DNA from: a bacterium
Lineage (GTDB): Bacteria > Bdellovibrionota_C > UBA2361 > RFPC01
Direction of reading: 5' to 3'
Assembly: GCA_009926305.1 (NCBI GenBank)
Contig: RFPC01000002.1
Span: forward strand, 1,932-65,931
DNA: 64,000 bases
How positions within the stretch are numbered: position 1 is the stretch's first letter; each line of letters begins with the position of its first letter. The notes beneath the pieces are model-generated. The model was not told where the DNA came from, did not search any database, and saw only the letters and a program-made list of their open reading frames with translations. Position numbers and translations under genes: made by a program. Of this stretch, positions 1 through 64,000 are shown piece after piece.

Positions 1-131
1 TTGATCAAAGCTGTGAAATTTTGTGATGCACCTGCATATTTTCAAATCCTGTATGTTTCTTTCGCGAGTTATCCTTATGCAGGCGTGATGGCGGCTATTG
101 CCCCAAACTTCAATGTGCTAAGAAGATACCC

Positions 132-1160
132 ATGTTACTTTCCTCCTACAGTCAATACGTAACGGGGTGGAGCCTCTTAGCGGTGATAGCTCTGGTCGCC
201 TCTGTAATCTCTAGCATGATCGAGGTTGCTGGCAAGCATCCCCTTGAAGCAGCTATCCTTGCGATTGTTATCGGAATGGTTTTATCAAACAGCTCAACGA
301 TTCCTCGTTCCTGTGAATCTGGGGTCAAGGCGTTCGAAAAACCTCTGGCACTTGGTATCGTGCTTCTTGGAGCATCTTTCAATTACTACCAGTTCTTCGA
401 GCAGGGATTCGCTCTTTTGCTCATAGTCGTCGGAACAATGCTTACAGGTCTTATCGCTATCGTCTTGTTCGCGTATTTTCTGCGATTGCCTCCAAAGTTA
501 GCACTTCTCCTCGGTCTTGGTACTACGATTTGTGGTGGTACCGCTATTGCAATCACAGCACCATTGATGAAGGCGAGTGAGGAAGAGACAAGCTATGCTA
601 TCGGAGTAATTGCTCTCTGGGGTATCGCGGCACTCGTCCTCTATCCAACCATCGCTCAATCACTTGGAGTATCAGATGAAGTCTTTGGAATCTTCGCAGG
701 AACGGCAATTCACTCTACTCCCCAGGTTGTGGGTGCTGGTTTTATGTTCTCAGAAGTTGCGGGTAAAACAGCTACCGGCGTGAAGCTCCTTCGCAACTGC
801 TTCATAGCTCCGCTCGCCTTCGGGGTTGCTCTTTGGTTTACTCCTGCGTCAGCTGAAGGAACCTCCGAAAACCGTATGAACGCGAAATACTCGGTAGCAA
901 AGGCGCTTCCGTGGTTTCTCTTCGGATATTTCCTGATGGCGTTTCTGTATAGCGAAGAACTACTACCAGACGGATTCAGTGCTCAAGCAGTATATGTAGG
1001 AAAGTTTCTTATCCTCATCGGTATGGCTGGAGTTGGAGCCAATACGCGATTAAACGCTTTCAAAAAGCTGGGATTTACTCCTCTCCTAGCGGGACTTTTC
1101 GGGTCCATTATTGTTGCTACGACGAGCGCGATCCTCATCATACAGCTATATCATCAGTAA
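132..1160 (+). CDS. YeiH/UPF0324-family polytopic membrane protein (putative sulfate exporter family)
   Basis: 342 aa with about 10 hydrophobic segments. Gly-rich motif 'GLGTTICGGTAIAITAP' recalled as typical of the YeiH/PSE family. Confidence 0.55.
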   Translation: MLLSSYSQYVTGWSLLAVIALVASVISSMIEVAGKHPLEAAILAIVIGMVLSNSSTIPRSCESGVKAFEKPLALGIVLLGASFNYYQFFEQGFALLLIVVGTMLTGLIAIVLFAYFLRLPPKLALLLGLGTTICGGTAIAITAPLMKASEEETSYAIGVIALWGIAALVLYPTIAQSLGVSDEVFGIFAGTAIHSTPQVVGAGFMFSEVAGKTATGVKLLRNCFIAPLAFGVALWFTPASAEGTSENRMNAKYSVAKALPWFLFGYFLMAFLYSEELLPDGFSAQAVYVGKFLILIGMAGVGANTRLNAFKKLGFTPLLAGLFGSIIVATTSAILIIQLYHQ

Positions 1161-1376
1161 ACCCATCTTTATCAGCTCCAATCCCCATAGAATATCTTAA
1201 CGACCCCTAACTGCTTTTCTCAGAGAGTCATAGGAGGAATTGCCAATTTTACCATAAATGTTACCAAACACGCTGAAAGAGCATAACTCGTCCCCCTTTT
1301 ATAGAAGCAGAAAGCTCATTTTTAATGATTAGTAAATGCAAGGTCTGAGAACAAACAGAGAGCCAGGGGATATCGT

Positions 1377-1907
1377 ATGTTATCAAGAATTCAAAAATCA
1401 GTATTCACTTTCAATGTGTTTCTTTTACTTCTTGTCAATGTTGCAGACCTTCATGCAAGCACGCTCTGTAACACAGAGCTTAAGCGCTCTCGTTCAGGAA
1501 AAGATTTATATCAAACGAAGGAATTTGCCGCCTATCAGGCGAAAAATGGAGATATCGGACTTCAGATGAGTGATCCATTTCTTCAGTCTCAGGAGGTAAT
1601 TAGGGGAAATGCCGAAGAGGCGGGGTTTACATGGCTCTCGGGAGAAAAGCGAGAATTGAATGGAACGGTAAATGCTTTCGTAGATGTAGTTCAGTGGGAG
1701 GGACATTGGGTTATTATCAAGCACGGGGAGTATATCGCAGTAATTAAAAATAAAACGGTTTCATGTAAGGAGTACAACTCAACTTTCTCCGGTGAGCTTC
1801 AGGGATATCTCTTCTCTCTGTATGAAAAGGCAGATATGAAATCTATAGCTCTTACTCCCGCTTGGACCTTAGCTGAAAAGCTCTTCGGGAATCTTGATAA
1901 CGCTTAA
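1377..1907 (+). CDS. secreted hypothetical protein
   Basis: 176 aa. N-terminal hydrophobic signal-like segment (FTFNVFLLLLVNVADLHAS). No recognisable motif. Confidence 0.4.
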   Translation: MLSRIQKSVFTFNVFLLLLVNVADLHASTLCNTELKRSRSGKDLYQTKEFAAYQAKNGDIGLQMSDPFLQSQEVIRGNAEEAGFTWLSGEKRELNGTVNAFVDVVQWEGHWVIIKHGEYIAVIKNKTVSCKEYNSTFSGELQGYLFSLYEKADMKSIALTPAWTLAEKLFGNLDNA

Positions 1908-2018
1908 TCTTACTCGGATACGGAGCTCGTCTGATCTGAGAGAATAAAATCTTGCACCAATACTCCAAATTCGTCTTAGAGTGTGGCATGCTTTGTCCAT
2001 TCAAGGGGATGATAATTT

Positions 2019-3149
2019 ATGTCAGAGAATGCTAGTAATTATCGAGGATCAAACGTCGCAGAGAATTCTGTAAGAGAGAATTCACATCCAGATTCAGACT
2101 CGCAGGCGAAGCTCGGAGCGCAGCTACTTTCCTATCCAGGGATGTCTGAAGTAGAAAACCTCATTCGTTCGAAGTTTACCTCGAATGCCAGCCTCTTAAC
2201 GGAGATACCCGAGTACCTCCTTGAGCTTGGTGGGAAGCGAATTCGGCCTGCATTGACTCTGTGTACGGCTGATATGTGTGGGATTGCACAAGAATCAAGA
2301 CACGAGTTGTTTGATATTGCCGCTGGAATTGAGCTTATCCATATGGCTACTCTGCTGCATGATGACATCATCGATCACTCTCCTCTCCGCAGAGGGAAAC
2401 CTTCTCCCCATATTACTTTTGGAGAATCAGCCACACTATTAGCTGGAGACTTTCTTCTGGTTCGAGCCTTTTCGCTCTGCGCGCACCTAGACGAGTTTAT
2501 CGTTCAAGAGACAGAGTCAGCGTGCGTGCAGCTGACAGAGGGAGAAATTCTGGAGGCACCGCTATCGAAACAAATATGTACCCAAGAAAGGAGCCTTTTG
2601 ATTGCAGAAAAAAAGACGGCCTCGCTCTTTGGACTAGCCGCTGTATCAGGAGCCCATATTGCCAATGTGCCCAAAGAGGTCGAGGCCTTACTCAAAACCT
2701 TCGGGATAGAGCTCGGCATTGCTTTTCAAGTCCTCGATGATGTTCTTGATGTTGTTGCGGATGAGGGGCTTTTAGGCAAGCGATGTGGCGGAGATCTCGT
2801 CGAACAGAAGCCCTCGATTATTAATGTTCTCTGGCTTGAATCCGGCGACTCGTTCTCAAAGGATGTTCTTTTATCAGAAACTCCTCCCTCGGAGGATATC
2901 GTAAAGGATGCGCTGGAATATCTTCGACAGGGAGATGGTCAGGGTATTGTCCTACAGGCTAAGCAGATCGCCGAGCAAAGGATCCAGAGGGCTGAAAAAG
3001 CCTTGAATAGCGCTGTAGCAATCCTGCAATCTCCTGCTGGCGAAAGTCGTGGAGGTGAAAACGGGAATACTCGAGCAAGGGAATTTTCGTCGTTTGCGCA
3101 CATGCTCCTTACTGGACTCTTAAACTACACCGTTAAGAGACTAAAGTGA
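2019..3149 (+). CDS. ispB: polyprenyl diphosphate synthase (trans-IPPS, IspB-like)
   Basis: Both DDxxD motifs present ('LHDDIIDHSPLRRG' and 'FQVLDDVLD'). 'GGKRIRPALTL' matches the IspB N-terminus. The family start more likely corresponds to Met at about 2142 (MSEVENLIRSKF). Confidence 0.85.
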   Translation: MSENASNYRGSNVAENSVRENSHPDSDSQAKLGAQLLSYPGMSEVENLIRSKFTSNASLLTEIPEYLLELGGKRIRPALTLCTADMCGIAQESRHELFDIAAGIELIHMATLLHDDIIDHSPLRRGKPSPHITFGESATLLAGDFLLVRAFSLCAHLDEFIVQETESACVQLTEGEILEAPLSKQICTQERSLLIAEKKTASLFGLAAVSGAHIANVPKEVEALLKTFGIELGIAFQVLDDVLDVVADEGLLGKRCGGDLVEQKPSIINVLWLESGDSFSKDVLLSETPPSEDIVKDALEYLRQGDGQGIVLQAKQIAEQRIQRAEKALNSAVAILQSPAGESRGGENGNTRAREFSSFAHMLLTGLLNYTVKRLK

Positions 3150-3163
3150 GTAGATCATGCTCG

Positions 3164-4354
3164 CTAAACACGGCCTGTCTCTTGTCCAGGGATTCCGTAG
3201 GCGATATCTTCGAGCTCACGGAGGTGAAGTTTTACATCATCAGGAAGGTATGTTCCACCGCTTCCAGAGTAAGCACCGATGAGAATCTCTCTCAACAGGA
3301 GGAAGCTCTTGCGAGCAAGTTCTGTATCTGCTTGGAGTCGAATGGCACGCTCTAAGAGCATTTCTGGTAGCTCATACATGAAATACCCTGGTAGCTCACG
3401 ATACGCTTGAGCAAGAAGCAACAATTTCTCTGCTTCATTTTTGGCATGTAACGTTGTTCCCTCATTCAGTTCACGATGTATAGTTGCGGTCACTCTTAAG
3501 AGCTCTATAACACCTCCCCCACTGATTTGCTGTTCTTTGTTGAGACCAGACTGAAGTAAGTTCTCAATCGGAGTCTGCGCATCTTTTTCCCACCTTTTTA
3601 GGCCCTGTTCCCAAAGAAACAACTCACTATTCTCTCTTCGTGAAAGTTTACGACCATTTTTATAGTTTCTGAGCTCCTCTAGGATAACCGTGGGATTTTG
3701 TCCCACACGAACTTTAATAGTGAGCCATTTTGCCAACATCCGATCACGTTCGTATGGGATCTCTGACTTTTTAGCAATGGAGAGGAAAGCTGCGGCAGCC
3801 CGCTCAAACTGACGTGATGCCAGTAGATAGTCGGCTATAACCAGCGGATCCTTGATCTCAGAGAAGAACTGCTCATCGAAGGAGGGATTCGGAAACTCGG
3901 CGCCCTTTAGTCGTGTATGGCATGAAATACAGTATTGGCTAAAGCTCTTTATCTGCCATAGCGCATAGCCCCGTTCGCCTTCCTTGAAGCGAGTATTTGC
4001 ATCTTCAACCATTCTTGCGATTGACTGTAAAAGAAAACGATAGGTTGGTTCAGAGGAGAATCGCGATTTTCTTAATTCATCCTTATGAAAAGAATTCTCA
4101 AGGTCGGCCAACAGAGATTGTATCTCCCCGTCAATCTCCCCAGAAAGAAATTTCTTCTCATTAATGGAATGTCTAAATAGCTGATGAAAAGATTGATAGA
4201 GCGTTTGCATCTCTCCCTTAATCTCTTCTGTTGTTGGCAGGTTGGGAGAAGCCTTTGGCGTATCAGCAATAATCAGCAAGGGAGCGGCTAAAAAAACCAT
4301 AAAGAAGGCAATGGTGATTCGGATACGATATATTCGGGCAGTAGTGTGTTTCAT
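3164..4354 (-). CDS. signal-anchored periplasmic protein with single CxxCH motif (putative mono-haem c-type cytochrome domain protein)
   Basis: Likely start MKHTTARIYRIRITIAFFMVFLAAPLLIIA (signal/TM); the long ORF begins 13 codons upstream at 4393. One 'CISCH' haem-c binding motif. Otherwise a helical, charged protein with no other recognisable domain. Confidence 0.35.
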   Translation of the reverse strand: MKHTTARIYRIRITIAFFMVFLAAPLLIIADTPKASPNLPTTEEIKGEMQTLYQSFHQLFRHSINEKKFLSGEIDGEIQSLLADLENSFHKDELRKSRFSSEPTYRFLLQSIARMVEDANTRFKEGERGYALWQIKSFSQYCISCHTRLKGAEFPNPSFDEQFFSEIKDPLVIADYLLASRQFERAAAAFLSIAKKSEIPYERDRMLAKWLTIKVRVGQNPTVILEELRNYKNGRKLSRRENSELFLWEQGLKRWEKDAQTPIENLLQSGLNKEQQISGGGVIELLRVTATIHRELNEGTTLHAKNEAEKLLLLAQAYRELPGYFMYELPEMLLERAIRLQADTELARKSFLLLREILIGAYSGSGGTYLPDDVKLHLRELEDIAYGIPGQETGRV

Positions 4355-4721
4355 TTTGTCACTTCCAAAAAGGAACGCCTGAGATAGTCTCATTTCTCAC
4401 GTTCATCCCCCAGAATCATAACGAAGACATCCTGATTTCTACATATAAATCCTCAGGTATATCGTGCGGGCATTATCTTCGACTCAACTACAGAAAGGCA
4501 GAGCGATATCAAATAACTATAACGATTACAGTTACTTGCTGCCACTAAGGCACCTGCGTGTTTCGCTCAGCCATAACCTTACAAGCTCCCGGAATTGCCG
4601 GCACCGTGAGCTATTCCAGCTACCACTGAATGCTTCAAGCGGTAGAACTGGAGGTACTACGGCATTTTTTTGGGGTTTTCGCACAGGTGATTCATGGATG
4701 AAGCACTGGAGATCATAGATT

Positions 4722-5006
4722 ATGACCCGCGAAAGACTACCACAAATGGACCTCTCCCACTCGTGGGGAAAGGGATACGATCCAGTTCATGAGCTTATGC
4801 GAGCTATTATTCTTCGAGCTGTTGAAGACTATAATTCAAAGGGCGAACTCAAAGAGGAAGCTATTGAATATATGAATTCAGAGGAAGAGGAATATATCTT
4901 CTCATTTCGGGCAATTTGTCGACGATTTGGCTTTGATCCCGATAAGACAAGATACGCAATCATGAATGCCCAACATCGCATCAGTACGAGGCGGCGTGCG
5001 GCATAA
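4722..5006 (+). CDS. hypothetical small protein (94 aa)
   Basis: Intact ORF on the + strand of a divergent intergenic region. No recognisable motif. Confidence 0.35.
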   Translation: MTRERLPQMDLSHSWGKGYDPVHELMRAIILRAVEDYNSKGELKEEAIEYMNSEEEEYIFSFRAICRRFGFDPDKTRYAIMNAQHRISTRRRAA

Positions 5007-5162
5007 TGGTCTTTGAAGAAGAACTTCAAAGGCTTCCCCACTGCGCTGTTGATCACAGTTTGTGCATCTGGGAGGTGGAAATCAGAGGCAACTGAGAAAG
5101 AAACTCTGCTTCCCCTCCCCGATGGATAGCGTAAAGCCGGACAGTTCTGAGAAATCTATTCC

Positions 5163-5432
5163 CTACATCCCGACAGCAGATTGAAGAGCCTCTGAATATT
5201 CCTCTCTTAGCGGTTGACGCGACTGGTAGAGAATGCGAGCTAATTCATCTTTACTTTGTAGTTTTTTGCGTTTCAGGAGAGTAATCTCTTGTTGATCTTC
5301 ACTGGTAAATCCAATTTTCTTTGCCAGAAGTCGCAGCCGTTCTTCATAGCCTTTATGCTTCTTAATTAAACGGCGTACATTTCTATCATTTTTTGCGAGC
5401 CGGGTAAGTTCCAAACGGTCTGAGGTATTCAT
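5163..5432 (-). CDS. DUF465 (YdcH-like) family small protein
   Basis: 89 aa, helical and charged. Pattern L..L......R.LI.KH..YEERL....K.....E.QE...LK..KL..KDELA.IL resembles DUF465. Confidence 0.5.
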   Translation of the reverse strand: MNTSDRLELTRLAKNDRNVRRLIKKHKGYEERLRLLAKKIGFTSEDQQEITLLKRKKLQSKDELARILYQSRQPLREEYSEALQSAVGM

Positions 5433-5683
5433 GACTACTCCTCTATAAAATTAGGCGTACTTCTGAGAGTGGATAGCCGTTCAAAACAAGGCGTAACTGT
5501 CCATATCAGAAAAAAACAGGCGTCTCCTCTCTAACCTGCGTCTCCGTAAGACCAATCCCTTGTATAACGACTACCCCCCAAGAATAACGAGCAGAAAGAG
5601 TGGGTGGTGAACTTTCTACGAACAAAACAGCGGTCTAAAAAAAAGGGCTGTTGTTAAGGGAAGATAAGTACCGAATGCTGATT

Positions 5684-6451
5684 CTAACGGTGTGAATCAA
5701 AGCCAACTACGGAGTAGTTACGAGCCTGTATTGTGGCAGCTCCTCCCTCGAGAGCGAGTTGAGCGTGCCGTCGATGTGAATAGAAGCGGGAGTCACTCAT
5801 AGTATGAAGAGTTGTTTTCTCAATTTGAGCAGTAACCCCCATTCGTTGAATTTGAAAGCATGCTTCTGCATACATATCGAGATGAACTGCCCCATGTGGC
5901 ATGCGAAATGTAGATTTCGGGAAGAGCTCTAGAAATTCCTCGCCAACCTGATACAGCATCGGATCGGCACACGGCCCAATGGCAATGTAGCGCGGACAGT
6001 CGCTCTTCAGTTCAAACTGCCTAAGGGTTTTAGCGATAATTCCGTTTTGCAATCCTCTCCATCCAGCATGGACCAGAGCAATCCAATGAGCTCCAAAAAA
6101 TAGAAGCGGTAGACAGTCTGCTGTCTTAATGCAAAAACCAAGGCCACTACCGACTAATGCGTCTCTGGACAGAAACCACGCATCAGCCGAAATGGGATAG
6201 TAGTGAAGAGAATCCTCCTCTGAAAACACTGCCCTATCAAGGTCATGGGGGCTGTCTATCACGATCAGATTGTTCTCATGTACCTGATGAAGTGCTAGTA
6301 GACGGGTCGTGCCATGTATTCTGCCGCGAGTATCATGAACCGTTTGTGTAAGAGCGCTTCCGCCGAATCCACTGAATCCTGTACAACCCAGGTGCGCGAT
6401 GAGATTCTTGGAAGACAGGAGCTGAGTTGCATGATCGAACTGGAAACTCAT
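5684..6451 (-). CDS. pgeF: peptidoglycan editing factor PgeF (YfiH/DUF152 laccase-domain protein)
   Basis: 'HAGWRGLQNGI' signature of the YfiH/DUF152 family. 255 aa. Confidence 0.85.
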   Translation of the reverse strand: MSFQFDHATQLLSSKNLIAHLGCTGFSGFGGSALTQTVHDTRGRIHGTTRLLALHQVHENNLIVIDSPHDLDRAVFSEEDSLHYYPISADAWFLSRDALVGSGLGFCIKTADCLPLLFFGAHWIALVHAGWRGLQNGIIAKTLRQFELKSDCPRYIAIGPCADPMLYQVGEEFLELFPKSTFRMPHGAVHLDMYAEACFQIQRMGVTAQIEKTTLHTMSDSRFYSHRRHAQLALEGGAATIQARNYSVVGFDSHR

Positions 6452-6454
6452 AGG

Positions 6455-7435
6455 TCAGTTCAGCTGTCGAAAGCGCTTTAATGCTTCCTCTATGTCATGA
6501 GGAAGCTCTGATACATAAGAGAGTGTCTCGCCAGATTGTGGGTGCTTAAAGTGAAGCTCACATGCATGAAGTGCTTGTCGCCCAAGCGTATCCACAATCT
6601 GCCCCGCAGCTGGTGAAAGGGTATCAAATTTTCCGTACAATTGATCACCCAGGACACCACTATTTACCGAATCAAGATGTACGCGTATTTGATGAGTTCT
6701 TCCAGAATGAATGGTCAGCAGTAGCAAATATGCGTGAGGGAGACGCTCCTGAACGACCCAGTCAGTTCTGGCGGCACGACCATCCTCTCGGATGCACATT
6801 TTTGTTCTGTGATGACTATCCCTCCCGATGGGTGAGTCGATACTTCCAGAATCTTCTCTATCGAAGGGTTGGCCGCCCTTCATATTTCTGACCACAAGTG
6901 ATGTATATCTCTTAATAAGGGACCTCTCTTGAAATTGATAGGACAAAGCAGCTTGGGCCTGTAGTGTCTTTGCCACTATCAATAAGCCCGAGGTATCTCG
7001 ATCCAAGCGGTGTACGATGCCTGGGCGAGGATTACCTGGAAACTGTTGAGGATTAATCACTCCCATGCCAATCAGAGCATTCATAAGAGTCTGATGACCA
7101 GTTCCCGCCCCGGGATGAACGGTAAGCTGAGGAGGCTTATCAATAATTGCTATCGATTCATCTTCAAAAAGGATTGGTAAGCGTAAATCATATGGCTGGA
7201 GCAGTGCATCTTGCTCTTCTTTCCACTCAAGTATCGTGCACTCATCACCAGGAGATACGATACTTCCACTCTTAGAAGCGGGTATCCCATTGAGCAATAC
7301 CAATCCATTCTCAATACGTCGCTTAAGTTGAGAGCGAGATAATTGGATTCCATCCTGTATATTTATTAAATCAATCAAGATGCGGTCAATTCGCCCCATA
7401 CAGTCTTTTGGGACCGTAATATGAATGGTCTTCAT
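6455..7435 (-). CDS. rluD: 23S rRNA pseudouridine synthase, RluD subfamily (RluA family)
   Basis: N-terminal S4-like domain plus catalytic 'HRLDRDTSGLLIVAKT' motif. 326 aa. 4-nt overlap with the upstream ribF. Confidence 0.85.
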   Translation of the reverse strand: MKTIHITVPKDCMGRIDRILIDLINIQDGIQLSRSQLKRRIENGLVLLNGIPASKSGSIVSPGDECTILEWKEEQDALLQPYDLRLPILFEDESIAIIDKPPQLTVHPGAGTGHQTLMNALIGMGVINPQQFPGNPRPGIVHRLDRDTSGLLIVAKTLQAQAALSYQFQERSLIKRYTSLVVRNMKGGQPFDREDSGSIDSPIGRDSHHRTKMCIREDGRAARTDWVVQERLPHAYLLLLTIHSGRTHQIRVHLDSVNSGVLGDQLYGKFDTLSPAAGQIVDTLGRQALHACELHFKHPQSGETLSYVSELPHDIEEALKRFRQLN

Positions 7436-8406
7436 TGCAATACCTCATGGGCGCGATTTATATCGGCGAGGATTTGCGTTTTTAGCTCTTCTATTGAGGG
7501 AAAGCGTTTTTCATCTCTCAAGAATGCACAAAACTCAAGGGTTAGAATCTCTCCGTAGCATGAAAGTTGCCGTTCAACCAATAAATGAGCCTCAATCGAG
7601 ACACGAGGTCCTTGGGGCGGCGTTTTACCCTTCTGGGTATGGAAGGTTGGGCGAGTTCCAACATTCACAACGGCAGGAAGGTTGGCCTCTTCTCCAATGG
7701 TAGCACGAGCTGCATAGACGCCATGTCGTAAAGGTGTTGGAAATGGAAGATGGAGATTTGCCGTTGGAAAACCGAGCGTCTTCCCTCTTCCATCCCCTTT
7801 TACTACTTTGCCTTCTAGGATAACGGGACGGCCTAATAGTACTTCGGCTTCTGTTATGTTTCCTTCCCTCAGTAATCGACGAATTTCTCTTGAGCCGATT
7901 TTTTCTTTATCTGCGCAATGAAGTAGCGAGGCAATTTCGAAAAGCATCCCTCTTGAGTTGCATAGTTCTCTCAGCACTTCAGTATTGCCGCTGCGGTTTT
8001 TTCCGATAGAAAAATCTGATCCAACAACAAGTGCTTTGCAGTTTAAATTCGCTATCAAATACCGCTGAACAAATTCTTCGGGTGACATCGCAGCAACTTC
8101 CGGAGTAAAGCGAATCAAGTAGAAAGCCTCAACTCCCAGATTCTCGAGTATTTGCATTTTTTGTCTCAGTGAAGAGATTTTTTCGGGGTTATAGTCGGAA
8201 CGCAGAACAGAGAGCGGATGGGGGTAAAATGAAACAACTACTGGAGCATAATGTTTGCGTTTCGCGGTCGCTACAACTTTACGAATAAGACTGATGTGCC
8301 CCTTATGAAGCCCATCGAAGCTCCCTATTGTGCAGGCAGAATGCGACAACTCATTTTCATGTAAGGCTGACGGAGCTCTAACAAGCCTTAACATAATACC
8401 CAGCAA
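7432..8406 (-). CDS. ribF: bifunctional riboflavin kinase / FMN adenylyltransferase
   Basis: 'GSFDGLHKGH' FAD-synthetase motif and a C-terminal riboflavin kinase region. 324 aa. Confidence 0.85.
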   Translation of the reverse strand: MLGIMLRLVRAPSALHENELSHSACTIGSFDGLHKGHISLIRKVVATAKRKHYAPVVVSFYPHPLSVLRSDYNPEKISSLRQKMQILENLGVEAFYLIRFTPEVAAMSPEEFVQRYLIANLNCKALVVGSDFSIGKNRSGNTEVLRELCNSRGMLFEIASLLHCADKEKIGSREIRRLLREGNITEAEVLLGRPVILEGKVVKGDGRGKTLGFPTANLHLPFPTPLRHGVYAARATIGEEANLPAVVNVGTRPTFHTQKGKTPPQGPRVSIEAHLLVERQLSCYGEILTLEFCAFLRDEKRFPSIEELKTQILADINRAHEVLQ

Positions 8407-9132
8407 CTACTGAAGTGTTTTTAATTTTTCCCGAGCATCTTTCGCTTCGGGTGATGCTGGAAACTGGGCTATGAGCTTCTGGAGGGTTAATCGTGCTGTA
8501 TTCATATCTCGCATTCGAATCAAAACCGAGGCTTGCCGAAAAAGTGCTAGAGGTGCCCGATCGTGCGATGCAAATTCATTCGCGAGAGAAAGATACGACG
8601 AGAGCGCCTGAGGATTGTTTGCGATCCCCTCATGACATACCGCCACCCAGAAAAGCGCCCTAGCGCGGATATCAGGGAGTAAATCACTAGTAACAAGGGA
8701 TTGTAATCCTGGAAGTGCTAGTTGATAGTTTCCAGTGCGTATTCGAGTCAGCTCGTTCATGAAAACACGGGCCAATTCAGGCTCTAGTGAGGAAACAAAT
8801 ATCTCATCAGCCTCAAGGGCAATGAGAGGGACGAGTGCTGGAGGTGGCATCCTTCTTTGAAGGCGAGATAAATCTGCCTTAAGAGTATTAACATCACCAC
8901 TGAATCTTTGTGCTTGAGAGAACTCGACTTCTTCTATTCTCCCTGAGATTCTTCTCGAGCGGTCCTCCAGAGCATCAACTCTCGCAACAATCTCTGCTTG
9001 TACGCCTCGCATGTCATCGAGTCCATTTTCAATTCTGTCGATACGACCCAAGAATTGTCCAGGGAAAGAACAACCAGTGGTAAAGTTCTGAAGCGCTAAG
9101 AGGCAAACGAGCAAATATAGAGATAATCTCAT
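8407..9132 (-). CDS. Tol-Pal system protein CpoB/YbgF-like lipoprotein (coiled-coil plus helical repeat)
   Basis: Signal peptide with Cys lipobox (TTGCSF). N-terminal coiled-coil then a helical repeat C-terminus. Sits immediately downstream of pal, as cpoB does in Tol-Pal clusters. Confidence 0.5.
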   Translation of the reverse strand: MRLSLYLLVCLLALQNFTTGCSFPGQFLGRIDRIENGLDDMRGVQAEIVARVDALEDRSRRISGRIEEVEFSQAQRFSGDVNTLKADLSRLQRRMPPPALVPLIALEADEIFVSSLEPELARVFMNELTRIRTGNYQLALPGLQSLVTSDLLPDIRARALFWVAVCHEGIANNPQALSSYLSLANEFASHDRAPLALFRQASVLIRMRDMNTARLTLQKLIAQFPASPEAKDAREKLKTLQ

Positions 9133-9314
9133 AGTGGTCTACAGTCTAAAGGAAGAAGATGAATAAACACAACGCACAGATTGCCTTCGCGAGAACAAAA
9201 TACGGCGACTAGCCAAGGTCGAACACCGCCCAGCTAGACGCCGTTATTGCTGTCTCACTACACCGAGAAAAATCCCAGCTAGCTACCAAACAAGTCAAAT
9301 CTCAAAGAGCAGAA

Positions 9315-9758
9315 CTATTTTTCCACCCGGAAATGCACTCTGCGGTTTTGAGACCATGCAGACTCGTTATGACCCGGAGCAAGTGGCTGGTCTTCCCCAT
9401 AACTCACCATGCTCATACGATCGCTCTCAATCCCTAAGCCTCGAAGATAGTCGTAAGCAGACTGAGCACGACGTTGACCCAACGCGAGGTTGTATTCCCG
9501 TGTCCCACGCTCATCACAGTGACCTTCAAGGGTAACGTCTACGCCAGAGTGGCTCTTCAGCCATTTCGCGCTATTCTTTAAGCTCTCCTTAGCCTCACTC
9601 GTAAGATCAGACTTATCGAAGGCAAAATGAACATCTTTCAACACCCTACCTGCTTCGGCATAAGGAACGTTTCCTATTGAACGCGGCCTAGTGGTACAGG
9701 TACATGCGGAAATAAAAAATACACTCGCAGCAAGTACTATTAATCTGACTGATTTCAT
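9315..9758 (-). CDS. pal: peptidoglycan-associated lipoprotein Pal (OmpA-like domain)
   Basis: Lipoprotein signal MKSVRLIVLAASVFFISAC. OmpA-family C-terminal domain (HCDERGTREYNLALGQRRAQSAYDYL...). The long ORF extends to 9797; the lipoprotein-type start is the Met at about 9758. Confidence 0.85.
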   Translation of the reverse strand: MKSVRLIVLAASVFFISACTCTTRPRSIGNVPYAEAGRVLKDVHFAFDKSDLTSEAKESLKNSAKWLKSHSGVDVTLEGHCDERGTREYNLALGQRRAQSAYDYLRGLGIESDRMSMVSYGEDQPLAPGHNESAWSQNRRVHFRVEK

Positions 9759-9800
9759 TCTGTGACTCTCCAAAATACTTTTCCGGCTGTTTCTCAAGAA

Positions 9801-9854
9801 CTTACCAAGATGCCTGCACTTACCAAGATGCCTGCACTTACCAAGATGCCTGGT
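9801..9854. repeat. 18-bp tandem direct repeat, about 2.9 copies (cttaccaagatgcctgca)
   Basis: Directly visible: cttaccaagatgcctgca x2 followed by cttaccaagatgcctggt. Lies about 45-95 nt upstream of the pal start. Confidence 0.9.
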
Positions 9855-10086
9855 TTCGCATGGAACCTTGCAACTGAGAAGTCCTGAACCTTTCTTAAGA
9901 AATCCCCTATGTTTACAACATACTAACAGCCGAATTTCAAGGTGTTAAATCACGAAACGGGTGTCTATATGTCGATGGGCATACCAATTCCTCACGAGAG
10001 AGTGTTTTTAAGAAGTATTGAAAGCCAATCTCAGGACGGAACACGTGGTTCTAGGCTTCCAGCAACGAGAGGAGTGCGTAAGCCCT

Positions 10087-11010
10087 CTAATCACTGTCCC
10101 CCTCCCTGATCAGGAAAAATCCATCAGAACCGGTGGGCTGGTAGCGTGGAAGGAAAATCATTCCTCGAAACGGTGAAGAAATAGGCCCAGAATTATCATC
10201 GGCTAAGTGCTCCCCTTCGGAGATGCTTTGGAAGTTACTAAAGCCGGGGCGCATCTTAAACCCGTCGTTCTCTTCTAGTCTATGGATATGACTAATTTCA
10301 AAACACTCAGGCAGATGAGCAGTCTGAGAGCGAAGTAATTCTCGGTATTTATCTTGGACCATTGTCAGACAATGACCTTCTAAGGAACCTGCTGCTAGTA
10401 ATCCATTCCAAATCGCAGCCTCGAGGTTATCAATGGAGCGCAGAGCTTCGTGCTGTCCGCCTTCCACGACTACGGTATGAATGCCCTGCTGAGCGGCATA
10501 TAAATAGAATAATCCGCTAATTCCCTGTTTCTCCAGACCTTGCATGCGAGGCAGCGGGAAATGTCTCGCAAAATCGAGGCACGAATGATTATCCGCTACA
10601 CCAAGAAATGGAGCCGATGGACCCGAGGTCGTGTGCAGATCTAGGCAAAAAACTGGCCCGGTCTTTTTTGCTTCACTCACCACTTCCAAAAAGAGCTTTT
10701 TCACCTGTTGTAGCTCGTCTAACTCGCGACACCCTTTCCTGATCACTGGGTCGGCAAGAGGCTCCTTCCCCCAAAGTCGATTCAGGTCATAGTCGAGGTA
10801 TCGTACGTTTGCTTTGCTTGCAGCTAGGTTTCCATGAATCGCAATTAAGCGCCCAGAAAACCCGACGTTTTCAACCTCTAATTGAGAAATGACTCGCTTC
10901 GCAGCTATAACACCCGCTGGTTCATTTCCATGTAGGGCAGCCATGACAATGATCGTAGGAGAAGTTGAGCCCCCAGAGGAGAAATCTCCTATTAATCTTT
11001 CTTGGTCCAT
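10087..11010 (-). CDS. succinylglutamate desuccinylase/aspartoacylase (AstE/AspA) family zinc hydrolase
   Basis: 'ALHGNEPAG' zinc-binding signature near the N-terminus and a conserved His further on. 307 aa. Sits between tolB and pal. Confidence 0.65.
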   Translation of the reverse strand: MDQERLIGDFSSGGSTSPTIIVMAALHGNEPAGVIAAKRVISQLEVENVGFSGRLIAIHGNLAASKANVRYLDYDLNRLWGKEPLADPVIRKGCRELDELQQVKKLFLEVVSEAKKTGPVFCLDLHTTSGPSAPFLGVADNHSCLDFARHFPLPRMQGLEKQGISGLFYLYAAQQGIHTVVVEGGQHEALRSIDNLEAAIWNGLLAAGSLEGHCLTMVQDKYRELLRSQTAHLPECFEISHIHRLEENDGFKMRPGFSNFQSISEGEHLADDNSGPISSPFRGMIFLPRYQPTGSDGFFLIREGDSD

Positions 11011-11127
11011 GAGATATCCGTCTTACTTTTTCCTTGCAGTCGTGAACACTGCAAGTATAGGAAGCTTTCGCGTATGAACAAAGTTTAATTTGAAAATACT
11101 ACTTGCTGATTCTACGAGAGAAGATAC

Positions 11128-12570
11128 TTACGAAAAAGGCACAGGTCCCCACGCCGGATCCGTGTCATCAGTTCGAGAATCTGAAAGGAGTCGGAATCCG
11201 GTTCCATCGGCTCTCATAATCGCGATGTTGTACGATCCTGTTCGACCATAAGTAGTAGAGAAAGCAATCTCCTCCCCATTTGGAGACCATTCTGGGTCTT
11301 CATTGAAGTGCGAGCTTGTAAGCTGAAGAGGATCGGTGCCATCGGGCTGAGAAGTAAATATATTATAGCCACCATCAGAACGACAGACATAAGCAATCCG
11401 ATCTCCGGTCGGCGACCAGTCAGGTGAGGTGCAGTAGTTCGCATTTGTAAAACTCACCCTCTGTACATCACCGCCATCCTTATTCATCACATAAATCTGT
11501 GGTCCCCCAGAGCGGTTAGAACAAAATACTATTCGCTCTCCATCTGGAGACCACTTCGGAGACACATCGATTACTCCATACTGAGAGGTTAGCTTACGAA
11601 CAGGTGTGCCATCAGGGCGCATAAGAACAATATGAGACTGTTTACCTAAAGAAACGGCAGTAATCAGGCTTTTTCCATCAGGTGAGAAGCTCCCTCCAAT
11701 TTCGAGTTCGCGTCCAGATGTAATGGGACGAGACTGGTCACGATCGAAATCATAGAGAAACAACTCAGGGATTCTTTTTTGATAGCTTGTGTAGAGAATT
11801 TGTTGGCCATTTGGATGAAATGCTGGGGCGATGGTAAGTCCACGCTCATCGGTTAATTGCCGCACCTCGCCGCCATCAATATTCATCCGAAACAATTCTT
11901 TAAACCTACCAACACGCGAAGCAAAAACAATCTTACTCCCGAAGACCCCAGATTTTCCCGTGAAATACTGAACGATTTCATTCGAGAAGCGGTCGGCTAT
12001 CTCTGAGAGTTGTGCAAAACTTCCCTCGTATTCTTTCCCGAATGCAATTTTTTGGCGCTGGACATCAAACAGGTACATTTGCAGAGTCAGACGTCCTCCA
12101 ACTTCTTGCAATGTTCCTCTGACGAGACCCTCTGCGCCGATCACTGACCAATCCGAAAAAGCAAAGGCAGTTGGTGATTCGAGGCACTTCCCAGGGGATT
12201 CGATGAAGGCTTTCGGGTCAATAACATGAAAGAATCCTGAGGAACTCAGATTTTTCGATACTGCCCTTGGAAGATTCTCCGCTCCAGAGTGCGCACCTTG
12301 AGGGGCACAAAGAACTGGAATCGCAATGGGATATTTCTTTCCGGAGCCCTGAACAAAAATGTCAGTCTGGGCGAAAGCTTGCGGCAAAAAGCCAGAAGTA
12401 TACATTCCCAAAAAGCACAGGAAATAGATACTCAGTGTCGAGAGAATTCGTGTTGAGAGAAATAACGAGTCACTTGGGGTGAACCACGTTCGGTGTGTTA
12501 CGCAAACCCTTTGGAAGAGAGAAGCCTCTTTACAGGGAGTTCTTAGAACGGAAAGGGTATCTTGTATCAT
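11128..12570 (-). CDS. tolB: Tol-Pal system beta-propeller protein TolB
   Basis: Repeated WSPDG.R[IL] beta-propeller blades (SFSPDGKSL, PKWSPDGERIVF, PDWSPTGDRIAY, PEWSPNGEEIAF). N-terminal signal. Tol-Pal context. Confidence 0.85.
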   Translation of the reverse strand: MIQDTLSVLRTPCKEASLFQRVCVTHRTWFTPSDSLFLSTRILSTLSIYFLCFLGMYTSGFLPQAFAQTDIFVQGSGKKYPIAIPVLCAPQGAHSGAENLPRAVSKNLSSSGFFHVIDPKAFIESPGKCLESPTAFAFSDWSVIGAEGLVRGTLQEVGGRLTLQMYLFDVQRQKIAFGKEYEGSFAQLSEIADRFSNEIVQYFTGKSGVFGSKIVFASRVGRFKELFRMNIDGGEVRQLTDERGLTIAPAFHPNGQQILYTSYQKRIPELFLYDFDRDQSRPITSGRELEIGGSFSPDGKSLITAVSLGKQSHIVLMRPDGTPVRKLTSQYGVIDVSPKWSPDGERIVFCSNRSGGPQIYVMNKDGGDVQRVSFTNANYCTSPDWSPTGDRIAYVCRSDGGYNIFTSQPDGTDPLQLTSSHFNEDPEWSPNGEEIAFSTTYGRTGSYNIAIMRADGTGFRLLSDSRTDDTDPAWGPVPFS

Positions 12571-12689
12571 AGGAGTCCAGCTGTAGAGACCGTAATTTAT
12601 ACCCTCAAAGACTACGAAACAGTATCGATTTGGACAAGTGGAGGAGAAGATTTTATAGAGCGAAAGAGCCTTAGCATATCTGAGGAGAA

Positions 12690-13565
12690 TCAGTATATCT
12701 GAGGAGAAAACGTCATCCGCACCTCTTTAAAATATTTATAAACGGTAGCCGGTGGCGGCGGGACGGGATCCGCTTTTTGAACAGCGCGTACCACGGATTC
12801 ATCGTATTTTCGGTTCCCTGAGGGATTACATAACCGTACGGAGATAAGCCCTCCTTCGGGAGACAGCTCAAAGCATACGCTAGCCTTTAGCGCAGCAGTC
12901 GGATCGTGCCATGCCCAACCACTCTTTACATACTGCTCGAGTAGCTCTTGATACTGAAAAAACTCCGGCGGTCGGGACTCCCCTCCACCAAAGCCGTTTC
13001 CACCCTGACCAGATGAGCCGTATCCCTTCCCACCTGCATCCGTTGATTCACCAGTATATTTCTTTACTGCCCGTTCAAGCGCACTGTTAATCTCATCCAA
13101 TGTTGGAGCCTTTTCTTTCTGAGAGCTTTCTTTCTTTTTATTTACGACCTGCTTCTTCTTCGAAGAAGATTTAGCCACTACCTCTTTCTTGGGTGGCTTC
13201 GGCTTACTGGTACTCTTCTTTTTTTCGGGTTTTACCTTCACCGGAACTGGTGTTGCCTTTACCTTCACCGACTTTTTCGGAAGAGCTACCTCAGCCTTTT
13301 CTTTTGCATGTGTCACTTTCTCTTTTACAGCTGCTGTTTTTTTTGGTTGTTTGATGCTTGGGGTGGGAACACTCTTCCTTTTTGTTTGTTTTGGGGCCTG
13401 AGAAATCGCTCCTCGCTTCGCTCCACTCTCTATACTAACGGAGTAGACAATAGGAGCACCGAAGTTACTGATACCCCCGCCCAGACCGATGAAAAGGAGA
13501 AATATGAGGAGATGTCCTACGAGTGATGCGGCAAAGCCAAGCTGATAGTCACTACCCTTAAACAC
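12690..13565 (-). CDS. tolA: TolA (TM anchor, Lys/Pro-rich linker, TonB_C-like domain)
   Basis: N-terminal TM, a long K/P/E-rich low-complexity linker, and a C-terminal TonB/TolA-type domain. Located between tolR and tolB. Confidence 0.6.
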   Translation of the reverse strand: MFKGSDYQLGFAASLVGHLLIFLLFIGLGGGISNFGAPIVYSVSIESGAKRGAISQAPKQTKRKSVPTPSIKQPKKTAAVKEKVTHAKEKAEVALPKKSVKVKATPVPVKVKPEKKKSTSKPKPPKKEVVAKSSSKKKQVVNKKKESSQKEKAPTLDEINSALERAVKKYTGESTDAGGKGYGSSGQGGNGFGGGESRPPEFFQYQELLEQYVKSGWAWHDPTAALKASVCFELSPEGGLISVRLCNPSGNRKYDESVVRAVQKADPVPPPPATVYKYFKEVRMTFSPQIY

Positions 13566-13634
13566 AGCTAAAAAACTTACCCTTACAATGAAACTTACTA
13601 CTGTCTCTATTAATAAGAATGACCAAGTGACCTC

Positions 13635-14075
13635 TTATCTTCTTTTGCTCTCTGATTTTTGGGGAGGTGCTGGATCTGATATTAAACCAATTTGTGTAAT
13701 GCCTCCCCGATGCAGCCGTCCCATTACTTCCATGATAGTTCCATAGTCGATGGCAGTATCTCCCTGAATGTAGATCTTCTGTACGCCCCCTTTTGCTAAC
13801 ATGACAGCTTTAACCTTGTCTGCAAGTTGGGAGAGTGGGACTTCATTGCCAGAGCCGAGAAAAAGCTTTCCTGTAGAATCTACAGACAGCACTACCTGCT
13901 CAGAGTCACCTTGCAAAGGAGCGGTAGTCGCTTTAGGGAGGTTTACTTCAACACCCTGTTGGAGCATCGGAGCAGTAACCATAAAAATAATCAAGAGTAC
14001 TAACATGACGTCCACGAGTGGCGTTACGTTAATATTTGCTACAGGGCCTTCGCCCCCAGGTCCAGAAAGTGCCAT
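13635..14075 (-). CDS. tolR: TolR/ExbD biopolymer transport protein
   Basis: 'NVTPLVDVMLVLLIIFMVTAP' ExbD/TolR signature. 146 aa. Confidence 0.85.
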   Translation of the reverse strand: MALSGPGGEGPVANINVTPLVDVMLVLLIIFMVTAPMLQQGVEVNLPKATTAPLQGDSEQVVLSVDSTGKLFLGSGNEVPLSQLADKVKAVMLAKGGVQKIYIQGDTAIDYGTIMEVMGRLHRGGITQIGLISDPAPPQKSESKRR

Positions 14076-14104
14076 TTACTTCTTAATCCTTTCTTCAACG
14101 CGTA

Positions 14105-14797
14105 CTAAGCAAGGTTCTCGCCGACAACCACTAAGAATTCCTCCTGAAAGCGATCCATAGACTCTCGAGCTCTACGGATTGCTACCGTAAAGTAGTTGTA
14201 GGCGATAGCAGCAGGTATTGCCGCGCCAAGACCGATGGCGGTAGCAACGAGCGCCTCCGATATCCCAGGCGCTACGGCTTGGATGGTAGTAAGCTGGGAG
14301 TTCCCCAAACTGTGAAACGCATTCATGATACCCCAAACAGTACCAAATAATCCGATGAACGGGGCGGAACTGGCCGTAGTTGCCAGAAAGGTCACGCCTT
14401 GCTCTAACCGATGGCTTTGCTGAAGCCCAGCTCTTTCGACTGCCCTTTTGACCGGATCAAGGTCTTGTATCTCCACGAGGCGCCCTGTGGAATTCATTTT
14501 TTGGATAAGTTGGTTCAGTTCTCGAAAACCAGCGACAAAAAGCTGGGTAACGTATCCATCGAGTAGTCTTCTGGTTGAGCTGTTTGCGCGACCAATATCA
14601 CGACTCTCCCAGAACACCTCTTGAAATTCCTCCGATTGACGAGTAGTTTTTCGAAATTGAAGTACCTTGCCAATGGTAATTGCCCAACTTAACAAGGATT
14701 GAATAATCAAAATAAATAGTACGGATTGTACAATGGGGCCTGAGCCCGCGACCATCTCGAACACTCCACCTGAGAGAATTCCCCCTTCAGCTTCCAT
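14105..14797 (-). CDS. tolQ: TolQ/ExbB/MotA-family proton channel
   Basis: Three TM segments and a 'GLFGTVWGIMNAF' motif. 230 aa. Lies upstream of tolR. Confidence 0.85.
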   Translation of the reverse strand: MEAEGGILSGGVFEMVAGSGPIVQSVLFILIIQSLLSWAITIGKVLQFRKTTRQSEEFQEVFWESRDIGRANSSTRRLLDGYVTQLFVAGFRELNQLIQKMNSTGRLVEIQDLDPVKRAVERAGLQQSHRLEQGVTFLATTASSAPFIGLFGTVWGIMNAFHSLGNSQLTTIQAVAPGISEALVATAIGLGAAIPAAIAYNYFTVAIRRARESMDRFQEEFLVVVGENLA

Positions 14798-15074
14798 ACT
14801 TAGCTAACTCCGTATTAAACTCACCGATTTACTGCGTAAGAATAGACACAGTATGGCAAAATTCGCCAGAGAAGAGTATCTGATATGAAGCTTCTCTCGC
14901 CACTTCTCTGTACGTATCCTTCACACTGGGATACCGCCAAATTCCACGAAAATGGCTTTATTTCTCGTTCGAATCGCCCCAATGGAACGTGATAGCCTAC
15001 TGACGAAGAAGTGTTGCCTTCAGTGGCAAACGCGATAATATTCGGGGGGTTCTTTTTTTGAGAGGAGATTACAG

Positions 15075-16088
15075 ATGAAGATTGCAATTAATGGATTTGG
15101 GCGAATCGGGCGAATCGTTTTCAGACATTTTCTGAAAAACAAAGCAGATTTCCCGAACCTGGAGATTGTAGCCATTAACGACCTCACGAATGGAGAGACT
15201 CTTGCCCACCTCCTGCAATACGACTCGGTTCATGGGAAGCTCAATGAAAAGGTCTCTTATCAAGACAACAGCTTAACGATTGGGGGGAGTACGGTAACAA
15301 TTCTCGCTGAACGGGACCCTGCGAGTCTCCCATGGAAAGCTCTCGGAGTTGATCTCGTACTCGAATGTACAGGAGTTTTCACGAAGCGAGACGCTGCTCA
15401 AAAGCATCTCGAAGCGGGGGCAAAAAAGGTGTTGATATCAGCACCGTCTCCAGACCCAGATTTGACCCTCGCTTACGGGGTAAATACCGAAAGTTATCTG
15501 GCATCAGAACATCAGATAATAAGTTGTGCTTCATGTACTACGAACTGTCTCGCCCCAGTGGCCAAGGTGATTGATGAGAACTTCGGGATTGTACGAGGCA
15601 CCATGACCACGATTCATGCATATACAAACGATCAAAGAATCCTGGACCTTCCTCATAAAGATCTTCGGCGTGCTCGCGCGGCAGCACTCTCGCTGATTCC
15701 AACCTCAACTGGGGCTGCCAAGGCAGTAGGGCTTGTCTTACCCAACCTTAAGGGGAAAGTTGATGGTTTTGCGGTGCGAGTTCCTACACCAGATGCCTCG
15801 CTTGTGGATTTTGTCGTCGAAGTAAAAGACGGCGTAACGAAAGAAGCGGTAAACAGCGCCTTAAAAAAGGCGTCAGAGACTCAATTGAAAGGAGTTTTAG
15901 GCTATTCTGACGAGCCTTTGGTGAGTGTTGACTACATCGGCAACACAAATTCATCAATTGTGGACGGAATATCGACGATGGTTATCGAGGATACGCTGGT
16001 GAAAGTTGTTGCTTGGTATGATAATGAGATGGGCTTTTCAGCGAGAATGATGGACGTTAGCAGACTTATCTCAGAAAAAGGTCTTTAA
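15075..16088 (+). CDS. gap: glyceraldehyde-3-phosphate dehydrogenase
   Basis: 'INGFGRIGR' NAD-binding motif and 'ASCTTNCLAP' catalytic Cys motif. 337 aa. Confidence 0.95.
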   Translation: MKIAINGFGRIGRIVFRHFLKNKADFPNLEIVAINDLTNGETLAHLLQYDSVHGKLNEKVSYQDNSLTIGGSTVTILAERDPASLPWKALGVDLVLECTGVFTKRDAAQKHLEAGAKKVLISAPSPDPDLTLAYGVNTESYLASEHQIISCASCTTNCLAPVAKVIDENFGIVRGTMTTIHAYTNDQRILDLPHKDLRRARAAALSLIPTSTGAAKAVGLVLPNLKGKVDGFAVRVPTPDASLVDFVVEVKDGVTKEAVNSALKKASETQLKGVLGYSDEPLVSVDYIGNTNSSIVDGISTMVIEDTLVKVVAWYDNEMGFSARMMDVSRLISEKGL

Positions 16089-16108
16089 TTAACGGAGCTA
16101 GCATCCTC

Positions 16109-16876
16109 ATGAGCAGAAGTTTCCACCTGGCCGCAAATTGGAAGATGCACTTCGTCGCATCCGAAGCACGGTCTCTGTATGAGAGCGTAGTAGCAATGGT
16201 AGAAGCAACGGAGCAGAGAGAGTCGGCAAACAAAGTATCCGTTAGTGTTGCCGCTCCAGCGGTGCATCTTGCTACTTTGTCAGCGGTTCGTTCTCCCATG
16301 GTCGAATATGGCTCACAAAATATTCATCATGAGAAGTCTGGCGCATTCACAGGAGAGATTTCGGTTCCAATGGTTCAAGACTATGGGGCTACCTTTGCCC
16401 TAGTGGGTCACTCCGAAAGACGGATAATGTTCGGAGAGACTGAAGATCTCTTGGCACAAAGGGCTGAGGGTGCGCTTCAACAGGGACTACGGATTATTTA
16501 CTGTGTCGGTGAGACTTTGGAACAGCGAGAGCAAGGTGAAACCTCTCAAGTACTGAACACTCAAATGAGTACCATAGGGCATTTGTGCGATAAGTTTTTT
16601 GACTTGATAACCATTGCCTATGAGCCCGTATGGGCTATCGGAACCGGGAAGGTAGCTTCTCCAGAGGAAATTCAACGAGCTCACCAGGAGGTAAAAGCGC
16701 TGGGAAGAGCCTTTGCGCCGTCGAAGTCAGATCTTCCTGTTTTATACGGAGGGAGCGTCAAGCCTGATAACATTCAGAGTCTCTTAGAGATTAGTGAAGT
16801 GGACGGCGCTCTTGTCGGTGGTGCAAGCCTGAGCTTTGATTCCTTCAGGGCGTTGTACGAGGGGAGTTGCCAGTAG
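16109..16876 (+). CDS. tpiA: triosephosphate isomerase
   Basis: 'AANWKMH', 'VGHSERR' and 'YEPVWAIGTGK' motifs. 255 aa. Confidence 0.9.
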   Translation: MSRSFHLAANWKMHFVASEARSLYESVVAMVEATEQRESANKVSVSVAAPAVHLATLSAVRSPMVEYGSQNIHHEKSGAFTGEISVPMVQDYGATFALVGHSERRIMFGETEDLLAQRAEGALQQGLRIIYCVGETLEQREQGETSQVLNTQMSTIGHLCDKFFDLITIAYEPVWAIGTGKVASPEEIQRAHQEVKALGRAFAPSKSDLPVLYGGSVKPDNIQSLLEISEVDGALVGGASLSFDSFRALYEGSCQ

Positions 16877-17036
16877 CATCTCCTCATTGAGTCGATTTCA
16901 TTGAGTCGATCGTCTGCTTTGCCTGATGTATTGTTTCCCATCTTTTTCGCATACAGCCACTATGAGCTAGCCACTATAAGACAAAGAGACGAAGACACAA
17001 GAGTCGATAGAGCACTTGTTACTTCAATAGCACTCA

Positions 17037-18023
17037 TTATATGGCACCTCGCCATAGTTCTTTCGGGTCACCGTGTACTCGCGCTCCGACCTTCTTGATA
17101 ATTTGCGACGCCATGAAATTTGCTCCTCGCGCTGCCATCAGCGGGGTCTGACCTTCCACTACTCCGTGGAGAAACGCACCCGCAAATGCATCACCGGCCC
17201 CAGTAAGGTCCACCGTCTCAACTGAAAATCCAGGAACATGACCGGATTCTCCCTCTGCCGAATGGATGAAGGCTCCCTTTTCTCCAAGCGTTACAGCAGC
17301 AGCTCTATACCGAGCTTTTACTTCCTTAAGCGCTTCTTCCCCGCTTTCCGTTCTTGTAAGCACTTTGGCTTCACTCTCGTTAGCGAAAATTAAGTCAGCA
17401 TGCAAAAGGGCATGTTCAACCTCTTGGCGAAACCCATCCACAATCCAACCGTCAGATAGAGTAACCGCAATTTTTGTATCATGTTGTTGAGCGAGCTCTA
17501 TCGCACGCCTAATGGCTGGATGTCCAGACTGAGGATTGCAGAACAGATATCCCTCAATAAAGATCCACTTTGTTTGTCGAATGATCTCCTCCTCGAGGTC
17601 ATCTGAAGAAAAATCAGCGGAAACCCCGAGATGTGTTCGCATTGTCCGCTCTGCATCGGGAGTAATAAATATAAGAGACGTTCCGGATTTGCCGCCCACG
17701 TGAAAAGGGCTGGTGAGTCTGACCTGATGACTTTCGAATTCAGACTGATAGTGCATGCCGTAGGCATCATCGGCAAGGCGACATGAAAAGGCCGTGCTAG
17801 AACCGAGTTGTGCAAGGAGAACTATAGAGTTTGCTACCGAGCCTCCACTCACCATCTTTGGATCACAGTGCGAAAATTTTTCTAGAAGCTCTGCTTGAGC
17901 TTCAGCCTCAAGCAGATGCATAGTTCCCTTTTCGAAACCAAGCTGAGAAAACTCTTCATCACTAACTTCTACAAGTACATCGACCACACCATTGCCGATC
18001 CCGTATACATCGATACTCTTCAT
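17037..18023 (-). CDS. PfkB-family carbohydrate/nucleoside kinase (adenosine kinase-like)
   Basis: C-terminal 'DLTGAGDAFAGAFL' PfkB signature and N-terminal GG motif. 328 aa. Confidence 0.75.
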   Translation of the reverse strand: MKSIDVYGIGNGVVDVLVEVSDEEFSQLGFEKGTMHLLEAEAQAELLEKFSHCDPKMVSGGSVANSIVLLAQLGSSTAFSCRLADDAYGMHYQSEFESHQVRLTSPFHVGGKSGTSLIFITPDAERTMRTHLGVSADFSSDDLEEEIIRQTKWIFIEGYLFCNPQSGHPAIRRAIELAQQHDTKIAVTLSDGWIVDGFRQEVEHALLHADLIFANESEAKVLTRTESGEEALKEVKARYRAAAVTLGEKGAFIHSAEGESGHVPGFSVETVDLTGAGDAFAGAFLHGVVEGQTPLMAARGANFMASQIIKKVGARVHGDPKELWRGAI

Positions 18024-18112
18024 TAGTTCTCTCCTATTCTACGCGCCCCAGAGTATAGAACTGTTCAATGGTTAAATGAAAGATAGAGAAATATAAATTA
18101 AAAGTTATGCGA

Positions 18113-18565
18113 CTACGGGCACCCGTCGCCATCAACTGCCAAGCGAACAATCACCCCATCACAGAACCGTTCCCACGTGAGATATTTCTTGCCCTGACAA
18201 TGATTGATTTGCATAAAACCCATTGAATCATTTGGGTTGGCGCAGGCCCCATCAAATCGAACTTGAAATTTTGTGAGTCGAGGTAGTCGAAATCCTGGCA
18301 AAAGACTTGAGGCAACTGGATTGGTCATCTCTCCAGCTGTCGTTTGAGCGATAAGACCGAAACTTGCCGGCAGATTATCCGGATCCACAATTCCCGCTTC
18401 AAAGGAGGTTTGAGCATCTTGCAGAGCAGTCTCAATTACAGCAAAGGTTGCCGAATTTTTGTAAATGGCATAGCTGCTCAAAGCAAGGCTAGCAAGAACA
18501 CCAATAATCGCGATGATGGTGAGAAGCTCTATGAGGGTGAATCCTGAATCCATTCTTCCTTTCAT
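18113..18565 (-). CDS. type IV pilin / pseudopilin (prepilin-type N-terminal methylation domain)
   Basis: Leader MKGRMDSG followed by the cleavage motif G|FTLIELLTIIAIIGVLASLA. C-terminal Cys pair consistent with a D-region disulfide. The long ORF starts 15 codons upstream. Confidence 0.85.
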   Translation of the reverse strand: MKGRMDSGFTLIELLTIIAIIGVLASLALSSYAIYKNSATFAVIETALQDAQTSFEAGIVDPDNLPASFGLIAQTTAGEMTNPVASSLLPGFRLPRLTKFQVRFDGACANPNDSMGFMQINHCQGKKYLTWERFCDGVIVRLAVDGDGCP

Positions 18566-18794
18566 TTGCCTAACTCCTATCGGTAAAACGCACATAAAGC
18601 CCCAATTCAATCGTTACAGAGCTTCGAGATTCCCCGTAATCGGTATGACAGAAAATGTCGCTGCCACGACAAAAGTTGTCTATTCTGGCTGTCCACTCTT
18701 CAGTAAGACACCGAAACGTTTCACAAAAACAACACTCTCTTCACTCTGGGAATACCTGCTGCATAGACTGTTCCAAAATTAGCAATATCATCGG

Positions 18795-20075
18795 CTAATC
18801 AGAGCTATAAATAACGGGCATGGGCTCGCTCACTCGCTCTAGTGAATCGATATATTCCTCGATGACCTCACGGAGTCGCTCCGGTGCGATATCCAATAGA
18901 GTGAGTAATCTCTCCACAACTCCTTGTACCAGCGTATCAGGACAGCTCGCTCCAGAGGTAACTAAAACATCAACCGCGGCCCCGTCTTTTGGGTACCATT
19001 CCGTTGTGATGTGTTCCCTCCCCTCCTCGAGATCAAGGTGCGAAATTTCATTAATACTGATCACATCGGCAGGCCCACTTACAAAATATGTCGGAAACTG
19101 TTCTGCACACAGCTCAACCAAGTGAGATGTATTCGATGAGTTATATCCTCCAACTATAATTGCGATATCACCCCCCGAACGGATCAATTCAAGAGTGGAC
19201 TGTTGATTCTCAGTTGTCGCGTAACACAATGTATCACGAGTATCTGCAAAGTGTACGTCAATATCATCGTCACCATACTTCTCCACCATTCCACTACGTA
19301 AGATAGAACTAATCTCAGCTGTTTCAGTAGCAAGCATGGTCGTCTGATTAATTACACCAATTTTCTCTAAATCAGTGGAAGCAGAAAAAGAAGGCGACAT
19401 TCTTCCAGAAAACCGTTCTTTAAAGGCATCATATGATTCTCGACCGAGTATAAAATTTTTGAGCCACTCGGCCTCATGGACATCTGCTATAATGATACTC
19501 GGTGCCACTCTCGAAGCATGGGAAAATGTTGCCTGAGTCTCCTCATGTCGGGCTTTCCCATGTATGACAATCGAATATCCACGCTCTCCCAGTTGTGTTC
19601 CTCTTTTCCAAACCCTTTCAACAAAGGGACAGGTTGTATTATACCGACGGATATCGACCCCTTTGGCTTCCAGTAGCTCGCACATCTCCAGCGTTGTCCC
19701 AAATGCGGGAATGATAACTATATCTTTCTTTTCGACTTGAGAGAGAGAAATCAACTCTTTCCCATACGTAGAAAATAGAAATTCCACACCGCGTGCACGC
19801 AAGTCAGCATTTACGTGTGGATTATGAATCATCTCTGATAGGAGAAACACTCGCTGTGACGGATTCTCCTCAACTGCGCGATAGGCAATCTCGATAGCAT
19901 TTTCAACTCCGTAGCAAAATCCAAAATGCCTGGCAAATTTAATTCTCAGCTTTCCAAAATCAAGAACGGCAGGTGACTTATCTCGTTTTTTTGTATCGAT
20001 TTCAGAGCGCGCTCTTTTCATATAAGAAATAATGTGCGAGCGATACTGATCTGGAATGTTGAATTTTCTTGGCAT
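18795..20075 (-). CDS. ispH: 4-hydroxy-3-methylbut-2-enyl diphosphate reductase, long form with N- and C-terminal extensions
   Basis: 'FGFCYGVENAIEIA' LytB signature and conserved Cys positions. 426 aa, against about 316 aa for the compact IspH. Confidence 0.9.
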   Translation of the reverse strand: MPRKFNIPDQYRSHIISYMKRARSEIDTKKRDKSPAVLDFGKLRIKFARHFGFCYGVENAIEIAYRAVEENPSQRVFLLSEMIHNPHVNADLRARGVEFLFSTYGKELISLSQVEKKDIVIIPAFGTTLEMCELLEAKGVDIRRYNTTCPFVERVWKRGTQLGERGYSIVIHGKARHEETQATFSHASRVAPSIIIADVHEAEWLKNFILGRESYDAFKERFSGRMSPSFSASTDLEKIGVINQTTMLATETAEISSILRSGMVEKYGDDDIDVHFADTRDTLCYATTENQQSTLELIRSGGDIAIIVGGYNSSNTSHLVELCAEQFPTYFVSGPADVISINEISHLDLEEGREHITTEWYPKDGAAVDVLVTSGASCPDTLVQGVVERLLTLLDIAPERLREVIEEYIDSLERVSEPMPVIYSSD

Positions 20076-20086
20076 ACGCTTGTATC

Positions 20087-22024
20087 TTACGTCCCTTCTT
20101 TCTCCTTGTCTAACTCCCGAGCAAGCAAAATATCTTTGGGAGATTCACTGAGGATCTGTACCCCAAGCAGCCGTTTGTCTCCCTTGGAATTCGGATAAAA
20201 TGGTTTATCGATATATCCTTTGACATTGAGGCCACGGTAAGGATTTTCTGCAGGACAAGGAATTTTAAGGGATTGATTGGCGCCCGCTGGAAGCAGTTGC
20301 TCCAAATGACCACCCTCAGTAGAGAGCGATACCCGTTGAGCTGCGGAAGTGATGTTACGGATCTGAATGGATGCTTGACGTTGAGAGGTGCCCTCCTCAT
20401 CATTACAGAGTATCCAGGTGCTGAAGGCTCGTTGAGTCCACCTATAGGTATGGCCTGACACCGGATCTTTCTCCCACTGATAGAGTCCCATTTCGCCCTG
20501 TAAGGTAGAAACATAGAGCGCCGGACTGAACGCAAGAACAACAAAAATAGCCAATAGGTACGAGGAGCGGTGAACTGAGATCAGGCGAATAATGAGAGAT
20601 AAAAATAGAGCGCACAGCAACATCACTTCTTGAAAGAGGTAGTGGGGTCCGATGAACAGAATGACAGCAAAGGAAGCAAAAGCTGCTAAGCCTACTCGGA
20701 ACGCGCGCTTTTTCGTATGAAGACCTTCTTGTAATCCAATTTTTGAATAGAGCAGCATAAGGGTCATCACGAGAAGCCCCAGGAGGCCATACTCTGCTAA
20801 AAAACCGATATAGGCATTATTTGGATTATCAGTCCAGAAGCCGATATCAATACCGAGATAATCGGACAAACTAGTTACATACCCTGAAAATTGTAGGGGA
20901 CCGACTCCTGAGACGGGAAAACGTGAAAATGCCTCTACTCCTAACGAGGCAAACTGCAGTCGATTTTCAACAAGAGTTAAATCTCCCCTCAATAAGGCTG
21001 AGACGGTCTCTCGTACCCGAACGAGTGATTGAAAATTATCCAAGCCCAAGACAAGGAGTCCACAGAGACTTATGCCTATCAGAATCACTAATACACTTCT
21101 TCCATTATGTTGCTTCCTAATAGAGTAAGCGGTTAAGGCCCCATACAGGGCAAAAAAGACAAGAATATAGAGGAGAAATGTGCGGCTGCCCGACAGGAGT
21201 CCTCCGAGAATTGCTAAGATCATTCCACACAGAACAAGACGAGGGCGCTCGTTATAAACATCCTGTTCTTTCCCGATGTGCAATAAGAGAAATATAAAAA
21301 AAACGGCAGAGAAAATACCAAACGCGTTCGGATCGGTGAAAGTTCCGACACTCCGATTGAGAGAATCCCATAGCGGAGTTTGCCGGGGAAATTGGAGGTG
21401 AATTTGCTCTATTAGCGGAAGCTTTCGAGTCAATGCTTGTATGATTGAAAAAAGAAGTCCAAGCGTCCCACCCCACAATATCCCTCTTACAGAAGCAATT
21501 TGTGCAGACTTCTCCTCTGAGCATAACTTAAAGAATGCAAATGCAGAGAACAGGAGCGCAGCAAAACCAAGTTGAGATAATACCTGGATACCGAGAAACG
21601 GAACAGATTGCGAGGCATTTATCGACCATTGAAGATTGGGAAATTCATGCACAAGAGTAAATCCGCCATATAGAATAAGATAGAGAAGTATGGGGAATCC
21701 AAAATGAGGGAAGGTCTCTTTGTTTTTACAAATGACTCCCCCGAATATAAGGAGACTCAAAATTGAAACAATATCTACTCCTAATACCGGCGCAATTGGA
21801 AATATACATCCAAAGAAGAAAAGTGACCTTTCAAGAAGAGAACGTTTAGAAAGCCATTTCTTTTCGCCTATTGCGGCAAAAAACACACTGATGAAAAGAC
21901 AAAAAAGAGGCAAAACAGGAAAGGATTCAAGTAGTGTAACGTCATGATACAGACGAATGGCGCTCGTTGAGAAAAGGAGGAGAAGAAAGCTCAACAGAGC
22001 CAGGGTCATAAGAAAAGGGCGCAT
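20087..22024 (-). CDS. polytopic membrane protein with O-antigen ligase/polymerase-like (Wzy_C) domain plus a C-terminal periplasmic domain
   Basis: More than 10 TM segments. 'NAYIGFLAEYGLLGL' and 'SGSRTFLL' resemble Wzy_C motifs. About 130-aa soluble C-terminal domain. 645 aa. Confidence 0.5.
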   Translation of the reverse strand: MRPFLMTLALLSFLLLLFSTSAIRLYHDVTLLESFPVLPLFCLFISVFFAAIGEKKWLSKRSLLERSLFFFGCIFPIAPVLGVDIVSILSLLIFGGVICKNKETFPHFGFPILLYLILYGGFTLVHEFPNLQWSINASQSVPFLGIQVLSQLGFAALLFSAFAFFKLCSEEKSAQIASVRGILWGGTLGLLFSIIQALTRKLPLIEQIHLQFPRQTPLWDSLNRSVGTFTDPNAFGIFSAVFFIFLLLHIGKEQDVYNERPRLVLCGMILAILGGLLSGSRTFLLYILVFFALYGALTAYSIRKQHNGRSVLVILIGISLCGLLVLGLDNFQSLVRVRETVSALLRGDLTLVENRLQFASLGVEAFSRFPVSGVGPLQFSGYVTSLSDYLGIDIGFWTDNPNNAYIGFLAEYGLLGLLVMTLMLLYSKIGLQEGLHTKKRAFRVGLAAFASFAVILFIGPHYLFQEVMLLCALFLSLIIRLISVHRSSYLLAIFVVLAFSPALYVSTLQGEMGLYQWEKDPVSGHTYRWTQRAFSTWILCNDEEGTSQRQASIQIRNITSAAQRVSLSTEGGHLEQLLPAGANQSLKIPCPAENPYRGLNVKGYIDKPFYPNSKGDKRLLGVQILSESPKDILLARELDKEKEGT

Positions 22025-22028
22025 TGTA

Positions 22029-22679
22029 TTATTCTGCCTCCTGCCCTACCTCTTCACAGATCTCGTCCCCATGATTCCAATGATAGTTGAAACTGACACT
22101 TACCCGTTCTTCACTTGCGGTATGGGGCGGCACTTCATGTCGTAGCCAACTCTCGAATAACACTAAATCACCAGCAGCAGGTTGATGGGAAACGAACGAA
22201 CACAGCTCATCACTGAGCTCCTCCCTTCGAGGAGGACAAGCCATCTGAAGCCCCAGTCTGGGGTCTTCAAAACGTATAGCGCTTGCTCCAAGAGGCATTG
22301 AAACGTAGTAAGTACCACTAATAAATGATAGAGGATGAATATGACCTGTATGGACGCATCCTGGGCCCATAATGTTAACCCACATATCAGATATCTCTAA
22401 TTCTATCCCATTCATCTCATAGCCGAGCGAATCTGCAAACTCATAGGCACACGGACGAATATGCTGCTCTAACTCACGAAAGGTACTGCTCATGTAAAAG
22501 AGGTCATTGCGTGAAGCATAGGATGTAAAGCCACCGGGATAGTTCGAGGTGCTCCATTCCTGACCATCCTCATCGAAGTCTTTAATCTGAAAACTCTCTT
22601 TCTGGAGCTCATGAAAGAGCTGGTTATCGGACCTCAGCAAAGATTTCTCGTATATGAGAGTGTGAAATAGGGAGCGCAT
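22029..22679 (-). CDS. TIGR02466-type putative 2OG-Fe(II) oxygenase-fold protein
   Basis: 'MWVNIMGPGCVHTGHIHP...SGTYYV' and 'LVLFESWLRHEV...RVSVSFN' match the conserved blocks of the TIGR02466 family. 216 aa. Confidence 0.6.
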   Translation of the reverse strand: MRSLFHTLIYEKSLLRSDNQLFHELQKESFQIKDFDEDGQEWSTSNYPGGFTSYASRNDLFYMSSTFRELEQHIRPCAYEFADSLGYEMNGIELEISDMWVNIMGPGCVHTGHIHPLSFISGTYYVSMPLGASAIRFEDPRLGLQMACPPRREELSDELCSFVSHQPAAGDLVLFESWLRHEVPPHTASEERVSVSFNYHWNHGDEICEEVGQEAE

Positions 22680-22681
22680 TA

Positions 22682-23608
22682 CTATTTACCTTTTCTGTTC
22701 TTTCGGTCTACCTTACTTGCTTTGACCTCATGCTGAAAAGCCGACAAATCCCCTTGTCCATCTGGCACAAACAGCATCACCTCGTTCTTCGAGACAATCT
22801 CACTCTGAGAAAGGGCATTATCCTCTATGACGGTCCGTATTTGATTCCAGTTTTTCTCGAAATTTTCACCAATCAGGATACCAAATGGACCAAGCTCACC
22901 CCGATAGAGCCCTGATTTTAAGGCACCAACAATAAGAGGCTCTTTATCAGCGGAAGGGTAGACAGGTTGATCAAGAATATGTGAACCATGAAAAACTCTG
23001 GATGTTCCCCCCTCTGGGGTAGTGGTTACTGAGTGCACTACTACCCTCTGGCCCTGAAAAACGCCTAGCGTCAGTAGCATCCATTCCTTGGGAGGAACGA
23101 CTATATCTGAAAAAAGAAATTTACCTCCTTGTCCTCGAATATCTCCCCAGAATAGTGCAGGTCGGTCCACCTCACCTCTTCGGATTATTCCAAAAGAGTA
23201 CCCGCTCACAAACTCCAGATGCGCTTTTAGTTTGGCAACGAATATAGAGTTGTCGCCTTCTTTCAGTAGCCCCCGGGGTCGAATCCAAACAAATAACCCG
23301 AAATCTTCACCACGAGCTGGTTCTAGGTCAGGTGAATGATTCAGCGAGATAAAATCTCCACCTGTGCGAACCCGGAATGTTTTCGGAAATCGCCTTTCTG
23401 ATTCCTCGTCAGCTTCATCATGAGTGGCTTGCTCAATAACTGGGGAACTATGGATGGGTCCAGAAAAGAAACTACTCGCTTGAAAGACGATGACGGCGGC
23501 TAAGAGAAAAGCACCGAAGAATAGAGTAATTCGAAGAAGAAATATTTTAACAGGAGACACCCTATCCCTCTCAAAGTGTATGAATAAAAATCGAGCGTTC
23601 GATATCAA
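22682..23608 (-). CDS. membrane-anchored protein with a LamG/concanavalin-like jelly-roll domain (putative)
   Basis: N-terminal TM. 'DFGLFVWIRPRGL...NSIFVAK...GYSFGI' resembles a LamG pattern. 308 aa. Confidence 0.35.
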   Translation of the reverse strand: MISNARFLFIHFERDRVSPVKIFLLRITLFFGAFLLAAVIVFQASSFFSGPIHSSPVIEQATHDEADEESERRFPKTFRVRTGGDFISLNHSPDLEPARGEDFGLFVWIRPRGLLKEGDNSIFVAKLKAHLEFVSGYSFGIIRRGEVDRPALFWGDIRGQGGKFLFSDIVVPPKEWMLLTLGVFQGQRVVVHSVTTTPEGGTSRVFHGSHILDQPVYPSADKEPLIVGALKSGLYRGELGPFGILIGENFEKNWNQIRTVIEDNALSQSEIVSKNEVMLFVPDGQGDLSAFQHEVKASKVDRKNRKGK

Positions 23609-23702
23609 TCGAGAGTAACGGTATGTTCGTCAGATACATATAAGCAAGCTGCAAAAAGCAACCGAACAGCGATAGCATCATAAATGAGGCTACATGAACA
23701 GG

Positions 23703-24329
23703 TTATTCCTCTTCGCTGGCTTCTTCCTCGGCTATGAAACCTGCATCGAGTTCCTCGCCGCTCTCTGAATCAGCCAGGAGCTGCTCTTCTTCTACGACGC
23801 TACTCGATTCTTCTCCTTCAATCTGATCCTCATCAGAGGCCTCTTTCTTGCGGCTCTTCTTGCCTTCTGGCTTGGCGACTTTTTCAGCGATAGCCTTTAC
23901 GTCCACAGTAACGGGTACGACAACCTCAGAGTGAAGTTGAATCTCAGCTTCAAATTCGCCAGCACTCTTAATGATATCATTCAGTCGTACTTGCTTTTTA
24001 TCGATGGCATAGCCGCGATCCTGCAGTGCCTTCAAAATATCCCTTGTGCCAACTGAACCAAAGGCCTTGCCTCCTGCTCCAACTTTCAACTCAAAGGAAA
24101 GCCTCTCTGCAGACACCTTTTTTCCAAGCTCTTCGGCTTCTCCACGCAAGCGTGAGCGCTTTGCAGTGATACCAGCCATAATATGGTTAAATTCTTTTGC
24201 TTTACGAGAGGCAAAATCTACGGCTATTCCACGAGGGAACAGAAAATTCCGGGCATAACCATTCCGAACTTGAACAGTATCTCCGACATAACCTAGTGCC
24301 GGAAAATCTTCTATAAGAAGCACTTCCAT
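23703..24329 (-). CDS. rplI: 50S ribosomal protein L9 with about 60-aa acidic C-terminal tail
   Basis: 'MEVLLIEDFPALGYVGDTVQVRNGYARNFLFPRG' L9 N-domain. The C-terminus is E/D/S-rich. Confidence 0.9.
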   Translation of the reverse strand: MEVLLIEDFPALGYVGDTVQVRNGYARNFLFPRGIAVDFASRKAKEFNHIMAGITAKRSRLRGEAEELGKKVSAERLSFELKVGAGGKAFGSVGTRDILKALQDRGYAIDKKQVRLNDIIKSAGEFEAEIQLHSEVVVPVTVDVKAIAEKVAKPEGKKSRKKEASDEDQIEGEESSSVVEEEQLLADSESGEELDAGFIAEEEASEEE

Positions 24330-24386
24330 CTTATCACTCCTTCACATACTGACTAATGAGAAACGTTTTCTGTTTATAAACTCTGA

Positions 24387-24734
24387 CTAAGCTGCACTTT
24401 TCTTTAAATGCTCTCCACTGAGTCGCCCCTTGAACTTTCGAGTACTATCGCTGATGCGATGCGTTTGAAACTTGGTAACCGACTCATTAATACGAAGTAG
24501 ATCATTTATGCGTTCACCAAGCTCAGCGCTATCGGCCTCATAGTAGAAGACCGTATAGGCACCATAGTTTTTCTTGTTCATCTGGTATGCAAGTTCACGC
24601 TTGCCCCAGCCATCAAGCACAATATCTTTCGCTCCGTTCTCAGAGAGAAATTTATTAAAGTTCTCTGATTCTGCGGCGACTTGTTCATCAGTCAGCACTG
24701 AATCAAAAATTATTATCGTTTCGTATTTTCTCAT
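24387..24734 (-). CDS. rpsF: 30S ribosomal protein S6
   Basis: '[12 protein letters not shown]...[14 protein letters not shown]' S6 signature. 115 aa. Confidence 0.9.
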
Positions 24735-24790
24735 TCTGTATCCTCTTTACAAAATCCGCACAAATGCTCGCTATCCTATCTATTTCCTCG

Positions 24791-26836
24791 TTATAAAAGA
24801 GGAGCAATGAGGAGAGCTACTATCGACATTAACTTAATCAGAATATTTAGTGCTGGCCCCGAGGTGTCCTTACATGGATCACCAACGGTGTCACCAACAA
24901 CCGCCGCTTTGTGAGCCTCTGAGCCCTTAGATTCACCATCTACCAGCCCCTGCTCAATGTACTTTTTAGCGTTATCCCATGCTCCACCAGCATTTGCCAT
25001 AAGAAGAGCTAACACAACCCCAACGACGGTTGCACCAAGTAGCATCCCAGCCAAACTTGCTGCACCCAGAAGGAAACCGACCACACAAGGTGCCGCTACT
25101 GCAATAATCCCAGGGAGTTTCATTTCCGCTAATGCCGCATCAGTAGAGATTGCAACACAGCGAGATACCTCTGGCTTCGCATCAGGTTTACCGTCGAGAA
25201 GTCCAGGAATCTCTCGGAACTGCCTCCGTATCTCTGTCACCATTTTTCCTGCCGCCTTCCCGACAGAAATCATTGTCAGAGCAGAAATGACACATGGCAA
25301 GGCCGCGCCAATCAAGACTCCGATAACCAGCTCTGGATTCGTGATTGCGAAGTCCACCACTACTTCATTTTCTGTTAACGTCTGAGCGAAGGCTGCAAAC
25401 AGTGCCAGCGCGGTTAGTGCTGCTGAACCGATAGCAAATCCTTTCCCGATTGCTGCTGTTGTATTTCCAATACTGTCTAGCTTATCCGTAATAGCCCGAG
25501 TCTCAGGGCCAAGCTCTGACATTTCCGAAATACCACCCGCGTTATCGGCAATCGGACCATAGGCGTCTACGCTCATCGTAATACCCACCGTAGACAACAT
25601 AGCCACAGCAGCAAGTGCTACTCCATAAAGACCACCAGCCCAGTTTGCTATTGCAATCGTGACTGCGATTATCACGAGCGGCCCAGCACAACTCATGAAC
25701 CCTACGGACAGTCCTGCGATAATATTGGTTGCCGGACCTGTCTTTGAGGCTTCTGCAATACCAAAGACTGGCTTCATCGCCGTGTAATACTCTGCGGTCA
25801 GGCCAATCAGGACACCACTCAACGTTCCTACTACCATGGAAATCCAGAGATTGGCATTTACATCGGTGAACATGGTGTAGAGAAACATGATCGCAAGGAA
25901 AATTCCCGCCGAGACAAATGTTGAGTTTCTGAGCGCTGCGGCTGGATCCTTATCTTTCATGGCGTTCATCGCGCCGATTCCGATAAGCGATGAGAAAAGT
26001 CCGATAACTCCCATGAGGAACGGAGTAATCATAAGCCACTGCCTTGAATTCCATTCGTCTCCACCTGCAACGTAGGAAGTAATTCCAGATAGTTCTGAAA
26101 CGGCAATAGTTGCACCGATCGCCATACAGGCGATCATTGAACCAACATAAGATTCAAAAATATCAGCACCCATTCCGGCAACGTCGCCGACATTATCCCC
26201 AACGTTATCTGCGATAACTCCAGGGTTTCTTGGGTCATCTTCTGGTATTCCTGCTTCCACCTTTCCAACGAGGTCAGCTCCAACGTCCGCTGCTTTCGTG
26301 TAGATTCCACCTCCGACGCGGGCGAAAAGTGCAACGGAAGATGCGCCCATTCCGAATCCTACTAGGTACTGCGCTCCTCCTTCCGATCCGAATGCGATAT
26401 AGAGCACGCCAAGACCCAAAATCCCCAGACTTGCTACGCAAAGTCCCATAACCGCTCCACCGTTAAACGCTGTCATGAGCGCTAGCCCCTGATTCTTTTC
26501 AGAAGCTGCTTGAGTCGTACGCACGTTAGCGGCGGTTGCTGCAGACATCCCAGCAAAGCCCGCGAATAAAGAACAGAAGCTACCAACGGCATAGGCTACC
26601 GCTACTTGGTATCCGAGAGCACTTGCAAGAAGGAGAAAAACTATCGCTATAAAGATTATGAGGTAGAACGCCTCTTTTCTTAAAAATGCAAGTGCTCCAT
26701 CCCTAATATCTTGAGCGATGGCTCTCATTTTCTCTGAGCCTACTGGCATGGCCTGAATCTGTGCGTACGTTCGATAGGCAATAATAAGCCCAAATAAACC
26801 GGTAATTGGCATCAGATACGAAAGTGCTTGCATCAT
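24791..26836 (-). CDS. hppA: membrane-bound proton-translocating pyrophosphatase
   Basis: '[27 protein letters not shown]' H+-PPase signature. 681 aa, polytopic. Confidence 0.95.
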
Positions 26837-26959
26837 TACTCCCCCTTAGTAGGAAAATTAAAATCAGTTTGACGCGTCCTATTAAATTATTCCAATACGT
26901 TACTATTCTTGAGGAAGTCGCGTCCTCCTTTTTCCCAGAACAGAACATCAACCCAATAT

Positions 26960-27628
26960 CTATCTTCTTTGGGCTTCACTCCTTCTGTTAACGGTCATTT
27001 GCGTTTGTTCAAATCCATTCTCAAGCAAACTGCAAACCGCATCCACAGCAGTGTCCAGAGCTCCACTCAGGGTGTCTTGTTCCCCCTTGCCGAACGCTCC
27101 GAGCACCCAACTATGCACTAAGTCACCCTTTATGTCAGCCTTTTGGCCAATATTTGGTCTGCCAATGCCAAAACGCACTCTTACATAGCTGGCTCCCCCG
27201 AGAAGCTTTGTTATTGACTTGAGCCCATTATGCCCGCCATCTCCCCCTCCTTTACGGATACGGCAGGTTCCGAGTGGGAAATCCAAGTCGTCATGAATCA
27301 CGCAGATCTGCTCTCGAGGTATCTGAAAATACTTAGCCAGAGCCTGTACGGACTCTCCGCTAAGGTTCATAAATGTCTGAGGTTTCAACAGAAAAAGCTT
27401 TCTAGCCGGTTCTCCATAGGGTGAACGACTGAGCGTGAGATAGTTTCCCTGAAATTTTGATTTCCATTGAAGAGCATGGACAATCGAGGACTCTCCAGAA
27501 CGGGATAACTCCTCAAAAAGCCGGTCTAGAACGAGAAAGCCCGCATTGTGTCGCGTTCTCTCGTATTCTGAGCCAGGATTGCCAAGACCGACAATCAACA
27601 CATCGGAGGTTGTGAAGGGATCTTCCAT
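26960..27628 (-). CDS. pth: peptidyl-tRNA hydrolase
   Basis: 'LIVGLGNPGSEYERTRHNAGF' Pth signature. Confidence 0.9.
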   Translation of the reverse strand: MEDPFTTSDVLIVGLGNPGSEYERTRHNAGFLVLDRLFEELSRSGESSIVHALQWKSKFQGNYLTLSRSPYGEPARKLFLLKPQTFMNLSGESVQALAKYFQIPREQICVIHDDLDFPLGTCRIRKGGGDGGHNGLKSITKLLGGASYVRVRFGIGRPNIGQKADIKGDLVHSWVLGAFGKGEQDTLSGALDTAVDAVCSLLENGFEQTQMTVNRRSEAQRR

Positions 27629-27808
27629 CGAACTCCTCTCCTCTTTACAGGCAACCTGCTGACCGTTTTCGACTGCTTACAGACCAAATACCAGAGTATT
27701 TTTATGCAAGATCTCCATCATCAAACACGCCCTTGGGACCGACGGCTAACCGACTCGAAAGCGAGATGACGTTAAGCGGTTAACCGGCTGAGGTAAGCAG
27801 GATTATGC

Positions 27809-28531
27809 TCAAGCCGCAGCAGAATCGGCACTCTCTGCCTTGCTTTCTTCCGTCTTCGATGCTCGACTCGAGAGTACAATCGCTACCGTCTGATCAGGAC
27901 TGCTCTTTAGAGTAACTCCTTCAGGCAGTTCAATGTCTCGTGTTCGAATCCGGTCTCCCAATGAAAGACCAGAGACATCAACTATGATTTCATTCGGAAC
28001 ACTCTCTGGCGTGGCAAGTACTGTTACTTCCCGACATGATGTTGCAAGTACACCACCTTGGCGCTTAACTCCTGGCGCCGTTCCGCTGACCACCACTGGC
28101 ACAATGATAGCAGCTGAGCGCCCTTCTTCTAGAAGAAGAAAGTCAACATGCAGCACGTCTCCCTTGATACCGTCTCTTTGAACTGCCTTGACGAGAGCCT
28201 TTCTACCAGCAAGTTCCCCTACTGCTCCATCAAAGGTGAATACCTGCGAACTTAACGCTCGAGAAGCTAACTGCTTGAAGGTTCGCTCATCTAACGAAAA
28301 CGGTATAGCTTCTTTTCCAACTTCATAGGCAACAGCTGGGATGAGCCCTGCCTTCCTGATTCCACGCGCCTTCGCGGAGCCATTTGGGGACCGTGCTTCA
28401 ATTTTGAGTTGAAAATCTGTTTTAGATTGTCCGGACTGCTTACTATTCTCTGCAGCCGATGAATCACCCTGTTCTGTCATCGTAATATCCTCTTTTATGC
28501 CAAAGACCCATAATCGATCCTGTCTCGGCAA
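27809..28531 (-). CDS. rplY: 50S ribosomal protein L25 / general stress protein Ctc
   Basis: 'KARGIRKAGLIPAVAYEVGKEAIPFSLDERTFKQL' L25 N-domain plus a Ctc-type C-domain. Conserved prs-rplY-pth order. The true start may be an internal Met. Confidence 0.85.
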   Translation of the reverse strand: MPRQDRLWVFGIKEDITMTEQGDSSAAENSKQSGQSKTDFQLKIEARSPNGSAKARGIRKAGLIPAVAYEVGKEAIPFSLDERTFKQLASRALSSQVFTFDGAVGELAGRKALVKAVQRDGIKGDVLHVDFLLLEEGRSAAIIVPVVVSGTAPGVKRQGGVLATSCREVTVLATPESVPNEIIVDVSGLSLGDRIRTRDIELPEGVTLKSSPDQTVAIVLSSRASKTEESKAESADSAAA

Positions 28532-28765
28532 CTCAGCCTGAAACCGCTACTTAACCACAAAAAGGTTATATTTCTCAACCCTTGGGAGAAATTTCACTGT
28601 TCCAGATGGGCGGAAAGACCACTAACTCTTGATAGGGCGGTCTTATAGACGAACACCTGCCAGATGATCGGTCTATTTCTCTCCTATCACGAATTACAAT
28701 AACTTCGGCAATTTGGAACCTGCCTCGGATGTCGCCTCGGACATGATCTCCTATCACGGTGGGAA

Positions 28766-29719
28766 CTAGCGGAAGATACTGCTAATTGAATCTTCACCAT
28801 GAATTCTTCGAATTGCCTCAGCGAAGAGGGGTACAACAGAAAGGACAGTCAGCTTCTCAAACCGTCTTGATGTTGGAAGATTAATCGAATCCGCAACGAC
28901 TACCTCTTTCAGTTGTGATGCCTGAAGGCGCTCCCCGGCTTTCCCAGATAAAACGGGATGTACACAACATGCAATTATCTCTTTTGCCCCCTCAGCGAGG
29001 AGCGCGTCGGCTGCTTTACTGAGTGTTCCCCCAGTATCTACCATGTCATCGACAATGATAGCTATTTTGTCCTTCACATCACCAACCACTTTCATTTCTG
29101 CCACGTGGTTTGGGCCTGAACGTCTTTTATCGATAATAGCAATGCCAACGTTTCCTAAACGGGTTGCATATTGGCGAGCACGTTCCACGCCTCCCATATC
29201 GGGCGAGACAACAACAAGAGGATGCTCTCGTGAGCCGTACTGCTCTCTTAAGTACGGGACCATAACCGGAAGTGCATTAAGATTATCAACTGGCTTATTG
29301 AAAAATCCCATAATCTGACCAGCATGAAGTTCCATTGTGAGCACTCGATTTGCACCAGCAGTTTCCAAGAGATCTGCTACTAACCTCGCGGTAATCGGAA
29401 CCCGCGGTTTTAATTTTCTATCCTGACGTGCATACCCGAAATAGGGAATCACTGCTGTGATACGCCAGGCGCTTGCTCGCTTGAGAGCATCGATGGTGAT
29501 AAGTAGCTCCATCAAATGATCATTTCCCGGCGCACTGGTACTCTGAACAATGAAGACATCTCTACCTCGAACGTTATCTCCTATCTCAACAGACAGTTCG
29601 CCGTCACTGAACTTAACAACTTCAAGCCTGCCGATCTCACGTTCTAGTGCATCCGAAACTGCAGTTGCAAAGCTTGGGTTTGACCGACCAGAGAAAACGA
29701 CGAGTTGTCTTTCTTTCAT
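28766..29719 (-). CDS. prs: ribose-phosphate pyrophosphokinase
   Basis: Full-length Prs; the N-terminus 'LVVFSGRSNPSFA' matches the Prs family and the PRPP-binding region is present. 317 aa. Confidence 0.95.
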   Translation of the reverse strand: MKERQLVVFSGRSNPSFATAVSDALEREIGRLEVVKFSDGELSVEIGDNVRGRDVFIVQSTSAPGNDHLMELLITIDALKRASAWRITAVIPYFGYARQDRKLKPRVPITARLVADLLETAGANRVLTMELHAGQIMGFFNKPVDNLNALPVMVPYLREQYGSREHPLVVVSPDMGGVERARQYATRLGNVGIAIIDKRRSGPNHVAEMKVVGDVKDKIAIIVDDMVDTGGTLSKAADALLAEGAKEIIACCVHPVLSGKAGERLQASQLKEVVVADSINLPTSRRFEKLTVLSVVPLFAEAIRRIHGEDSISSIFR

Positions 29720-30080
29720 GACAGAAAATGCTCCACTCTATGGGCTTCACTCTATTTGCACCTCTTATGCTTCTCTGAAGAGGAGAACACTGAAGAAAGA
29801 AAAGAACACCGAAGCCAGAAGAAAGGCTGCATTCCCTAGGAAAGCTGTATTCCCTCGTCCAACGTGCTTTCCTTCTTCCTCCGGATTATCTCCTGAGCGA
29901 AGACTGAAGTGTTGCCGAGACCTTAGCACAAAATAAGAAGTAAATGACAAGCAACATGACATTTTTTGTTTTAGGTGCTCTTCTTCGAACGAAAGACAAA
30001 GACAAACGGTGCTAAGTAGGTATGAGTGCACTACCGAGCAGGTCCAACACCTACAAAAGACGCGCACCTAAAAAGAGGTA

Positions 30081-30155
30081 TGGCTGGCCGGGTAGGATTC
30101 GAACCTACGGATACCGGAACCAAAATCCGGGGCCTTACCACTTGGCGACCGGCCA
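30081..30155 (-). tRNA. tRNA-Gln (anticodon UUG)
   Basis: Reverse complement folds as a cloverleaf: TGGCCGGTCGCCAAGTGGTAAGGCCCCGGATTTTGGTTCCGGTATCCGTAGGTTCGAATCCTACCCGGCCAGCCA. 7-bp acceptor stem, T-loop TTCGAAT, anticodon loop TTTTGGT with anticodon TTG, encoded CCA. Closely resembles E. coli tRNA-Gln. Confidence 0.85.
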
Positions 30156-30388
30156 ACCTGAGACAGTATTCTTGTACCATTCGATCTAATTCTGCAACCT
30201 CTCGGTTTTTTCTCCCACATTTTTGAGAATACACATAACAAGATGGGATAGCGGTTCTAGGTACTGTCGGCTATTATTCACTTTTTTCAGTAGGTTATCT
30301 TGAGGAGGAATCATTCAAGCTGACTCCTGAATTCATCTTGAATACCATAACAAGAAAAGTGGTTACGGTTCGACAGGTGCATTCCTGG

Positions 30389-32314
30389 CTAACGACGTTT
30401 TCCTGCACTGTTCGATGAATATATAGGGAGATGATCGGCAATTTTTGCAATGACGACTTTTCCGATCCTCTCGTCGAAGAAAAAGTGGACTCGAATCTGA
30501 TTCCCTGGCTGATTTCCAAACTTCACATGAGCTTCCGCACATATTGGTTCTCCCTGATAGCTTACAACTCGATGGTTCATCAGCTCACCTCGGGCCTTGG
30601 TCTCTTTCGACTCGGTCATGTTCACCTCGAAGCCAGTTTCAGCTTTGTATCGCTTTGGCTCAAAATTTCCCTCTTCAAACTTCATTTCGAAGAGTCTTGT
30701 CGCCATAGCTTCAAGGAGTTGATTTGCTCTCTTCTGAGCTCCTTTCTTAGAAAGGCATCCTTTTTCAACCATCTCTTCAGCACCGGCGTACGCATCCGGA
30801 TGAATCACCATATTCTCAGAATAGCTCGCTTCCAGGTAGTCGAGAATCTGAAGTAAATTCATCTGCTCTTTTAACGGTTCAAGAATTTTTAAAAGGACCG
30901 TTACTCGCTCTTGCTCTTCTTGTGCTTTAATCTCGAATTGATTTCTATGATGTACCAATTCTCGGGTCGTCGTTTCTAACTCTGTCTCATGCTTCGCTAT
31001 GAGTTCAGCCTTCTCTTGCTTAGTAACACTGTCATAGATGTTCAGCTCCTCCTCTAAACTAGCATTAGCGCTGCGAAGTCTGTTTAACTCTTCCCTCTGC
31101 GCCATATTTTCAGCTTGGAGCTCCGAGAGAGTCGCATTTGTTTGCTTCAGCAGTGCCTCATACCGCTCGGAATCCCTTTGCTCGACACTCAACTCTCGAA
31201 GCTCTTTTGTTTGTCGATTGATGAGCTTTATATTTTCCTCGGATTTTCTAGTATTTTCGAGTAAATCAATATCCTGAATAGTTGCAACGGACAGAGGTGA
31301 ATTGTCTTGAAAAGCCATTCCATTGATTGAACACCGCAGGGCCGAAAGATGGATATCAGAACCTACAAATGGTTGATGCACTAGCTCATTCGTTGATATT
31401 CGAAATTTTCTCATCTCTGAGTCTGCGGACCGCTGCGGATAATACAGTTGAGCAAAGCCCTGAAATGGAATGTCTTCCGACGTCAAACTATGATTGGGAA
31501 GGTAGCCTAATACATCTTGAATCTGCCTCGAGTCCTCTAGTCCATAGACAACTGCAACTCCTCCCAGCGACCTCGCCATTGCTCGCATATCAATCGGATA
31601 TGCGCTATCACCTGCAGGACCATGTATTTTTGCAACGGCCACCGCGAGCAGCTTTCGATCAGGATCACTCATTGCTTTCAAAAACGTATCGGCATTTCTG
31701 CCGTCGATTCGTTGAGGAAGATAACTTACTGGTGCACTGCCAGAAGAGACTCTCCATCTGGTATCGCTGATGATCCGCTGAACAATTCCGGGGGTACTCA
31801 ATGGTGTCGGGTGTATCGCCCCATGGAAATCAGGCGAAACCATCTGTTCATTAAGCAACTTAACCTTAAAGTCCTTTTCACCAACCTGAGATATCCCTAC
31901 ACTCGTCTCCCAAAATCGCGGGTTGAAGTGAAGATCACGCTGAATAAGCCTCATTGCCCAGTGAGTCGGTGTAGGCCCTGCAGCATGCAAGGCAAAAGAG
32001 CGAGTCTCCAATGAAGTATCGAGATAGGCAGAATCTATGGTGTGTCCTGTAATGAAATTCTCGAGAGTTATACCTGCTTCCTGGTTGCCTAATTTTCTCA
32101 GCACCCATTGAAAGACCTCATTATGTAACTCGGCAGGTTCAGCGTCACCCAAATGCACCGTGAGTTCAGTCGCAAAGTTTGGGCGTCGACCGATACCAAG
32201 CCCTCGATCAGAGCCATTAGAGGTCTGAAAGGATTCTCGAAAATGTCTCGGCAATTCGCCTTCAGCACTCAGCTGCTGGCACCAAGCTCGCGATTGCTCA
32301 ATGTTACTGCTCAT
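30389..32314 (-). CDS. large hypothetical multidomain protein (N-domain about 330 aa, about 140-aa coiled-coil, C-domain about 170 aa)
   Basis: 641-aa intact ORF. The central region (about residues 340-480) is heptad-rich (LINRQTKELRELSVEQRD...LNRLRSANASLEEELN). The C-domain contains 'RGELMNH' (Rx5H, HEPN-like) and 'IRVHFFFDERIGKVVIAKIADH'. No family assignable by eye. Confidence 0.5.
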   Translation of the reverse strand: MSSNIEQSRAWCQQLSAEGELPRHFRESFQTSNGSDRGLGIGRRPNFATELTVHLGDAEPAELHNEVFQWVLRKLGNQEAGITLENFITGHTIDSAYLDTSLETRSFALHAAGPTPTHWAMRLIQRDLHFNPRFWETSVGISQVGEKDFKVKLLNEQMVSPDFHGAIHPTPLSTPGIVQRIISDTRWRVSSGSAPVSYLPQRIDGRNADTFLKAMSDPDRKLLAVAVAKIHGPAGDSAYPIDMRAMARSLGGVAVVYGLEDSRQIQDVLGYLPNHSLTSEDIPFQGFAQLYYPQRSADSEMRKFRISTNELVHQPFVGSDIHLSALRCSINGMAFQDNSPLSVATIQDIDLLENTRKSEENIKLINRQTKELRELSVEQRDSERYEALLKQTNATLSELQAENMAQREELNRLRSANASLEEELNIYDSVTKQEKAELIAKHETELETTTRELVHHRNQFEIKAQEEQERVTVLLKILEPLKEQMNLLQILDYLEASYSENMVIHPDAYAGAEEMVEKGCLSKKGAQKRANQLLEAMATRLFEMKFEEGNFEPKRYKAETGFEVNMTESKETKARGELMNHRVVSYQGEPICAEAHVKFGNQPGNQIRVHFFFDERIGKVVIAKIADHLPIYSSNSAGKRR

Positions 32315-32489
32315 ACTTGTTTATTATGTTGTCTTCTTCGTTGAGGTGTCTCAACTGGTTCATTGAATAAGCAAACAACTCATTTTTAAGAGATTTTCTT
32401 AGTTTCTATCCCCAAGAAAATCTTTCTCTTAGGACTATGAGCACTCTGGCTTTCATGACCTTTGAACCATCCGTTCTTCTCGAGATAGG

Positions 32490-33377
32490 CTAAATAATAG
32501 AACTCTTTACGAGCTCAAGAGCATGACTCAGACAGTACTCCTCCAATTTTTCAACATCTTCGATGTGAAATCCAGTCTGATCTTTGGGAAGTATAAAAAC
32601 CCCAGAACCACTTCCCGTCATTCCAACCCTTCCGCAGTTAAGAGCTCTCAGCGCCGCCAGGGTTTCCTTCAGCAAACCACAAAGCGATGACGCTGCTATC
32701 TCTAGATCGTTTTGAATTAAGGAAAGAAGCAGTCCATATTCTTCTGGGAAACTATTCGTGGGCTTTTTAACTGAATTCTCCATTCGCGTAGAATATCCAG
32801 CTTCCTGAAACACGACAGGGGTACCGAGATGCGGCAGTCCAAGGATCAGAAATACTGGTGTTGAGCGAAGGGAACTCGAACGGTCAATATGTAATTGCTC
32901 GCCTATACCCCCGACACAGACTTGAGAGGCCCCTCGGAGAAAATAGGGAACGTCAGCTCCGATGGAAAGTGCGAGCTTAGCCAGTTCAACTTCATCAAGT
33001 GGCTGACCTAAAGCTTCATGCACAGCAGATAAAACTGCAGCCGCATTACTACTTCCTCCTCCAAAGCCCCCTCCGGCAGGGATTCTTTTATCGAGTTCTA
33101 TCAGAATATTGACGTCATTTCTTTGCGTTCTTTCAATGAGTCGAATAGCTGCTTGGACACAAAGATTTCCTTTATCATTCGGTATTTCAGAGGAGCCTCT
33201 TCCTTTCATGGAAAAGAGTACGGAACCGTCCCCCCCTTCAAGCCTGATCTGGAGAGTGTCATGGAGTCCTATGAGTACATTCAGCATAGACAGCTCATGG
33301 TAGCCGTCCGTTCTCCGACCAATTATTTTGAGTCGTAAGTTCAATTTTGCATGAGAATGTGTTGTTATCGTCTGCAT
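32490..33377 (-). CDS. ispE: 4-diphosphocytidyl-2-C-methyl-D-erythritol kinase
   Basis: 'AKLNLRLKIIGRRTDGYHEL' IspE N-motif and 'PAGGGFGGGSSNAAAVL' GHMP-kinase motif. The ORF is open to 33542; the family start corresponds to MQTITTHSHAKLNL at about 33377. Confidence 0.85.
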   Translation of the reverse strand: MQTITTHSHAKLNLRLKIIGRRTDGYHELSMLNVLIGLHDTLQIRLEGGDGSVLFSMKGRGSSEIPNDKGNLCVQAAIRLIERTQRNDVNILIELDKRIPAGGGFGGGSSNAAAVLSAVHEALGQPLDEVELAKLALSIGADVPYFLRGASQVCVGGIGEQLHIDRSSSLRSTPVFLILGLPHLGTPVVFQEAGYSTRMENSVKKPTNSFPEEYGLLLSLIQNDLEIAASSLCGLLKETLAALRALNCGRVGMTGSGSGVFILPKDQTGFHIEDVEKLEEYCLSHALELVKSSII

Positions 33378-34212
33378 GGTTGACTCACATCTTATCGGAA
33401 CTGCCCTTGCTGTTGCAAAATCTGCTGCAAAAAAAGCGGGTCTAGAAGCTCGTAGAATACGCGAACAGGGCTCCTTTTCAATTGAAATGAAAGGGAGTAG
33501 AGATCTGGTGACTGAGGCAGACCTTGCATGCGAAACTATCATAGTGGAGACGATACGCGAGTCGTTTCCCGATCACCTTATTCTATCAGAGGAAGCGCCG
33601 CTTCCGAATCTGAAGAGACTGGCGCAAGGTCCACTCTGGATAATTGACCCGATTGATGGCACTACAAACTTCGCTCATGGACACCACTGCGTAGGAGTGT
33701 CGATTGGATTTGCCATCGATGGTATTCGGCAGGTAGGAGTGGTCTACTGTCCTTTTCTTGAGGAGCTATTTTCAGCCTCCCGTGGGGAGGGTGCGTTCTT
33801 AAATGGTTCGCCGATTCACGTTTCTGGTGTTACAAAACCTGAAGAAGCGCTAATTGCCACTGGATTTCCGTATCAACGCTCTAATATTCAGGGGATTATA
33901 CACCGACTAGAGAGTGCCCTTACTCGTTTCCGCGATGTGAGACGTTTAGGTGCCTGCTCTGTTGATATTTGCTTTACAGCGTGTGGGCGACTTGATGGCT
34001 ACTATGAAGATGTAAAGCCATGGGATGTAGCTGCTGGACTCATGATTGCCGAAGAGGCAGGAGCGGTTATTTCAAGATTTTCCGACCCCTACGCCCAATT
34101 TCCCGCCTGGGAGGACCCAGAAAACCTTACTCCGACTGATATCGATGGAACGAACCTCATCGTTAGTGCCCCTGGAATAGCCGAAGCTCTAATACAGGCA
34201 CTTGAAATCTAG
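33376..34212 (+). CDS. inositol monophosphatase family protein (SuhB/CysQ-like)
   Basis: 'WIIDPIDGTTNFAHG' IMPase signature. 278 aa. Confidence 0.85.
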   Translation: MVDSHLIGTALAVAKSAAKKAGLEARRIREQGSFSIEMKGSRDLVTEADLACETIIVETIRESFPDHLILSEEAPLPNLKRLAQGPLWIIDPIDGTTNFAHGHHCVGVSIGFAIDGIRQVGVVYCPFLEELFSASRGEGAFLNGSPIHVSGVTKPEEALIATGFPYQRSNIQGIIHRLESALTRFRDVRRLGACSVDICFTACGRLDGYYEDVKPWDVAAGLMIAEEAGAVISRFSDPYAQFPAWEDPENLTPTDIDGTNLIVSAPGIAEALIQALEI

Positions 34213-34384
34213 AGTTAAATACCACGATTTCTGCCAGTCCTGTTGCAGACCTGGTAGCAAAACAGATAGCGGATTGCATCATGAGCCGTAGTTTCCTATG
34301 GTCTATAAAACAGCTTTCTATTTAAGGCTTTTAGAGAGGGCTCATCTCAGTCCTCAAAAACACGAATGTGAGGAATTCCCTACT

Positions 34385-34807
34385 ATGTATCCAGAAGAGA
34401 TCGTTGAACCATTTCGTAAAGAGCTGACCGCCAATGGTTTTCGAGAATTGAGAACTGAACAGGACGTTAATGATCACTTTCGTCAGGTCGGTGAAGAAGA
34501 GAAAACACTGATAGTCGTTAATTCCGTTTGTGGTTGTGCGGCAGGAATCGCTCGGCCAGGTGTTCTTGCTGCATTATCTTCCGAGGGCATTAAACCACCT
34601 AATCACCTCCTGACAGTTTTTGCAGGACAAGACAAAGCGGCTACAGAAAAAGTAAGGTCCCTGATAGTGGACTATCCTCCATCATCCCCCTCAATCGCGC
34701 TCTTTCATGGAACATCTTGCTCCAAAATGATTCACCGTTCAGACATTGAAGGAAACTCCTTAGACGGTGTAGCGGGACTGGTACGGACTCTGCTCCTCGA
34801 TGACTGA
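34385..34807 (+). CDS. bacilliredoxin BrxA/BrxB family (YphP/YqiW, DUF1094) thiol-disulfide oxidoreductase
   Basis: 'MYPEEIVEPFRKEL' start and 'VVNSVCGCAAG' redox motif characteristic of DUF1094. The ORF is open from 34298. Confidence 0.7.
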   Translation: MYPEEIVEPFRKELTANGFRELRTEQDVNDHFRQVGEEEKTLIVVNSVCGCAAGIARPGVLAALSSEGIKPPNHLLTVFAGQDKAATEKVRSLIVDYPPSSPSIALFHGTSCSKMIHRSDIEGNSLDGVAGLVRTLLLDD

Positions 34808-34821
34808 TCGGATATAGCGAG

Positions 34822-36429
34822 ATGGGTACGGCTCCACACGAACATCCAGTAACAACGGGCGCACGGCTCAGGTCAATAATCTTCTCTGAACAGTGTGACG
34901 GTGAAATCGCGAAGGATCTTCTAGCCTATACCGAAAAGAGTCATGCCAGCTCCCTTAGCCCCCAAAACCTCGCTCAGGTGTTCTATGCGTTGGGAAATCT
35001 AGCTCGCAAAACCCCAGATGTGGAGCGATTATTCCATGTAAATCCAAATAAGGAACGACTGCGTTCCCTTACCAGTATTGCTCGACGTCAACTCGACTCC
35101 TTCGAGGCAAGGAACATATCAGAGACCTTATTTGGGCTTATCGGATTAGGGCAACGTTCTGGACCCTTAGTTACCTCATTAGTCGGAAGAGCTGGCGGCG
35201 AAGTTGAAAACTTTGACTTACCGACGCTGGTTCATTGTCTTGGAAGCTTATGCTCACTCAATGTAGAAGAGCGTTTCCAAATGCATTTTGCTCTGCCCGC
35301 TTTTGAACGATTAGAGAGAGATTCTGATAGCCTGACCGATACTGATTTGGCTCGTGGATTACTTTATGCCTCTAAATTACTGCTCGATACTCAAGTAACA
35401 GCCCTTGAAGAAAAATGTCTCGAGAGAATTACGAAGTTTACCTCCTTCGAACTCGGCATTCTTCACGGTGCGAGTAAAATCTCTGGCTCTGAGTTTAGTC
35501 AAGATATCCTTGAAGAAGTAACTCGGAGACTCCAACATCAACCAGAAGAACTCAAGAGCAAGCAAATATTTGAATTCATGACTCACCAACTTCGTGCTGG
35601 CTTAGCGCATGATGGATTTATAGAAGGGCTCATACCGGAAATATCGAATCGGCTTGATGGATGGTCTTGCTCCGAATGTATAGACGCACTTCACTATCTT
35701 GCATATTTTAATGCGCGGGAAGAAACATTACAGAACCAGCTGGGAGATAGGATAGCTCTCGAGATTGATTCTCTTACGTGGCATGAACGAGCGATAACGA
35801 CTTGGTCCTTTGCTCGTCTCAACATACCCCATCAACCCCTGCTTACAGCCATAGAAGAACGAATAGGTGAGCTCCAGTCCAAAATATGTTCTCCACAAGA
35901 TCTTGCCACCTTAGCTTGGAGCTATGCATTATTAGAAAAGGATAATGCAAAAGAAATTGTCAACACTATTTCCTCAATCTTCGAAACTGAAGCATCAGGA
36001 CCACAAGAACAGCGACAAATGTATCATGCAAAAGTTGCCTTGGGACTATCGTCACCTGGAAGCTATGCTAAGCCCATTCAAGAATTAGCTGAACAGGAGA
36101 TTCGAGCGCACAAAAAGAATGGTTTTGAACGAGAAGTACTGAGTCACTTAAAAAACTTTGAGCCGGCAATCAAGCTTTACACTGAAACGATCATAGAAGG
36201 ACTCTGTCCAGATTTTGTTATCTTCGCTGACAATCGGAAAATTATATTGGAGACAGATGGCGTACGCTATCACCATCTATCAGACGGGACTCCAAAGGGT
36301 AATGATATACTTCAGGATACCATTATGAAACGAGCAGGGTACGAGGTGCGACATGTGACTGATCAAGAATGGTATGCTTTGAATAATCGAGAGAAGGAAG
36401 CTTTTCTCAGAGATCTTCTCTCTCTCTAG
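34822..36429 (+). CDS. protein with FASTK-like helical repeats and C-terminal RAP/DUF559 (Vsr-like PD-(D/E)XK fold) domain
   Basis: Repeated about 35-aa helical units (LAQVFYALGNL, ISETLFGLIGL, LPTLVHCLGSL, LARGLLYASKL, CIDALHYLAYF, ITTWSFARLN, LATLAWSYALLE). The C-terminus 'PDFVIFADNRKIILETDGVRYHH...RAGYEVRHVTDQEWYALNNREKEAFLRDLL' matches the RAP/DUF559 pattern (ExDG..H ... GW.V..V...EW). 535 aa. Confidence 0.55.
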   Translation: MGTAPHEHPVTTGARLRSIIFSEQCDGEIAKDLLAYTEKSHASSLSPQNLAQVFYALGNLARKTPDVERLFHVNPNKERLRSLTSIARRQLDSFEARNISETLFGLIGLGQRSGPLVTSLVGRAGGEVENFDLPTLVHCLGSLCSLNVEERFQMHFALPAFERLERDSDSLTDTDLARGLLYASKLLLDTQVTALEEKCLERITKFTSFELGILHGASKISGSEFSQDILEEVTRRLQHQPEELKSKQIFEFMTHQLRAGLAHDGFIEGLIPEISNRLDGWSCSECIDALHYLAYFNAREETLQNQLGDRIALEIDSLTWHERAITTWSFARLNIPHQPLLTAIEERIGELQSKICSPQDLATLAWSYALLEKDNAKEIVNTISSIFETEASGPQEQRQMYHAKVALGLSSPGSYAKPIQELAEQEIRAHKKNGFEREVLSHLKNFEPAIKLYTETIIEGLCPDFVIFADNRKIILETDGVRYHHLSDGTPKGNDILQDTIMKRAGYEVRHVTDQEWYALNNREKEAFLRDLLSL

Positions 36430-36534
36430 CAATAGCCCCCTTTCCACTCCCTGATACCTCAATTACACTAGCAATAAGAATTACACTACCAATGAGATCG
36501 TCCAATATTCATGTCCTGAGACTACACAATCGAG

Positions 36535-37761
36535 ATGGCTAAAAAGAGAATACTCCTAATAATAATTGCTCTGCTCGGATGCGTATATGTTCTATTCAAT
36601 GGGGGATATTCGCTTCTGGCAATTAAGGAGTTCTCTGCTGGTCGATTCGATGGTGACTTTGAGCACTATTATGCCAGTGCCATTCGGCTGTCACGCGGTG
36701 AAAATCCCTATAAAGATTCACTTCAGCCAACACTGAATGAACTCGACATAGCCGCCACAGATTCAAATACCCATGCGACAAATCCACCCGCACTTATCCT
36801 CTTAACAGTTCCTTTCACGCTGTTGAGCCCGCTCCTTGCCTTCTGGCTATGGAATCTTTTTCAAGTATCGTTTTTTATCTTAGGCGCCTCTACTTTCGCT
36901 AAGACCTTAGACATGCGCTGTAAGTCAGTTATGGTAGGAGCAATTGGCATCATATTTTCCTATCCCTTTCTTTTCCATATCCGGCACGGTCAAACGCAGC
37001 TTCTCATTGCTGGAATTATAATGTGGGCATTATCTCTCATCCAAAGACGCCCTCAACTGGGAAGCTGGCTTCTTGGGGTATGTGCATCAATAAAGTTATT
37101 TACATTACCACTGATACTGATTGCCTTAGGTACAACATATAAGAATAAACCATTCAATGTTCGCGCCCTCTTTGTTTTTACTCTCGGATTTTTACTTTTG
37201 CCTCTAACAGCGGAATTGTTTTCTCAAGAGTGCTTGCACGTGACTTATATTAGTAATGTGCTTCCCTATATACGGTCACTCCATTTCGAGATTTCTCAAG
37301 GTGTCTCTCTTTCTTTTTTGTTCTTTTTTCTCTATTGGAAGTTCGCCTTCAACTTTGATGCACCATCAGATATTTCTGAAACCATTCTTCCCCTGGTCGG
37401 CGGGCTCTCTGGAGGTCTTTTATTAATTCTTATTGCATATGAGTATTTCAACGACCAGCAACAACGTAATCTGACGAGAAGTGCCTTATTTATTCTTACT
37501 GCTTGTATTTTATGCTCGCCAGTAGCTTGGCCCCACTACTTTGTTTTGTTATATCCAGCCCTCATCTATCTCTGGTCCAAGGCCATGGCAAAGGGTCAGC
37601 CAAGAGCTGAGACTGTCCTCCTTCTTTATTTGATGACCGCTCTCACCTTTGGATATATACCGAGTCTCCCGACCATAAGTGCAATCTGGGGTCCCCTGGT
37701 AATGGGCTGCTACTTGTATGTTCTGAGAGCTCCGAGCAAAGGAATGACAAGGACAGGGTGA
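36535..37761 (+). CDS. GT-C-fold polytopic membrane glycosyltransferase-like protein (DUF2029/GT87-like)
   Basis: About 11 TM segments. Acidic 'RFDGDFEHYY' motif in the first extracytoplasmic loop. 408 aa. Confidence 0.45.
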   Translation: MAKKRILLIIIALLGCVYVLFNGGYSLLAIKEFSAGRFDGDFEHYYASAIRLSRGENPYKDSLQPTLNELDIAATDSNTHATNPPALILLTVPFTLLSPLLAFWLWNLFQVSFFILGASTFAKTLDMRCKSVMVGAIGIIFSYPFLFHIRHGQTQLLIAGIIMWALSLIQRRPQLGSWLLGVCASIKLFTLPLILIALGTTYKNKPFNVRALFVFTLGFLLLPLTAELFSQECLHVTYISNVLPYIRSLHFEISQGVSLSFLFFFLYWKFAFNFDAPSDISETILPLVGGLSGGLLLILIAYEYFNDQQQRNLTRSALFILTACILCSPVAWPHYFVLLYPALIYLWSKAMAKGQPRAETVLLLYLMTALTFGYIPSLPTISAIWGPLVMGCYLYVLRAPSKGMTRTG

Positions 37762-37778
37762 GCCTACGACTTTAAAAA

Positions 37779-38348
37779 CTATATCGTCAAAGCAGGTATA
37801 AGAAATAGATACACAACTGAGGCAACCGCAGAAAGAATACCGCACAGGAATGAAAGATATGCCAACCGTACATAGCGCAACTTTTCCTTTGCCAAATATT
37901 GACCTAAATCGTAGATCTCTCTTACCTGCACGCGATAAGCAAGCGCGTGGTCTTTCAGAACTCCTTCCCACGCTCTTTCAAACTCTTCATACGGTATGTT
38001 TATAAAGTTTCCAAAAAACAAAGAGCGCATAGCATCAAACGGCACTTCATGACTGAGACGTGTCGTCGTCTTACCAAATTTTTTGGGCATTACAGCGTAA
38101 ACCGCGAACAAAACGGTAAACACTCCAGAGATAATAAGAGAAATGGCTATCATCTCAAGCTCTGGCTTTAGAAGCAGTGGTGCGCTCAGAGTAATAATCA
38201 GAGAGCTAATAGTTATCAGCATATTGGCCTTCGTATCAATCATCATACTAATTTGTTGATGATGAAGACGCGTCTGGCGAATAAGATGATCGAAGTGTGA
38301 TCCAGGTTCTTTTACCTCAAACTGACGCATTGCTTCAGAGCCCTCCAT
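37779..38348 (-). CDS. small 2-TM membrane protein, possibly Pycsar-effector-like (DUF5706)
   Basis: 189 aa. N-terminal cytoplasmic helical region with 'DTKANMLITISSLIITL' leading into TM1, and a second TM at the C-terminus. The family call is from memory of the motif and is weak. Confidence 0.3.
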   Translation of the reverse strand: MEGSEAMRQFEVKEPGSHFDHLIRQTRLHHQQISMMIDTKANMLITISSLIITLSAPLLLKPELEMIAISLIISGVFTVLFAVYAVMPKKFGKTTTRLSHEVPFDAMRSLFFGNFINIPYEEFERAWEGVLKDHALAYRVQVREIYDLGQYLAKEKLRYVRLAYLSFLCGILSAVASVVYLFLIPALTI

Positions 38349-38377
38349 CTCTTCCTCCGTTCGCTTTGTGCTGTTAT

Positions 38378-39934
38378 TTAGCCTGCATAGACTCCATAGA
38401 CTTCACGAAAAACATCGCTCATTTCACCAAGAGTTGAACCCACCCTTGCCGCTTTAATCAGGGCTGGCATTACATTTGATCCACTTTTTGCCACTCCTCG
38501 TAATTCCTCAAGCGAGGCCTTCACAGAATCTGTATCTCTTTTGTCTTTCGTTGTTTTTAGCTTTTCTCTCTGTCGAGTCTCTAGCGAAGAATCTACTTTC
38601 AGAATAGGCGTGGTCGATTCTTCTTTTTCCTCGATATACCCATTTACACCAACGATAATGCGGTCCTTATCCTCTATCTCACGTTGATACTGATAAGCCG
38701 CTTTCTCGATGGCTTCCTGTGGATAACCATCAAGAATCGCCTTTACCATACCCCCGAGTGATTCAATGCGCTCTAACTCCTCGTTCACGGCACTCTCAAT
38801 TTGTCCAGTAAGCTCCTCGACCGCGAACGAGCCTCCGAATGGATCGATAAAAGACGGAATCCCTGACTCCTCTGCTATTATCTGCTGAGTTCTCAGCGCA
38901 AGGGTGGCACTTTCCTCCGTTGGCAGTCCCAGCGCCTCATCGTAGCTATTCGTATGAAGAGACTGAGTGCCACCAAGAACAGCAGCCATCGCCTGAATTG
39001 TGGTTCGAACGACATTATTCATCGGTTGTTGGGCAGTAAGGCTACTCCCCGCTGTCTGTGTATGGAATCTGAGCATCAATGAACGGCTATTCTTTGCACC
39101 GAAACGCTCTTTCATCAGCCTCGCCCAAATTCGTCGGGCAGCCCGAAATTTTGCAATTTCCTCAAGGAAATCATTGTGACAATTAAAGAAAAACGCCAAC
39201 CGTTGGGCAAAATCATCCACCTTTAGACCGGCATTCAAGGCTGATTCGACATACGCAATTCCATTGGCAAAGGTGAAGGCGAGTTCTTGTATCGCGGTGC
39301 TTCCAGCTTCTCTAATATGATAGCCTGAGATGCTAATGGTATTCCATTGAGGTAAGTGCGACGCACAATATCCGAACATATCAGTAGTGATGCGAAGAGC
39401 TCCCTCTGGAGGATATATATAAGTTCCGCGCGCTATATACTCTTTGAGAATGTCATTCTGGGTTGTCCCCCTTAGCTCTCCTGACGTAACGCCCTGCTCT
39501 TCTGCAACCACAATCAGAAATGCCAGTAAAATAGCTGCCGTCGAGTTTATCGTCATTGAGACCGAGACATCTTTCAGGGGAATCTGGTCGAAAAGCTCAC
39601 GCATATCTTCTAGCGTCGAAATCGAGACGCCAACCTTTCCGACCTCCCCCAAGGAGAGAGGGTGATCGGGGTCTCTTCCCATCTGAGTAGGAAGATCAAA
39701 AGCAACGCTCAGACCTGATGAACCTCTCTTCAGGAGTAGACGATACCGCTCATTAGTCTCACGAGCGGTTCCGAATCCGGCATATTGCCGCATAGTCCAC
39801 AACCGACTCCTGTACATGGTGTCGTGTATGCCACGAGTGAACGGATATTCACCAGCTTTCTGTGAATCCTCGCCAAAATGAGCGGGAATTTCTAGGCCTG
39901 ACTGAGTAAGGAACTTCTTCTTTCGCTCTTTCAC
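38378..39934 (-). CDS. methylmalonyl-CoA mutase family, catalytic (substrate-binding TIM-barrel) subunit without a B12-binding domain
   Basis: '[37 protein letters not shown]' and '[11 protein letters not shown]' mutase signatures. 518 aa, i.e. large-subunit N-domain only. Confidence 0.9.
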
Positions 39935-40044
39935 TTCTTCGCTCCAGTTCCTATGGTATACCTCGGTTTTAAGGAAATTTGTAGCCGTTCTCTGATGGAA
40001 GCACCATACGACCGATCCCGGCAGCCCTATTTGAGTTACAAAAA

Positions 40045-40092
40045 GGGTCCTGTTGCAAGAGGGTCCTGTTTCAAGAGGGTCCTAGCAACAGA
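40045..40092. repeat. three tandem imperfect 16-bp direct repeats (gggtcctgttgcaaga / gggtcctgtttcaaga / gggtcctagcaacaga)
   Basis: Directly visible in the 317-nt divergent intergenic region between the mutase and carboxyltransferase genes. Candidate operator. Confidence 0.85.
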
Positions 40093-40251
40093 GGCGAGAC
40101 GGGGTTATGATTTCTACCAGCGGAATGAGTCTCTATCTTGTACTCTAACTGTTTCCCTGGTGAAAGAGAGGAGTTTTCGTTTTAAACTCAAATCCGCTCG
40201 GGTACGGTGCCAGAGTGTGGGCTCGGCTAACATCAAGTAGGAACGTGTAGA

Positions 40252-41817
40252 ATGACGAGAGAAACAGAATCCATCTCCCTTCAGGAGCTTCGCAGAAAGG
40301 AGGCCGAGGCACTTCAGGCTGGTGGCACGCAACGGATAGAGCGCCAACATCAGGCAGGAAAGCTGACTGCGCGAGAGCGCATAGATGCGCTTCTTGATCC
40401 TGGTTCCTTTCAAGAATTAGATCAATTCGTCACTCATCGGTGTGGCGCGTTTGGCTTAGACAAAAAGAAAGTGCTCGGTGACGGCGTAATTACGGGTTCG
40501 GGTAAAATCAACGGAAGGAATGTATTTCTTTATGCCCAGGATTTCACTGTATTCGGTGGCTCACTCGCTGGAGCACATGCAAAAAAGATTTGTAAAGTAA
40601 TGGATCTTGCTGTCGAAAATGGGTGTCCGATCATTGGATTGAGCGACTCTGGCGGAGCTCGAATTCAAGAAGGGGTCGAGAGTCTCGCTGGATACGCTGA
40701 TATTTTTTACCGAAACGTTCGCTGTTCGGGAGTAATCCCCCAAATTTCTGTGATCATGGGTCCCTGCGCTGGTGGTGCCGTATATTCTCCCGCAATCACC
40801 GACTTTATTTTCATGGTCGAAAACACGAGCCACATGTTCATTACTGGTCCAGAGGTTATCAAAACCGTGACGCATGAACAGGTTACGAAAGAAGCTCTTG
40901 GAGGAGCAAATACACACGCTGAGAAAAGTGGTGTTGCGCATTTTACCGCTCCGGACGAACAAGAATGCTTGGCGATGGTTACTGAGCTTTTTTCTTATCT
41001 GCCGCAAAATAACATTGATACAGCGCCGAGAGTGCCCTGTGATGATCCTCTTATTCGCGCCGAGACACGGTTAAATCAGATCGTTCCAGAGGATTCAAAT
41101 AAGCCTTACGACATGCGAGAAGTTATTCATGCGGTGTCCGACAATGGAGTCTTTTTTGAAACTCAACCTTTGCACGCTGCTAATATTGTCACTGGGTTTG
41201 TTAGAATAGACGGGTATTCAATTGGTGTAGTGGCCAATCAACCGGCTGTTCTCGCAGGGTGTCTTGATATACAGGCAAGCGCGAAGGCAGCCCGATTTGT
41301 GCGCTTCTGTGATGCGTTTCATATCCCTCTACTGACCTTAGTTGACGTTCCAGGCTTTCTTCCAGGCGTTGCCCAGGAATATGGAGGAATAATAAAACAT
41401 GGAGCAAAGCTTCTTTATGCCTTTGCTGAAGCTACAGTTCCAAAAGTGACTTTGATTACCCGAAAGGCGTACGGCGGTGCCTATGATGTAATGAGTTCAA
41501 AACACCTCCATGCTGATTTTAATTTCGCCTTCCCTACAGCCGAGGTGGCCGTAATGGGGGCTCAAGGAGCTGTTGAGATAATTTTTCGCCAGGAGCTTAG
41601 TGGATTATCCGATAAAGAATATGAAGAAAGGAAAGCTGGCCTGGTAGCTGAATATTCAGAAACATTTCTTAATCCATGGAAAGCAGCAGAGCTTGGTTTC
41701 ATCGATAGAGTAATTGAGCCCGCACGTACTCGTGAAGAACTTGGAAGAGCCTTCCAGATCCTACGGAACAAGCGAGCTTCAGTCCCAACGCGAAAGCATG
41801 GAAATATTCCGTTGTAG
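40252..41817 (+). CDS. acyl-CoA carboxyltransferase subunit (PccB / MmdA / transcarboxylase 12S family)
   Basis: N- and C-terminal carboxyltransferase domains ([18 protein letters not shown]..., [23 protein letters not shown]). 521 aa. Confidence 0.9.
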
Positions 41818-41825
41818 TAACCGAA

Positions 41826-42059
41826 GTGAGAGTGAAGATGAAAACTTCCCCAGTTGAAAAATCAACGCCACCAACAAGCTGCGAAGAGCCACGTATTGAA
41901 GGCATCCGCTTCGTGGTCGACAAAAAAGCCTCGCCTCAATCCATCTCAGAAGAAGAGCTTGCTGCTATCGCTGTTCGCCTTTCTCTGCAAGAATCTGCGG
42001 ATACCGAAAGTGAATGGGCGATATGTGGAAGAATTGAATCTATCGGGAGATATAAGTAG
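41826..42059 (+). CDS. small subunit, possibly acyl-CoA carboxylase epsilon-like
   Basis: 77 aa. 'IRFVVDKKASPQSISEEELAAIAVRL' resembles the AccE/PccE motif (V.rG.Pt.EELAA..Avl). Located between the carboxyltransferase and biotin-carrier genes. Confidence 0.3.
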   Translation: MRVKMKTSPVEKSTPPTSCEEPRIEGIRFVVDKKASPQSISEEELAAIAVRLSLQESADTESEWAICGRIESIGRYK

Positions 42060-42511
42060 TGCCGAAAAAGTATCATGTCACCGTAAATGGAAATACGCAT
42101 GAAGTCACTTACCTCAGAAGAGATGCAGAGGCCATCTACTTTTCTATTGGAGGAACAGAGTATGGAGTTGCCATTCATGCCGAGTCTCTTGGAGGTGTAA
42201 GAGTCACTGGGGACGGCTTATCTCCGGCAACTGGAGCAAAACGCTCCTCAAGTGGAGCACCTGCTCAGCTAGCATCAGCACAATCTCATAATCCGATGCA
42301 TATAAACGCACCAATGCCAGGCCTTGTCGTTTCGGTTGCGGTCAAAGAGGGTGATTCAATCGATGCAGGTCAAGAAGTGCTCGTACTTGAGGCAATGAAG
42401 ATGGAGAATGCGGTAGCAGCGAGTAGTAATGGAGTTGTAGAAAAGATTCATGTAAAGGCAGGCGACCAAGTCGAGTCTGGCTCGATATTGATTGAGCTGA
42501 AGAGCAGTTAA
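42059..42511 (+). CDS. biotin carboxyl carrier protein, 1.3S-type (biotinyl domain)
   Basis: 'VLVLEAMKMEN' biotinyl-lysine motif. N-terminal 'KYHVTVNGNTHEVTY' is like the transcarboxylase 1.3S/MmdC N-terminus. GTG start. Confidence 0.85.
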   Translation: MPKKYHVTVNGNTHEVTYLRRDAEAIYFSIGGTEYGVAIHAESLGGVRVTGDGLSPATGAKRSSSGAPAQLASAQSHNPMHINAPMPGLVVSVAVKEGDSIDAGQEVLVLEAMKMENAVAASSNGVVEKIHVKAGDQVESGSILIELKSS

Positions 42512-42556
42512 AAAACGAGTTGGCACTTCTTCTCCCTCAGCGTATACAATTAGGAT

Positions 42557-43648
42557 ATGTCCAAGAGTTCTTGTTTCCGACTGCTTCGTCTCTACAGCGT
42601 ACCCTTCGGAATCCTCATAATATTAGCAGCTCTCTACTCATCCCTTGCTCCGCAACGAGTCATGGCAGAGTCACTAGCTCCTATCGATAGCGTTAGGAGG
42701 TTTTTCTGTGAACCGAGCAAGCGTCGGATTTATCGCTCTAAAGATGAGGTTAGCTACGAAAGGTTACGTCGGAAAAAAGCACGTGAGCGTATAAGAGCCC
42801 TGAGACAGAGAAGAAAGACTGCCTCAACCACAGCCTTACAGGAAAAACTCACGATTCGTATTCGAGGGATACGTCGTTGTCTCAGAGGAGATATTGAAAC
42901 AGCATGTAGTGTGGTCGAAGAATCTACCGAAAGCTCATCCCAGAGAATCATAAACGGACAGATCTGTGATAAGCACGTGTCTCCTATCGTTCCCTTGGAA
43001 CTCCTGAACAACTCCAGCATTGAGGGGATATGTTCGGGAACTATTATACAGAGCTCTCCACTGATAATACTCTCAGCTGCACATTGCTTGAGTCCATCAT
43101 TGTCCACATCGGTAACATCAGTAAAGGCAACTGTTGGCAATGAGATTCATCTGTCATCTGAATTCTCTGCCCATCCTGACCATGTGCCAGGGAGTGTATC
43201 TTCGCTCGGCGACATCGGTATTATTCATTTCTCCTCATCAACTTCTATTCCTTCGATGAAGCCCCTCAGTCTTCAGCAAGCAATCGCAGTTCCAAATCGA
43301 TATATCACGGCAGGATATGGCAATACTACTCCTGGTGTTCCTCCAACTGGCATTGATGGCGAGCTCCGAGCAACTGATATTAGAGTCGTTGATCAATTCG
43401 GTGCATCCGTCGTAGCGAATTCTACCGGAAAGACAGGCGGAATCTGCACAGGAGACTCTGGGGGCCCCCTACTTGTTCAGATGAATAGTGGAGAATGGCG
43501 AATTGCAGGGGTCTCGAGTTATCTTCTCTTCACAAACCCAAATAGCCAGCTTTGTGACACGGACAACACTAATGTGTATGCCTCTGTCACCTATGCGCCC
43601 CACCTCTCATTTATTCAAGAGTCCATTCCTAACTTCGGCCTTGATTAG
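42557..43648 (+). CDS. secreted trypsin-like serine protease (S1 family) with pro-region
   Basis: N-terminal TM/signal. 'IINGQ' mature-N-terminus-like motif, 'LSAAHCL' (His) and 'GDSGGPL' (Ser) catalytic motifs. 363 aa. Confidence 0.85.
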   Translation: MSKSSCFRLLRLYSVPFGILIILAALYSSLAPQRVMAESLAPIDSVRRFFCEPSKRRIYRSKDEVSYERLRRKKARERIRALRQRRKTASTTALQEKLTIRIRGIRRCLRGDIETACSVVEESTESSSQRIINGQICDKHVSPIVPLELLNNSSIEGICSGTIIQSSPLIILSAAHCLSPSLSTSVTSVKATVGNEIHLSSEFSAHPDHVPGSVSSLGDIGIIHFSSSTSIPSMKPLSLQQAIAVPNRYITAGYGNTTPGVPPTGIDGELRATDIRVVDQFGASVVANSTGKTGGICTGDSGGPLLVQMNSGEWRIAGVSSYLLFTNPNSQLCDTDNTNVYASVTYAPHLSFIQESIPNFGLD

Positions 43649-43677
43649 GAGCGGCCTTATCCGACACCAAGCAGCTT

Positions 43678-44184
43678 TCAGACAGCCGGCGGTATTTCTC
43701 CATACAGTTTTACCTTGGTGCCTTTTTTAATCTGGAGTTTTTTAGCCTCACCTCCTAGAACCTCGATAACATACTGGCTCATTCCAGGAACACTACGTTG
43801 CTCTTCGGAAAAAGGGGTAGCATTTTCAACAACACCGAGGACCTCCCAATCTGCTGATACGAATATCATGTCGAGAGGAATATATGTATTCTTCATCCAG
43901 AAAGAATTTTGCCGAGCAGAAGGAAAGAGAAAAATCATTCCCCTTTTCTCTTCTAGACTCTTACGAAACATTAATCCTTTTTCTCTTTGTGATGGCGTAT
44001 TTGCAATTTCGAGATAATATCTCTCTGATTCACTAGTTTCGGAGCTGAAGGTAACGGGCAGTAAGCTGGATTTCTCACGATAGCCAGCATACCAATACAC
44101 ACCACACGCTAGCAGCAGCAAACTGAGAGCTACGACAACGACTTGTGAGTATTGCTGCTTACGCCATTTTTCATTTGAAGGCAT
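43678..44184 (-). CDS. DUF192 family protein
   Basis: Signal anchor plus 'GLMFRKSLEEKRGMIFLF...FWMKNTYIPLDMIF' DUF192 core. 168 aa. Confidence 0.75.
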   Translation of the reverse strand: MPSNEKWRKQQYSQVVVVALSLLLLACGVYWYAGYREKSSLLPVTFSSETSESERYYLEIANTPSQREKGLMFRKSLEEKRGMIFLFPSARQNSFWMKNTYIPLDMIFVSADWEVLGVVENATPFSEEQRSVPGMSQYVIEVLGGEAKKLQIKKGTKVKLYGEIPPAV

Positions 44185-44207
44185 ATTGAACCTCTTCTCG
44201 CCACTTT

Positions 44208-45188
44208 CTACCCAGCTTTTACACCTTTAATTTTCTCAGTCAGATCAGGAACCACTTCATAAAGGTCAGCGACAAGACCAAAGTCAGCTACTTCAAAGAT
44301 TGGGGCTTCGGCATCTTTATTGATCGCTACAATAGTCTTGGAATCTTTCATCCCCGCCAGGTGCTGAATAGCTCCAGATATTCCGATTGCAATATAGAGG
44401 TTAGGAGCAACTATCTTTCCAGTTTGTCCAACTTGCCAGTCATTGGGCGCATAACCAGAATCTACCGCAGCTCGAGAAGCTCCAACCGCTGCCCCAAGAG
44501 CATCGGCCAAGGGATAAATATACTTCTCAAAATTCTCTGATGATTGCATCGCTCGTCCACCACTCACAACAACATCAGCTTCTGTAAGTTCTGGGCGATC
44601 TCCACCTGAGACTTCAAAGTTGATGACCTCTCCCGCTGCAGCCTCACTCTGAGAGAACTCGAGATCAACAACACTGCCGTCTGAACTTCCAGAGGGCTCT
44701 AAAGGAGCGAATGCGGAAACTCGAACGGTTACTAACTTCTTTTCAGAGAGAATCTCAACGTCTGCCAGCACATCACCGGCATACATTGGACGTTTAAGGG
44801 AACCATCTTCATTTACTCGGATGATATCAGAAGCTTGACCCGCCGATATTTGAGCTCCGACACGGGGCATAAAGTCTTTTCCCGTTGAAGTTGCTGCTGC
44901 AACTCCTACCACCGCACTCGCTTTCTCAAACGCATCAACAAAAGCTGCTTTATACGTAACCGCCTGATAGCTTTCGAGGCTGCCATCCTCCGAGAAATAT
45001 GCATTGGTAGTTGAATATTGCAACAGAGACTGCGCAGCTTGCTGCGCACCCTTCCCGAGGGTGACGGTAGAAACAGAAGAAAGTCCCCACCGCTCTTTCA
45101 ACTCATGAGCAGCCTGAAGCGCTACAAGCCCAGACTTCTGTACTACTCCTTCAACTTGCTCAACAAAAACAAGAACTGATCCACTCAT
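44208..45188 (-). CDS. etfA: electron transfer flavoprotein alpha subunit
   Basis: C-terminal FAD-binding 'YIAIGISGAIQHLAGMKDSKTIVAINKD' motif. 326 aa. Confidence 0.9.
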   Translation of the reverse strand: MSGSVLVFVEQVEGVVQKSGLVALQAAHELKERWGLSSVSTVTLGKGAQQAAQSLLQYSTTNAYFSEDGSLESYQAVTYKAAFVDAFEKASAVVGVAAATSTGKDFMPRVGAQISAGQASDIIRVNEDGSLKRPMYAGDVLADVEILSEKKLVTVRVSAFAPLEPSGSSDGSVVDLEFSQSEAAAGEVINFEVSGGDRPELTEADVVVSGGRAMQSSENFEKYIYPLADALGAAVGASRAAVDSGYAPNDWQVGQTGKIVAPNLYIAIGISGAIQHLAGMKDSKTIVAINKDAEAPIFEVADFGLVADLYEVVPDLTEKIKGVKAG

Positions 45189-45217
45189 TATCGCAACCTT
45201 TTTTTCTATCCTTTCGA

Positions 45218-45967
45218 CTAAATTACTTTCGCTTCGTTTTGTAGTGCTGATACCAGTGCAGCAACATCTTCTACTTTTTTACCCGCAGAACGTGCTGGAG
45301 GTGGAGACATCCGCAAAACTTTGACCTGAATCTGCTCATCTACTCCTAAGTCGGCAAAGGTAAACTCATCCAGCGGTTTCTTCTTTGCTTTCATAATGCC
45401 AGGGAGGGATGCATACCGAGGTTCATTGAGTCTGAGATCGGTACTTATAACGCAAGGGGTAGAAACTTTAATGGTCTCTAATCCACCGTCTACTTCACGG
45501 GTAACCGCTACCGTCCCCTCACCGATCTCCACCTTTGAGGCAAAGCAGGCCTGCGGGAGTTCTAGCCGTTCAGCCAAGAGTTGAGCAGTCTGATTGGCGT
45601 CTGAGTCAATGGACTGCTTCCCCATAATGATGAGGCCGTATTCCCCTCTTTTATAGACCTCTGCCAGAACCAGAGAGGCAAGAGAAGAGTCGACAAATCC
45701 ATCGTGCTTCACGAGAACACCCCTATCGGCTCCCATAGCCATGGCATAACGCAATTGAGTAGCGGAGTCCTCTGGTCCAATTCCGACGACTATGACCTCT
45801 TCGGCCGCACCAGAATCCCGAAGCTTAATCGCTTCTTCCACGGCGATCTCGTCAAATGGATTAACAATCCACTTAATGCCGTCCGTAACTATACCGTCTT
45901 GCTCGCTATTTACCTTGATTTTTGCTTCGTAGTCCGGAACTCGCTTCACCGGCACTAGGATTTTCAT
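45218..45967 (-). CDS. etfB: electron transfer flavoprotein beta subunit
   Basis: 'MKILVPVKRVPDYEAKIKV' EtfB N-terminus. 249 aa. Immediately upstream of etfA. Confidence 0.9.
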   Translation of the reverse strand: MKILVPVKRVPDYEAKIKVNSEQDGIVTDGIKWIVNPFDEIAVEEAIKLRDSGAAEEVIVVGIGPEDSATQLRYAMAMGADRGVLVKHDGFVDSSLASLVLAEVYKRGEYGLIIMGKQSIDSDANQTAQLLAERLELPQACFASKVEIGEGTVAVTREVDGGLETIKVSTPCVISTDLRLNEPRYASLPGIMKAKKKPLDEFTFADLGVDEQIQVKVLRMSPPPARSAGKKVEDVAALVSALQNEAKVI

Positions 45968-46233
45968 AAAAACTCCCTTGTATTGCTAGAAACTTAAGAC
46001 ATTCATCTCACATTTGGAGCCAGTTCTGCCAGACAGGTTTCGCTGGAGAGGTGAAAAAGTTCTTATTTTCAAACTACGTTTGTTTACGGCAATTTTCCCC
46101 TCAGATTTTTGGAAACTTCTTTTTACTGAGAGCGATATGTTGTTTATCGAGAACGAGTCCCCCACAAGGGGGCTGCCCTTCCGTTCGAGAAACACCAATC
46201 GAGATAAAAACCAGCTTTGTGGAGGCAAACCAC

Positions 46234-48795
46234 ATGCGAAATAAGGTACATACCACGATCCACGGCTATTCACTGCTTGAGGTTGCACTCAGTCTACCAA
46301 TCCTCCTTGTTCTCATGATTGGTGCCTATGATGCAAATACCGCTTTTCATGGGTATACCGCGCTACGCGAAGGGGTTGAATCCGCGAACCGATGTACATG
46401 GACAACCGAAGGTGGTTGTACAACCTTCAGTACTTCAGAACCATCACCACCATATTTCAACTGGACAGCATTTGTTCCCTCCATGTCCGAATATTATGGA
46501 TACCAATACCAGTACTACGGAACAGAGTACCATTTGCTTCGTCCCCAATTTGAAGTCGGAAACTATCAAGCGTATTCCTTGGGAACACGAAGCTTTGAGT
46601 ACGCCTCCAACCTCCGCCGATTTGCTCAACTTCGTTTTCCAGCCGAAGGAATCAGACCGCGAATTTTTCAGTCCATCTCCCCTCACCTGAACATAGCCAG
46701 AATTCCGGGAGGACGCCCGCAAGTTTCTGCTACGTACATTGGCGGAGGTGGCAATTATTCAAATAATATTCCCTATACACTGAACGGTTCCCCCTCTCTT
46801 CAGTGGAATGGAGCACGCAACGGGACGGTATCGTTTACCCTCGGAGCTCCTTCTGGTCTCGATGAATGTCGAATCTCTGAAAACTTTGATGGAGCTGGTT
46901 CGCACACTCCCAGTACAGCCGACTGCTCCAGTAGCGCTGCATATCGTCCCAACCGCGGATTTGTCTCCCTTGTGGTATACGGAACAGATGCGAACTCTCA
47001 GACTGGCTCAAGTGGACAGATACAGATGCGCATCTCTGGTCCTGGGTTACAAGGGCAAGTGCCACTCGGTGCAAGGGCGTACGGTTACGGAGATGATGCC
47101 AGTTTCTGCCCCCGTGTTCCAAACCTCCCATCACCTAATGCTCCAGGAAGCTCAAGTTACGTCACCACTGATATCGCCACATGCGCTGAATCGATACCGG
47201 GAACCTATGCTGGATTTCGTAGATTGAGATTTGGTGAGACCTACACGCTACACTTCTCTCTCGTGGGTGTCACCGGCGGAGACCTACAATGGAGTTTTGA
47301 CGGACTCGAACTGTTCCTTCCAAGAATATCAGGAGGATGGAATAACTGGCGAGAATGTGTTGGTGGCATACTCCCCAGCGATTATCACAATAGATCCGGT
47401 TGTACCGTTCCGAATGGAAGATTGGCTCCAGAAGTTCGATGGGTCAATCAGGCTTCTCAGCCGAACAACTCAACAGGCCAACAGTCCGTATTCACTCCGC
47501 CAGGAGCTGATACTCCAGCTGGCGAAGCAGCACATCCACTTGAACACCGATTCTCTGCGTCTGAAAAAGATACCATTACCTCGGCTCCATGTTCAGTCAT
47601 CAGCACGTATCTTCCAAATACTTTTTGTGATGATTGGTATGAGATACCTTCAATCCCTATCTCTGGCATGATGACCCAAGCATGTTCTGAAAATCTTGGA
47701 ACCGCTATACATGAGATAGAGGGAGGTTCACTTGAGGAGATAAATCTGGAACTCGCCTTTACGGAGTGCGGTCCGCCGGAAGAGAGTGTTCAGCTTTACA
47801 CGGTAAGCGTTGGGCCTGAAGAAATTGACTACGAATTACAAACCCACCAATTTTCAAATATCCCCTCAATGATTTGGGAGCCTGCCACTTGCAATGATGC
47901 AGAACCACCCATTCCAGCAGAGGTCCTCCAGTATCCGCATCACTCCTACTCTGAGTCATCTTACGGCTACGGCCCACCATTTCACCTAGCCCCAACAATC
48001 GATCCTCGGATCATGATTACAACTCCCGCGTATTCATGCTCTCGTTCGGGAATTCCGTACACCGTTGCCACCGTCTTGTACGACGAACACACAACCTCTC
48101 AGAATTTTTTTCAAGAACTTCACTTTGAGCATGAGGTCGGTTGTGCTGAAGACGAATGGGGGCTGACCGTTAGAGCCAATGCGATAGATGCAGGGATGAA
48201 TCCTCTCGCGTTTATGGAGGCGGGAAAGCTGACCCCAACATTTTCCGTCGGCAGCTCGGTTCAGGGAATTAAAGCGGCAGTCAGTGAGAGTATTTTTAAT
48301 CAATATGCGACTGCAGAGTGTGAAATGGAGATGGTACCGGGTCAGCCCCTACAGCCAGTTGGCTCCCTAGAAGGCTCCTGCCAGAATCCGCTGCACACTC
48401 AACCAGCAACCCTTTGTGAAAATAGCGATGTGGTCTGCATAAGAGAGCTTGCCGGCTTTTGCGGAGCTCAGGGAGATGGTGTATCTCCCTCTGTATCACT
48501 CCTTGAGGCAGAGGCCCAACAACATTTCTTCAGCACACTAAAGCAGATTTATCCGGCGGCTCAATTCGGATGCACGGGGAGTAATTGCGCACAATTCGGA
48601 GCGCCGCAGGGCTATGACCCTAACAATCCCGGGACTCTCTCTCAGTGGGAAGGCACTCTTCAAGTCCCACTTCTTTCTGCAAGGCTCTTGAATTTTTTAA
48701 TCCCTGAAGAGCATGACCTTTTCGGTGCCGGACGGCTTTCTTTCTCTTTGGGAGCAAAAAATGCACGGCGATTTGAAAGAGACTTAATAGACTGA
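46234..48795 (+). CDS. large secreted/pilus-associated protein with TadE-like N-terminal domain (TadG-like?), Cys/Gly/Ser/Thr/Pro/Tyr-rich
   Basis: 'HGYSLLEVALSLPILLVLMIGAYD' TadE-like N-terminal TM. About 850 aa, no other recognisable domain, many Cys. The ORF is open from 46051; Met at 46234 precedes the TM. Confidence 0.5.
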   Translation: MRNKVHTTIHGYSLLEVALSLPILLVLMIGAYDANTAFHGYTALREGVESANRCTWTTEGGCTTFSTSEPSPPYFNWTAFVPSMSEYYGYQYQYYGTEYHLLRPQFEVGNYQAYSLGTRSFEYASNLRRFAQLRFPAEGIRPRIFQSISPHLNIARIPGGRPQVSATYIGGGGNYSNNIPYTLNGSPSLQWNGARNGTVSFTLGAPSGLDECRISENFDGAGSHTPSTADCSSSAAYRPNRGFVSLVVYGTDANSQTGSSGQIQMRISGPGLQGQVPLGARAYGYGDDASFCPRVPNLPSPNAPGSSSYVTTDIATCAESIPGTYAGFRRLRFGETYTLHFSLVGVTGGDLQWSFDGLELFLPRISGGWNNWRECVGGILPSDYHNRSGCTVPNGRLAPEVRWVNQASQPNNSTGQQSVFTPPGADTPAGEAAHPLEHRFSASEKDTITSAPCSVISTYLPNTFCDDWYEIPSIPISGMMTQACSENLGTAIHEIEGGSLEEINLELAFTECGPPEESVQLYTVSVGPEEIDYELQTHQFSNIPSMIWEPATCNDAEPPIPAEVLQYPHHSYSESSYGYGPPFHLAPTIDPRIMITTPAYSCSRSGIPYTVATVLYDEHTTSQNFFQELHFEHEVGCAEDEWGLTVRANAIDAGMNPLAFMEAGKLTPTFSVGSSVQGIKAAVSESIFNQYATAECEMEMVPGQPLQPVGSLEGSCQNPLHTQPATLCENSDVVCIRELAGFCGAQGDGVSPSVSLLEAEAQQHFFSTLKQIYPAAQFGCTGSNCAQFGAPQGYDPNNPGTLSQWEGTLQVPLLSARLLNFLIPEEHDLFGAGRLSFSLGAKNARRFERDLID

Positions 48796-48883
48796 TGACA
48801 TCTTCCACTGAGGTGTGATTAAGACCTGACTTTTTGAGCCTATGGTTTCGATTCACGAAGCCTTGCATACGGTGAAAAGCAGA

Positions 48884-50839
48884 CTACGTTACCAGAAAAC
48901 GTGTAATGTGAAATGCGGCATAGGCAGCGCCGTAAGCCAAAAGCGACATGTAGACAAACTGAAAAATTGGCCAGCGATATGAATTCGTTTCCTTTGCCGT
49001 CATCGCCTGTGTCGGCAAACACTGCATCGCTAAAACAAAAAAGACAAGGAGGCTAATAGCAGTTGGCAGGTTAAATAGGGGACTCCCGTCTTGCCTCTTC
49101 ATGGAGCGCAGTGAAGAAATCAATCCTTCAGAGTCATCACTCTCTTCATTACCGATACCACTCATTACGGCAAGTGAAGATACGACAACTTCACGGGCAG
49201 CAAAGGACGTAAGAACTCCAACACTGATTCTCCAATCAAAACCAAGTGGTTCAAACACTGGCTCTATTCCCTTCCCTATTCTTCCTACATAAGAATACTC
49301 AAGCTCAGCTTGCTCAGTCCTTGGACCAGAATAATCTTCGGGAAGTTGTGGGAAGCTGGCAAGGCACCAGAGCACCAGAGAGATCGTTAAAATAATCGTT
49401 CCTGCTTGTCGTAAAAAAATCATCCCACGGTCAAATGCAAGCTTTGCGGCATCTCGCATGCTCGGCATCCGATATGGCGGCAACTCAATGGCAAGAGCTG
49501 TGGGCTTACCGGGCAGTATGGAGCACTGTAGGAGAAGTGACATACTCACTGCCGCCAGCGCACCAAGAGCATATCCACCGACAAACACGCTCGCTCCTCC
49601 AAGTGGATTACCGGCAAAAACCAGAGTTGCAATCATCAGATATACGGGCAACCGAGCTGAGCAAGTTAGCAGGGGTAAAATCAGAATCGTTCTCAACCTG
49701 TCTCGCTTATTCTCGATGAGGCGGGTAGACATAATCGCTGGAACGGCGCAGGCATGGGCGGCCAACATCGGAACGAACGCTTGTCCTGGAAGCCCAAATC
49801 TCCGCATAAGCTTATCCATCACAACGACTGCTCGAGAAAGATAGCCAGAATCTTCTAAAAGAGCGATTCCGAAAAAGAGCATACAAATCTGCGGAAGAAA
49901 AATGACTACGCCCCCAATGCCAGCAATTACTCCATCTGCAATGAAACTGCCTAAAAGACCTGTAGGAAATTGAATCTGTACCTGCTCAACAAGTAGTCCA
50001 ATCATGGAATCTATCAAATCCATTGGATACACTGCGAGACTAAAGACCGAGAAAAACAAACCCGCCATGACAAGAAAAAATATGGGGAGACCAAGAAATG
50101 GGGCGGTTACTATCTTATCAAGCGCATCTGAACGTCTTGAGACTGATGCATGAAGATTCGGGACGGCTCTATCAACAACTGCATCAGCCCATCTACAGCG
50201 AGCGGTAACACGACACCCTGTGCATGATGAACAATGCGCGAGCGCAGGAGGGGCGCCCTCTAGCGACTTGCTGTCCTCTCCTAGAGCTCTCTCCACAACA
50301 TCTACGAGCGCATCAATTCCTGTTCCGCGCCTCGCTGAAACTGGTACCACTTGTACTCCCAGCTCTTCTGATAAGACATCAAGATTAATTTCAATTCGCT
50401 TACGGCGTGCCTCATCAATCATATTAAGCGCGACAACAACAGGAATGTCCTGATTACGAAGCTCTCCAGCTAAGGGCAAGTGATGTGGCAACCGAGTGGC
50501 ATCAAGTACAATCACCATCAGATCAGGCTTCGCTAATCTGGGATTTTCTCCGAGAATAGCCGAACGAGCTACGACTTGATCAAGACTCTCTCCCTCTAGC
50601 CCGTAGAGCCCTGGAAGATCTATTAATTCAAGAGGACCAGAAAGGAGCTCCAATCGAGCCCGACGGACTTCGACAGTTGTCCCTGGAAAGTTTGCGGTAT
50701 GACCCCTGAGCCCTGTGAGGCGATTAAAAAGTGATGTCTTTCCAGCATTGGGTTGCCCAGCCAACACTACAGTTTTCGGACGCAGTGGGGCAGACACATG
50801 AGGCGGATCATCAGGGAGAATATCAAGCAATGCGCTCAC
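48884..50839 (-). CDS. feoB: ferrous iron transporter B
   Basis: 'GQPNAGKTSLFNRLTG...ANFPGTTVE' G-domain and polytopic C-terminal permease. 651 aa. Confidence 0.95.
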   Translation of the reverse strand: MSALLDILPDDPPHVSAPLRPKTVVLAGQPNAGKTSLFNRLTGLRGHTANFPGTTVEVRRARLELLSGPLELIDLPGLYGLEGESLDQVVARSAILGENPRLAKPDLMVIVLDATRLPHHLPLAGELRNQDIPVVVALNMIDEARRKRIEINLDVLSEELGVQVVPVSARRGTGIDALVDVVERALGEDSKSLEGAPPALAHCSSCTGCRVTARCRWADAVVDRAVPNLHASVSRRSDALDKIVTAPFLGLPIFFLVMAGLFFSVFSLAVYPMDLIDSMIGLLVEQVQIQFPTGLLGSFIADGVIAGIGGVVIFLPQICMLFFGIALLEDSGYLSRAVVVMDKLMRRFGLPGQAFVPMLAAHACAVPAIMSTRLIENKRDRLRTILILPLLTCSARLPVYLMIATLVFAGNPLGGASVFVGGYALGALAAVSMSLLLQCSILPGKPTALAIELPPYRMPSMRDAAKLAFDRGMIFLRQAGTIILTISLVLWCLASFPQLPEDYSGPRTEQAELEYSYVGRIGKGIEPVFEPLGFDWRISVGVLTSFAAREVVVSSLAVMSGIGNEESDDSEGLISSLRSMKRQDGSPLFNLPTAISLLVFFVLAMQCLPTQAMTAKETNSYRWPIFQFVYMSLLAYGAAYAAFHITRFLVT

Positions 50840-51090
50840 TGGCGTATCTCCTCTTCACGCACGATATAGATCTTTGCGGCCAACCGTTCGTCGATCGCAA
50901 TCCTTGCACCAGCAGTTGATATGATACACCCATGACCTTTTCGCATCAGCGTAATTCTTCTTCCCGGTGTTAATCCGAGCCGTAAGAGTCTTCCATTATC
51001 TTCTGGTTCCACTTCAAGTGTATCCACCACCCCTTCTTGACCGGGTGAAAGTTCAAGTAAACTGCAAGCAAGATGACACTGATCAGACAT
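50836..51090 (-). CDS. feoA: ferrous iron transport protein A
   Basis: 84-aa SH3-like FeoA (LSPGQEGVVDTLE...GLTPGRRITLMRKG). 4-nt overlap with feoB. Confidence 0.8.
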   Translation of the reverse strand: MSDQCHLACSLLELSPGQEGVVDTLEVEPEDNGRLLRLGLTPGRRITLMRKGHGCIISTAGARIAIDERLAAKIYIVREEEIRQ

Positions 51091-51239
51091 CTACATTCGT
51101 CCTAACACACAAATACTTAGGCAATAAAAGCGACTCTTTGGTATGCCAAGTAAGAGTAGCCCATCTATAAAGTGAAGCAAACACTGGAACCCAAAAAAGG
51201 GCGTTTATGTGAGCAGAAGGAATATACAAATCAATATTA

Positions 51240-53484
51240 TTAGCTAGTTATCAAAGAATCACTTAATGGCGGACGAAGCAAAATTCCTCTTGCCTCATAC
51301 GCAGTGCGCGCGAGGTCGGGATGACTCTCGCGCAGCCTCGAAAGTTGGTGGAGGTGGTCTGCGGTCTGAGTAATCAAACGAGCCGCATCACCTTCTGCAA
51401 CACCTGCAAGCTTTAGGAGCGATGAAAAGCTCGACCAGTTCTCTGCATGCATCCAGGTGTGTACTGTCAACGCCCCATCAGGCAACACCTCAATCTCAGA
51501 AGCAGTAGTTGGTCCATTGTAAACGTGCTGCACTCGTTCGACGACGGTCTCTAAAGACTGAAACGCCTCTTTCGGAACCGGATTCGGTGCCAAAGAGAAA
51601 TAATTTCTATGACCGTCACCAGCTATCGAACCAACAAGACATGCTAGCTCGTTCTCACTTCTCTCGAAAAAAAGTCCTTCCTCTATCGCCTCGGCAAGAT
51701 GGAGAACAAGACTTGTACACAACTCGGCAGCCCAGAGTCCTTTTTCAGTCAAGCCCTGCTCATCAAGATGCCCGAGGTCACGAAGCCCTTTCAAGGAAAG
51801 CTCTAGCTGAATTTCTTGATATAACTCCAACCGTTCCGCATCTCGAACGGTACGTCGAATCCTCTTTTCAACTTTTTTCAGTTCTTTAACAGGGAGAGGA
51901 TTTGCTTGCAGCTGTGACTGCATACTCTCTGACTCTCGACGAAGCTCCTTCGCTCTTTTTCTGTCGTAAAATCCAGCTAAGCTCCTCTCAACGGTATAAC
52001 GCAAATCATCTACACTTCTAAATTTTAATAAATTCAGCACAGTCGCTGGGGCTGCAAAATATGCCGAGCGGAGTGGATCTGGAGGACGATGAGCTAATCC
52101 ATGAATAACTCGTGCATCAGAAAACTGACCAGGCGCTACTAAACACACACCTACCGAATCCTTACCTCGACGACCAGCCCGCCCCGCCATCTGTTGAAAC
52201 TCAGATGGACTAAAGTCTACAAAGCCCTCATTCCCCCGGCGACTATGCGCCGTTACGATTACTGAACGAGCAGGAAAGTCAACACCCGCTGCAACGGTTC
52301 CAGTCGCAACCATCAAACGAAGTAGCCCTCCAGACATTAACTCTTCAAGCAATAAACGCCACTGCAACAGTTGACCAGCATGATGAGCTCCTGCAGCTGT
52401 ACGGAGGAGCGCTGGGTAGTGTGGATGTTCTTCTATAATCTCTCGCTCTATTCCATACTTTTCGATTACGGCATTACACTTCTGCTCAATACGTAGCCGG
52501 GCTTCACGCTCAACCAGCCCAACCTTTGAGCCATTCAATCGTTCAATATCTTCATCACACTGTTTCCGAGAGGACCGGAAAAGAATTGCAGGCAAAAGAT
52601 CATCTGCATGTAGCTCAGAAAGTATCTGAGTAACGGGAAATCCCCTAAAAAAGTGAAAACGATTATCAACGCCGGCCACGACCTCGCCCTCCCTTCTTCC
52701 GAGCATTCGAGGAACGCCTCCCTGGTGACCGTCCATGACCACTAGACCGTCCTCTACTTCCTCGCTCCGAACGTTTTTCACCAGAGCTATAGAACTCGCG
52801 AACCTCCCTCAAGAGCCGACCCTTCTCGTCCTCAAGAGGGATAACTCCTAATTGTGGATGCAAAAAGCCATATCGCAACTCTACAGGCCGATCCTTTTCG
52901 ACAATGACTTCACACGGCTTCCCTCGAACTTCAAGCAGCCATTCAGCTATCTCATTCGGATTCGAAATTGACGCTGAGAGCATCAACAGCGTTGAATCCT
53001 TCGGGGTGAGAATAATGCTCTCCTCCCAGACAGCCCCTCTTTGAGAGTCTGATATAAAGTGAACCTCATCGAGCACAACGAGTGAGTACCGAGCATGAAC
53101 ATGATACAGTTCATTGCGATAGATCTCAGTAGTAGCGATCACAACATCGGCATTGGTCTCTATTTTTCGATCCCCTGTGAGCAAACCGACAGAATACTGC
53201 GGCTCAAAAATTTTCCGTAACTCGTTAAATTTTGTATTCGAAAGGGCTTTTAACGGCGTCGTATACACAGCACGCAGTCCCATCCTTAAGCACGCCCGAA
53301 TACTTTCAATAGCGATATAGGTCTTGCCAGCACCCGTAGGCGCCACGACCAGTGTGTCCTTGCTTTCGCTCACATTTGAGATAGCGAGCAATTGAAACGG
53401 ATCCGCCTTGAATTCAGACGGCTCAGGCACCCCTATGCCCGATAGAAAATCCTCTCTCGCCTTCTTAATAAACGTATTTCTCAT
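51240..53484 (-). pseudogene. DEAD/DEAH-box (Ski2/Lhr-like) superfamily-2 helicase split into two overlapping ORFs (52666-53484 and 51240-52781) by an apparent frameshift
   Basis: N-terminal piece has motif I 'APTGAGKTYIA' and motif II 'VVLDEVHF'. C-terminal piece has 'RFHFFRGFP' and motif VI 'QMAGRAGRRGKD'. The pieces overlap by 116 nt in different frames, and the tail of the N-ORF is low-complexity RG-rich, which looks like an out-of-frame read. Confidence 0.6.
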
Positions 53485-53496
53485 TTCTTCTCAAAA

Positions 53497-54264
53497 CTAG
53501 GACAGATCAAATCGACAACTTACAAATCTTTTTACTTCCATACTCGCATCAGAGCGCAACTCTTGTAATGTCCCATCGAAAACAATTTGACCGTTAAACA
53601 GCGCTATAATTCGCGAACAGATCGGTAGCAAACGGCGTAGGTCATGGCTAACTAATATCATCGAGGTTCCAAGACTCTGATGCAATGACACAATAAGAGC
53701 CATTATCACACTACTCGCTACGGGATCTAATCCAGAGGTTGGATCATCCAGTAAAGCGACCTCAGGCTCATTCACCAGTGCTCGAGCAAGAGAAACCCTT
53801 CGTCTCATCCCACCACTCAGCTGAGCGGGATATTTATGTCCGTGCCTGAACAAACCGACCTTTTTCAAAATGGCCCCAACCTTCCCGGATAACATGATTT
53901 TCTCTTCCGTCTTCAGGGTGGAGCTCGGAACCCTTCCTTGCACCAAAGGAAAGGCAATATTATCGAGCACAGATACTGAGTCAAATAAGGCCCCTTCCTG
54001 AAACATGAAGCTGACACTCCCCTCGTCTGAAAGGTAGCGACGAACTTCACCCTCCGTTGGTTGCAAAACATTGGACAGCATCTTCAACAGTACACTTTTT
54101 CCGCCGCCGGAAGGCCCTATTAATCCGACGATCTCTCCCCGACACAACTTCAGATCGACTCCCGACAGAACTCGAAGCGATCCAAACTGTTGCAACAAAC
54201 CACTGGCCTCTAACACAACCTCTGATGTCGATTCAGCACTATTTGACATCGTCTCCGTTAACAT
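53497..54264 (-). CDS. ABC transporter ATP-binding protein (MlaF-like size)
   Basis: Walker A 'GPSGGGKSVLL', signature 'LSGGMRRRVSLARAL', Walker B 'LLDDPTSGLD'. 255 aa. Confidence 0.85.
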   Translation of the reverse strand: MLTETMSNSAESTSEVVLEASGLLQQFGSLRVLSGVDLKLCRGEIVGLIGPSGGGKSVLLKMLSNVLQPTEGEVRRYLSDEGSVSFMFQEGALFDSVSVLDNIAFPLVQGRVPSSTLKTEEKIMLSGKVGAILKKVGLFRHGHKYPAQLSGGMRRRVSLARALVNEPEVALLDDPTSGLDPVASSVIMALIVSLHQSLGTSMILVSHDLRRLLPICSRIIALFNGQIVFDGTLQELRSDASMEVKRFVSCRFDLS

Positions 54265-55805
54265 GAATCCCCGTCATCAAGCGCTTTGCATACGATCTGC
54301 GACAAATCCTCTACCGTAAACGGTTTCAACATGAAGTAGGTACTCGGTTCACTAAGAATTTTATCGACGGCCTCTTCTCGGCTATATCCACTCATAACTA
54401 CAACAGGTAGCTTTGGTCTTAGACCTCTTAGCCGTTCAAACAACTCATCCCCTGATAAATGCGGCATTAACATGTCAAGCACTGCAAGATCATACTCATG
54501 AGAATGATCTTCGAGATATAGCAAGGCTTCCCTCGGGTCTGAAGTCTCATCAACTTCATATCCAAGATGTCTCAGGCTCATTGCTACGACGCTTCGCACA
54601 GAGTCCTCATCATCAACAACAAGAACACGCTGCGCATTCCCTCTTGCAATCTCCGGCGACTGACCGCGATCCTCACCATCGATGACTGAGGCTTCATTTT
54701 CATTGGGTTCGCGCAGAAAAATCCGTATTGCACTTCCTTCTCCCGGCTGACTCTCAATTTCGAGCATCCCCCCATACGACTCGGTTATAGCTACGACGGT
54801 GGAGAGTCCAAGCCCTGTTCCTCGGTCACCCTTGGTCGAAAAGTATGGTTCAAGCGCCTTCCTCTGCACCCTCTCACTCATTCCGATACCATCGTCTATA
54901 ACCTCGAGAATGACATACTGGGCATTTCTCTCCTCAGGCTCCAAGTCCGGAATTGGTGGAATATCATCAGGCTCTGCCACTCTGACTCGAACCGCTACCT
55001 GCCCCCCATCTCCATGCTCAATAGCATCTCTTGCATTGACTACAAGGTTCACCAGTATTTGCGCTAGTTTTCCAGCTGCGCCTTGAACGAAAACCGCCGC
55101 CTCTGGAACATCTAAGGTAAGCTCAATACGAGATGTCAGAGCTCCTCGCAATAACGGAACGGTACTTAAGACAAGCTCTACGAGATCAGTTACGAGATTC
55201 TCGTTTTCTGTCTCATACTTGGAAAAGTCAAGGATCTGCTTCGTTAAGGTCGATGCCTTCTTTGATCCATTAGTAATTGCTTCCAGGCTCTCCTGATGAG
55301 CACCTTCCTCGGGCAAAATTGCCTTTAAAAAAGTAATGTGGCCAAGAATGCCTGCTAAAACATTATTAAAATCATGTGCTACGCTTCCCGCCAACATTCC
55401 CAATGTTTGCAGCCGTTGTTGATGAAAAAACTCATCGGCTTCATCTGCAATAGAACACCGAAGCAGAAAGATTTCCTTACCCAAGTGAACGCACTGCACA
55501 TCCACTTCGATTGACTCACCATCAACAAAGAATTGCTCCTGGCGTTCTATCGGCTGCAAAGGAAACTCAGTAACTTGAGGCCATAACTCGACGAGCGGCG
55601 GACATTCAGCGCGTTGAGCCCCCTCATAAAATGATGTGAGAAACCCCTCAGAGAGCCCGAGGACTTGGCGGTTTCCATCGAGGAGCAGCAAAGGCTCCTG
55701 GACTGCTTCGCAAAGAGTGACGAGCGTTTGGACCGTACCCGAAGATTCAGCATCAACCGAACAGGACTGACCAGCAGATTTCTCAGACAAGATTTCCTCT
55801 CCCAA
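54258..55805 (-). CDS. hybrid sensor histidine kinase / response regulator
   Basis: HisKA H-box 'HDFNNVLAGILGH', HATPase 'GTGLGLSTV', C-terminal receiver domain ('VLVVDDEDSVR...LAVLDMLMP'). 515 aa. Confidence 0.85.
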   Translation of the reverse strand: MGEEILSEKSAGQSCSVDAESSGTVQTLVTLCEAVQEPLLLLDGNRQVLGLSEGFLTSFYEGAQRAECPPLVELWPQVTEFPLQPIERQEQFFVDGESIEVDVQCVHLGKEIFLLRCSIADEADEFFHQQRLQTLGMLAGSVAHDFNNVLAGILGHITFLKAILPEEGAHQESLEAITNGSKKASTLTKQILDFSKYETENENLVTDLVELVLSTVPLLRGALTSRIELTLDVPEAAVFVQGAAGKLAQILVNLVVNARDAIEHGDGGQVAVRVRVAEPDDIPPIPDLEPEERNAQYVILEVIDDGIGMSERVQRKALEPYFSTKGDRGTGLGLSTVVAITESYGGMLEIESQPGEGSAIRIFLREPNENEASVIDGEDRGQSPEIARGNAQRVLVVDDEDSVRSVVAMSLRHLGYEVDETSDPREALLYLEDHSHEYDLAVLDMLMPHLSGDELFERLRGLRPKLPVVVMSGYSREEAVDKILSEPSTYFMLKPFTVEDLSQIVCKALDDGDSC

Positions 55806-56044
55806 AAAGTGGCTGTATGACCGAGCACTTATTATTGTTCATGCTCCTCGTATCGAACACCACCCCCTCTTATCGTACTACCTGATTTCAAGCAGTTACG
55901 CTACTCACTATCACGGCGGGATAACTCTAAGCCTCAATTGATAAAAAAACAGGAAAAAATTAACCGCTATAACCACGTTATTTCAGGAGGTTACCCTTAC
56001 TCTGGGGTGTACATCTCCAGTGCTTTGGAACCATTCGGACTCAG

Positions 56045-56132
56045 TGTGAATCTTAAACTCCGTACGTTGTAATCACATCGAAGTACGGAAAGAGGTTTTA
56101 ACAGGACGTAAAGACAGTGGGTCACGGAGTTT
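56045..56132 (+). promoter_or_regulatory. structured 5' leader of the cold-shock gene: nested hairpins ending at the Shine-Dalgarno
   Basis: 'aaactccgt' (56045-53) is perfectly complementary to 'acggagttt' (56124-32), directly 5' of the GAGG RBS. An inner 7-bp hairpin tccgtac/gtacgga sits at 56049-56079. Confidence 0.3.
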
Positions 56133-56138
56133 AGAGGT

Positions 56139-56573
56139 ATGAATACTACTACAGAACGAGGAACCGTTAAGTGGTTCAATGATGCTAAGGGTTTCGGTTT
56201 CATTAATCATAGCACAGGAGAAGATGTGTTTGTTCACTTCTCGGTCATCGAATCAGAAGGATTTAAAACACTGAAAGATGGTGAGATTGTTGAGTATGAA
56301 CTCACTCAAGGCCCGAAGGGTCTAAACGCCACACGAGTGACTCGAGTTGTTCCACCTCAAGCCACGGCAAGTGCTTCAGCAGAATCTGTAGAGCCATCAC
56401 TTGCCAGCCAGATTGAGGTTATCTCAATTAAGGAAGGACAGAAGGAAACTTCTATCTCTGAACTTGGAGATGAAGAGCTTGGCGATGAGACCGCTTCGAC
56501 AGACTCAGTAAATCCGAGCCTAGTTGCTGTCGCTGCTGCTAAGAAAGCAAACGAGAACAATCTCCTCTCTTAG
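56139..56573 (+). CDS. cold-shock domain protein (CspA family) with about 75-aa C-terminal extension
   Basis: '[15 protein letters not shown]' RNP1 and 'VFVHFS' RNP2 motifs. The C-terminal tail is Ser/Glu/Ala-rich. Confidence 0.9.
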
Positions 56574-56634
56574 GGCCATGCAGAGCGGGTCGATGAGGAC
56601 CGCTTGGTTACATGTCCATTCCTCTAATAAAAAA

Positions 56635-56666
56635 GCGCGGAAAGGCAGCCCTTTCCGCGCTTTTTT
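56635..56666. terminator. bidirectional Rho-independent terminator between convergent csp and ndk
   Basis: gcgcggaaagg-cagc-cctttccgcgc: 11-bp GC-rich stem with a 4-nt loop, A-run upstream and a T6 run downstream. Confidence 0.8.
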
Positions 56667-56695
56667 ACATGAAGCCAATCTCTCCAACGAACGAA

Positions 56696-57112
56696 CTACT
56701 CCGCTAGCTCAGGAAAGAAAAAGCTCACCTCGATTTTTGCGTTTTCAACGCTATCTGAACCATGGACTGCATTTGCCGAAATACTATCAGCAAAATCCGC
56801 TCGGATCGTGCCGGCATCGGCCTCCTGAGGATTCGTTGCACCCATTAACTTCCGATTTAATGCGACAGCCCCTTCGCCTTCAAGCACAGAGACGACAACC
56901 GGACCCGACACCATGTACTCCACGAGCTCTCCGTAAAAAGGTCGCTCCTTGTGTACCGCATAAAACTCTCCAGCTTGCGCCTCTGATAGGTGCATCATCC
57001 GCATGCCAGCAATCGTAAGTCCAGCTGACTCAAACCGCGATAGAATTTGCCCGATGACGTTCTTCTCAACGGCATCTGGTTTAATAATTGAAAGAGTTCG
57101 TTCAACAGCCAT
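56696..57112 (-). CDS. ndk: nucleoside diphosphate kinase
   Basis: '[12 protein letters not shown]' motif and 'NAVHGSDS' active-site His. 138 aa. Confidence 0.95.
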
Positions 57113-57171
57113 CTATATCTCCATCTTCGTTTCAGTAACGCCCCGTATCATAAGGACCTTTCCTGCTCTTG

Positions 57172-57672
57172 TCACCTATCCTTGAATTTTTTTGCCAGAG
57201 CCTCCTGCACAAATGGAGGAACTAACCCACTGACATCCCCACCATAGGGTGCTATCTGCTTGACGAGACTAGAACTTACATACGAATACCGCTCGCTGGT
57301 CATCAAGAAAAATGTCTCGATACTTGGTGATAATTGTCGGTTCATGAGAGCCATCTGTGCCTCATAATCAAAATCACTGGTCGCTCGAAGTCCTCGCAAT
57401 ATGACGTGCGTTCCCAGTTCTTCCACAAAATTGACCAATAATCCTGAAAAAGACTCAACCGATACGCGCCCAGGAAAATCAAGAACTCGCTCAATGAGAG
57501 AGACCCTCTCCTCTAAAGAAAAGAGCGTGTCCTTCTCAGGATTATGTAACACCGCAACTGTGATATGCTCAAAAATCTTTAGTCCTCGTGTCACGATATC
57601 AACATGCCCATTCGTGATCGGATCAAAAGAACCTGGAAAGATTGCTCTGTTTTCTCCAACTGGTGTCATCAT
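57172..57672 (-). CDS. coaD: phosphopantetheine adenylyltransferase
   Basis: 'AIFPGSFDPITNGHVDIV' signature. The long ORF extends to 57786; the family start corresponds to MMTPVGENRAIFPG. Confidence 0.9.
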   Translation of the reverse strand: MMTPVGENRAIFPGSFDPITNGHVDIVTRGLKIFEHITVAVLHNPEKDTLFSLEERVSLIERVLDFPGRVSVESFSGLLVNFVEELGTHVILRGLRATSDFDYEAQMALMNRQLSPSIETFFLMTSERYSYVSSSLVKQIAPYGGDVSGLVPPFVQEALAKKFKDR

Positions 57673-57852
57673 GCTCCCCTCGTCAGCTCTATCCCCATAT
57701 TCTCCATAACTTCCTCTCATGGAGTCTTTTCCTGAGCCATACCATAATCTTATTTCTGACCGTTGTCTTCTTGCCTCATAAACCATTAGTATTAGGAAAC
57801 TTTCTTGAATATAGTGGGCAACACATTATTGATAGTAAACTGAGCAGGGGTA

Positions 57853-58094
57853 TGGACTTACAAGAACTTTCTCGTAAACAGAAGCGCTTACACGATTGGT
57901 CACAGTTTCTGAAGGATGATGCAGAAGAAAACTCTCTTCGAATTCAAATGGCAGAACTTTTAAAACGGTATCGTAATATCCTTGCTCGGTGCTGGGAAGA
58001 GGAGTTCATCTCCGAAAATCAGAAAAAAACGATAGAAGATCTGGAACGTCAGTTAGAGCAAACGATGAATGACCTTCGACTGGCAGCAAGCTGA
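57853..58094 (+). CDS. hypothetical 80-aa coiled-coil protein
   Basis: GGGG RBS 5 nt upstream of ATG (MDLQELSRKQ...). Charged, helical. Divergent from coaD. Confidence 0.3.
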
Positions 58095-58223
58095 TGTAAA
58101 TCGTGCTTCAAACAGATATTGTCGCGTTCTCGTTCTTTTGTGCATATTAACGTGAGCCGCATTGAATGAACTATAAACTCTTACTTCGTAAAGGTAAGAA
58201 GCTACATTTAAAGATAGTGCAAC

Positions 58224-58607
58224 TTGAAGATGAGGTCCCCCTTGACTATGAGACCACTCAGAATCGAAAGACAAGAATTCAAAGGACTTCTTATTGAGTG
58301 GCCACAGCCATCTGGTCAGCTTCTCTTACCAGCTGAGCTTCTTCGACGTCATTGTCCGTGTGCAGTGTGCCGAGAAAAGCGTGGCGAGGGAAACCATGAT
58401 CATCCACTCACCCCTGCCAAGAAGAAGAGTCGACTCGAAGTAATCTCTCATTCAAAGGAAGAAGTCCTCGGACTGGAAAAGATATGGTCGGTTGGCAACT
58501 ATGCCATAGGCATTATGTGGAAGGATGGCCATGATGATGGGATTTTTACATTCGAGCTACTCAGCGAATTAACAACGATTGCGCGCTCGGATCTCAACAA
58601 TCAATAG
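58224..58607 (+). CDS. DUF971 family protein (gamma-butyrobetaine hydroxylase-like N-terminal domain)
   Basis: 'LLRRHCPCAVCRE' and 'WKDGHDDGIFTFELL' DUF971 motifs. 127 aa. Confidence 0.7.
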   Translation: MKMRSPLTMRPLRIERQEFKGLLIEWPQPSGQLLLPAELLRRHCPCAVCREKRGEGNHDHPLTPAKKKSRLEVISHSKEEVLGLEKIWSVGNYAIGIMWKDGHDDGIFTFELLSELTTIARSDLNNQ

Positions 58608-58722
58608 ACGGGCACTCAACCCTGAGAAAGAAAACACAGGCTATAGAAACAGCAACAACAAAAGCACGACCCGTAAACGAGGGATCTCGCCCATAACTCG
58701 GAATTCTCGTCGAGAAGAGTGT

Positions 58723-58995
58723 CTATTCCTCCTCTTGGCCTTTTGATTCAGCAAGAGGATTCTCCCCTGGCTTCGGCGCTTCTTTCAAACGCCGAACAAT
58801 CCGACCCTTGGAGAGGTCATAGGGGGAGATCTCTACTATAACATGGTCACCCGGCAGAACGCGGATATAGTACCTTCTCATCTTTCCAGCGAGGTACGCG
58901 AGTAGCTCGTGGCCATTATCGCACTCAACTCGGAAGGTTGTGTTCGGAAAACACTCCTTGATTACCCCATGCATTTCTATTGCGTCTTTTCCCAT
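58723..58995 (-). CDS. infA: translation initiation factor IF-1 with about 18-aa C-terminal extension
   Basis: '[39 protein letters not shown]' IF-1 S1-fold. 90 aa, against about 72 typical. Confidence 0.9.
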
Positions 58996-59117
58996 ATCTC
59001 TCCGTTTTCCTCTTCTATTCGACGCCTAAACGCCTCAAAAATTTTATCTGTTCTGCTTCTCTTCACACCGCGGCCGATAGGTCGACAAGTCCACTGACTC
59101 AATCACACCCCGCTTCA

Positions 59118-60098
59118 TCATACGACTGCAACTCCACCGATATTTCGATATTTCTTATATCGGGATTCAAGTAGCTCTCCGACACTTAGCTTGCTCAGTG
59201 TTTCTAGCTGTGTCCTAAGCGCTTCGCCAAGTTTTTCAGCCGCTTCCTTATGATTCCAGTGCGCCCCTCCGAGTGGCTCAGCGACCACTTCGTCCACAAT
59301 TCCAAAAGATTTCAATCTATCAGATGTGACTTGCAGAGCGTCAGCCGCTGTTGCCACCATCTGCGTCGAATCATCACCCTTTGCATGCCAGAGGATTGAT
59401 GCGCATCCCTCAGGAGTAATTACCGAGTAACACGCGTATTCTAGCATGAGTATCCTATCTGATACTCCAAGAGCTAGGGCTCCTCCACTTCCTCCTTCGC
59501 CAATCACGACACTAATTACAGGCGTGGTTAACTCTGAGAGCTCCTGAAGATTCCGAGCGATTGCCTCACTCTGTCCACGCTCTTCAGCTTCAATACCGGG
59601 ATACGCTCCCTGTGTATCGATGAATGTTATGACGGGAAGACCAAACTTTTCAGCCAGTCGGAATAAACGGAGCGCCTTTCGGTATCCTTCAGGCTGAGGC
59701 ATGCCGAAATTTCTCTTCAAGCGCTCTTGCATTCCGCGTCCTCGCTCATGACCAACGACCATTACGGGCAGCTCACCAAGAAGAGCTGTTCCACCAACTA
59801 TGGCAGGATCATCACGAAAGGAGCGATCGCCATGCAGCTCTTTGAAATTTGAAAAGATGTAACGGATATAATCCAGGCTAAATGGACGATCAAAGTGTCG
59901 TGACAACTGAACACGTTGGAATGCTGTCAGACGAGAGTACGTGTCTTTTCGAACTCGCTCTGCTTTTGACTGCAACTTTTCAAACTGCTCTGTCTTTGTA
60001 GTATCTCCTGCTGCAATTTCATCTTTCAACGCATCGAGTTGAATCTCTAATTCTAGAAGTCCCCGCTCGAATTCAAGAGGATGTTCGATTATCGTCAT
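59118..60098 (-). CDS. accA: acetyl-CoA carboxylase carboxyltransferase alpha subunit
   Basis: 'LDYIRYIFSNFKELHGDR' and 'VIGEGGSGGALALG' motifs. 326 aa. Confidence 0.95.
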   Translation of the reverse strand: MTIIEHPLEFERGLLELEIQLDALKDEIAAGDTTKTEQFEKLQSKAERVRKDTYSRLTAFQRVQLSRHFDRPFSLDYIRYIFSNFKELHGDRSFRDDPAIVGGTALLGELPVMVVGHERGRGMQERLKRNFGMPQPEGYRKALRLFRLAEKFGLPVITFIDTQGAYPGIEAEERGQSEAIARNLQELSELTTPVISVVIGEGGSGGALALGVSDRILMLEYACYSVITPEGCASILWHAKGDDSTQMVATAADALQVTSDRLKSFGIVDEVVAEPLGGAHWNHKEAAEKLGEALRTQLETLSKLSVGELLESRYKKYRNIGGVAVV

Positions 60099-60296
60099 AC
60101 GTCACACTCAATGGTTGGTATACTTATAGTTCAAAATACAAAGACCCCATAGTGTGTAAGGCATTCCCAAAAATTGCAAATCTTCCCCATTTTTTCGGCA
60201 CTTTAAAACGTTCCAAGGCGCCTGATTAAAACTTAAATCACTCAAAGAACTTACATTTTCCCCAAAAAACTCGTGCAATACCAGTTCCTCGCGGCC

Positions 60297-61406
60297 CTAG
60301 AGCTCTAGGGCACCAGCATGAACAAACCAAACGACATGGCCTTCAGCTTCTAACGCACCGCTATCCTTCGCACCAATCTGCGAAGAATTCCACCGCTTCT
60401 CTAACGCTTCAATCAGCTCATCACTAGACCATCGCCAAACATGAAAACCTTTCCTGCGTTCACCAGCTGCGCCGCGTATTCCAGAATCCTCCGCTAAGAT
60501 CTGAACCTGTTCTTGACGGTGCTCTTCAATGCTCGGCGAAATATTCCATTCAAACTTTTGTGGGGCATTCCGCCAATAGGTCATCTGCCGCTTCGCATAT
60601 CGCCTTGTTGCCTGAGAGATTTCACGAACAATCTCTCTATGGGCCTCTTCGCTCACTGAGTGCCGGCTAATAAGCCGCTCAAAAACTTGCTTGTAGCCTA
60701 ATGCTGTCTGACATTGCCACTGGGAACCATAACAGCCGAACAGATAGCGAGCCTCTTCAATAATCCCATTCGCTACCATCCGTTGCGATCGCTTCTCAAT
60801 ACGCCTATAGAGATCTGAGCGAGACCAAACAGGCACAATAACCGTGGCATTTCTACAATGCTGGATACGGGCCTCTTGTTTGCACAGTTCGGAATAACTT
60901 TTTCCAGAGACCAGACAAACCTCAAGGGCCCTGATGATACGAATTCTGTCATTCGGATGAAGGGCTTCCGCCCGTTCAGGATCAAGCGTTTCCAATCGTT
61001 TGTGAAGCTCTTCCACTTCTTCACGCTCGAGTTCTTTCCGTAACTCGGGTTTTGATGCGGGGAGGCGAGAAATTCCAGCCAACAATCCCTCGAGATACAA
61101 CGTTGAGCCACCGACAAGTACTGGCATTACCCCCCTGCTCTGAACATCCTCGAGAATTCCACAGGCTGCGTGAACGTAACTCTGTACATCACATGGCATA
61201 GCACCAGATAAGGTTCCAAATAAGTGATAAGGAAGCTGCTCTCTGTAGGTGGACTTCGGCATGGCAGCACCGATATCGTGCTCAGCATACAGTTGCACCG
61301 AATCGGCATTGACAATTTCGCCCGCGAAGTGTCCGGCAATGCGGTGTGCTAGTTCACTCTTCCCGCTCCCAGTAGGGCCAGAGATAATAATAGGCGCTTG
61401 GATCAT
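60297..61406 (-). CDS. miaA: tRNA dimethylallyltransferase, with C-terminal extension
   Basis: P-loop 'ISGPTGSGKSELA' and 'NADSVQLY' motifs. 369 aa. mutL-miaA adjacency as in many bacteria. Confidence 0.9.
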   Translation of the reverse strand: MIQAPIIISGPTGSGKSELAHRIAGHFAGEIVNADSVQLYAEHDIGAAMPKSTYREQLPYHLFGTLSGAMPCDVQSYVHAACGILEDVQSRGVMPVLVGGSTLYLEGLLAGISRLPASKPELRKELEREEVEELHKRLETLDPERAEALHPNDRIRIIRALEVCLVSGKSYSELCKQEARIQHCRNATVIVPVWSRSDLYRRIEKRSQRMVANGIIEEARYLFGCYGSQWQCQTALGYKQVFERLISRHSVSEEAHREIVREISQATRRYAKRQMTYWRNAPQKFEWNISPSIEEHRQEQVQILAEDSGIRGAAGERRKGFHVWRWSSDELIEALEKRWNSSQIGAKDSGALEAEGHVVWFVHAGALEL

Positions 61407-61539
61407 AAATCGAAACTAATCTCATACGACAAACGACAATAGTACACCACATTGCCGTTTTGATTGCATCACCCCTTCTAACATCTCTTCAGAAAATAGC
61501 TGAATGAAAAATACTGGTCCACTTTTTCTGTAGCTCTGC

Positions 61540-63384
61540 TTACTGTCGGCCGAACCGACGCTCAAGCTCGGTCTTCCCAAAGGTGGCTATCACTGGCCGT
61601 CCGTGAGGACATGCCGAGCTCCATTCTGCCTCGTCGAGTGCGGCAAACAGTGCAAAAACTTCTTCTCGAGTCTGGAGGTCTCCAGAGCGAATACTCGCAT
61701 GACACGCCAGCCGAGCCGCCACCTTCTCTAATTCACTTTCCAAGGCTCTTTCTACTGGCAAATCCTCCTCCGCCAACTCACGTAAGGCTGATTTTACTTG
61801 CTTCAGGGCTATCCAAGTTGGTTTCTCTTTCACCTCCAGAGTTGTCTCGGTTTTTGACTCTATCTCAAATCCACACGCAGAGAGCAGTGGCACTTGCTCC
61901 ATGACTCTTGCAATAATCTCTGAGTCAAATTGCAAGGTCAGCGGAATCAGCAAAACCTCTTTATGTGGCTCATCACTTCGCAATCGCTCAAGAATAATGT
62001 TGTAATTTATACGCTCATGGGCGGCATGCATATCTAGAACAACCAACTGTTCTTCATATTCACAAATAAGATAGCAAGAAAGCACTGTGCCGAGATATCG
62101 AAGATCCTGATATCGGAAGACTGAGGCAGCCCCCTGCACTTGCCTCCCTGAACCGTCGAGGGCACCACTTGGCACATCTCCATCCGCAAGCAATCCTGCA
62201 ACCGGGACTGAAGATTCAGAACCCTCGACACCTTCCGAAGTTGTTCTTGTGTAGTCCCGGTCACTCAGAGAGGACTCAAAATAAAATCGCTCGGAAGATG
62301 CCGCACTGGCGCGTTGATAACCCGAGTACGCACTCGCATCACGTTGAGGTGCAGGCGATGAATGGCTCTTTAAGCCAGATTCCGTCATTCGGTTTGCAAG
62401 CGGGCTTTCAAACCCTCCAACTGCTGAGCGCACTCCACGGAGAACCAGTTGAAACAAACGAGAACTATTCCAAAATCGAACTTCTTGTTTTTGAGGATGT
62501 ACATTAATGTCTACTAGCTCTCCAGGAAGTTCAACATGTAAGTATCCGAGAGGAGCTTGCTGAGCTTTTAGCGTTCCTCCAAATCCCTCTCGAGCCGCTC
62601 TCAAAATAGCCCGGTCGGATAACATTCTTCCATTTACAAAAAAAGCGAGCGCAGATGGTGTTGACTTTGCATACTGAGGGGCACAGAGATAGCCTGTGAC
62701 ACGAAGCTGTTGTTCTTCATATTCGACTGCAACTGCTTCTCCTGGATAGACCTCACGTGCTCTATCGAGCGATGATGTTCGAGGGGCAAGTTGCAATTTT
62801 TCTTTTCCATCAACGAGAAGACGTAGCCTCGTTTGTGGATGCAATAATGCATTGGCCCGCAACCAACCTGTAATCTTGACAACCTCTCCCCTGTCTGTTT
62901 TTAAGAACTTCTTTCTCGCTGGGGTATTAAAGAATAAATCCTGAACAACAATTTCAGTCCCGACTGGCATAGCTACGAGCGAACGTTTGACGAGCTCTCC
63001 TCCTTCAAACTCAACCTCAACACCAACTTCTGCCGAGTGGTGCCTGCTCCTCACCCGACACTTCGAGACTGAGGAGATAGACGCCAGCGCTTCTCCTCGA
63101 AATCCAAAAGATTGAATAGTGCTCAGATCTTCTTCTTTCTCAATCTTAGAAGTCGCATGCCGCTCAAATGCAAGCTCTATCTCATCAGCTACAATCCCAG
63201 AACCATCATCGCTTACTCGTATAAGACTCTGCCCGCCATCTCGAATCTCAACAGTAATAGAAGTAGCCCCAGCATCAAGCGAGTTATCGACTAACTCGCG
63301 CACTACTGACAAGGGGCGTTCAACTACTTCACCCGCCGCTATCCGATTAATAGTTTCTTCTGAAAGTTTCTTTATCATCATCAT
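61540..63384 (-). CDS. mutL: DNA mismatch repair protein MutL
   Basis: 'IAAGEVVERPLSVVRELVDNSLDAGAT' GHKL ATPase N-terminus and a C-terminal dimerisation domain. 614 aa. Confidence 0.95.
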   Translation of the reverse strand: MMMIKKLSEETINRIAAGEVVERPLSVVRELVDNSLDAGATSITVEIRDGGQSLIRVSDDGSGIVADEIELAFERHATSKIEKEEDLSTIQSFGFRGEALASISSVSKCRVRSRHHSAEVGVEVEFEGGELVKRSLVAMPVGTEIVVQDLFFNTPARKKFLKTDRGEVVKITGWLRANALLHPQTRLRLLVDGKEKLQLAPRTSSLDRAREVYPGEAVAVEYEEQQLRVTGYLCAPQYAKSTPSALAFFVNGRMLSDRAILRAAREGFGGTLKAQQAPLGYLHVELPGELVDINVHPQKQEVRFWNSSRLFQLVLRGVRSAVGGFESPLANRMTESGLKSHSSPAPQRDASAYSGYQRASAASSERFYFESSLSDRDYTRTTSEGVEGSESSVPVAGLLADGDVPSGALDGSGRQVQGAASVFRYQDLRYLGTVLSCYLICEYEEQLVVLDMHAAHERINYNIILERLRSDEPHKEVLLIPLTLQFDSEIIARVMEQVPLLSACGFEIESKTETTLEVKEKPTWIALKQVKSALRELAEEDLPVERALESELEKVAARLACHASIRSGDLQTREEVFALFAALDEAEWSSACPHGRPVIATFGKTELERRFGRQ

Positions 63385-64000
63385 TACTGAAGTGCCGGTT
63401 TAAGAGTTACGGTTCGTTGGTCTTCGTGATTTCCACCGCGACGGAGCGAAATTCGTAATGCTTCGCCATGCCGAGCAGCAAGCACCGTAGCCTCTACATC
63501 TTCTACCGATCGCATCTTTTTTCCATCTATGGCAGTTATCAAATCCGCTCTGTCAAAATCTCTTACCACACCACCACGAAAAACCTTTCCAACAGGTCGC
63601 TCAAGTGGCTCAATCCCAGCCTCTTCTGCTGGACTTCCAGGGAGAATCCTCCGCACCAAAGGCCCCTGATTCGTATCTACTAATAACCACCCAACTCGAG
63701 GCCTCAAGACTTTACCAGTAGCAATAAGTTCTGAAAGAATTGCTCGCACTCGGTGAATTGGAACCGCAAAGCTTATACCAGCTGAATCGCCAGATTGACT
63801 CAAGATCGCCGCATTGATTCCTATTAACTCACCCTTTGAATTGAGCAGAGGCCCCCCAGAACTCCCGGGATTCAGCGCTGCATCAGTCTGAATCAGGTCT
63901 TTCATAACAACATTTTTGGGATTCCTTACGGTGCGATGAAGGCTAGAAACAATCCCGCTTGTTAGCGTTCTTGCCAGCCCATGCGGATTACCAATCGCAA
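63384..64000 (-). CDS. HtrA/DegP-family serine protease (C-terminal part; N-terminus beyond window edge)
   Basis: 'NPGSSGGPLLNSKGELIGINAAI' trypsin-fold Ser motif followed by a PDZ domain. The ORF is open to the window end. Confidence 0.8.
   Translation of the reverse strand, partial: AIGNPHGLARTLTSGIVSSLHRTVRNPKNVVMKDLIQTDAALNPGSSGGPLLNSKGELIGINAAILSQSGDSAGISFAVPIHRVRAILSELIATGKVLRPRVGWLLVDTNQGPLVRRILPGSPAEEAGIEPLERPVGKVFRGGVVRDFDRADLITAIDGKKMRSVEDVEATVLAARHGEALRISLRRGGNHEDQRTVTLKPALQ

Follow-up and report, generated by a model that had tools for sequence, protein, structure and literature searches.

Across uncultured Bdellovibrio-like bacteria, the conserved unit at the locus described here consists of gene A, encoding a predicted membrane-anchored LamG-like protein, and gene C, encoding a polytopic Wzy_C-type protein, without gene B, the TIGR02466-family gene that lies between them in the window (the whole 64,000-nucleotide stretch of DNA that was analysed). 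A and C are tentatively read as an uncharacterised envelope-glycoconjugate pair acting at the periplasmic face, and B as an accessory or passenger confined to its lineage, an interpretation that we place a little short of an even chance. A first-pass annotation of the window had proposed a surface-glycan module of all three genes with a link to a nearby pilin; the periplasmic-face glycoconjugate role stands as the most reasonable reading, while the three-gene unit and the pilin link are not supported.

Organization of the locus

Genes A (22682-23560, 292 aa), B (22029-22679, 216 aa) and C (20087-22024, 645 aa) are, as first annotated, three tightly packed ORFs on the minus strand, with a spacing read from the sequence of 2 nt between A and B and 4 nt between B and C. 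The longest ORF for gene A (22682-23608) opens with a TTG; a GTG at 23560 is the likely start, having GAGG 6 nt upstream and giving a 292-aa product that matches the public call (P0006). All three genes have homologues and are therefore not chance ORFs. On the same strand, gene A is preceded by rplI (23703-24329) and rpsF (24387-24734), which form the block 23703..24734, and gene C is followed by an ispH of the long PRK13371 type (18795..20075) and a prepilin-type (N_methyl) gene (18113..18610, likely start ATG 18565). Because ispH begins only 11 nt past C and a promoter/terminator scan identified no terminator-like site in the rplI-A spacer, the unit probably extends beyond three genes, and with ispH so close on one side and rplI upstream on the other a three-gene boundary is arbitrary. 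The scan found fewer promoter-like sites than occurred in shuffled sequences and no informative terminator from rpsF to ispH.

Within about 10 kb around the trio in the window, no glycosyltransferase or sugar-nucleotide genes were found, as had been noted for the immediate neighbours. LPS core and O-antigen genes were likewise not found in this interval, nor amongst the conserved genes sampled downstream of the pair in related loci, and no glycosyltransferase, flippase or sugar-nucleotide gene occurs near the pair in any locus examined.

Conservation across related loci

The comparison, sampled with a single peptide pattern and a 7-sequence alignment, such that taxon coverage of the pair is incomplete, took in 25 related loci; 22 came from metagenome-assembled genomes (MAGs) of the Bdellovibrionota/Oligoflexia type. 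The genes rpsF-rplI precede gene A in every locus. The sequence downstream of A was readable in 23 loci, and in 18 of these the next gene is C, at distances of -4 to 59 nt that include start/stop overlaps of 1-4 nt in five lineages (with starts taken from the longest ORFs). Outside of the window sub-clade, gene A is present at 22 loci, of which 15 continue directly into C and none has B, and rplI-A-C without B is the conserved arrangement across these other genomes, which are mostly labelled Bdellovibrionota or Oligoflexia. The pair persists in this group with gene A proteins only 18-26% identical to that of the window. The genes further downstream vary and include ispH-pilin-PfkB, a string of M48 peptidase, ComEC and MreB, or others. 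In five of the 23 readable loci gene C is not beside gene A, and in one genome it is carried on a separate contig (L002 vs L016). ispH adjoins C in four of the readable loci; in a fifth it comes straight after A, with no C between them. A contig scan of genomes with a narrow gene A alignment returned no match, and the window sub-clade apparently falls outside of the species representatives or is masked; an Rfam search of a 1.1-kb ORF-free spacer in L001 also returned no match.

As the string upstream of gene C (prs-L25-pth-S6-L9-A) is as conserved as the A-C junction itself, and is made up of functionally unrelated genes, the adjacency of A and C may reflect inherited synteny and not shared function. 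Taken to its end, this would mean that there is no functional module, with synteny and genome compaction holding together three independent genes and B hitch-hiking between the others, an explanation that also accommodates the 22 of 25 loci missing B, the five in which A has no adjacent C, and the uninformative promoter/terminator scan. We regard it as unlikely, given that A and C stay joined while the genes downstream change, that their reading frames overlap in five lineages, and that the domains of both proteins are predicted at the periplasmic face.

Gene B is restricted to the window sub-clade

The assignment of gene B to TIGR02466 was borne out at 220.1 bits (cut-off 62.5) over residues 2-201 of 201, and the protein also matched PF13759 (2OG-FeII_Oxy_5; 109.9 bits, cut-off 27, E 9e-32) and two uncharacterised structures, PDB 3BVC and 2RG4 (E about 5e-51 and 1e-50), with which it shares the HxHP, RHEV and RxS motifs (HxH...H). 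Judged from its sequence, gene B encodes a cytoplasmic protein of the 2OG-oxygenase/cupin fold with putative oxygenase activity. The literature searched gave no functional study of TIGR02466/PF13759 or of 3BVC/2RG4. Gene B is a full-length member of this family and nothing in the protein sets it apart; what is specific to the window sub-clade is its position between A and C.

Only the window sub-clade carries gene B (window/L029/L031, L003-5 and L001), and the expectation that the three genes would co-occur as a module was not upheld beyond it. Because the loci with B form one monophyletic group in the gene A tree, gene B is a single, late insertion between A and C within this sub-clade, and as a conserved partner of the pair it was rejected. 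A metagenome scan with gene B recovered five loci. Distant homologues of gene B, with 47% and 31% identity, occur in contexts unrelated to A-C. A distant homologue lies within a GT4/GT2/epimerase cluster, which makes a glycan-related role plausible for some members of the family. The locus is also a caution for gene-neighbourhood analysis: the TIGR02466 gene, separated from its neighbours by 2 nt and 4 nt, looks like the most tightly coupled partner in the window, yet it alone lacks conservation.

Gene A encodes a predicted anchored LamG-like protein

From the N- to the C-terminus, the gene A protein is predicted to have a membrane anchor, a low-complexity linker rich in Ser, Pro and acidic residues, a jelly-roll domain resembling LamG and pentraxins, and a helix, and it ends in a basic tail. 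Type-II (N-in/C-out) anchoring is supported by the charge bias, which favours this orientation in 109 members of the family against 11. The protein is the founding member of a family without a name, made up of about 259 clusters (50% identity) with members of about 300 aa, and proteins of both this family and the gene A-C clade are labelled 'hypothetical' in public records. The domain is predicted to be a jelly-roll beta-sandwich of the LamG/pentraxin type; the structure model has low confidence (pLDDT 50). The window protein has no Pfam match, including to Laminin_G_3 (PF13385), and matches to that family occur in seven of 54 relatives (best E 1.8e-5), below the threshold (e.g., 18.9 bits against a cut-off of 27.6). 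Searches of PDB sequences with the single sequence and with profiles returned only noise. A GH16-type glucanase was considered for gene A and rejected, as no acidic catalytic motif is conserved, D86 alone being near-invariant.

Gene C has a Wzy_C domain with Asn in place of the invariant His

Enzymes with the Wzy_C/WaaL fold are routinely annotated as 'O-antigen ligase' from the Pfam domain alone. The Wzy_C domain of gene C (20768..21226, minus strand; aa 267-419) was recovered at 46.2 bits (PF04932; gathering cut-off 31.7) and contains R281, R355 and a W-x-D-N-x-N-N-x-Y motif, and the protein has 13 predicted helices and the features of the WaaL/SEDS-type (GT-C_B) fold, in line with its initial description as a polytopic Wzy_C-type protein. 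The extra C-terminal domain described at that time is also present (aa about 512-645; 20090..20491, minus strand), is modelled as a small beta-sandwich with a conserved W-x-P...D-x-R-x-L-G-[VI] motif and, because it follows the 13th predicted helix, is likely periplasmic. Protein searches yielded at least five relatives with the single sequence and at least 18 with a profile, while PDB sequence searches by both routes returned only noise and HMMER gave no match to any solved WaaL.

In the structure of WaaL, two conserved arginines bind the phosphates of Und-PP (PMC10920833). H338 of the E. coli enzyme is one of three residues reported to matter for function, and PglLs share it; their conserved residues are H349, R224 and R298 (PMC3643930). 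Column mapping placed R281 of gene C at E. coli WaaL R215 and R355 at R288, and both arginines are kept throughout the gene C clade. The third position differs: in a MAFFT alignment with 13 canonical Wzy_C proteins, Asn402 (codon 20819..20821, minus strand) occupies the invariant-His column (E. coli WaaL H338, C. metallidurans H313, PglL H349). Over all alignments this position is Asn in 16 of 16 full-length clade members and His in 15 of 15 canonical sequences, and hhalign (probability 99.6%) likewise aligned N402-N403 with the H-N motif. Of the Wzy_C catalytic residues on which the first-pass annotation depended, gene C has therefore retained the two arginines and lost the histidine. The position of this histidine is held by Asp in SEDS proteins and by Asp or Glu in most inverting Wzy polymerases (PMC10920833), and gene C, with Asn402, also lacks the Asp/Glu of the inverting Wzy polymerase/SEDS group (CAZy clan GT-C1). 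On the predicted periplasmic side, the clade has its own invariant motifs (W.DN.NN.Y, GPH..F.E and [ST]DPNA), and D399, N400, N403, H461, E466 and the DPN motif are strictly conserved.

With the invariant His missing, membership of gene C in the classic WaaL or PglL groups was rejected. It is still conceivable that gene C is the ordinary LPS O-antigen (or core-polymer) ligase of the lineage, with Asn402 tolerated and gene A as an accessory. We consider this doubtful in light of the importance of H338 in E. coli WaaL and its conservation in PglLs (PMC3643930), the His in all 15 canonical sequences, the lack of a HMMER match to solved WaaL, and the failure to find core or O-antigen genes nearby.

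Protein O-glycosylation, with gene C as a PglL/TfpO-like O-oligosaccharyltransferase acting on the nearby type IV pilin or on the linker of gene A, draws on the Wzy_C family membership of gene C, its position outside of an LPS cluster, the prepilin gene 1.5 kb downstream, the low-complexity stretch between anchor and domain in gene A, and the observation that genes for such enzymes often adjoin their targets (PMC3643930). In PglL-type enzymes, a PglL_A motif flanks Wzy_C (PMC3643930); a Pfam-A scan of gene C, in a copy assumed to include PF15864, gave no PglL_A match at E<=0.1, and every member of the clade has Asn at the equivalent of PglL H349. Of the 25 loci, only four carry the pilin gene near the pair; this gene moves with the ispH-PfkB block and not with A-C, and the pilin itself does not have the C-terminal Ser of the TfpO-target type. 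The O-glycosylation of pilin suggested by the original annotation is not supported, and this role for gene C is very unlikely.

With its His lost, gene C could be no enzyme at all. A catalytically dead protein that binds polyprenyl-diphosphate or glycan might, together with A, take part in the handling or recycling of carrier lipid, in sensing or in scaffolding at the periplasmic face. The loss of the residue at the base position while both phosphate-binding arginines are retained (PMC10920833) fits such a protein, as do the lack of glycan-synthesis neighbours, the ispH (isoprenoid pathway) adjoining C in four loci, and an ispE-like gene upstream. However, the strictly conserved D399, N400, N403, H461, E466 and DPN motif resemble an active site, and the connection to isoprenoids could be coincidental, ispE-prs-L25-pth being a frequent housekeeping arrangement; an inactive gene C is accordingly given little weight.

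A possible envelope-glycoconjugate pair

Under the preferred reading of A and C as a periplasmic-face pair, the two genes would form a core inherited across the Bdellovibrionota-type lineage within the rpsF-rplI-A-C string. Gene C would be an inner-membrane GT-C_B protein whose donor, given that both diphosphate-holding arginines are retained, is most likely linked to polyprenyl-(di)phosphate and bound at the periplasmic face. As Asn402 replaces the acceptor-activating His (Asp/Glu in SEDS and most Wzy), gene C would not be a canonical ligase, O-oligosaccharyltransferase or polymerase; another conserved residue on the periplasmic face may serve as the base, with D399, H461 and E466 as candidates, or the chemistry or acceptor may differ from those of the canonical enzymes. 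Gene A may be the partner of gene C, binding or positioning the glycan acceptor or product, in an arrangement architecturally analogous to the bitopic partners in SEDS/class-B PBP or Wzy/Wzz, and the product of gene B could be a precursor modifier limited to its lineage or a passenger. The gene identities, folds, residue substitution, topology bias and distribution are observed; from these we infer the A-C interaction, the type of donor and the role in envelope glycoconjugates.

A bolder version would make rplI-linked A-C an envelope machine found throughout the Bdellovibrionota lineage and so far overlooked, in which a His-to-Asn WaaL-fold transferase (using a different base, donor or acceptor) forms a complex with a periplasmic lectin subunit of its own; this seems improbable on present evidence. 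Bdellovibrio lipid A reportedly bears mannose instead of phosphate. To our knowledge the enzymes are unassigned; no functional study of a Bdellovibrio lipid A enzyme or ligase was found in the literature searched. As speculation, one conceivable substrate for the pair is an unusual lipid A or core decoration of the Bdellovibrionota.

Comparison with known systems

The gene C clade combines a stable, widely inherited change at the residue proposed to activate the acceptor with a constant, un-named lectin-fold partner family. If A and C form an enzyme-partner complex, this would be a new functional class in the GT-C_B group, beside SEDS-bPBP and Wzy-Wzz, and would suggest that predatory and Bdellovibrio-like bacteria carry a surface structure yet to be characterised.

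Compared to WaaL (CAZy GT121; C. metallidurans PDB 7TPG/7TPJ; E. coli K-12), gene C has Asn for the invariant His, an additional 13th helix and C-terminal beta-sandwich, and the motifs GPH..F.E and DN.NN, and it is found outside of the LPS core cluster, paired with a LamG-like anchored protein. Gene C resembles PglL, PilO (TfpO) and PglS in its Wzy_C domain, its location outside of LPS loci and the pilin-type gene in its neighbourhood, but differs from them in the absence of a detectable PglL_A, the Asn at the equivalent of H349 and a pilin adjacency of only 4/25, its conserved partner being the LamG-like protein and not a pilin. Relative to Laminin_G_3, pentraxin and ConA-like lectins, gene A falls below the Pfam threshold and constitutes its own family, whose members are anchored at the N-terminus and have a basic tail, and a GH16-type catalytic motif is absent. 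Gene C does not belong by sequence to the SEDS (RodA-PBP2, FtsW-FtsI) or Wzy-Wzz systems and has Asn as opposed to their Asp/Glu, the Asp being essential in SEDS proteins. Their partners are transpeptidases or coiled-coil co-polymerases; the partner here would be a lectin-fold domain, and the analogy is an inferred one.

Results

The genes under study lie within a run of minus-strand ORFs that comprises prs (28766-29719), L25 (27809-28531), pth (26960-27628), an H+-PPase (24791-26836), rpsF (24387-24734), rplI (23703-24329), gene A (a membrane-anchored LamG/pentraxin-like protein; ORF 22682-23608), gene B (a TIGR02466 / 2OG-FeII_Oxy_5 protein; 22029-22679), gene C (a Wzy_C/WaaL-fold polytopic protein; 20087-22024), ispH (18795-20075), a prepilin-type gene (18113-18610), and a PfkB kinase (17037-18023). 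Direct reading of the sequence confirmed the coordinates and gaps that the first-pass annotation had assigned to A, B, and C. Its description of tight three-gene packing holds for the spacers (A-B, 2 nt; B-C, 4 nt) but not for the boundary, as the packing runs on into ispH (C-ispH, 11 nt). A consensus scan found no terminator-like site in the rplI-A spacer, and the most likely start of gene A is GTG 23560, which is preceded by GAGG and yields a 292-aa product, as predicted for the public related protein P0006 (99% identical).

Several other features were observed in the window. rpsF and rplI adjoin (57-nt gap) without the rpsR/priB (or ssb) that stand between them in the usual operon arrangement, and no gene intervenes wherever both were called among the related loci (19/25). 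The ispH is of the long type (426 aa); its top-scoring model is PRK13371, at 458.7 bits (cut-off, 440), and not one of the short enterobacterial models. A few kb past the PfkB, TIM, and GAPDH genes is a Tol-Pal-type cluster (8407-14797, minus strand; ExbB/TolQ-like, ExbD-like, TonB_2/TolA-like, TolB, and a TPR protein). On the plus strand, a 535-aa ORF (34822-36429) has matches to FAST_1, REase_MTES_1575, and the RAP domain (E 1.8e-7), a FASTK/RAP-like architecture that is mostly eukaryotic and organellar but here occurs in a bacterial contig. A GT87-family gene (36535-37761, plus strand; polyprenyl-phosphate-mannose-type GT-C glycosyltransferase) is 13 kb from A-B-C and is the only glycosyltransferase among the ORFs scanned (about 8-38 kb of the window).

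Gene A of the window has no Pfam match of its own; an exhaustive profile search showed it to be the founder of a family that comprises 259 clusters at 50% identity, its members all ~300 aa long. Laminin_G_3 matches, all sub-threshold, occur in 7 of 54 members (best E 1.8e-5). An N-terminal hydrophobic segment is present in 139 of 144 full-length representatives and the K/R bias favors an N-in/C-out orientation (109 vs 11 opposite), which argues for a periplasmic lectin-like domain. A basic C-terminal tail is common in the family: 51 of 139 members (drawn from P0026-P0174, the related proteins collected) have at least five K/R in their final 15 residues, and the C-termini average 26% K/R vs 12% overall, unusual given the predicted periplasmic site of the domain.

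The whole S6-L9-A-B-C-ispH-pilin arrangement is repeated in two divergent metagenomic loci, L001 and L003, where gene A is 39% and 54% identical to the window protein, respectively. A broader A alignment, run against species-representative genomes, yielded 22 loci, most of them from MAGs labeled Bdellovibrionota, Oligoflexia, Bdellovibrionales, or 'delta proteobacterium' and a few labeled otherwise. Within these loci, A and C were sought among the ORFs by HMM search and B and the neighboring genes by phmmer. rplI is followed directly by A in all 23 loci with the upstream side visible. Of the 23 loci readable downstream of A, 18 have C as the next gene; measured from longest-ORF starts, the A-C distance ranges from -4 nt to 59 nt, and the two genes overlap in five lineages, by 1 or 4 nt. 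Downstream of C, the neighbors differ by lineage (ispH-pilin-PfkB, or M48 peptidase, ComEC, MreB, a GAF protein, RNase G), and these variable genes in the related loci include no glycan-synthesis gene. Protein or pilin O-glycosylation, raised in the first-pass annotation, is the least probable of the readings considered, with a pilin gene beside the A-C pair in only 4 of 25 loci.

Five loci lack an adjacent C (L016, L025, L014, L022, and L018). In L016, C (P0004) is on a separate contig, L002, of the same assembly, and in L025 A is followed by ispH. In L018, a canonical Wzy_C that has the His (8248-10296, minus strand; 683 aa, AHN motif) and a similar D-x-R-x-L domain at its C-terminus lies convergent, 2.3 kb downstream, and may functionally replace the missing Asn-type C. 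Between pth and rpsF, a membrane H+-pyrophosphatase gene is confined to the sub-clade of the window (L001, L003) and to L020, labeled 'Candidatus Dadabacteria', and is missing at this position in the other loci. The C-ispH junction, 5-11 nt in the window and L003, is a 1.1-kb spacer in L001 (12065-13210) with no ORF of at least 100 aa and no Rfam match.

Gene B encodes a full-length TIGR02466 / 2OG-FeII_Oxy_5 protein (220 bits) that matches the structural-genomics proteins 3BVC and 2RG4 (E about 5e-51 and 1e-50), both of unknown function; no functional study of the family was found in the literature. Among the 25 loci, phmmer detected B in the window, L001, and L003 and in no other; these three are monophyletic in a tree of A sequences, pointing to a single insertion. 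Scanned with B, metagenomes yielded the window locus twice more in near-identical form, along with homologues at 47% and 31% identity that have neither A nor C nearby. The latter, a distant TIGR02466 homologue (L032, 234-5588), is enclosed by two GT4-type genes, one GT2 gene, and one NAD-dependent epimerase/dehydratase gene, and there is a second B-like ORF in L033. B is thus a sub-clade-specific insertion, and the proposed three-gene module has to be redrawn, with A and C retained as the conserved unit and B outside it.

For E. coli WaaL, R215, R288, and H338 are reported to be important and are conserved in PglL as R224, R298, and H349 (PMC3643930). The C clade was aligned with 13 distant canonical Wzy_C proteins and compared profile-profile (hhalign) with 15 canonical sequences, E. 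coli WaaL included (probability 99.6%, E 1e-23). The invariant or near-invariant columns of the canonical alignment are exactly R215, R288, and H338, and the C clade has R281, R355, and Asn402 in these columns. Asn402 occurs in 16/16 full-length members, inside a W-x-D-N-x-N-N-x-Y motif; other invariant motifs are G-S-R-[TS]-F, [ST]-D-P-N-A, G-P-H-x-x-F-x-E, and the C-terminal W-x-P...D-x-R-x-L-G-[VI]. By the order of helices in the model, G-P-H/E466 would fall in the short hairpin that joins helices 11 and 12 on the periplasmic side. With Asn in place of the defining His, and of the Asp or Glu of the polymerases, C ought not to be classified as an O-antigen ligase, O-OTase, or Wzy polymerase. 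That C is an ordinary ligase in which Asn is tolerated is improbable.

Discussion

The diphosphate-binding arginines are retained in C, and its periplasmic face is rich in conserved positions. Tentatively, and at somewhat short of even odds, we prefer the reading that C is still a lipid-linked-glycan enzyme, its chemistry or acceptor altered, and that A would be the periplasmic lectin-fold partner with which it works. A non-catalytic, carrier-lipid-binding C would also account for the arginines and the missing His, and appears unlikely beside so conserved a periplasmic face. The chief weakness of the altered-enzyme reading is that the housekeeping genes upstream show the same degree of synteny as A-C, so adjacency alone is weak evidence; that A, B, and C are neighbors by inherited synteny with no shared function is nevertheless doubtful, the genes downstream of C being variable.

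The A and C of the window are identical or near-identical to NBW39467.1 (EBR25_00540) and NBW39465.1 (EBR25_00530) at NCBI (organism 'bacterium'), which, like MDC0358900.1, an Oligoflexia homologue of A, are annotated as 'hypothetical protein'; nothing on the A-C pair was found in the literature. Asn-type C is a distinct subfamily of WaaL-fold proteins, and A represents a new family of putative partners.

The position aligned with the WaaL His is an essential Asp in SEDS and Asp or Glu in most inverting Wzy families (PMC10920833). Compared with WaaL and PglL, C belongs to the Wzy_C/GT-C_B fold family but lacks their full set of defining residues, and, compared with the inverting polymerase/SEDS clan, it has neither Asp nor Glu. 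The putative A-C partnership would resemble that of related GT-C_B enzymes working with bitopic partners.

Follow-up and report, generated by a model that had tools for sequence, protein, structure and literature searches.

HEC-07 (Hma-embedded candidate 07) is a protein family recovered via its embedding in defence systems and represented in PADLOC by models PDLC04158-04161 (Payne et al., bioRxiv 10.1101/2024.01.29.577857). According to this preprint, HEC-07 acts as a single gene, is described as comprising AdoMetDC-like, thioredoxin-like (lacking CxxC) and RelE-like domains, and in E. coli plaquing was reduced by 7 of the 9 candidates, its representative included. A second point of reference is NsnC from the Menshen system (NsnABC), whose PB-BECR1 domain carries an H-R-H triad and has YafQ as its best structural match (PMC12065111).

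Here we describe ORF641, a gene of the window (the whole 64,000-nucleotide stretch of DNA analysed), which we consider rather likely to encode a divergent, chromosomally resident HEC-07-family candidate anti-phage protein acting as a single gene. We also report that the gene is currently segregating as intact and deleted alleles.

A complete gene within a housekeeping block

On the minus strand the order is ispE, ORF641, tRNA-Gln(ttg), prs, rplY/ctc and pth, and the open reading frame, tRNA and neighbour calls agree with the initial annotation on both the size of the gene and its place in this block (Table 1). No family for the 641-aa protein was found in Pfam or NCBIfam, and at E<=0.1 Pfam returned 0 matches for it and none among 68 relatives; its description as a member of an unknown family holds in that sense, but not in PADLOC, where an HEC-07 profile matches it. 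Neither other defence genes nor mobile-element genes were found among the neighbours at the window locus, and ORF641 is embedded in neither an Hma nor any other defence system, its neighbours being ispE, tRNA-Gln, prs, rplY and pth. Such embedding belongs to the way HEC-07 was discovered and is no structural requirement.

Table 1. Coordinates of ORF641, its protein regions, neighbours and spacers in the window.
Feature	Coordinates	Strand	Remarks
ORF641, complete HEC-07-family gene, 641 aa	30389..32314	-	stop codon 30389-30391; ORF list, PADLOC match
N-terminal extension, aa 1-40	32195..32314	-	close-clade specific, low conservation across the family at large
N-terminal globular region, aa ~41-345	31280..32194	-	putative sensor/regulatory module; homology to N part of HEC-07
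Central long helix / coiled coil, aa 346-484	30863..31279	-	model helices, local heptads, composition
C-terminal domain, aa 485-641	30392..30862	-	helical lead-in and RelE/YafQ-like (BECR) putative RNase effector
RelE-like fold core, aa ~553-628	30431..30658	-	conserved putative catalytic residues
Deletion-bounded segment	30532..32268	-	imperfect 9-bp direct repeats GTGCTGAAG 32268..32260 and GTGCGGAAG 30540..30532
ispE	33380/33542..32490	-	upstream neighbour of ORF641
Upstream spacer, 175 nt	32315..32489	-	weak promoter-like site and 6-bp palindrome
Downstream spacer, 233 nt, ORF641 to tRNA-Gln	30156..30388	-	GC 0.403
tRNA-Gln(ttg)	30081..30155	-	ARAGORN and Rfam; ORF641 on its 5′ side

Membership of the HEC-07 family

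PADLOC profile PDLC04161 matches the ORF641 protein with E=1.1e-20 in two stretches, one of which aligns query aa 110-261 with profile positions 83-229 of 553. An exhaustive profile search returned 994 cluster representatives at E<=1e-3, 438 of them at E<=1e-10. These are mostly 550-640 aa long and most match in both N and C regions; in some, one single match stretch runs across nearly the whole profile. Over its length, ORF641 runs colinear with the family. Sixty-eight sampled family members, on which the conservation percentages given below are also based, were tested against the HEC-07 and NsnC models: all 68 match PADLOC HEC-07 (best E=3.6e-47) and 65 match the NsnC models too. With relatives in such numbers, the protein is not the orphan it had been called. 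Word-indexed homologue searches, whether with the full protein, the N-domain or the 68-sequence alignment, recovered no more than the three closest proteins, and it was probably the coiled coil that swamped their candidate lists.

That the gene might act alone against phages or in abortive infection, as first guessed, gains support from this membership, assigned from sequence, in a family whose tested representative, a distant one, reduced plaquing in E. coli.

N-terminal region and central helix

Over aa 1-40 the family-alignment occupancy is 0.11-0.41 and pLDDT lies below 50; the motif GLGIGRRPN is conserved solely among the three closest homologues. In the conserved N-terminal region of ~300 residues, ORF641 keeps all the family-conserved residues W70, W119, R133, W135, P171, P175, R220 and G252. 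The full-length AF2 model, built from a 3-row alignment, reached a pLDDT of 49.7 (<50 over most of aa 1-345) and was excluded from the fold search because of its poor quality. A profile of the N-domain had no significant match among PDB sequences, and the sole source for the fold annotation of this region is Payne et al. (bioRxiv 10.1101/2024.01.29.577857).

In the same model, continuous helices span aa 346-374 and 383-484 with pLDDT 64-80, and the segment aa 346-484 is rich in E, L, Q, R and K, with 1 Pro and 0 Gly. The heptad a/d contrast is locally significant (P=0.002), with one register over aa ~362-445 and shifts on either side, whereas the global 3.5-residue Fourier periodicity is not significant. 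The coiled-coil character is therefore taken from the local register analysis alone and the helix is coiled-coil-like in part: of the heptad coiled coil of about 140 aa first proposed, the long helix and local heptads stand and a global periodicity does not. The family profile cross-matches coiled-coil proteins, and against PDB the full family profile yields coiled-coil artefacts only. The three-part layout of globular N region, coiled coil and C-terminal RelE/ParE-like block holds.

A predicted RelE/YafQ-type C-terminal domain

The model of the C-domain matches RelE-superfamily toxins, with YafQ as the best structural match, and contains a BECR core in which one or more helices pack against a 4-stranded antiparallel sheet; all Foldseek E-values for this model are above 1e-3. 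Model and fold search agree in bearing out the RelE/ParE-type reading of the strand-rich C-terminal block. Eight residues that are 82-100% conserved among the 68 members (E568, T572, R582, H596, K598, R608, H610 and H628) are all present in the query. H628 (99% conserved) is situated 13 residues before the C-terminus, where by position only it would correspond to H543 of the tested HEC-07. Searched against all PDB chains, the C-domain profile returned nothing significant, and hhalign of this profile with the verified YafQ sequence gave a probability of 1.6%, which is not significant, so that residue-level equivalence to YafQ is left as a presumption. In the model, a RelE/YafQ-type (BECR) fold is formed by the final ~90 residues, with putative RNase activity. 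ParE-type members of the RelE fold are gyrase poisons.

An alternative assignment of the C-terminus, to a HEPN-type RNase, had been proposed from an Rx5H motif, and one such string does exist (R575 to H581, aa 575-581). It is, however, one of 4 Rx4-6H matches where 4.1 are expected by chance, both R575 and H581 are unconserved in the family alignment, and C-domain fold searches gave no match to a HEPN fold, the domain being alpha+beta. We count this assignment as already refuted and give it practically no credence.

Spacers and the absence of an adjacent antitoxin

The spacers around ORF641 had been singled out as AT-rich and as harbouring a palindrome. Their GC values (0.371 upstream and 0.403 downstream) fall within the range of the 32 intergenic spacers of the window (0.337-0.494, mean 0.432), which dismisses the first description. 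The palindrome GTTGAG-GTGT-CTCAAC does exist, at 32340-32355, but a perfect 6-bp hairpin occurs in a 175-nt spacer in about 20% of shuffles (P~0.2) and the sequence is not kept upstream of the orthologue found in a relative (L001, see below). A role for it as an operator was rejected, having the support of neither shuffle statistics nor conservation. The promoter-like site at 32352..32323 is weak (match score 9/12), and such sites are no more numerous in the region than in shuffles.

No antitoxin-sized ORF was found in the upstream spacer and no credible small ORF in the downstream one, where Rfam matches nothing except the tRNA. ORF641 is a solo gene without an adjacent antitoxin gene or spacer RNA element. 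A RelE/ParE-fold C-domain in a single gene with no partner, at a locus that is not a defence island, would also be expected of a selfish or stress-responsive fused toxin-antitoxin (TA)-like RNase, autoinhibited in cis and serving addiction, persistence or growth control instead of phage defence; fused TA mono-genes of the RelE/ParE superfamily are indeed documented. We nevertheless hold this to be quite improbable, as the HEC-07 family was recovered from within defence systems and includes a member that reduces plaquing, other members lie beside Thoeris, GmrSD and HsdM genes, and the large conserved N region together with the coiled coil exceeds the needs of an antitoxin. TA and defence roles are not mutually exclusive.

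Long residence and a natural deletion allele

In the relative L001, an orthologue 51% identical to ORF641 occupies the same interval and ispE is 56% identical, values that fit long co-divergence. The same tRNA lies there between the homologue and prs, and the slot also holds MFS, M23 and GNAT genes. Codon usage of ORF641 is the second closest to the window average among 28 long ORFs, and its GC and GC3 are native. Integrative elements usually target the 3′ end of tRNA genes. ORF641 lies 5′ of the tRNA, and neither an integrase among the neighbouring genes nor att-like repeats were found, only short repeats at chance level. Together with the native codons and the co-divergent L001 orthologue, these observations speak against the horizontal insertion next to a tRNA that had been suspected at first. 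A tRNA-targeted genomic island was likewise ruled out by position, absent integrase and att repeats, and native composition.

In sister strains, 1728 bp between the 9-bp repeats are lost in frame, that is 576 of the 641 codons, which leaves a remnant of 65 aa with aa 1-18 fused to aa 595-641. The deletion allele was identified by blastn and junction sequences on the metagenome contigs L005 and L006, which carry an ispE of 99.7% identity, and 65-aa products are encoded on further contigs (P0111, P0159 and P0160); at least four contigs carry this allele. Full-length alleles are present in L004 and 7 cluster members, and the more distant relatives L020 and L025 have ispE-prs-rplY-pth without ORF641. 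A comparison of synteny had been suggested as a check for variable presence, and in one sense presence does vary, near-identical strains having lost nearly all of the gene in frame. Intact and deleted forms of ORF641 coexist at present in one population, and the gene can be lost in nature without cell death. It is a long-resident and dispensable gene between ispE and tRNA-Gln, not a recent insertion, and the ispE to tRNA-Gln interval is a variable slot in this Bdellovibrionota-like lineage, with the tRNA marking its downstream edge.

These data also bear on whether ORF641 could have a housekeeping function particular to its lineage, in the metabolism of RNA or in translation, as a neighbour and perhaps an expression partner of tRNA-Gln, prs, rplY and pth. 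The gene is co-oriented with this translation-related block, its position is kept in one relative, its codon usage is native, and RelE-fold proteins act on the ribosome. Such a role is nonetheless very unlikely considering the loss of nine-tenths of the codons in near-identical strains, the slot content that varies between relatives, the absence of the gene from L020 and L025, and a family that is patchy and often found in mobile or defence contexts.

Contexts of relatives and a three-gene cassette

Elsewhere, one family member lies in a Thoeris/GmrSD/methylase island on an ICE-like element; of the others, one adjoins HsdM and some are in IS-rich regions, and in L059 the family gene stands solo within an opp operon. 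Among the six nearest non-orthologous representatives, four (P0004, P0006, P0007 and P0009) are the middle gene of a cassette conserved at four independent loci, in which the HEC-07-like RelE-fold protein is flanked by a ~290-aa protein and a ~1900-aa SNF2/Helicase_C/DUF488 protein. In this cassette-linked group P0005 and P0008 stand alone, and the window and L001 lack both cassette partners. A locus scan with the 7-sequence subfamily alignment returned one genome locus only and no viral contig. Phage origin was discarded, the sole match in the phage collection being an unannotated 6.8-kb faecal scaffold flagged UNVERIFIED, at 22% identity.

Since the nearest non-orthologous relatives sit in a three-gene cassette, the solo copy may not be autonomous. 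Two readings follow this line. The subfamily protein could be the effector/sensor subunit of an uncatalogued three-gene defence system, from which the Bdellovibrionota-type solo copies would be derived, whether autonomous or repurposed; we regard this as unlikely, if worth keeping in mind. Alternatively, ORF641 could be left over from a multi-gene system, as a relic or an orphaned subunit, non-autonomous as a solo copy and heading for loss, as the missing partners and the deletion alleles, counted as spreading in the population, might indicate. The latter is quite improbable given that the ORF is intact at 641 aa with all family-conserved residues kept, that HEC-07 works as a single gene and P0005 and P0008 are solo as well, and that the intact solo orthologue of L001 at 51% identity implies long purifying selection without partners.

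Proposed mechanism and significance

Returning to ORF641 as a single-gene candidate anti-phage protein, we propose that its product is a self-contained sensor-effector. The N-terminal region would hold the C-terminal RNase inactive in uninfected cells, probably via dimerisation mediated by the coiled coil, and a phage cue would release it. The released RNase might then cleave mRNA or other translation-linked RNA, with translation arrest leading to aborted infection.

The findings on ORF641 do not overturn current understanding. They remove an apparent orphan from a Bdellovibrionota-like lineage that has been sparsely sampled, and allow it to be annotated as a candidate defence protein of HEC-07 type with a predicted effector of RelE/YafQ fold. 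They also indicate that HEC-07-family genes can stand solo inside core housekeeping operons, as ORF641 and the opp operon copy in L059 do; defence-island-based screens would miss them. Through the natural polymorphism between intact and deleted alleles, presence of the gene could be set against phage pressure in time series of metagenomes. The tight linkage between the sister clade and a giant SNF2/DUF488 helicase hints at a multi-gene system absent from PADLOC.

Comparison with known systems

Like HEC-07, ORF641 is a single-gene unit in which a helical linker lies between an N-terminal globular region and a C-terminal RelE-like domain, the latter with a conserved histidine about 10-13 residues before the C-terminus. 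It differs in being only ~20% identical to typical members of 550-560 aa, in belonging to a separate, fully supported clade (200/200), in its ~40-aa N-terminal extension and longer coiled coil, and in the surroundings of the last conserved His, which lies within IAKIADHLP where the family consensus reads IGHCGDHL. It also sits in a housekeeping gene block, neither in an Hma system nor in a defence island. Compared with RelE/ParE toxins, ORF641 has no Pfam BECR family match and no significant sequence or profile similarity; compared with RelE/ParE type II TA pairs, it has no adjacent antitoxin and its domain is fused to ~550 extra residues.

NsnC model PDLC03914 matches the C-terminal ~80 residues of ORF641 (E=5.4e-9, model positions 234-314 of 314), and all NsnC matches are confined to the C-terminal part, the best covering query aa 552-631 and one weaker match starting from aa 426. 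The two proteins share a BECR-type C-terminal domain, YafQ as best structural match and a conserved H...R...H pattern; the latter parallels the NsnC triad, from which we infer a residue equivalence by analogy. Unlike NsnC, ORF641 has no neighbouring NsnA (ParB-DUF262) or NsnB (ABC ATPase), its N region matches the N part of HEC-07 and not that of NsnC (an inactive PIN-like domain), and it is about double the length of NsnC, with a long coiled coil.

In CapRel(SJ46), a fused TA defence protein, a translation-targeting toxin is kept inactive by a sensor/antitoxin-like part until a cue from the phage is received. The logic proposed for ORF641 is the same, whereas toxin fold and chemistry are unrelated, so the likeness would concern a possible working mode and not family membership.

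Family membership and genomic setting

The 641-aa protein encoded between ispE and tRNA-Gln is a new, divergent member of HEC-07, a known candidate defence family. It has two independent PADLOC matches: HEC-07 (E = 1.1e-20 over aa 110-261) and, in the last ~80 residues, several models of NsnC, the effector of the Menshen (NsnABC) system (best E = 5.4e-9). The initial annotation called the protein an orphan, an appearance explained by the fact that Pfam and NCBIfam assign it no family. An exhaustive HMMER search against 1.84 billion cluster representatives returned 994 representatives at E ≤ 1e-3 (438 at E ≤ 1e-10), mostly of 550-640 aa and in most cases matched in both N and C regions, some as a single stretch over nearly the whole profile. 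All 68 of these proteins used to build the family alignment match HEC-07 (best E = 3.6e-47), 65 match NsnC and none has a specific Pfam family. According to Payne et al. (bioRxiv 10.1101/2024.01.29.577857), HEC-07 is a single-gene candidate whose product begins with an AdoMetDC-like domain, continues with a thioredoxin-like domain lacking CxxC and ends in a RelE-family RNase domain similar to H. pylori HP0892. Seven of their nine candidates lowered plaquing in E. coli, HEC-07 among them.

The minus-strand order is ispE, the 641-aa ORF, tRNA-Gln(ttg), prs, rplY/ctc, pth and H+-pyrophosphatase; the last was read from sequence alone, while ispE, prs, rplY/ctc and pth were verified by Pfam. The longest ispE ORF (350 aa, beginning at 33542) overlaps a divergent inositol-monophosphatase-like gene by 167 nt, and the true start is probably M55 (33380), where the tblastn match to ispE of the relative's locus L001 begins. 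The spacers flanking the 641-aa gene, previously described as AT-rich, have GC contents of 0.371 and 0.403, inside the range of the window's other 32 spacers (0.337-0.494). The palindrome noted upstream does exist, but shuffling the same spacer yields a perfect 6-bp hairpin ~20% of the time, and the region upstream of the L001 orthologue does not conserve its sequence. A search of both spacers found no antitoxin ORF and no RNA element.

Features discussed in the text (window coordinates unless a locus is named)
Feature	Coordinates	Strand	Basis or remark
641-aa ORF	30389..32314	-	ORF call
ispE	32490..33380/33542	-	Pfam; precedes the 641-aa ORF in minus-strand order
tRNA-Gln(ttg)	30081..30155	-	ARAGORN and Rfam; follows the 641-aa ORF
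Inositol-monophosphatase-like gene	33376..34212		divergent from ispE
Palindrome	32340-32355
Imperfect 9-bp repeat GTGCTGAAG	32268..32260	-	deletion boundary
Imperfect 9-bp repeat GTGCGGAAG	30540..30532	-	deletion boundary
Deletion junctions	L005:2239-2247; L006:5047-5055		junction sequences
535-aa RAP-domain gene	34822-36429	+	Pfam
189-aa gene matching PycTM	37779-38348	-	PADLOC
L001 ispE...tRNA-Gln interval	L001:8796-13705
Three-gene cassettes	L003:7296-16227; L052:2032-10625; L053:2-8450; L054:5484-13917; L055:1475-9908
60-aa ORF	L051:9796-9978		22 nt upstream of P0008
opp operon with P0012	L059:8348-13513

Two other genes in the window deserve mention. The 189-aa gene matches PycTM, the Pycsar transmembrane effector (PADLOC, E = 4e-9), and has a conserved counterpart in L001 (Pfam PycTM). 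There is no adjacent cyclase gene, the neighbour being methylmalonyl-CoA-mutase-like by synteny with L001; the gene has the look of a solitary Pycsar-type effector. In the 535-aa protein a FAST-kinase-like region is joined to a RAP/MTES_1575 restriction-endonuclease-like domain at the C terminus (Pfam E = 1.8e-7 and 6.3e-6; 48% identity to its L001 counterpart), an architecture typical of eukaryotic organellar RNA-binding proteins.

Origin and deletion polymorphism

Nothing suggests recent acquisition of the 641-aa gene, and the tRNA-linked insertion proposed earlier finds no footing in its surroundings: GC and GC3 are in line with the neighbours, only one of 28 long ORFs comes closer to the window mean in codon usage, no integrase or att-like repeat was found around the gene, and it lies 5′ of the tRNA gene. 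Its homologue in L001 (P0002, 51% identical) occupies the same ispE...tRNA-Gln...prs interval. Identity between L001 and the window is 56% for ispE, 48% for the RAP-domain neighbour and 97% for prs, and the pair fits long co-divergence in place. Even so, what lies between ispE and tRNA-Gln varies within this lineage: in L001 the slot contains, in addition, MFS-transporter, M23-peptidase and GNAT-acetyltransferase genes that the window lacks. More distant bacteria, e.g., at loci L020 and L025, carry ispE-prs-rplY-pth without the 641-aa gene.

Metagenome contigs of the same population (ispE 99.7-100% identical) show two alleles. The intact one is found in L004 at 99.4% identity, and the 90% cluster of the protein contains seven full-length sequences. 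In contigs L005 and L006, 1728 bp are missing in frame between imperfect 9-bp repeats (window 30532-32268), joining aa 1-18 to aa 595-641 in a 65-aa product. This product is also represented by P0111, P0159 and P0160, of which no fewer than two come from contigs besides L005 and L006; they differ from each other at several amino acids, and the remnant exists in at least three protein variants. At the junction, L005 has T and L006 has G as the mismatched repeat base, which suggests that the deletion is recurrent or that a single event was resolved differently; taken with the remnant variants, the deletion has either recurred or existed long enough to diversify. Because strains of the same population carry the deletion allele, the 641-aa gene is dispensable, which argues against a housekeeping role, makes a lineage-specific translation factor very unlikely and fits an accessory, costly function.

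Relatives and a three-gene cassette

Elsewhere in the family, the typical member P0011 belongs to a defence island carried by an ICE-like element that has a relaxase and a recombinase; directly upstream of it are SIR2/STALD, three ThsB-TIR genes, a methylase and GmrSD. P0019 adjoins HsdM; P0014 and a Bradyrhizobium plasmid copy are in IS-rich regions. Another typical member, P0012 (559 aa), splits an oligopeptide ABC transporter (opp) operon, with the substrate-binding-protein gene on one side and the permease genes on the other. After the 641-aa gene, it is the second case of a family gene standing alone in a housekeeping operon.

The eight closest sequences form one clade (support 200/200), in which the 641-aa protein and P0002 are sister to the remaining six. 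Four of those six representatives (P0004, P0006, P0007 and P0009) are the middle gene (603-711 aa, HEC-07-like) of a conserved cassette whose genes are -4 to +12 nt apart. The first gene encodes a ~270-300-aa protein (about 290 aa; 31-50% identical between loci) with no Pfam or PADLOC match, and the third a ~1900-aa SNF2-rel_dom/Helicase_C/DUF488 protein (41-46% identical), for which PADLOC returned generic helicase similarity only (ZorD, DrmD, DpdE) plus PDC-M45B on the DUF488 part. The cassette occurs at four independent loci, L055 being a second copy of the L054 locus. Since PADLOC has no system of such composition, the three genes may make up a defence system that is not yet catalogued. 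Neither partner was found in the window or L001. The 641-aa protein is quite unlikely to be an orphaned cassette subunit. P0008 is a solo member of the cassette-linked subfamily; the 60-aa ORF upstream of it may encode a small partner, for instance an antitoxin, or may be spurious, and neither the window nor L001 has a counterpart of this ORF.

Domain architecture and putative mechanism

The initial guess of a three-part architecture and a defence role was largely right. In the family alignment, a variable helical region lies between two conserved blocks. Conserved residues (query numbering) are W70, W119, R133, W135, P171, P175, R220 and G252 in the N region and E568, T572, R582, H596, K598, R608, H610 and H628 in the C region, all retained by the 641-aa protein. 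The AF2 model of the full-length protein, based on three sequences, is of low quality (pLDDT 49.7), though it places one long connecting helix at aa 346-484 (one Pro, no Gly). As the heptad a/d signal there is only local (P = 0.002; single register from ~aa 362 to 445) and the global 3.5-residue periodicity is not significant, we class this segment as a coiled-coil-like helix with register breaks.

The C-terminal Rx5H string had been read as HEPN-like. R575 and H581 are unconserved in the family, Rx4-6H strings occur in the protein at chance frequency (4 observed, 4.1 expected) and fold searches returned no HEPN match, leaving a HEPN nuclease next to no chance.

We find it fairly probable that the protein is an autoinhibited sensor-effector, a putative phage-triggered RNase acting by abortive infection. 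The N-terminal region and coiled coil, probably as a dimer, would restrain the putative RelE-like RNase until a phage cue frees it; the freed enzyme would then stop translation and abort the infection. A toxin-antitoxin-like or stress-responsive RNase without a defence role is, in our view, unlikely.

The C-terminal domain has a RelE-type fold with conserved polar residues, in agreement with the RelE/ParE resemblance first suspected. Sequence-level comparison with solved structures found no link, so the predicted kinship to RelE/YafQ rests on this fold and on the sequence link to the C-terminal BECR domains of NsnC. For those domains, YafQ is the best match and an H-R-H triad has been described (PMC12065111); H596, R608 and H628 of the 641-aa protein form the same H-R-H pattern and, by analogy, may be equivalent to that triad.

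Follow-up and report, generated by a model that had tools for sequence, protein, structure and literature searches.

A bacterial helical-repeat protein with a Vsr-type nuclease domain, possibly related to organellar RNA-processing proteins

The locus described here raises the question of what a protein built from helical repeats and a RAP/Vsr-type nuclease fold does in a bacterium, and whether it is native there. The expression of organellar genes relies centrally on the FASTKs of animals and on the OPR/HPR-RAP proteins of algae, plants, apicomplexans and kinetoplastids. Reviews describe bacteria as lacking FAST_1, HPR and fastk genes (PMC5737537, PMC6212722, PMC12687428), the lack of fastk genes being noted in one of 2025 (PMC12687428). 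A sequence-only reading of the window, the whole 64,000-nucleotide stretch of contig RFPC01000002.1 analysed here, had nevertheless proposed FASTK-like repeats joined to a RAP/Vsr-fold nuclease in a bacterial protein, an interpretation that the present analysis supports. The gene and its product are organised as follows:

34822-36429, + strand: complete repeat-nuclease gene, 535 aa plus stop codon, ATG start (ORF listing)
34822-34896, + strand: N-terminal cap, residues 1-25, with one helix at residues 9-20 (DSSP) and the motif HEHP..TG.RLR.IIF in the family alignment consensus
34897-36069, + strand: α-solenoid, residues 26-416, built from ten helical-hairpin repeats of HPR/OPR/FAST_1-like type that average 38 aa
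35803-35940, + strand: Pfam FAST_1 match, residues 328-373 (repeats 8-9), 23.3 bits, below the 27.4 cut-off
36070-36114, + strand: connecting helix between array and nuclease domain, residues 417-431 (DSSP helix 417-429)
36115-36426, + strand: C-terminal Vsr/MTES_1575/RAP-type PD-(D/E)XK nuclease-fold domain, residues 432-535
36211-36273, + strand: putative catalytic core strands, residues 464-484, PD464F...E477-T478-D479-G480..Y483-H484 (from conservation)
36250-36414, + strand: Pfam RAP (PF08373) match, residues 477-531, including the EW..L....EK..FL..LL tail, 31.5 bits
36304-36354, + strand: second conserved nuclease block, residues 495-511, D495..Q498-D499...G506.E.V.H511 (from conservation)

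The open reading frame and the C-terminal sequence first quoted for it were recovered as an exact match on the + strand. The product (P0001) is identical to NCBI EBR25_00605, labelled 'hypothetical protein [bacterium]', and a search of NCBIfam revealed no meaningful match. This is a real gene and not a chance ORF, because full-length orthologues of 47% identity share its upstream neighbour and its frame is intact in strain variants, the near-identical L019 and L020 from two other metagenomes; strain-level dN/dS (0.39-1.34) is uninformative, with 11-14 substitutions only. The host is a bacterium, an uncultured member of the Bdellovibrionota, and the gene is chromosomal. The L004 and L005 proteins have a similar cap motif, and no hydrophobic signal-peptide-like stretch was seen at the N-terminus by inspection. 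With a pI of 5.3-7.0, the protein and its relatives lie in the acidic to neutral range, which sets them apart from most RNA-binding solenoids.

The AlphaFold model (pLDDT 89.5, pTM 0.76) displays, by DSSP, ten helix/3-10 turn/helix units of 35-41 aa (mean 38.0), replacing an initial estimate of about 12 repeats of roughly 35 aa with about 10 of about 38 aa. Tandem, degenerate 37-38-aa two-helix units that build an α-solenoid, as in HPR/OPR proteins, are therefore present, with the consensus ..L..R...e.dsl.spqeLa..Lhsla.Lg. Aligned as profiles, the first and second halves of the array match each other (P = 1.6e-5 over 145 columns), and the degenerate repeats first perceived in the N-terminal region form a true array. 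Single-sequence BLOSUM autocorrelation presented a top lag of 37 aa at z 2.6-2.9, short of the 3.42 that marks the 95th percentile of shuffles and alone not significant; the repeat calls rest on profile-profile comparison and structure in its place. Sequence similarity to accepted HPR/OPR members was found both in the PDB, where the repeat profile matched RESC6 (5e-11), mL115 (1e-8), RESC8 (1e-5) and Toxoplasma mS140 (7.5e-4), and in an exhaustive HMM search, where FAST_1-rich proteins reach E = 1e-65 to 1e-37. Many Toxoplasma, Polytomella and Chlamydomonas chains are among the top fold matches, and structural mitoribosomal proteins are frequent among the best structural matches. The repeats share homology with the HPR/OPR/FAST_1 arrays found in organellar RNA-binding proteins. 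An earlier suggestion of FAST_1/FAST_2 or HPR/OPR resemblance holds for HPR/OPR by profile; FAST_1 stays below threshold in the window protein (23.3 vs 27.4 bits), while reaching E ≤ 0.01 in 24/39 bacterial-type family members (best E 1.2e-14), and FAST_2 gave no Pfam match even at E ≤ 10. The first half of the nuclease fold, where FAST_2 would correspond, is covered by MTES_1575.

The C-terminal domain adopts a Vsr-like α/β fold in which strand 2 bears a conserved Asp and strand 3 the E-x-D-G motif, with a His after it. RAP scores above its gathering threshold of 24.2 bits (E 1.8e-7, model positions 2-57 of 58), whereas REase_MTES_1575 (PF18741), matched over residues 435-529 at 26.6 bits, is below its cut-off of 38.2; the observation first made on the sequence is confirmed. 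Family-level RAP membership is marginal, with only 20/39 members matching at E ≤ 0.01. At the same level MTES_1575 is found in 39/39 bacterial-type members and DUF559 in 11; the MTES_1575 scores of relatives span 27.7-41.7 bits, P0016 alone exceeding 38.2. The cluster representatives, at least 38, are 17-47% identical to the window protein, yet the acidic and His positions of the active site are near-invariant: D464, E477, D479 and G480 are each retained in 38/38 bacterial-type representatives and H484 in 37/38. The window protein has Thr at position 478, where 36/38 have Cys. The second block is similarly conserved (Q498 36/38; D499 33/38, with Glu in three more; D495 38/38 and H511 37/38, the bacterial-type class having been defined without these last two). 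It had been asked whether the nuclease residues of Vsr are kept; active-site-like residues are, and the motif suggests that the putative catalytic core corresponds to Vsr D51/T63/H64/H69. The eukaryote-type RAP core, EVDGP.H(F/Y) ... K.R.L ... GW.V..IPY.EW, is not found in the window protein, which reads ETDGVRYH ... LQDTIM ... GYEVRHVTDQEW at these positions. The strand ECDG..YH is the same in one helicase-fused MTES_1575/DUF559 protein, and the fold matches of the C-terminal domain alone are DNA endonucleases (Vsr, I-Bth0305I and 3hrl). JGI labels relatives 'very-short-patch-repair endonuclease'.

Relatives were collected by exhaustive HMM search, the matches numbering 2,945, as a word-indexed protein search lacks the sensitivity for this family (5-6 matches); counts from a hand-made degenerate DNA pattern are lower bounds, since it catches only an 8-residue spacing from the His to the G.D..QD block. 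A search of genome contigs for relatives with the single protein gave no match, nor did a search of viral contigs for family members. In a distance tree the nuclease domain of the window protein groups with the bacterial ECDG/QD type, apart from the EVDGP type, and the split between bacterial and eukaryote types is perfect in 82/100 bootstraps and near-perfect in 97/100, although partly circular because the 77-column alignment, with capped distances, contains the motif columns from which the two labels were taken. This phylogeny, proposed earlier as a check on origin, suggests that the domain forms its own bacterial clade and does not nest among eukaryote-type RAPs. Synteny is kept among family members at 31-47% identity. 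In L011, one paralogue of a tandem pair has lost the catalytic motif. Eukaryote-type RAP genes, in tandem and accompanied by LRR genes, occur on AT-rich contigs (L022).

The close known systems are the animal FASTK family (FASTK and FASTKD1-5, especially FASTKD4, PDB 9gek, and FASTKD5) and the OPR-RAP/HPR-RAP organellar proteins (Chlamydomonas mL115 and other mitoribosomal OPR proteins, Arabidopsis RAP, and those of Toxoplasma and Plasmodium). In contrast to FASTKs, which are mitochondrial and act on mitochondrial RNA, the window protein comes from a bacterium, a host without the organelles whose RNA HPR/OPR proteins bind sequence-specifically, is acidic and has neither a mitochondrial presequence nor a FAST_2 match. 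FASTKD4, reported to lack catalytic activity despite its Vsr-like cavity, has Asn where the window protein, whose strand is of the bacterial ECDG..YH type, retains His (PMC11879112). FASTKD5 has an essential residue, D429, and is metal-independent (PMC12242768), which suggests that RAP-family chemistry may differ from that of Vsr. The likeness to OPR/HPR-RAP proteins lies in the ~38-aa hairpin repeats, the motif ...f.pq.la..lwAla.lg and the C-terminal tail EW..L...EK..(Y/F)L. However, those proteins carry EVDGP.H(F/Y)...K.R.L...GW.V..IPY in place of (P/T)DF..E(C/T)DG..YH...QD...GY.V.H, and are organelle-targeted and hugely expanded, whereas the window gene is single-copy. Trypanosome RESC6 and RESC8, of the RNA-editing substrate-binding complex, match the array by profile; they work inside a large multi-protein mitochondrial complex and are not known to be nucleases. 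Vsr, at about 155 aa, stands alone, nicks at T:G mismatches and has a genetic link to the Dcm methyltransferase. The window protein, by contrast, has 535 aa, and its 400-aa solenoid stands, in the model, in the place of the N-terminal DNA-intercalating region of Vsr, which is without counterpart; the neighbours examined include no cytosine methyltransferase. Domains of the MTES_1575 (PF18741), DUF559 (PF04480), Vsr and I-Bth0305I group are stand-alone or fused to helicases, HEPN or wHTH, and none examined here or described in PMC3710099 carries an HPR/OPR-type solenoid. From MTES_1575 itself the window protein differs in its sub-threshold score and its RAP-type C-terminal helix. Bacterial repeat+RAP proteins have been mentioned in passing for Orientia tsutsugamushi (KJV97331.1) and Ca. 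Rickettsiella isopodorum (PMC7729196; bioRxiv 10.64898/2026.07.12.738046). These, like the SKWP/RipS type III effectors, are bacterial helical-repeat proteins, RAP being present in Orientia and Rickettsiella; they come from host-associated bacteria, are read as effectors and are set apart here by description from the window family, which is chromosomal and syntenic in Bdellovibrionota-type bacteria that are probably free-living or predatory.

The gene immediately upstream is the following:

34298-34807, + strand: bacilliredoxin-like gene (PF06491, CGC motif); Pfam Disulph_isomer E = 9.6e-47, from residue 31

It probably begins at the ATG at 34385. It is separated from the repeat-nuclease start by 14 nt without a terminator-like site, and L003 contains the same pair with a 4-nt gap and an orthologue of 47% identity; co-transcription of the two genes is probable. 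The neighbour is missing from the other family loci examined, making the linkage lineage-specific. Promoter and terminator scans were at background level; Rfam and tRNA scans of the window returned tRNA-Gln only, with no structured RNA found near the gene by Rfam. The gene is single-copy, of native composition and surrounded by housekeeping genes, with no mobile-element genes around it in the window, and related loci likewise place family genes in conserved housekeeping slots, not defence islands. An HhH-GPD glycosylase adjoins the family gene in L001 and mutS in L008, where rpsA and pnp are also nearby.

The most probable reading, at roughly 55%, is that of a cytoplasmic modular endonuclease encoded by a native bacterial gene, with RNA a somewhat more likely target than DNA. 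The ten-repeat solenoid would recognise a specific nucleic-acid target and position the C-terminal domain for its cleavage via E436, D464, E477, D479 and H484, probably with a divalent metal. The most plausible substrate would be the cell's own transcripts, particular RNAs being processed or turned over. The gene would have been inherited vertically in Bdellovibrionota-type bacteria and not imported recently from a eukaryote.

Several points speak against this explanation: the closest relatives of the nuclease domain (MTES_1575, DUF559, Vsr, I-Bth0305I) are DNA enzymes, the pI is acidic to neutral, no recurrent RNA-metabolism partner gene was found across the loci examined, FASTKD4 has the same fold yet is reported to be inactive (PMC11879112), and FASTKD5 suggests a chemistry that may differ from that of Vsr (PMC12242768). 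A domain that nicks or cuts DNA in repair, recombination or a restriction-like process, its solenoid binding DNA or recruiting partners in the manner of mTERF or TALE proteins, is unlikely but has points in its favour: all 39 bacterial-type members match MTES_1575 and 11 match DUF559, the ECDG..YH strand and the fold are shared with the DNA-directed enzymes named above, the proteins are acidic, and the glycosylase and mutS loci and the JGI labels point the same way. However, all structurally characterised homologues of the repeat array bind RNA or belong to an RNA-protein machine, the repair neighbours are not recurrent at the other family loci examined (that of mutS being also near rpsA and pnp), and the DNA-intercalating region of Vsr has given way to the solenoid. 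It is improbable that the protein is instead a non-catalytic RNA-binding adaptor or scaffold, which like FASTKD4 or mitoribosomal RAP proteins would stabilise RNA or aid ribonucleoprotein assembly. Reported inactivity despite a Vsr-like cavity in FASTKD4 (PMC11879112), the frequency of mitoribosomal proteins among the best structural matches and the motif-less L011 paralogue, which indicates that inactive versions exist in bacteria, are consistent with such a role, but near-invariant acidic and His residues across at least 38 clusters of 17-47% identity are difficult to account for unless they serve in catalysis or bind metal.

An effector of eukaryotic derivation, acquired horizontally and disturbing organellar RNA in a eukaryotic host or prey to which it would be delivered, is very improbable. 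Bdellovibrionota are known as predators of bacteria, inspection showed no evident signal peptide, and viral contigs gave no match. The bacterial type of the nuclease domain (82 and 97 of 100 bootstraps for perfect and near-perfect splits), the single copy, housekeeping surroundings, native composition and synteny at 31-47% identity also oppose it, against an architecture that is overwhelmingly eukaryotic and organellar, the repeat+RAP proteins of Orientia and Rickettsiella (PMC7729196; bioRxiv 10.64898/2026.07.12.738046) and the AT-rich L022 contigs with their tandem RAP and LRR genes. Least probable of all is a nuclease effector of an anti-phage defence system, suggested by the nuclease domain, by a PycTM-like membrane protein near the gene in the window and in L003, and by a protein with a PADLOC HEC-07 match 2.5 kb upstream. 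No cyclase partner was found for the PycTM-like gene, the model match and partner genes that characterise Pycsar and other known defence systems were lacking, and the housekeeping slots and absence of mobile-element genes in the window argue against it. Membership of an anti-phage defence system was rejected, the repeat-nuclease protein having no match in PADLOC.

Tentatively, the bacterial family could represent the prokaryotic stock of the eukaryotic FASTK and HPR/OPR-RAP organellar RNA-processing proteins. The fusion of a FAST_1-type solenoid to a Vsr/MTES_1575-type nuclease would then be a bacterial invention that early eukaryotes received; in them the family would have expanded, its nuclease domain diverging into 'RAP'. 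The combination of a bacterial MTES_1575 catalytic strand with a RAP-type C-terminal helix is compatible with this origin, as are the separate clade, outside the eukaryote-type RAPs, and synteny kept at about 31% identity. The architecture of solenoid and Vsr-type nuclease, otherwise known mainly from mitochondrial and chloroplast RNA-processing proteins, makes the family a possible evolutionary relative of these, and its presence on bacterial chromosomes with a strictly conserved active site qualifies the stated absence from bacteria. Biochemical work on helical-repeat + RAP proteins has suffered from protein insolubility and from doubt about which of them are catalytic (PMC5737537, PMC12687428), and a naturally cytoplasmic bacterial protein is offered here for dissecting repeat-guided cleavage. 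The family also provides an outgroup, or candidate ancestor, for testing the origin of RAP proteins and, if its substrate is RNA, would represent a type of bacterial site-specific endoribonuclease not described in the literature searched.

The open reading frame of the repeat-nuclease is delimited exactly as in the sequence-only reading:

34822-36429, forward strand: repeat-nuclease gene, ATG start, 535 amino acids

Residues 477-531 match the Pfam RAP family (PF08373) with 31.5 bits against a curated threshold of 24.2, confirming the RAP pattern previously recognised at the C-terminus. Matches to REase_MTES_1575 (PF18741, MTES_1575 below; residues 435-529, 26.6 bits) and FAST_1 (residues 328-373, 23.3 bits) lie under the Pfam cut-offs of 38.2 and 27.4 bits, respectively, FAST_2 was absent from the Pfam matches and an NCBIfam scan of the protein gave no match. 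The AlphaFold2 model, built from an input alignment of only five sequences, is confident (mean pLDDT 89.5, pTM 0.76) and comprises a short N-terminal cap, ten helix/3-10 turn/helix units, a connecting helix and a C-terminal α/β domain. Sequence cut at the structural boundaries of the model yields units of 35-41 residues (mean 38.0) with the consensus ..L..R...e.dsl.spqeLa..Lhsla.Lg. Profile-to-profile, the first half of the array can be aligned to the second (P = 1.6e-5); the top lag in raw autocorrelation is 37, which alone is not significant. The helical repeat array is real and the structural interpretation originally offered is correct, except that model-based boundaries give about ten units of about 38 residues rather than about 12 of about 35.

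A word-indexed search of 5.8 billion proteins retrieved only five relatives, while an exhaustive HMM search, run over 1.84 billion cluster representatives, identified 2,945 at E ≤ 1e-3, 891 at ≤ 1e-10 and 44 at ≤ 1e-30. Among the best 150 of the 2,945, the C-terminal domain displays two flavours. The bacterial type (36 of the 150, window protein included) carries (P/T)DF..ECDG..(Y/F)H..G.D..QD..GY.V.HI..EW, and the eukaryote type (32 of the 150) the classical RAP pattern.D(I/F)..EVDGP.H(F/Y)..K.R.L..GW.V..IPY.EW..L..EK..YL. Named eukaryote-type members are protists (Aureococcus, the haptophyte Chrysotila, as 'RAP domain-containing protein', and an MMETSP transcript), and those tested match FAST_1, DUF1601 and DUF6832 strongly. 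Of 39 bacterial-type members, all match MTES_1575 in Pfam, 24 FAST_1 (best 1.2e-14), 20 RAP, 13 DUF6832 and 11 DUF559 (PF04480).

Bacterial-type genes, annotated by JGI as 'very-short-patch-repair endonuclease', reside on contigs as long as 261 kb, and the group takes in MAG entries named Pseudomonadota and Desulfobacterales. All contexts examined hold bacterial genes (mutS/rpsA/pnp, tyrS, mur ligase, COX1/2, fliD, ilvA), with 45-61% GC, and no recurrent partner gene was found among these loci. Genes at L004, L005 and L013/L014 share one slot (CoA-binding protein/epimerase-DUF1731/YqeY) despite product identities of 31-57%, which indicates long vertical inheritance. The back-translated bacterial-type signature was present in 2 of 185,579 GTDB species genomes (one Bdellovibrionota MAG and one 'Pseudomonadota' MAG) and in four JGI metagenome contigs, counts that are minima, since one spacing is fixed in the pattern; with this same spacing, it was found in no viral contig. 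Three separate clusters carry a transketolase followed by a fused repeat-nuclease module:

P0009, L010 6001-9714: complete transketolase (N, pyrimidine-binding and C domains)
P0016, L015 6001-8733 and L016 2144-4876: degenerate N domain
P0014: degenerate transketolase N domain

The P0009 locus additionally encodes a normal split transketolase. On a 71% GC contig, P0162 (L007 5796-7796) joins FAST_1/RESC6-type repeats to a small methyltransferase (MTS) domain, with no nuclease; an ILVD gene on the same contig is split into two ORFs.

A neighbour-joining tree built on 77 columns addresses the relation between the two flavours and separates them fully (perfect split in 82/100 bootstraps, near-perfect in 97/100); the type labels were drawn from motif columns that belong to the alignment, and the sample was the best 150 of 2,945 matches. 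P0163, a bacterial helicase-fused MTES_1575/DUF559 domain (..AVECDGDRYH..), is placed with the bacterial type in 69/100. Judged from this alignment, the bacterial domain clearly does not sit inside any eukaryotic RAP subfamily within the best 150. It looks like a bridge, apparently combining a catalytic strand of MTES_1575 type with a C-terminal helix of RAP type. Eukaryote-type genes are not necessarily all eukaryotic. Three tandem FAST_1 plus eukaryote-type RAP genes lie 35-130 bp apart beside two LRR genes at L022 (40-5345, 28% GC), and three more overlap by 8 nt at their ends at L021 (2-4682, about 40% GC), a packing that resembles that of prokaryotes or viruses and is reminiscent of effector repertoires in intracellular bacteria, or in viruses.

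The window is ordinary bacterial chromosome, encoding prs, tRNA-Gln, ispE, inositol monophosphatase, a bacilliredoxin-like (Brx-like) thiol oxidoreductase, GT87 glycosyltransferase, methylmalonyl-CoA mutase, propionyl-CoA carboxylase, TolB, MutL, FeoB, IspH, Na+-pyrophosphatase and a CckA-like kinase. For MutL, the closest named relatives come from Bdellovibrionales (61%), Bdellovibrionota and Oligoflexia MAGs. The repeat-nuclease gene has a slightly lower GC content than its neighbours (0.444 versus 0.475 ± 0.017) and unremarkable codon usage (rank 20/43). It starts 14 nt after the Brx-like stop, with no terminator-like site found between them, and at L003 the pair is kept, 4 nt apart, with an orthologue merely 47% identical. 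Near-identical strain variants in two further JGI metagenomes (L019 889-2496, L020 8778-10385) retain the entire neighbourhood; the repeat-nuclease there shows 7-9 amino-acid changes, none at catalytic positions, versus 0-2 per neighbour, too few for meaningful dN/dS. Elsewhere in the window, IspH (18795-20075, reverse) is the long form (PRK13371, 458.7 bits; NCBIfam cut-off 440). The ispE-like ORF (32490-33542, reverse) overlaps the divergent inositol monophosphatase gene (33376-34212, forward) by 167 nt, and its translation probably begins downstream of the start as listed, since the GHMP kinase domain begins only at residue 126. A 641-residue protein (30389-32314, reverse) has no match in Pfam or NCBIfam; in PADLOC it hits HEC-07, a candidate defence model (1.1e-20), with a weak second match to NsnC. 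A PycTM-like membrane protein of 189 residues (37779-38348, reverse), with a match to the TM domain of Pycsar effectors (Pfam PycTM 2e-13, PADLOC PycTM 4e-9), has no cyclase gene beside it in the window; a PycTM-like gene also adjoins the L003 orthologue (2866-3285, reverse).

Conservation was assessed in 38 representatives of bacterial-type clusters, with pairwise identities of at most 50%. All 38 share D464, E477, D479, G480 and D495; H484 and H511 occur in 37/38, Q498 in 36/38 and D499 in 33/38 (plus three Glu), while E436 and F435 are each present in 35 of 36 aligned; D495, H511, E436 and F435 had no part in the class definition. The acidic and His residues at active-site-like positions are therefore near-invariant. 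We take PD464F to be the Vsr catalytic Asp strand, E477-x-D479-G the next strand and H484 the Vsr His, a mapping made from established Vsr/DUF559 motifs rather than coordinates. Codon 478 (window 36253-36255), between the putative catalytic Glu and Asp, specifies Thr in the window protein versus Cys in 36/38. The window sub-lineage has a CGC-motif thiol oxidoreductase gene directly upstream, and a redox link between the two is speculative. At L011, the first of two tandem repeat-nuclease genes (1802-3727) has an intact site (ECDG..FH..QD), whereas the second (3751-5523) combines very regular FAST_1-like repeats with a degenerate site (IRCLRD), an arrangement suggestive of one active and one inactive partner.

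A repeat-guided endonuclease is the best-supported model, in which the solenoid would choose the target and the Vsr-type domain would cut it. Precedent comes from FASTKD5, which cuts its client RNAs in vitro and requires both its heptatricopeptide repeats and its nuclease-like region (PMC12242768), and from FASTK chimeras, where the upstream region sets RNA targeting (PMC5449608). RNA is the favoured target because every characterised repeat-array homologue is an RNA binder or part of an RNA-protein machine. DNA remains a serious rival, since the nuclease domain is of a flavour found in DNA enzymes and the family proteins have acidic to neutral isoelectric points (pI 5.3-7.0). A purely structural, FASTKD4-like role (PMC11879112) is disfavoured by the invariant acidic and His residues.

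Two further readings concern the biological setting of the putative endonuclease. A eukaryote-derived effector is disfavoured by synteny, native composition and clade structure, and no export signal is evident. Anti-phage defence is likewise disfavoured, because the protein has no PADLOC match and its gene no defence-island context.

The repeat-nuclease protein is homologous to HPR/OPR/FAST_1 plus RAP proteins and is predicted to work like them. It passes the Pfam RAP threshold, although its standing as a RAP protein is marginal, and falls narrowly short for MTES_1575. It should not be classed as a FASTK family member, since FAST_1 is narrowly sub-threshold, FAST_2 is absent and a mitochondrial FASTK is impossible in a bacterium; the most fitting description is a bacterial FAST_1-like-repeat/MTES_1575-type nuclease. 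The RAP domain on its own has been recognised in a few bacteria and archaea (PMC5737537, PMC8190603), and repeat plus RAP proteins of Orientia and Rickettsiella receive passing mentions (PMC7729196; bioRxiv 10.64898/2026.07.12.738046); no description of the Bdellovibrionota-type family was found in the literature searched. The finding qualifies the repeated statement that FAST_1, HPR and fastk genes are absent from bacteria (PMC5737537, PMC6212722, PMC12687428). The family offers a bacterial model for FASTK/RAP biochemistry and bears on the origin of organellar helical-repeat nucleases.

Follow-up and report, generated by a model that had tools for sequence, protein, structure and literature searches.

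The window analysed here, a 64-kb stretch of DNA, carries on its forward strand a gene for an 853-aa protein with a TadE-type, pilin-like N-terminus; the gene and the features that accompany it are collected in Table 1. The open reading frame runs from 46051 to 48795 (+), and the annotated coding sequence lies within this same frame. Since the frame is open as far as 46051, it could be argued that the start is mis-set and that GTG 46051 is used, with the hydrophobic segment lying 70 residues inside the protein, or even that the ORF is not a real gene; both versions are hardly conceivable. In-frame stop codons close the reading frame just before the short leader in four homologues (L001, L004, L005, and L017), showing that the long N-terminal extension is not conserved, and on these grounds translation from 46051 was rejected. 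The annotated ATG has GGAGG upstream, and the occurrence of the same architecture in 168 homologous clusters argues against a spurious ORF. The longer product, for its part, would still contain the hydrophobic segment. The coding sequence is thus a real gene.

Table 1. Positions of the pilin-like gene, its parts and accompanying features in the window.
Feature	Position	Strand	Remarks
Giant TadE-type pilin-like protein, CDS, 853 aa	46234..48795	+	Stop codon included; ENA and NCBI calls identical
Shine-Dalgarno sequence GGAGG	46221..46225	+	8 nt before ATG 46234; read from sequence
Predicted class III (prepilin-type) leader MRNKVHTTIHG	46234..46266	+	Ends in Gly(−1); from family signature, cleavage predicted
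Pilin-like α1 helix, aa 12-56	46267..46401	+	TadE PF07811 match and AlphaFold2 helix
Ectodomain, about 800 aa, mostly β, no known domain, 21 of the 22 Cys	46402..48792	+	
Bipartite element GGAAAC-N16-CGATA, candidate promoter	46111..46137	+	Divergent intergenic region; −10 half σ28/FliA-like
DUF192 (PF02643) gene, N-terminal membrane/signal segment	43678..44184	−	Last gene of divergent etfB-etfA-DUF192 unit
Classical type IVa pilin gene (…MKGRMDSG/FTLIELL…)	18113..18610	−	PF07963 N_methyl, E=5.8e-6

The junction between the leader and position +1 reads MRNKVHTTIHG/YSLLEV, the slash marking the predicted cleavage site, and the signature of type IV filament subunits (a short basic leader, Gly at −1, Glu at +5, and a hydrophobic α1N segment) is present. 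The protein has only one strongly hydrophobic stretch, at about aa 8-35 (19-residue windows starting at aa 8-17). Following the leader, AlphaFold2 predicts a helix of 45 residues (pLDDT 81-97), which is long and packed against a β-sheet and consists of YSLLE, in which Glu(+5) is invariant, then the hydrophobic TadE-type segment LEVALSLPILLVLMIGAYD and its amphipathic continuation, together with R53-C54; residues E16, D33, R53, and C54 are each conserved in at least 96% of 90 family members. The only Pfam match to the protein is TadE (PF07811; E=0.016, 15.8 bits), aligned from aa 11 to 49 with profile positions 1-39 of 43 and lying below the 22.9-bit cutoff; that the 853-aa protein itself falls short of the Pfam threshold speaks, as a separate observation, against a tip pilin. 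A Sec-type signal peptide was rejected by reading the sequence, as a Glu lies inside the hydrophobic core and an AXA site is absent.

A profile search placed the protein among 168 clusters of homologues, nearly all of 750-880 aa, with five close homologues; a search seeded with a 117-sequence alignment returned only the same five, the word index reaching this family poorly. All members come from Bdellovibrio-like metagenome-assembled genomes, and we conclude that these roughly 170 clusters make up a family, not described before, of uncultured Bdellovibrio-like bacteria. The family leader has a median length of 12 aa and a basic residue at −2, and is followed by Y or F at +1, S or T at +2, and L at +3 and +4. 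TadE was matched in 54 of 60 members at E≤0.1 (best E=8.6e-11), precomputed TadE matches being on record for P0008 and P0048; Gly(−1) is found in 81 of 95 members and Glu(+5) in all 95. Together with a 45-residue helix at pLDDT above 90, these counts support the TadE/pseudopilin-type N-terminus of the original prediction far better than does the 853-aa protein alone. The same prediction had called the protein TadG-like. TadG proteins have the N-terminal 'Tad' domain PF13400, and in many members a vWA domain, whereas the 853-aa protein matches neither; among 60 family members PF13400 was matched weakly in seven (best E=1e-4) and vWA in none, and we keep the term as an analogy only. The class III signature has been kept while members diverged to 17-25% identity. 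Comparison of L001 with the window gives 39% identity for the family protein and 81% and 76% for the neighbouring ETF-β and DSHCT helicase, respectively; such divergence, far faster than that of the neighbours, is as expected for an exposed recognition protein.

The residues following the putative cleavage site raise the question of which filament such a protein would join. The family consensus from +1 to +5, [YF][ST]LLE, mimics the type IVa consensus GFTLIE, and the first seven positions of PROSITE PS00409 ([KRHEQSTAG]-G-[FYLIVM]-[ST]-[LT]-[LIVP]-E, then 14 hydrophobic residues) match as HGYSLLE. The window also holds a type IVa pilin gene, 28 kb from the giant gene; the organism thus makes substrates of prepilin peptidase and should have the enzyme itself. 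The protein might then be a tip or minor subunit of a type IVa pilus, or of a T2SS-like pseudopilus, recruited through a PilD-type site, and not one of a Tad pilus. Yet the full PS00409 pattern fails at Pro22, within the hydrophobic stretch; Pfam assigns family members to TadE or Tad and never to N_methyl (PF07963; the 853-aa protein lacks a match at E≤1, as do 60 members scanned at E≤0.1); and the LP and GAxD motifs are of the TadE type known from PF07811. Sharing of a peptidase between systems does occur, since the Tad system of B. bacteriovorus lacks TadV and has its pilins processed by the type IVa peptidase PilD (bioRxiv 10.64898/2026.07.08.737194). On balance, we find membership in a type IVa or T2SS-like filament distinctly improbable.

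The body of the protein was searched for domains at the levels of sequence and fold. As the original prediction had it, no vWA or other domain was recognised in the 853-aa protein, Pfam giving only the sub-threshold TadE match and NCBIfam nothing. PDB sequence searches with two profiles returned chance-level matches only (CurF and expansin, E≥1). AlphaFold2 supplied with 90 family sequences gave a model with pLDDT 87 (32 with only the five close homologues), in which the N-terminal helix is followed by a mostly β body. A PDB fold search with this model found nothing significantly similar; what matches there were, weak and about 200 aa long, fell on jelly-roll, lectin, and phage tail-tip or fibre modules. 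Linkers modelled with low confidence near aa 61-70, 301-310, 421-440, 511-530, 671-680, and 741-750 suggest that the predicted ectodomain is built of five or six modules. The PilY1/PilC tip adhesin has a Sec signal peptide and a C-terminal β-propeller (PF05567) and is itself no pilin; the 853-aa protein gave no Pfam match to PF05567 and has a pilin-like N-terminus instead. The cysteines number 22, not about 30 as first counted, and at 2.6%, about twice the window median, they are not extreme, making 'unusually Cys-rich' an overstatement. Across the family 16-18 Cys are conserved in sequence-adjacent pairs and most members have an even count, as would suit a protein oxidised outside the cytoplasm.

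Such a protein could also be a secreted or surface enzyme or toxin that uses the class III signal peptide for export alone and has no structural role in a pilus, in the manner of archaeal bindosome sugar-binding proteins. The invariant or near-invariant non-Cys ectodomain residues R294, E319, N487, G489, and E848 could form an active site, although structural roles explain their conservation equally well, and the strong depletion of Lys (0.7%, relative to a window median of 4.2%) resembles that of some protease-exposed secreted proteins. Pfam, NCBIfam, PDB sequence searches, and the fold search all failed to reveal an enzymatic domain, however, and we know of no bacterial precedent for a class III signal used just to export an enzyme or toxin. 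An enzyme or toxin is, accordingly, a very unlikely identity for this protein.

No tad or pil assembly genes occur in the 64-kb window, which bears out the absence of adjacent machinery reported at first. In the window and in 11 related loci alike, no pilus machinery, major Flp pilin, or partner TadE/TadF-like minor pilin adjoins the gene, and none of the tad locus genes (flp, tadV, rcpCA, tadZABC, and tadEF) is present. What the gene does adjoin is a conserved housekeeping neighbourhood of etfBA-DUF192 and a DSHCT helicase gene, and it appears to be a core gene of the lineage, inherited vertically. Synteny of the DUF192 gene with the family gene extends over 10 loci, and the two still adjoin in L012, where the ETF genes have been lost; DUF192 genes also occur in Tad operons of Bulleidia and Helcococcus (PMC12786226). 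The DUF192 protein is thus a possible functional partner of the pilin-like protein, with a weak link between the two. Upstream of the gene, the 'long 5′ region' first noted at 45968-46233 exists, but it is simply a 266-bp divergent intergenic spacer common with etfB. This spacer has no Rfam match, and Rfam, promoter, and terminator scans of the locus found nothing. When the intergenic regions of the window and L001-L005 are compared, the bipartite element listed in Table 1 is the one conserved block that they all share, occurring once per orthologue, upstream and on the same strand; it is absent upstream of distant family members. For comparison, the attack-phase consensus of B. bacteriovorus is TTAAG-N16-CCGATA (PMC3627812).

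This setting bears on the reading in which the protein never enters a filament but spans the inner membrane once, as a bitopic protein whose large domain lies in the periplasm; its TadE-like segment, whether or not it is processed, would be a signal anchor and nothing more. The role of the disulfide-rich body would then be one in the envelope, such as that of a scaffold or sensor, perhaps shared with the DUF192 protein. Its gene is always found among housekeeping genes and never beside pilus genes; disulfides fit the periplasm as well as the cell surface; and TadG of Aggregatibacter is reportedly membrane-associated. A simple anchor, however, leaves the invariant Glu(+5), the conserved Gly(−1), and the short basic leader unexplained. 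An invariant charged Glu where a membrane helix begins is expected of a filament subunit and not of a plain anchor, the 45-residue helix is a hallmark of pilins, and divergence this fast is unusual for a core periplasmic scaffold. We judge a bitopic envelope protein to be a serious alternative but an unlikely one. A position conserved among housekeeping genes suits a core envelope protein no less than it does an adhesin.

Several characterised systems resemble what we found. Tad tips are formed by large pilins of the KilN/TadG-like kind, which carry many disulfides and domains that have no homologue in the PDB and whose genes lie partly apart from the machinery (PMC12075869). KilN of the Myxococcus xanthus Kil system and the 853-aa protein share a prepilin-type leader, an α1N helix, a β-rich pilin-like region, a large distal domain without a PDB homologue, and many predicted intramolecular disulfides. 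Some clusters of Tad tip genes are separate from those for the assembly machinery, and the variable exposed domain of the KilN type has been proposed to recognise targets (PMC12075869). The kilN genes adjoin those for the TadE/F-like KilL and KilM, which complete a heterotrimeric tip, whereas our gene is solitary; neighbouring ORFs in the window and the other loci have no pilin-like N-termini and so include no KilL/KilM-like partners. Known tip pilins do usually occur in trios, and solitude is in that respect an observation against a tip pilin. The family is found in Bdellovibrio-like genomes only and is uniformly about 800 aa, and it is likened to KilN by N-terminus and description.

A nearer relative by taxonomy, within the same broad phylum, is the lone tadG of B. 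bacteriovorus HD100 (Bd0148, according to the file Bd0114_115_148.pdb), a tip-protein gene away from the tad loci whose depletion impairs prey invasion (bioRxiv 10.64898/2026.07.08.737194), and we take it as a possible analogue. The neighbourhoods differ, with motAB (Bd0144/Bd0145) near lone tadG and ETF genes near ours. Chain A of the published tip model, which may stand for any of the tip genes, starts with QIALFVALIFQILFL, which has neither Glu(+5) nor an LP motif, and no family motif occurs in the 15 N-terminal and 18 internal residues examined.

TadE and TadF pseudopilins (PF07811) share with the 853-aa protein the N-terminal module G/xxxxE and the hydrophobic 'A-L-x-L-P-x-L-L…G-x-x-D' segment. 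They are small proteins of about 150-200 aa encoded inside tad loci, unlike the solitary 853-aa protein, whose positions +1 to +4 resemble type IVa pilins. Characterised TadE and TadF are processed by prepilin peptidase (Tomich 2006, as reported by a citing paper). The same design principle is seen in the modular type IV pilins, such as S. sanguinis PilB and PilC, ETEC CofB, and Thermus ComZ, in which a pilin module carries a bulky module for binding that is expected at the tip (PMC8179133); these differ in having N_methyl (IPR012902) and mostly recognisable effector domains (vWA, lectin), where the 853-aa protein has a TadE-type N-terminus and no known domain in its body.

Taking these results together, we consider it somewhat probable that the protein is a giant minor pilin (pseudopilin) of the TadE class, processed by prepilin peptidase and displayed on the tip of a type IV filament, probably of the Tad kind, for which other parts of the genome would code. 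In the sequence of events that we propose, the hydrophobic α1N segment would insert the protein into the inner membrane, and prepilin peptidase would cut off the 11-residue leader after Gly11. The enzyme may be a shared one of the PilD type, because Y-S-L-L-E at +1 to +5 looks like a type IVa site. The ectodomain of about 800 residues would fold in the periplasm, stapled by some 11 predicted disulfides, and the α1 helix with Glu(+5) would let the protein join the complex that primes a type IV filament; a Tad/Flp pilus, with its machinery genes at some other locus, is the most likely candidate. Its final location would be the pilus tip, since the body is far too bulky for a filament shaft, and there the fast-evolving ectodomain may bind a surface or a prey or host cell. 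The first suggestion, a Flp-type pilus encoded at another locus with this protein as its adhesin or tip, stands as the best reading and has published precedents in KilN tips and lone tadG; it is an inference, since neither a binding domain nor, in the window and the related loci, pilus machinery was found. To reach the surface, an 85-kDa disulfide-locked body would need to pass a secretin, an observation that speaks against a tip pilin.

Minor pilins at the tip decide what a pilus binds, and in predatory bacteria they are emerging as a device for prey recognition and invasion. If the 853-aa protein is such a tip protein, it gives access to the host or prey specificity of a lineage not yet cultured, and subunits of the TadE class would join those covered by the 'lone tadG' and 'modular pilin' ideas; should it stay out of filaments altogether, it would show that envelope proteins have taken over the TadE module as an anchor. 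One may speculate further, in a form that we think unlikely to hold, that solitary giant pilins are a lineage-wide class with a new multi-domain, disulfide-stapled fold and the main rapidly diversifying target-recognition device at the pilus tip of this uncultured Bdellovibrio-like branch, acting without TadE/F partners, perhaps with the DUF192 protein, and maybe switched on by a σ28-type programme like attack-phase genes. In either case, a coherent, uncharacterised family with a conserved cysteine scaffold and the marks of a pilin, always encoded alone, is now defined, and a usable structure model is available for it.

The target gene, which encodes a giant TadE-type pilin-like protein, lies in an open frame spanning 46051-48795 on the + strand, and GGAGG can be read 8 nt upstream of its ATG at 46234. 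ENA and NCBI both call the identical 853-aa product, which NCBI names 'pilus assembly protein [bacterium]' and nothing more specific. Homologues share the short leader, and at four homologous loci (L001, L004, L005, and L017) in-frame stops occur a few codons 5' of it; because of these stops, the 61-codon upstream extension of the frame in the window is accidental, and the refuting case that the original prediction had considered, a start at 46051 with no membrane segment, does not hold. Given the GGAGG sequence and the exclusion of a conserved extension, it is hardly conceivable that the gene was mis-called. The 5' region that had been noted as long does comprise 266 bp, but is simply the spacer that separates the target gene from the divergently oriented etfB; an Rfam scan of it gave no match.

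With the target alone, the proposed TadE-type N-terminus was sub-threshold: the only Pfam match was TadE PF07811 at aa 11-49 (E=0.016, 15.8 bits, below the 22.9-bit threshold), an NCBIfam search gave no match, and the PROSITE type IV pilin pattern fit through HGYSLLE but broke at Pro22. These searches agree with the view that the protein has no vWA or other recognizable domain. The sole strongly hydrophobic stretch is at approximately aa 8-35. At 22 residues rather than about 30, Cys makes up 2.6% of the protein, roughly double the window median. Lys is extremely scarce, with 6 in 853 residues (0.7%), the lowest proportion among 50 window proteins, for which the median is 4.2%; Arg, at 4.3%, is in the normal range. 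Low Lys is common to the closest homologues (0.2-1.0%), not family-wide (up to 10%).

A word-indexed search with the target found only 5 proteins (37-100% identity), and NCBI labels the records of relatives as Bdellovibrionales or Bdellovibrionota MAGs. A profile search covering 1.84 billion cluster representatives yielded 168 clusters at E<=1e-3, of which 99 reached E<=1e-10. The named members come from Bdellovibrionales MAGs and one 'Ca. Dadabacteria' MAG; all of these are metagenomic and called 'pilus assembly protein' or 'hypothetical protein'. Nearly all members are 750-880 aa long, with profile matches that begin at the N-terminus and are often full length. Among 95 full-length members with a recognizable N-terminus, the median leader is 12 residues, and Glu(+5), numbered from the predicted cleavage site, is present in all 95 and Gly(-1) in 81; position +1 is mostly Y/F, +2 S/T, +3 and +4 L, and -2 often R/K. 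These cleavage-site residues resemble the type IVa consensus GFTLIE. When 60 members were searched, Pfam matched TadE in 54 (best E=8.6e-11), PF13400 in 7, N_methyl in none, and no domain beyond TadE and PF13400. This family signature, including the TadE matches, places the N-terminus in the TadE class at the family level. The Pfam assignment favors a Tad filament for the target; a tip subunit of T4aP or T2SS type is improbable, and we regard an enzyme or toxin exported through a class III signal as more improbable still.

Structure prediction (AF2) of the target with 5 sequences gave a pLDDT of 32, and with 90 family sequences a mean pLDDT of 87.2 and a pTM of 0.45. The latter model has an unbroken helix at aa 12-56 (pLDDT 81-97) and a mostly beta body with a few helices close to the C-terminus; low-confidence linkers suggest 5-6 modules. 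The helix is followed by the family motif ALxEGVxxxLRCxYxTDGxC. Across the family 16-18 Cys are conserved as pairs adjacent in sequence, and the number of Cys per protein is mostly even. All three family alignments show R53 and R294 without any substitution. E16 and D33 are near-invariant, and N487, G489, and E848 are conserved at >=90% in the 90-sequence alignment.

Features of the window, of homologous loci, and of the protein family
Feature	Position	Strand	Remark
Type IVa pilin gene (…SG-FTLIELL…, 3% Cys)	18113-18610	-	exception to the pilus-free window
645-aa Wzy_C/O-antigen-ligase-like membrane protein	20087-22024	-	
308-aa ORF	22682-23608	-	
641-aa ORF	30389-32314	-	
535-aa protein with RAP, FAST_1, REase_MTES_1575 matches	34822-36429	+	
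189-aa PycTM (Pycsar effector) homologue	37779-38348	-	
DUF192 (PF02643) gene, N-terminal membrane segment	43678-44184; L012 9113-9622	-; -	
GGAAAC-N16-CGATA	46111-46137	+	upstream of target gene
FeoB + FeoA	48884-51090	-	
GT-C/PMT-like ORF	L003 5134-6579	-	judged from sequence
PMT	L013 12445-14673	-	
MBOAT	L011 4572-5978	-	
Conserved Cys pairs	54/62, 212/231, 375/390, 484/512, 553/602, 637/696, 728/735, 780/785		family alignments
Extra Cys pairs	292/317, 716/743		target's subclade

As had been noted for the immediate surroundings, no pilus assembly gene was found, here across the whole 64-kb window, which is occupied by housekeeping genes (Tol-Pal, glycolysis, ribosomal proteins, H+-PPase, methylmalonyl-CoA mutase, carboxyltransferase, FeoAB, helicase, mismatch repair). 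An etfB-etfA-DUF192 unit runs divergent from the target gene, and most relatives carry a two-gene DEAD/DSHCT helicase downstream of the family gene, immediately so in L001, L009, and L017; in the window FeoAB is inserted between them. The arrangement is kept in L009, L010, and L017, the last with a member detectable by profile only; L012 has lost the ETF genes and retains DUF192 as divergent neighbor. At L013-L016 the neighborhood differs, and again no pilus genes were found; small ORFs neighboring the family gene showed no pilin-like N-terminus. This core-gene-like synteny would suit a periplasmic protein that is anchored in the membrane and stays out of any filament. We consider this main rival reading unlikely, since the invariant Glu(+5), the conserved Gly(-1) that ends a short basic leader, the TadE-type alpha-1N, and the predicted 45-residue helix argue for a true type IV filament subunit over a plain anchor. 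The target diverges far faster than its neighbors: at L001 the family protein is 39% identical to the window protein, whereas identity is 81% in ETF-beta, 73% in ETF-alpha, and 76% in DSHCT, and at L017 it is undetectable by tblastn while ETF-beta is 63% identical.

From the family signature, the helix, this divergence, and published analogues, we somewhat favor a giant minor pilin, processed by prepilin peptidase and exposed on the tip of a filament whose genes lie elsewhere. We infer that the leader would be cleaved and that the ectodomain would fold oxidatively outside the cytoplasm, as fits its paired cysteines, with disulfides; the ~85-kDa body is too big for a filament shaft, which would make the tip (priming complex) its natural position, and the exposed ectodomain might bind as a recognition surface, as fits rapid divergence around a Cys scaffold that stays fixed. 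Large tip pilins encoded apart from their machine are already known. In Myxococcus the TadE/F/G-like KilL/M/N form Tad pilus 'Tips' with many predicted disulfides, three of the four tip clusters are encoded apart from the machinery, and the large pilin KilN carries a distal domain without a PDB homologue (PMC12075869); the modular-pilin concept predicts many proteins with extra modules lacking database signatures (PMC8179133). By published description, KilN and the lone tadG of Bdellovibrio bacteriovorus (Bd0148) are close functional analogues of the proposed pilin. The original idea of a tip protein or adhesin is reasonable, with incorporation and binding presumed; unlike kilN, the target gene has no adjacent partner pilins. 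In the few residues read from chain A (QIALFVALIFQILFL…) of the Bd0114/0115/0148 model, a chain not necessarily Bd0148, the family motif was absent. The new element is the family itself, coherent and so far undescribed: giant TadE-class pilin-like proteins of ~800 aa that are encoded alone, share a conserved Cys scaffold, and contain no known domain.

When the intergenic regions upstream of the target gene and its five closest orthologues are compared, only one block is conserved, the bipartite GGAAAC-N16-CGATA. It is on the target-gene strand at all six of these closest loci, with a variable spacer between its halves, and absent upstream of distant family members. Its -10 half and spacing resemble sigma-28/FliA promoters; the -35 half deviates. 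Such promoters drive attack-phase genes in B. bacteriovorus, with the consensus TTAAG-N16-CCGATA (PMC3627812).

The association with DUF192 is mostly explained by shared ancestry of gene order; the persistence of this neighbor is of interest because DUF192 genes have been reported within the Tad operons of some Firmicutes, Bulleidia and Helcococcus (PMC12786226). In several lineages (L003, L013, L011) the family gene is directly followed by a gene for a membrane glycosyl- or acyl-transferase, a hint that the ectodomain might be modified. The classical type IVa pilin gene in the window is an orphan with no further pil genes near; ~1.5 kb, including lytB, separate it from the Wzy_C-like gene, whose product could be a pilin glycosylase. 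The 641-aa and 308-aa ORFs had no Pfam match whatever, the latter adjoining a 2OG-Fe(II) oxygenase gene and the Wzy_C-like gene. No obvious cyclase adjoins the PycTM homologue, which is flanked by GT87 glycosyltransferase and methylmalonyl-CoA mutase genes. The architecture of the 535-aa protein is FASTK/RAP-like, as is typical of RNA-binding proteins in eukaryotic organelles and unusual for a bacterium.
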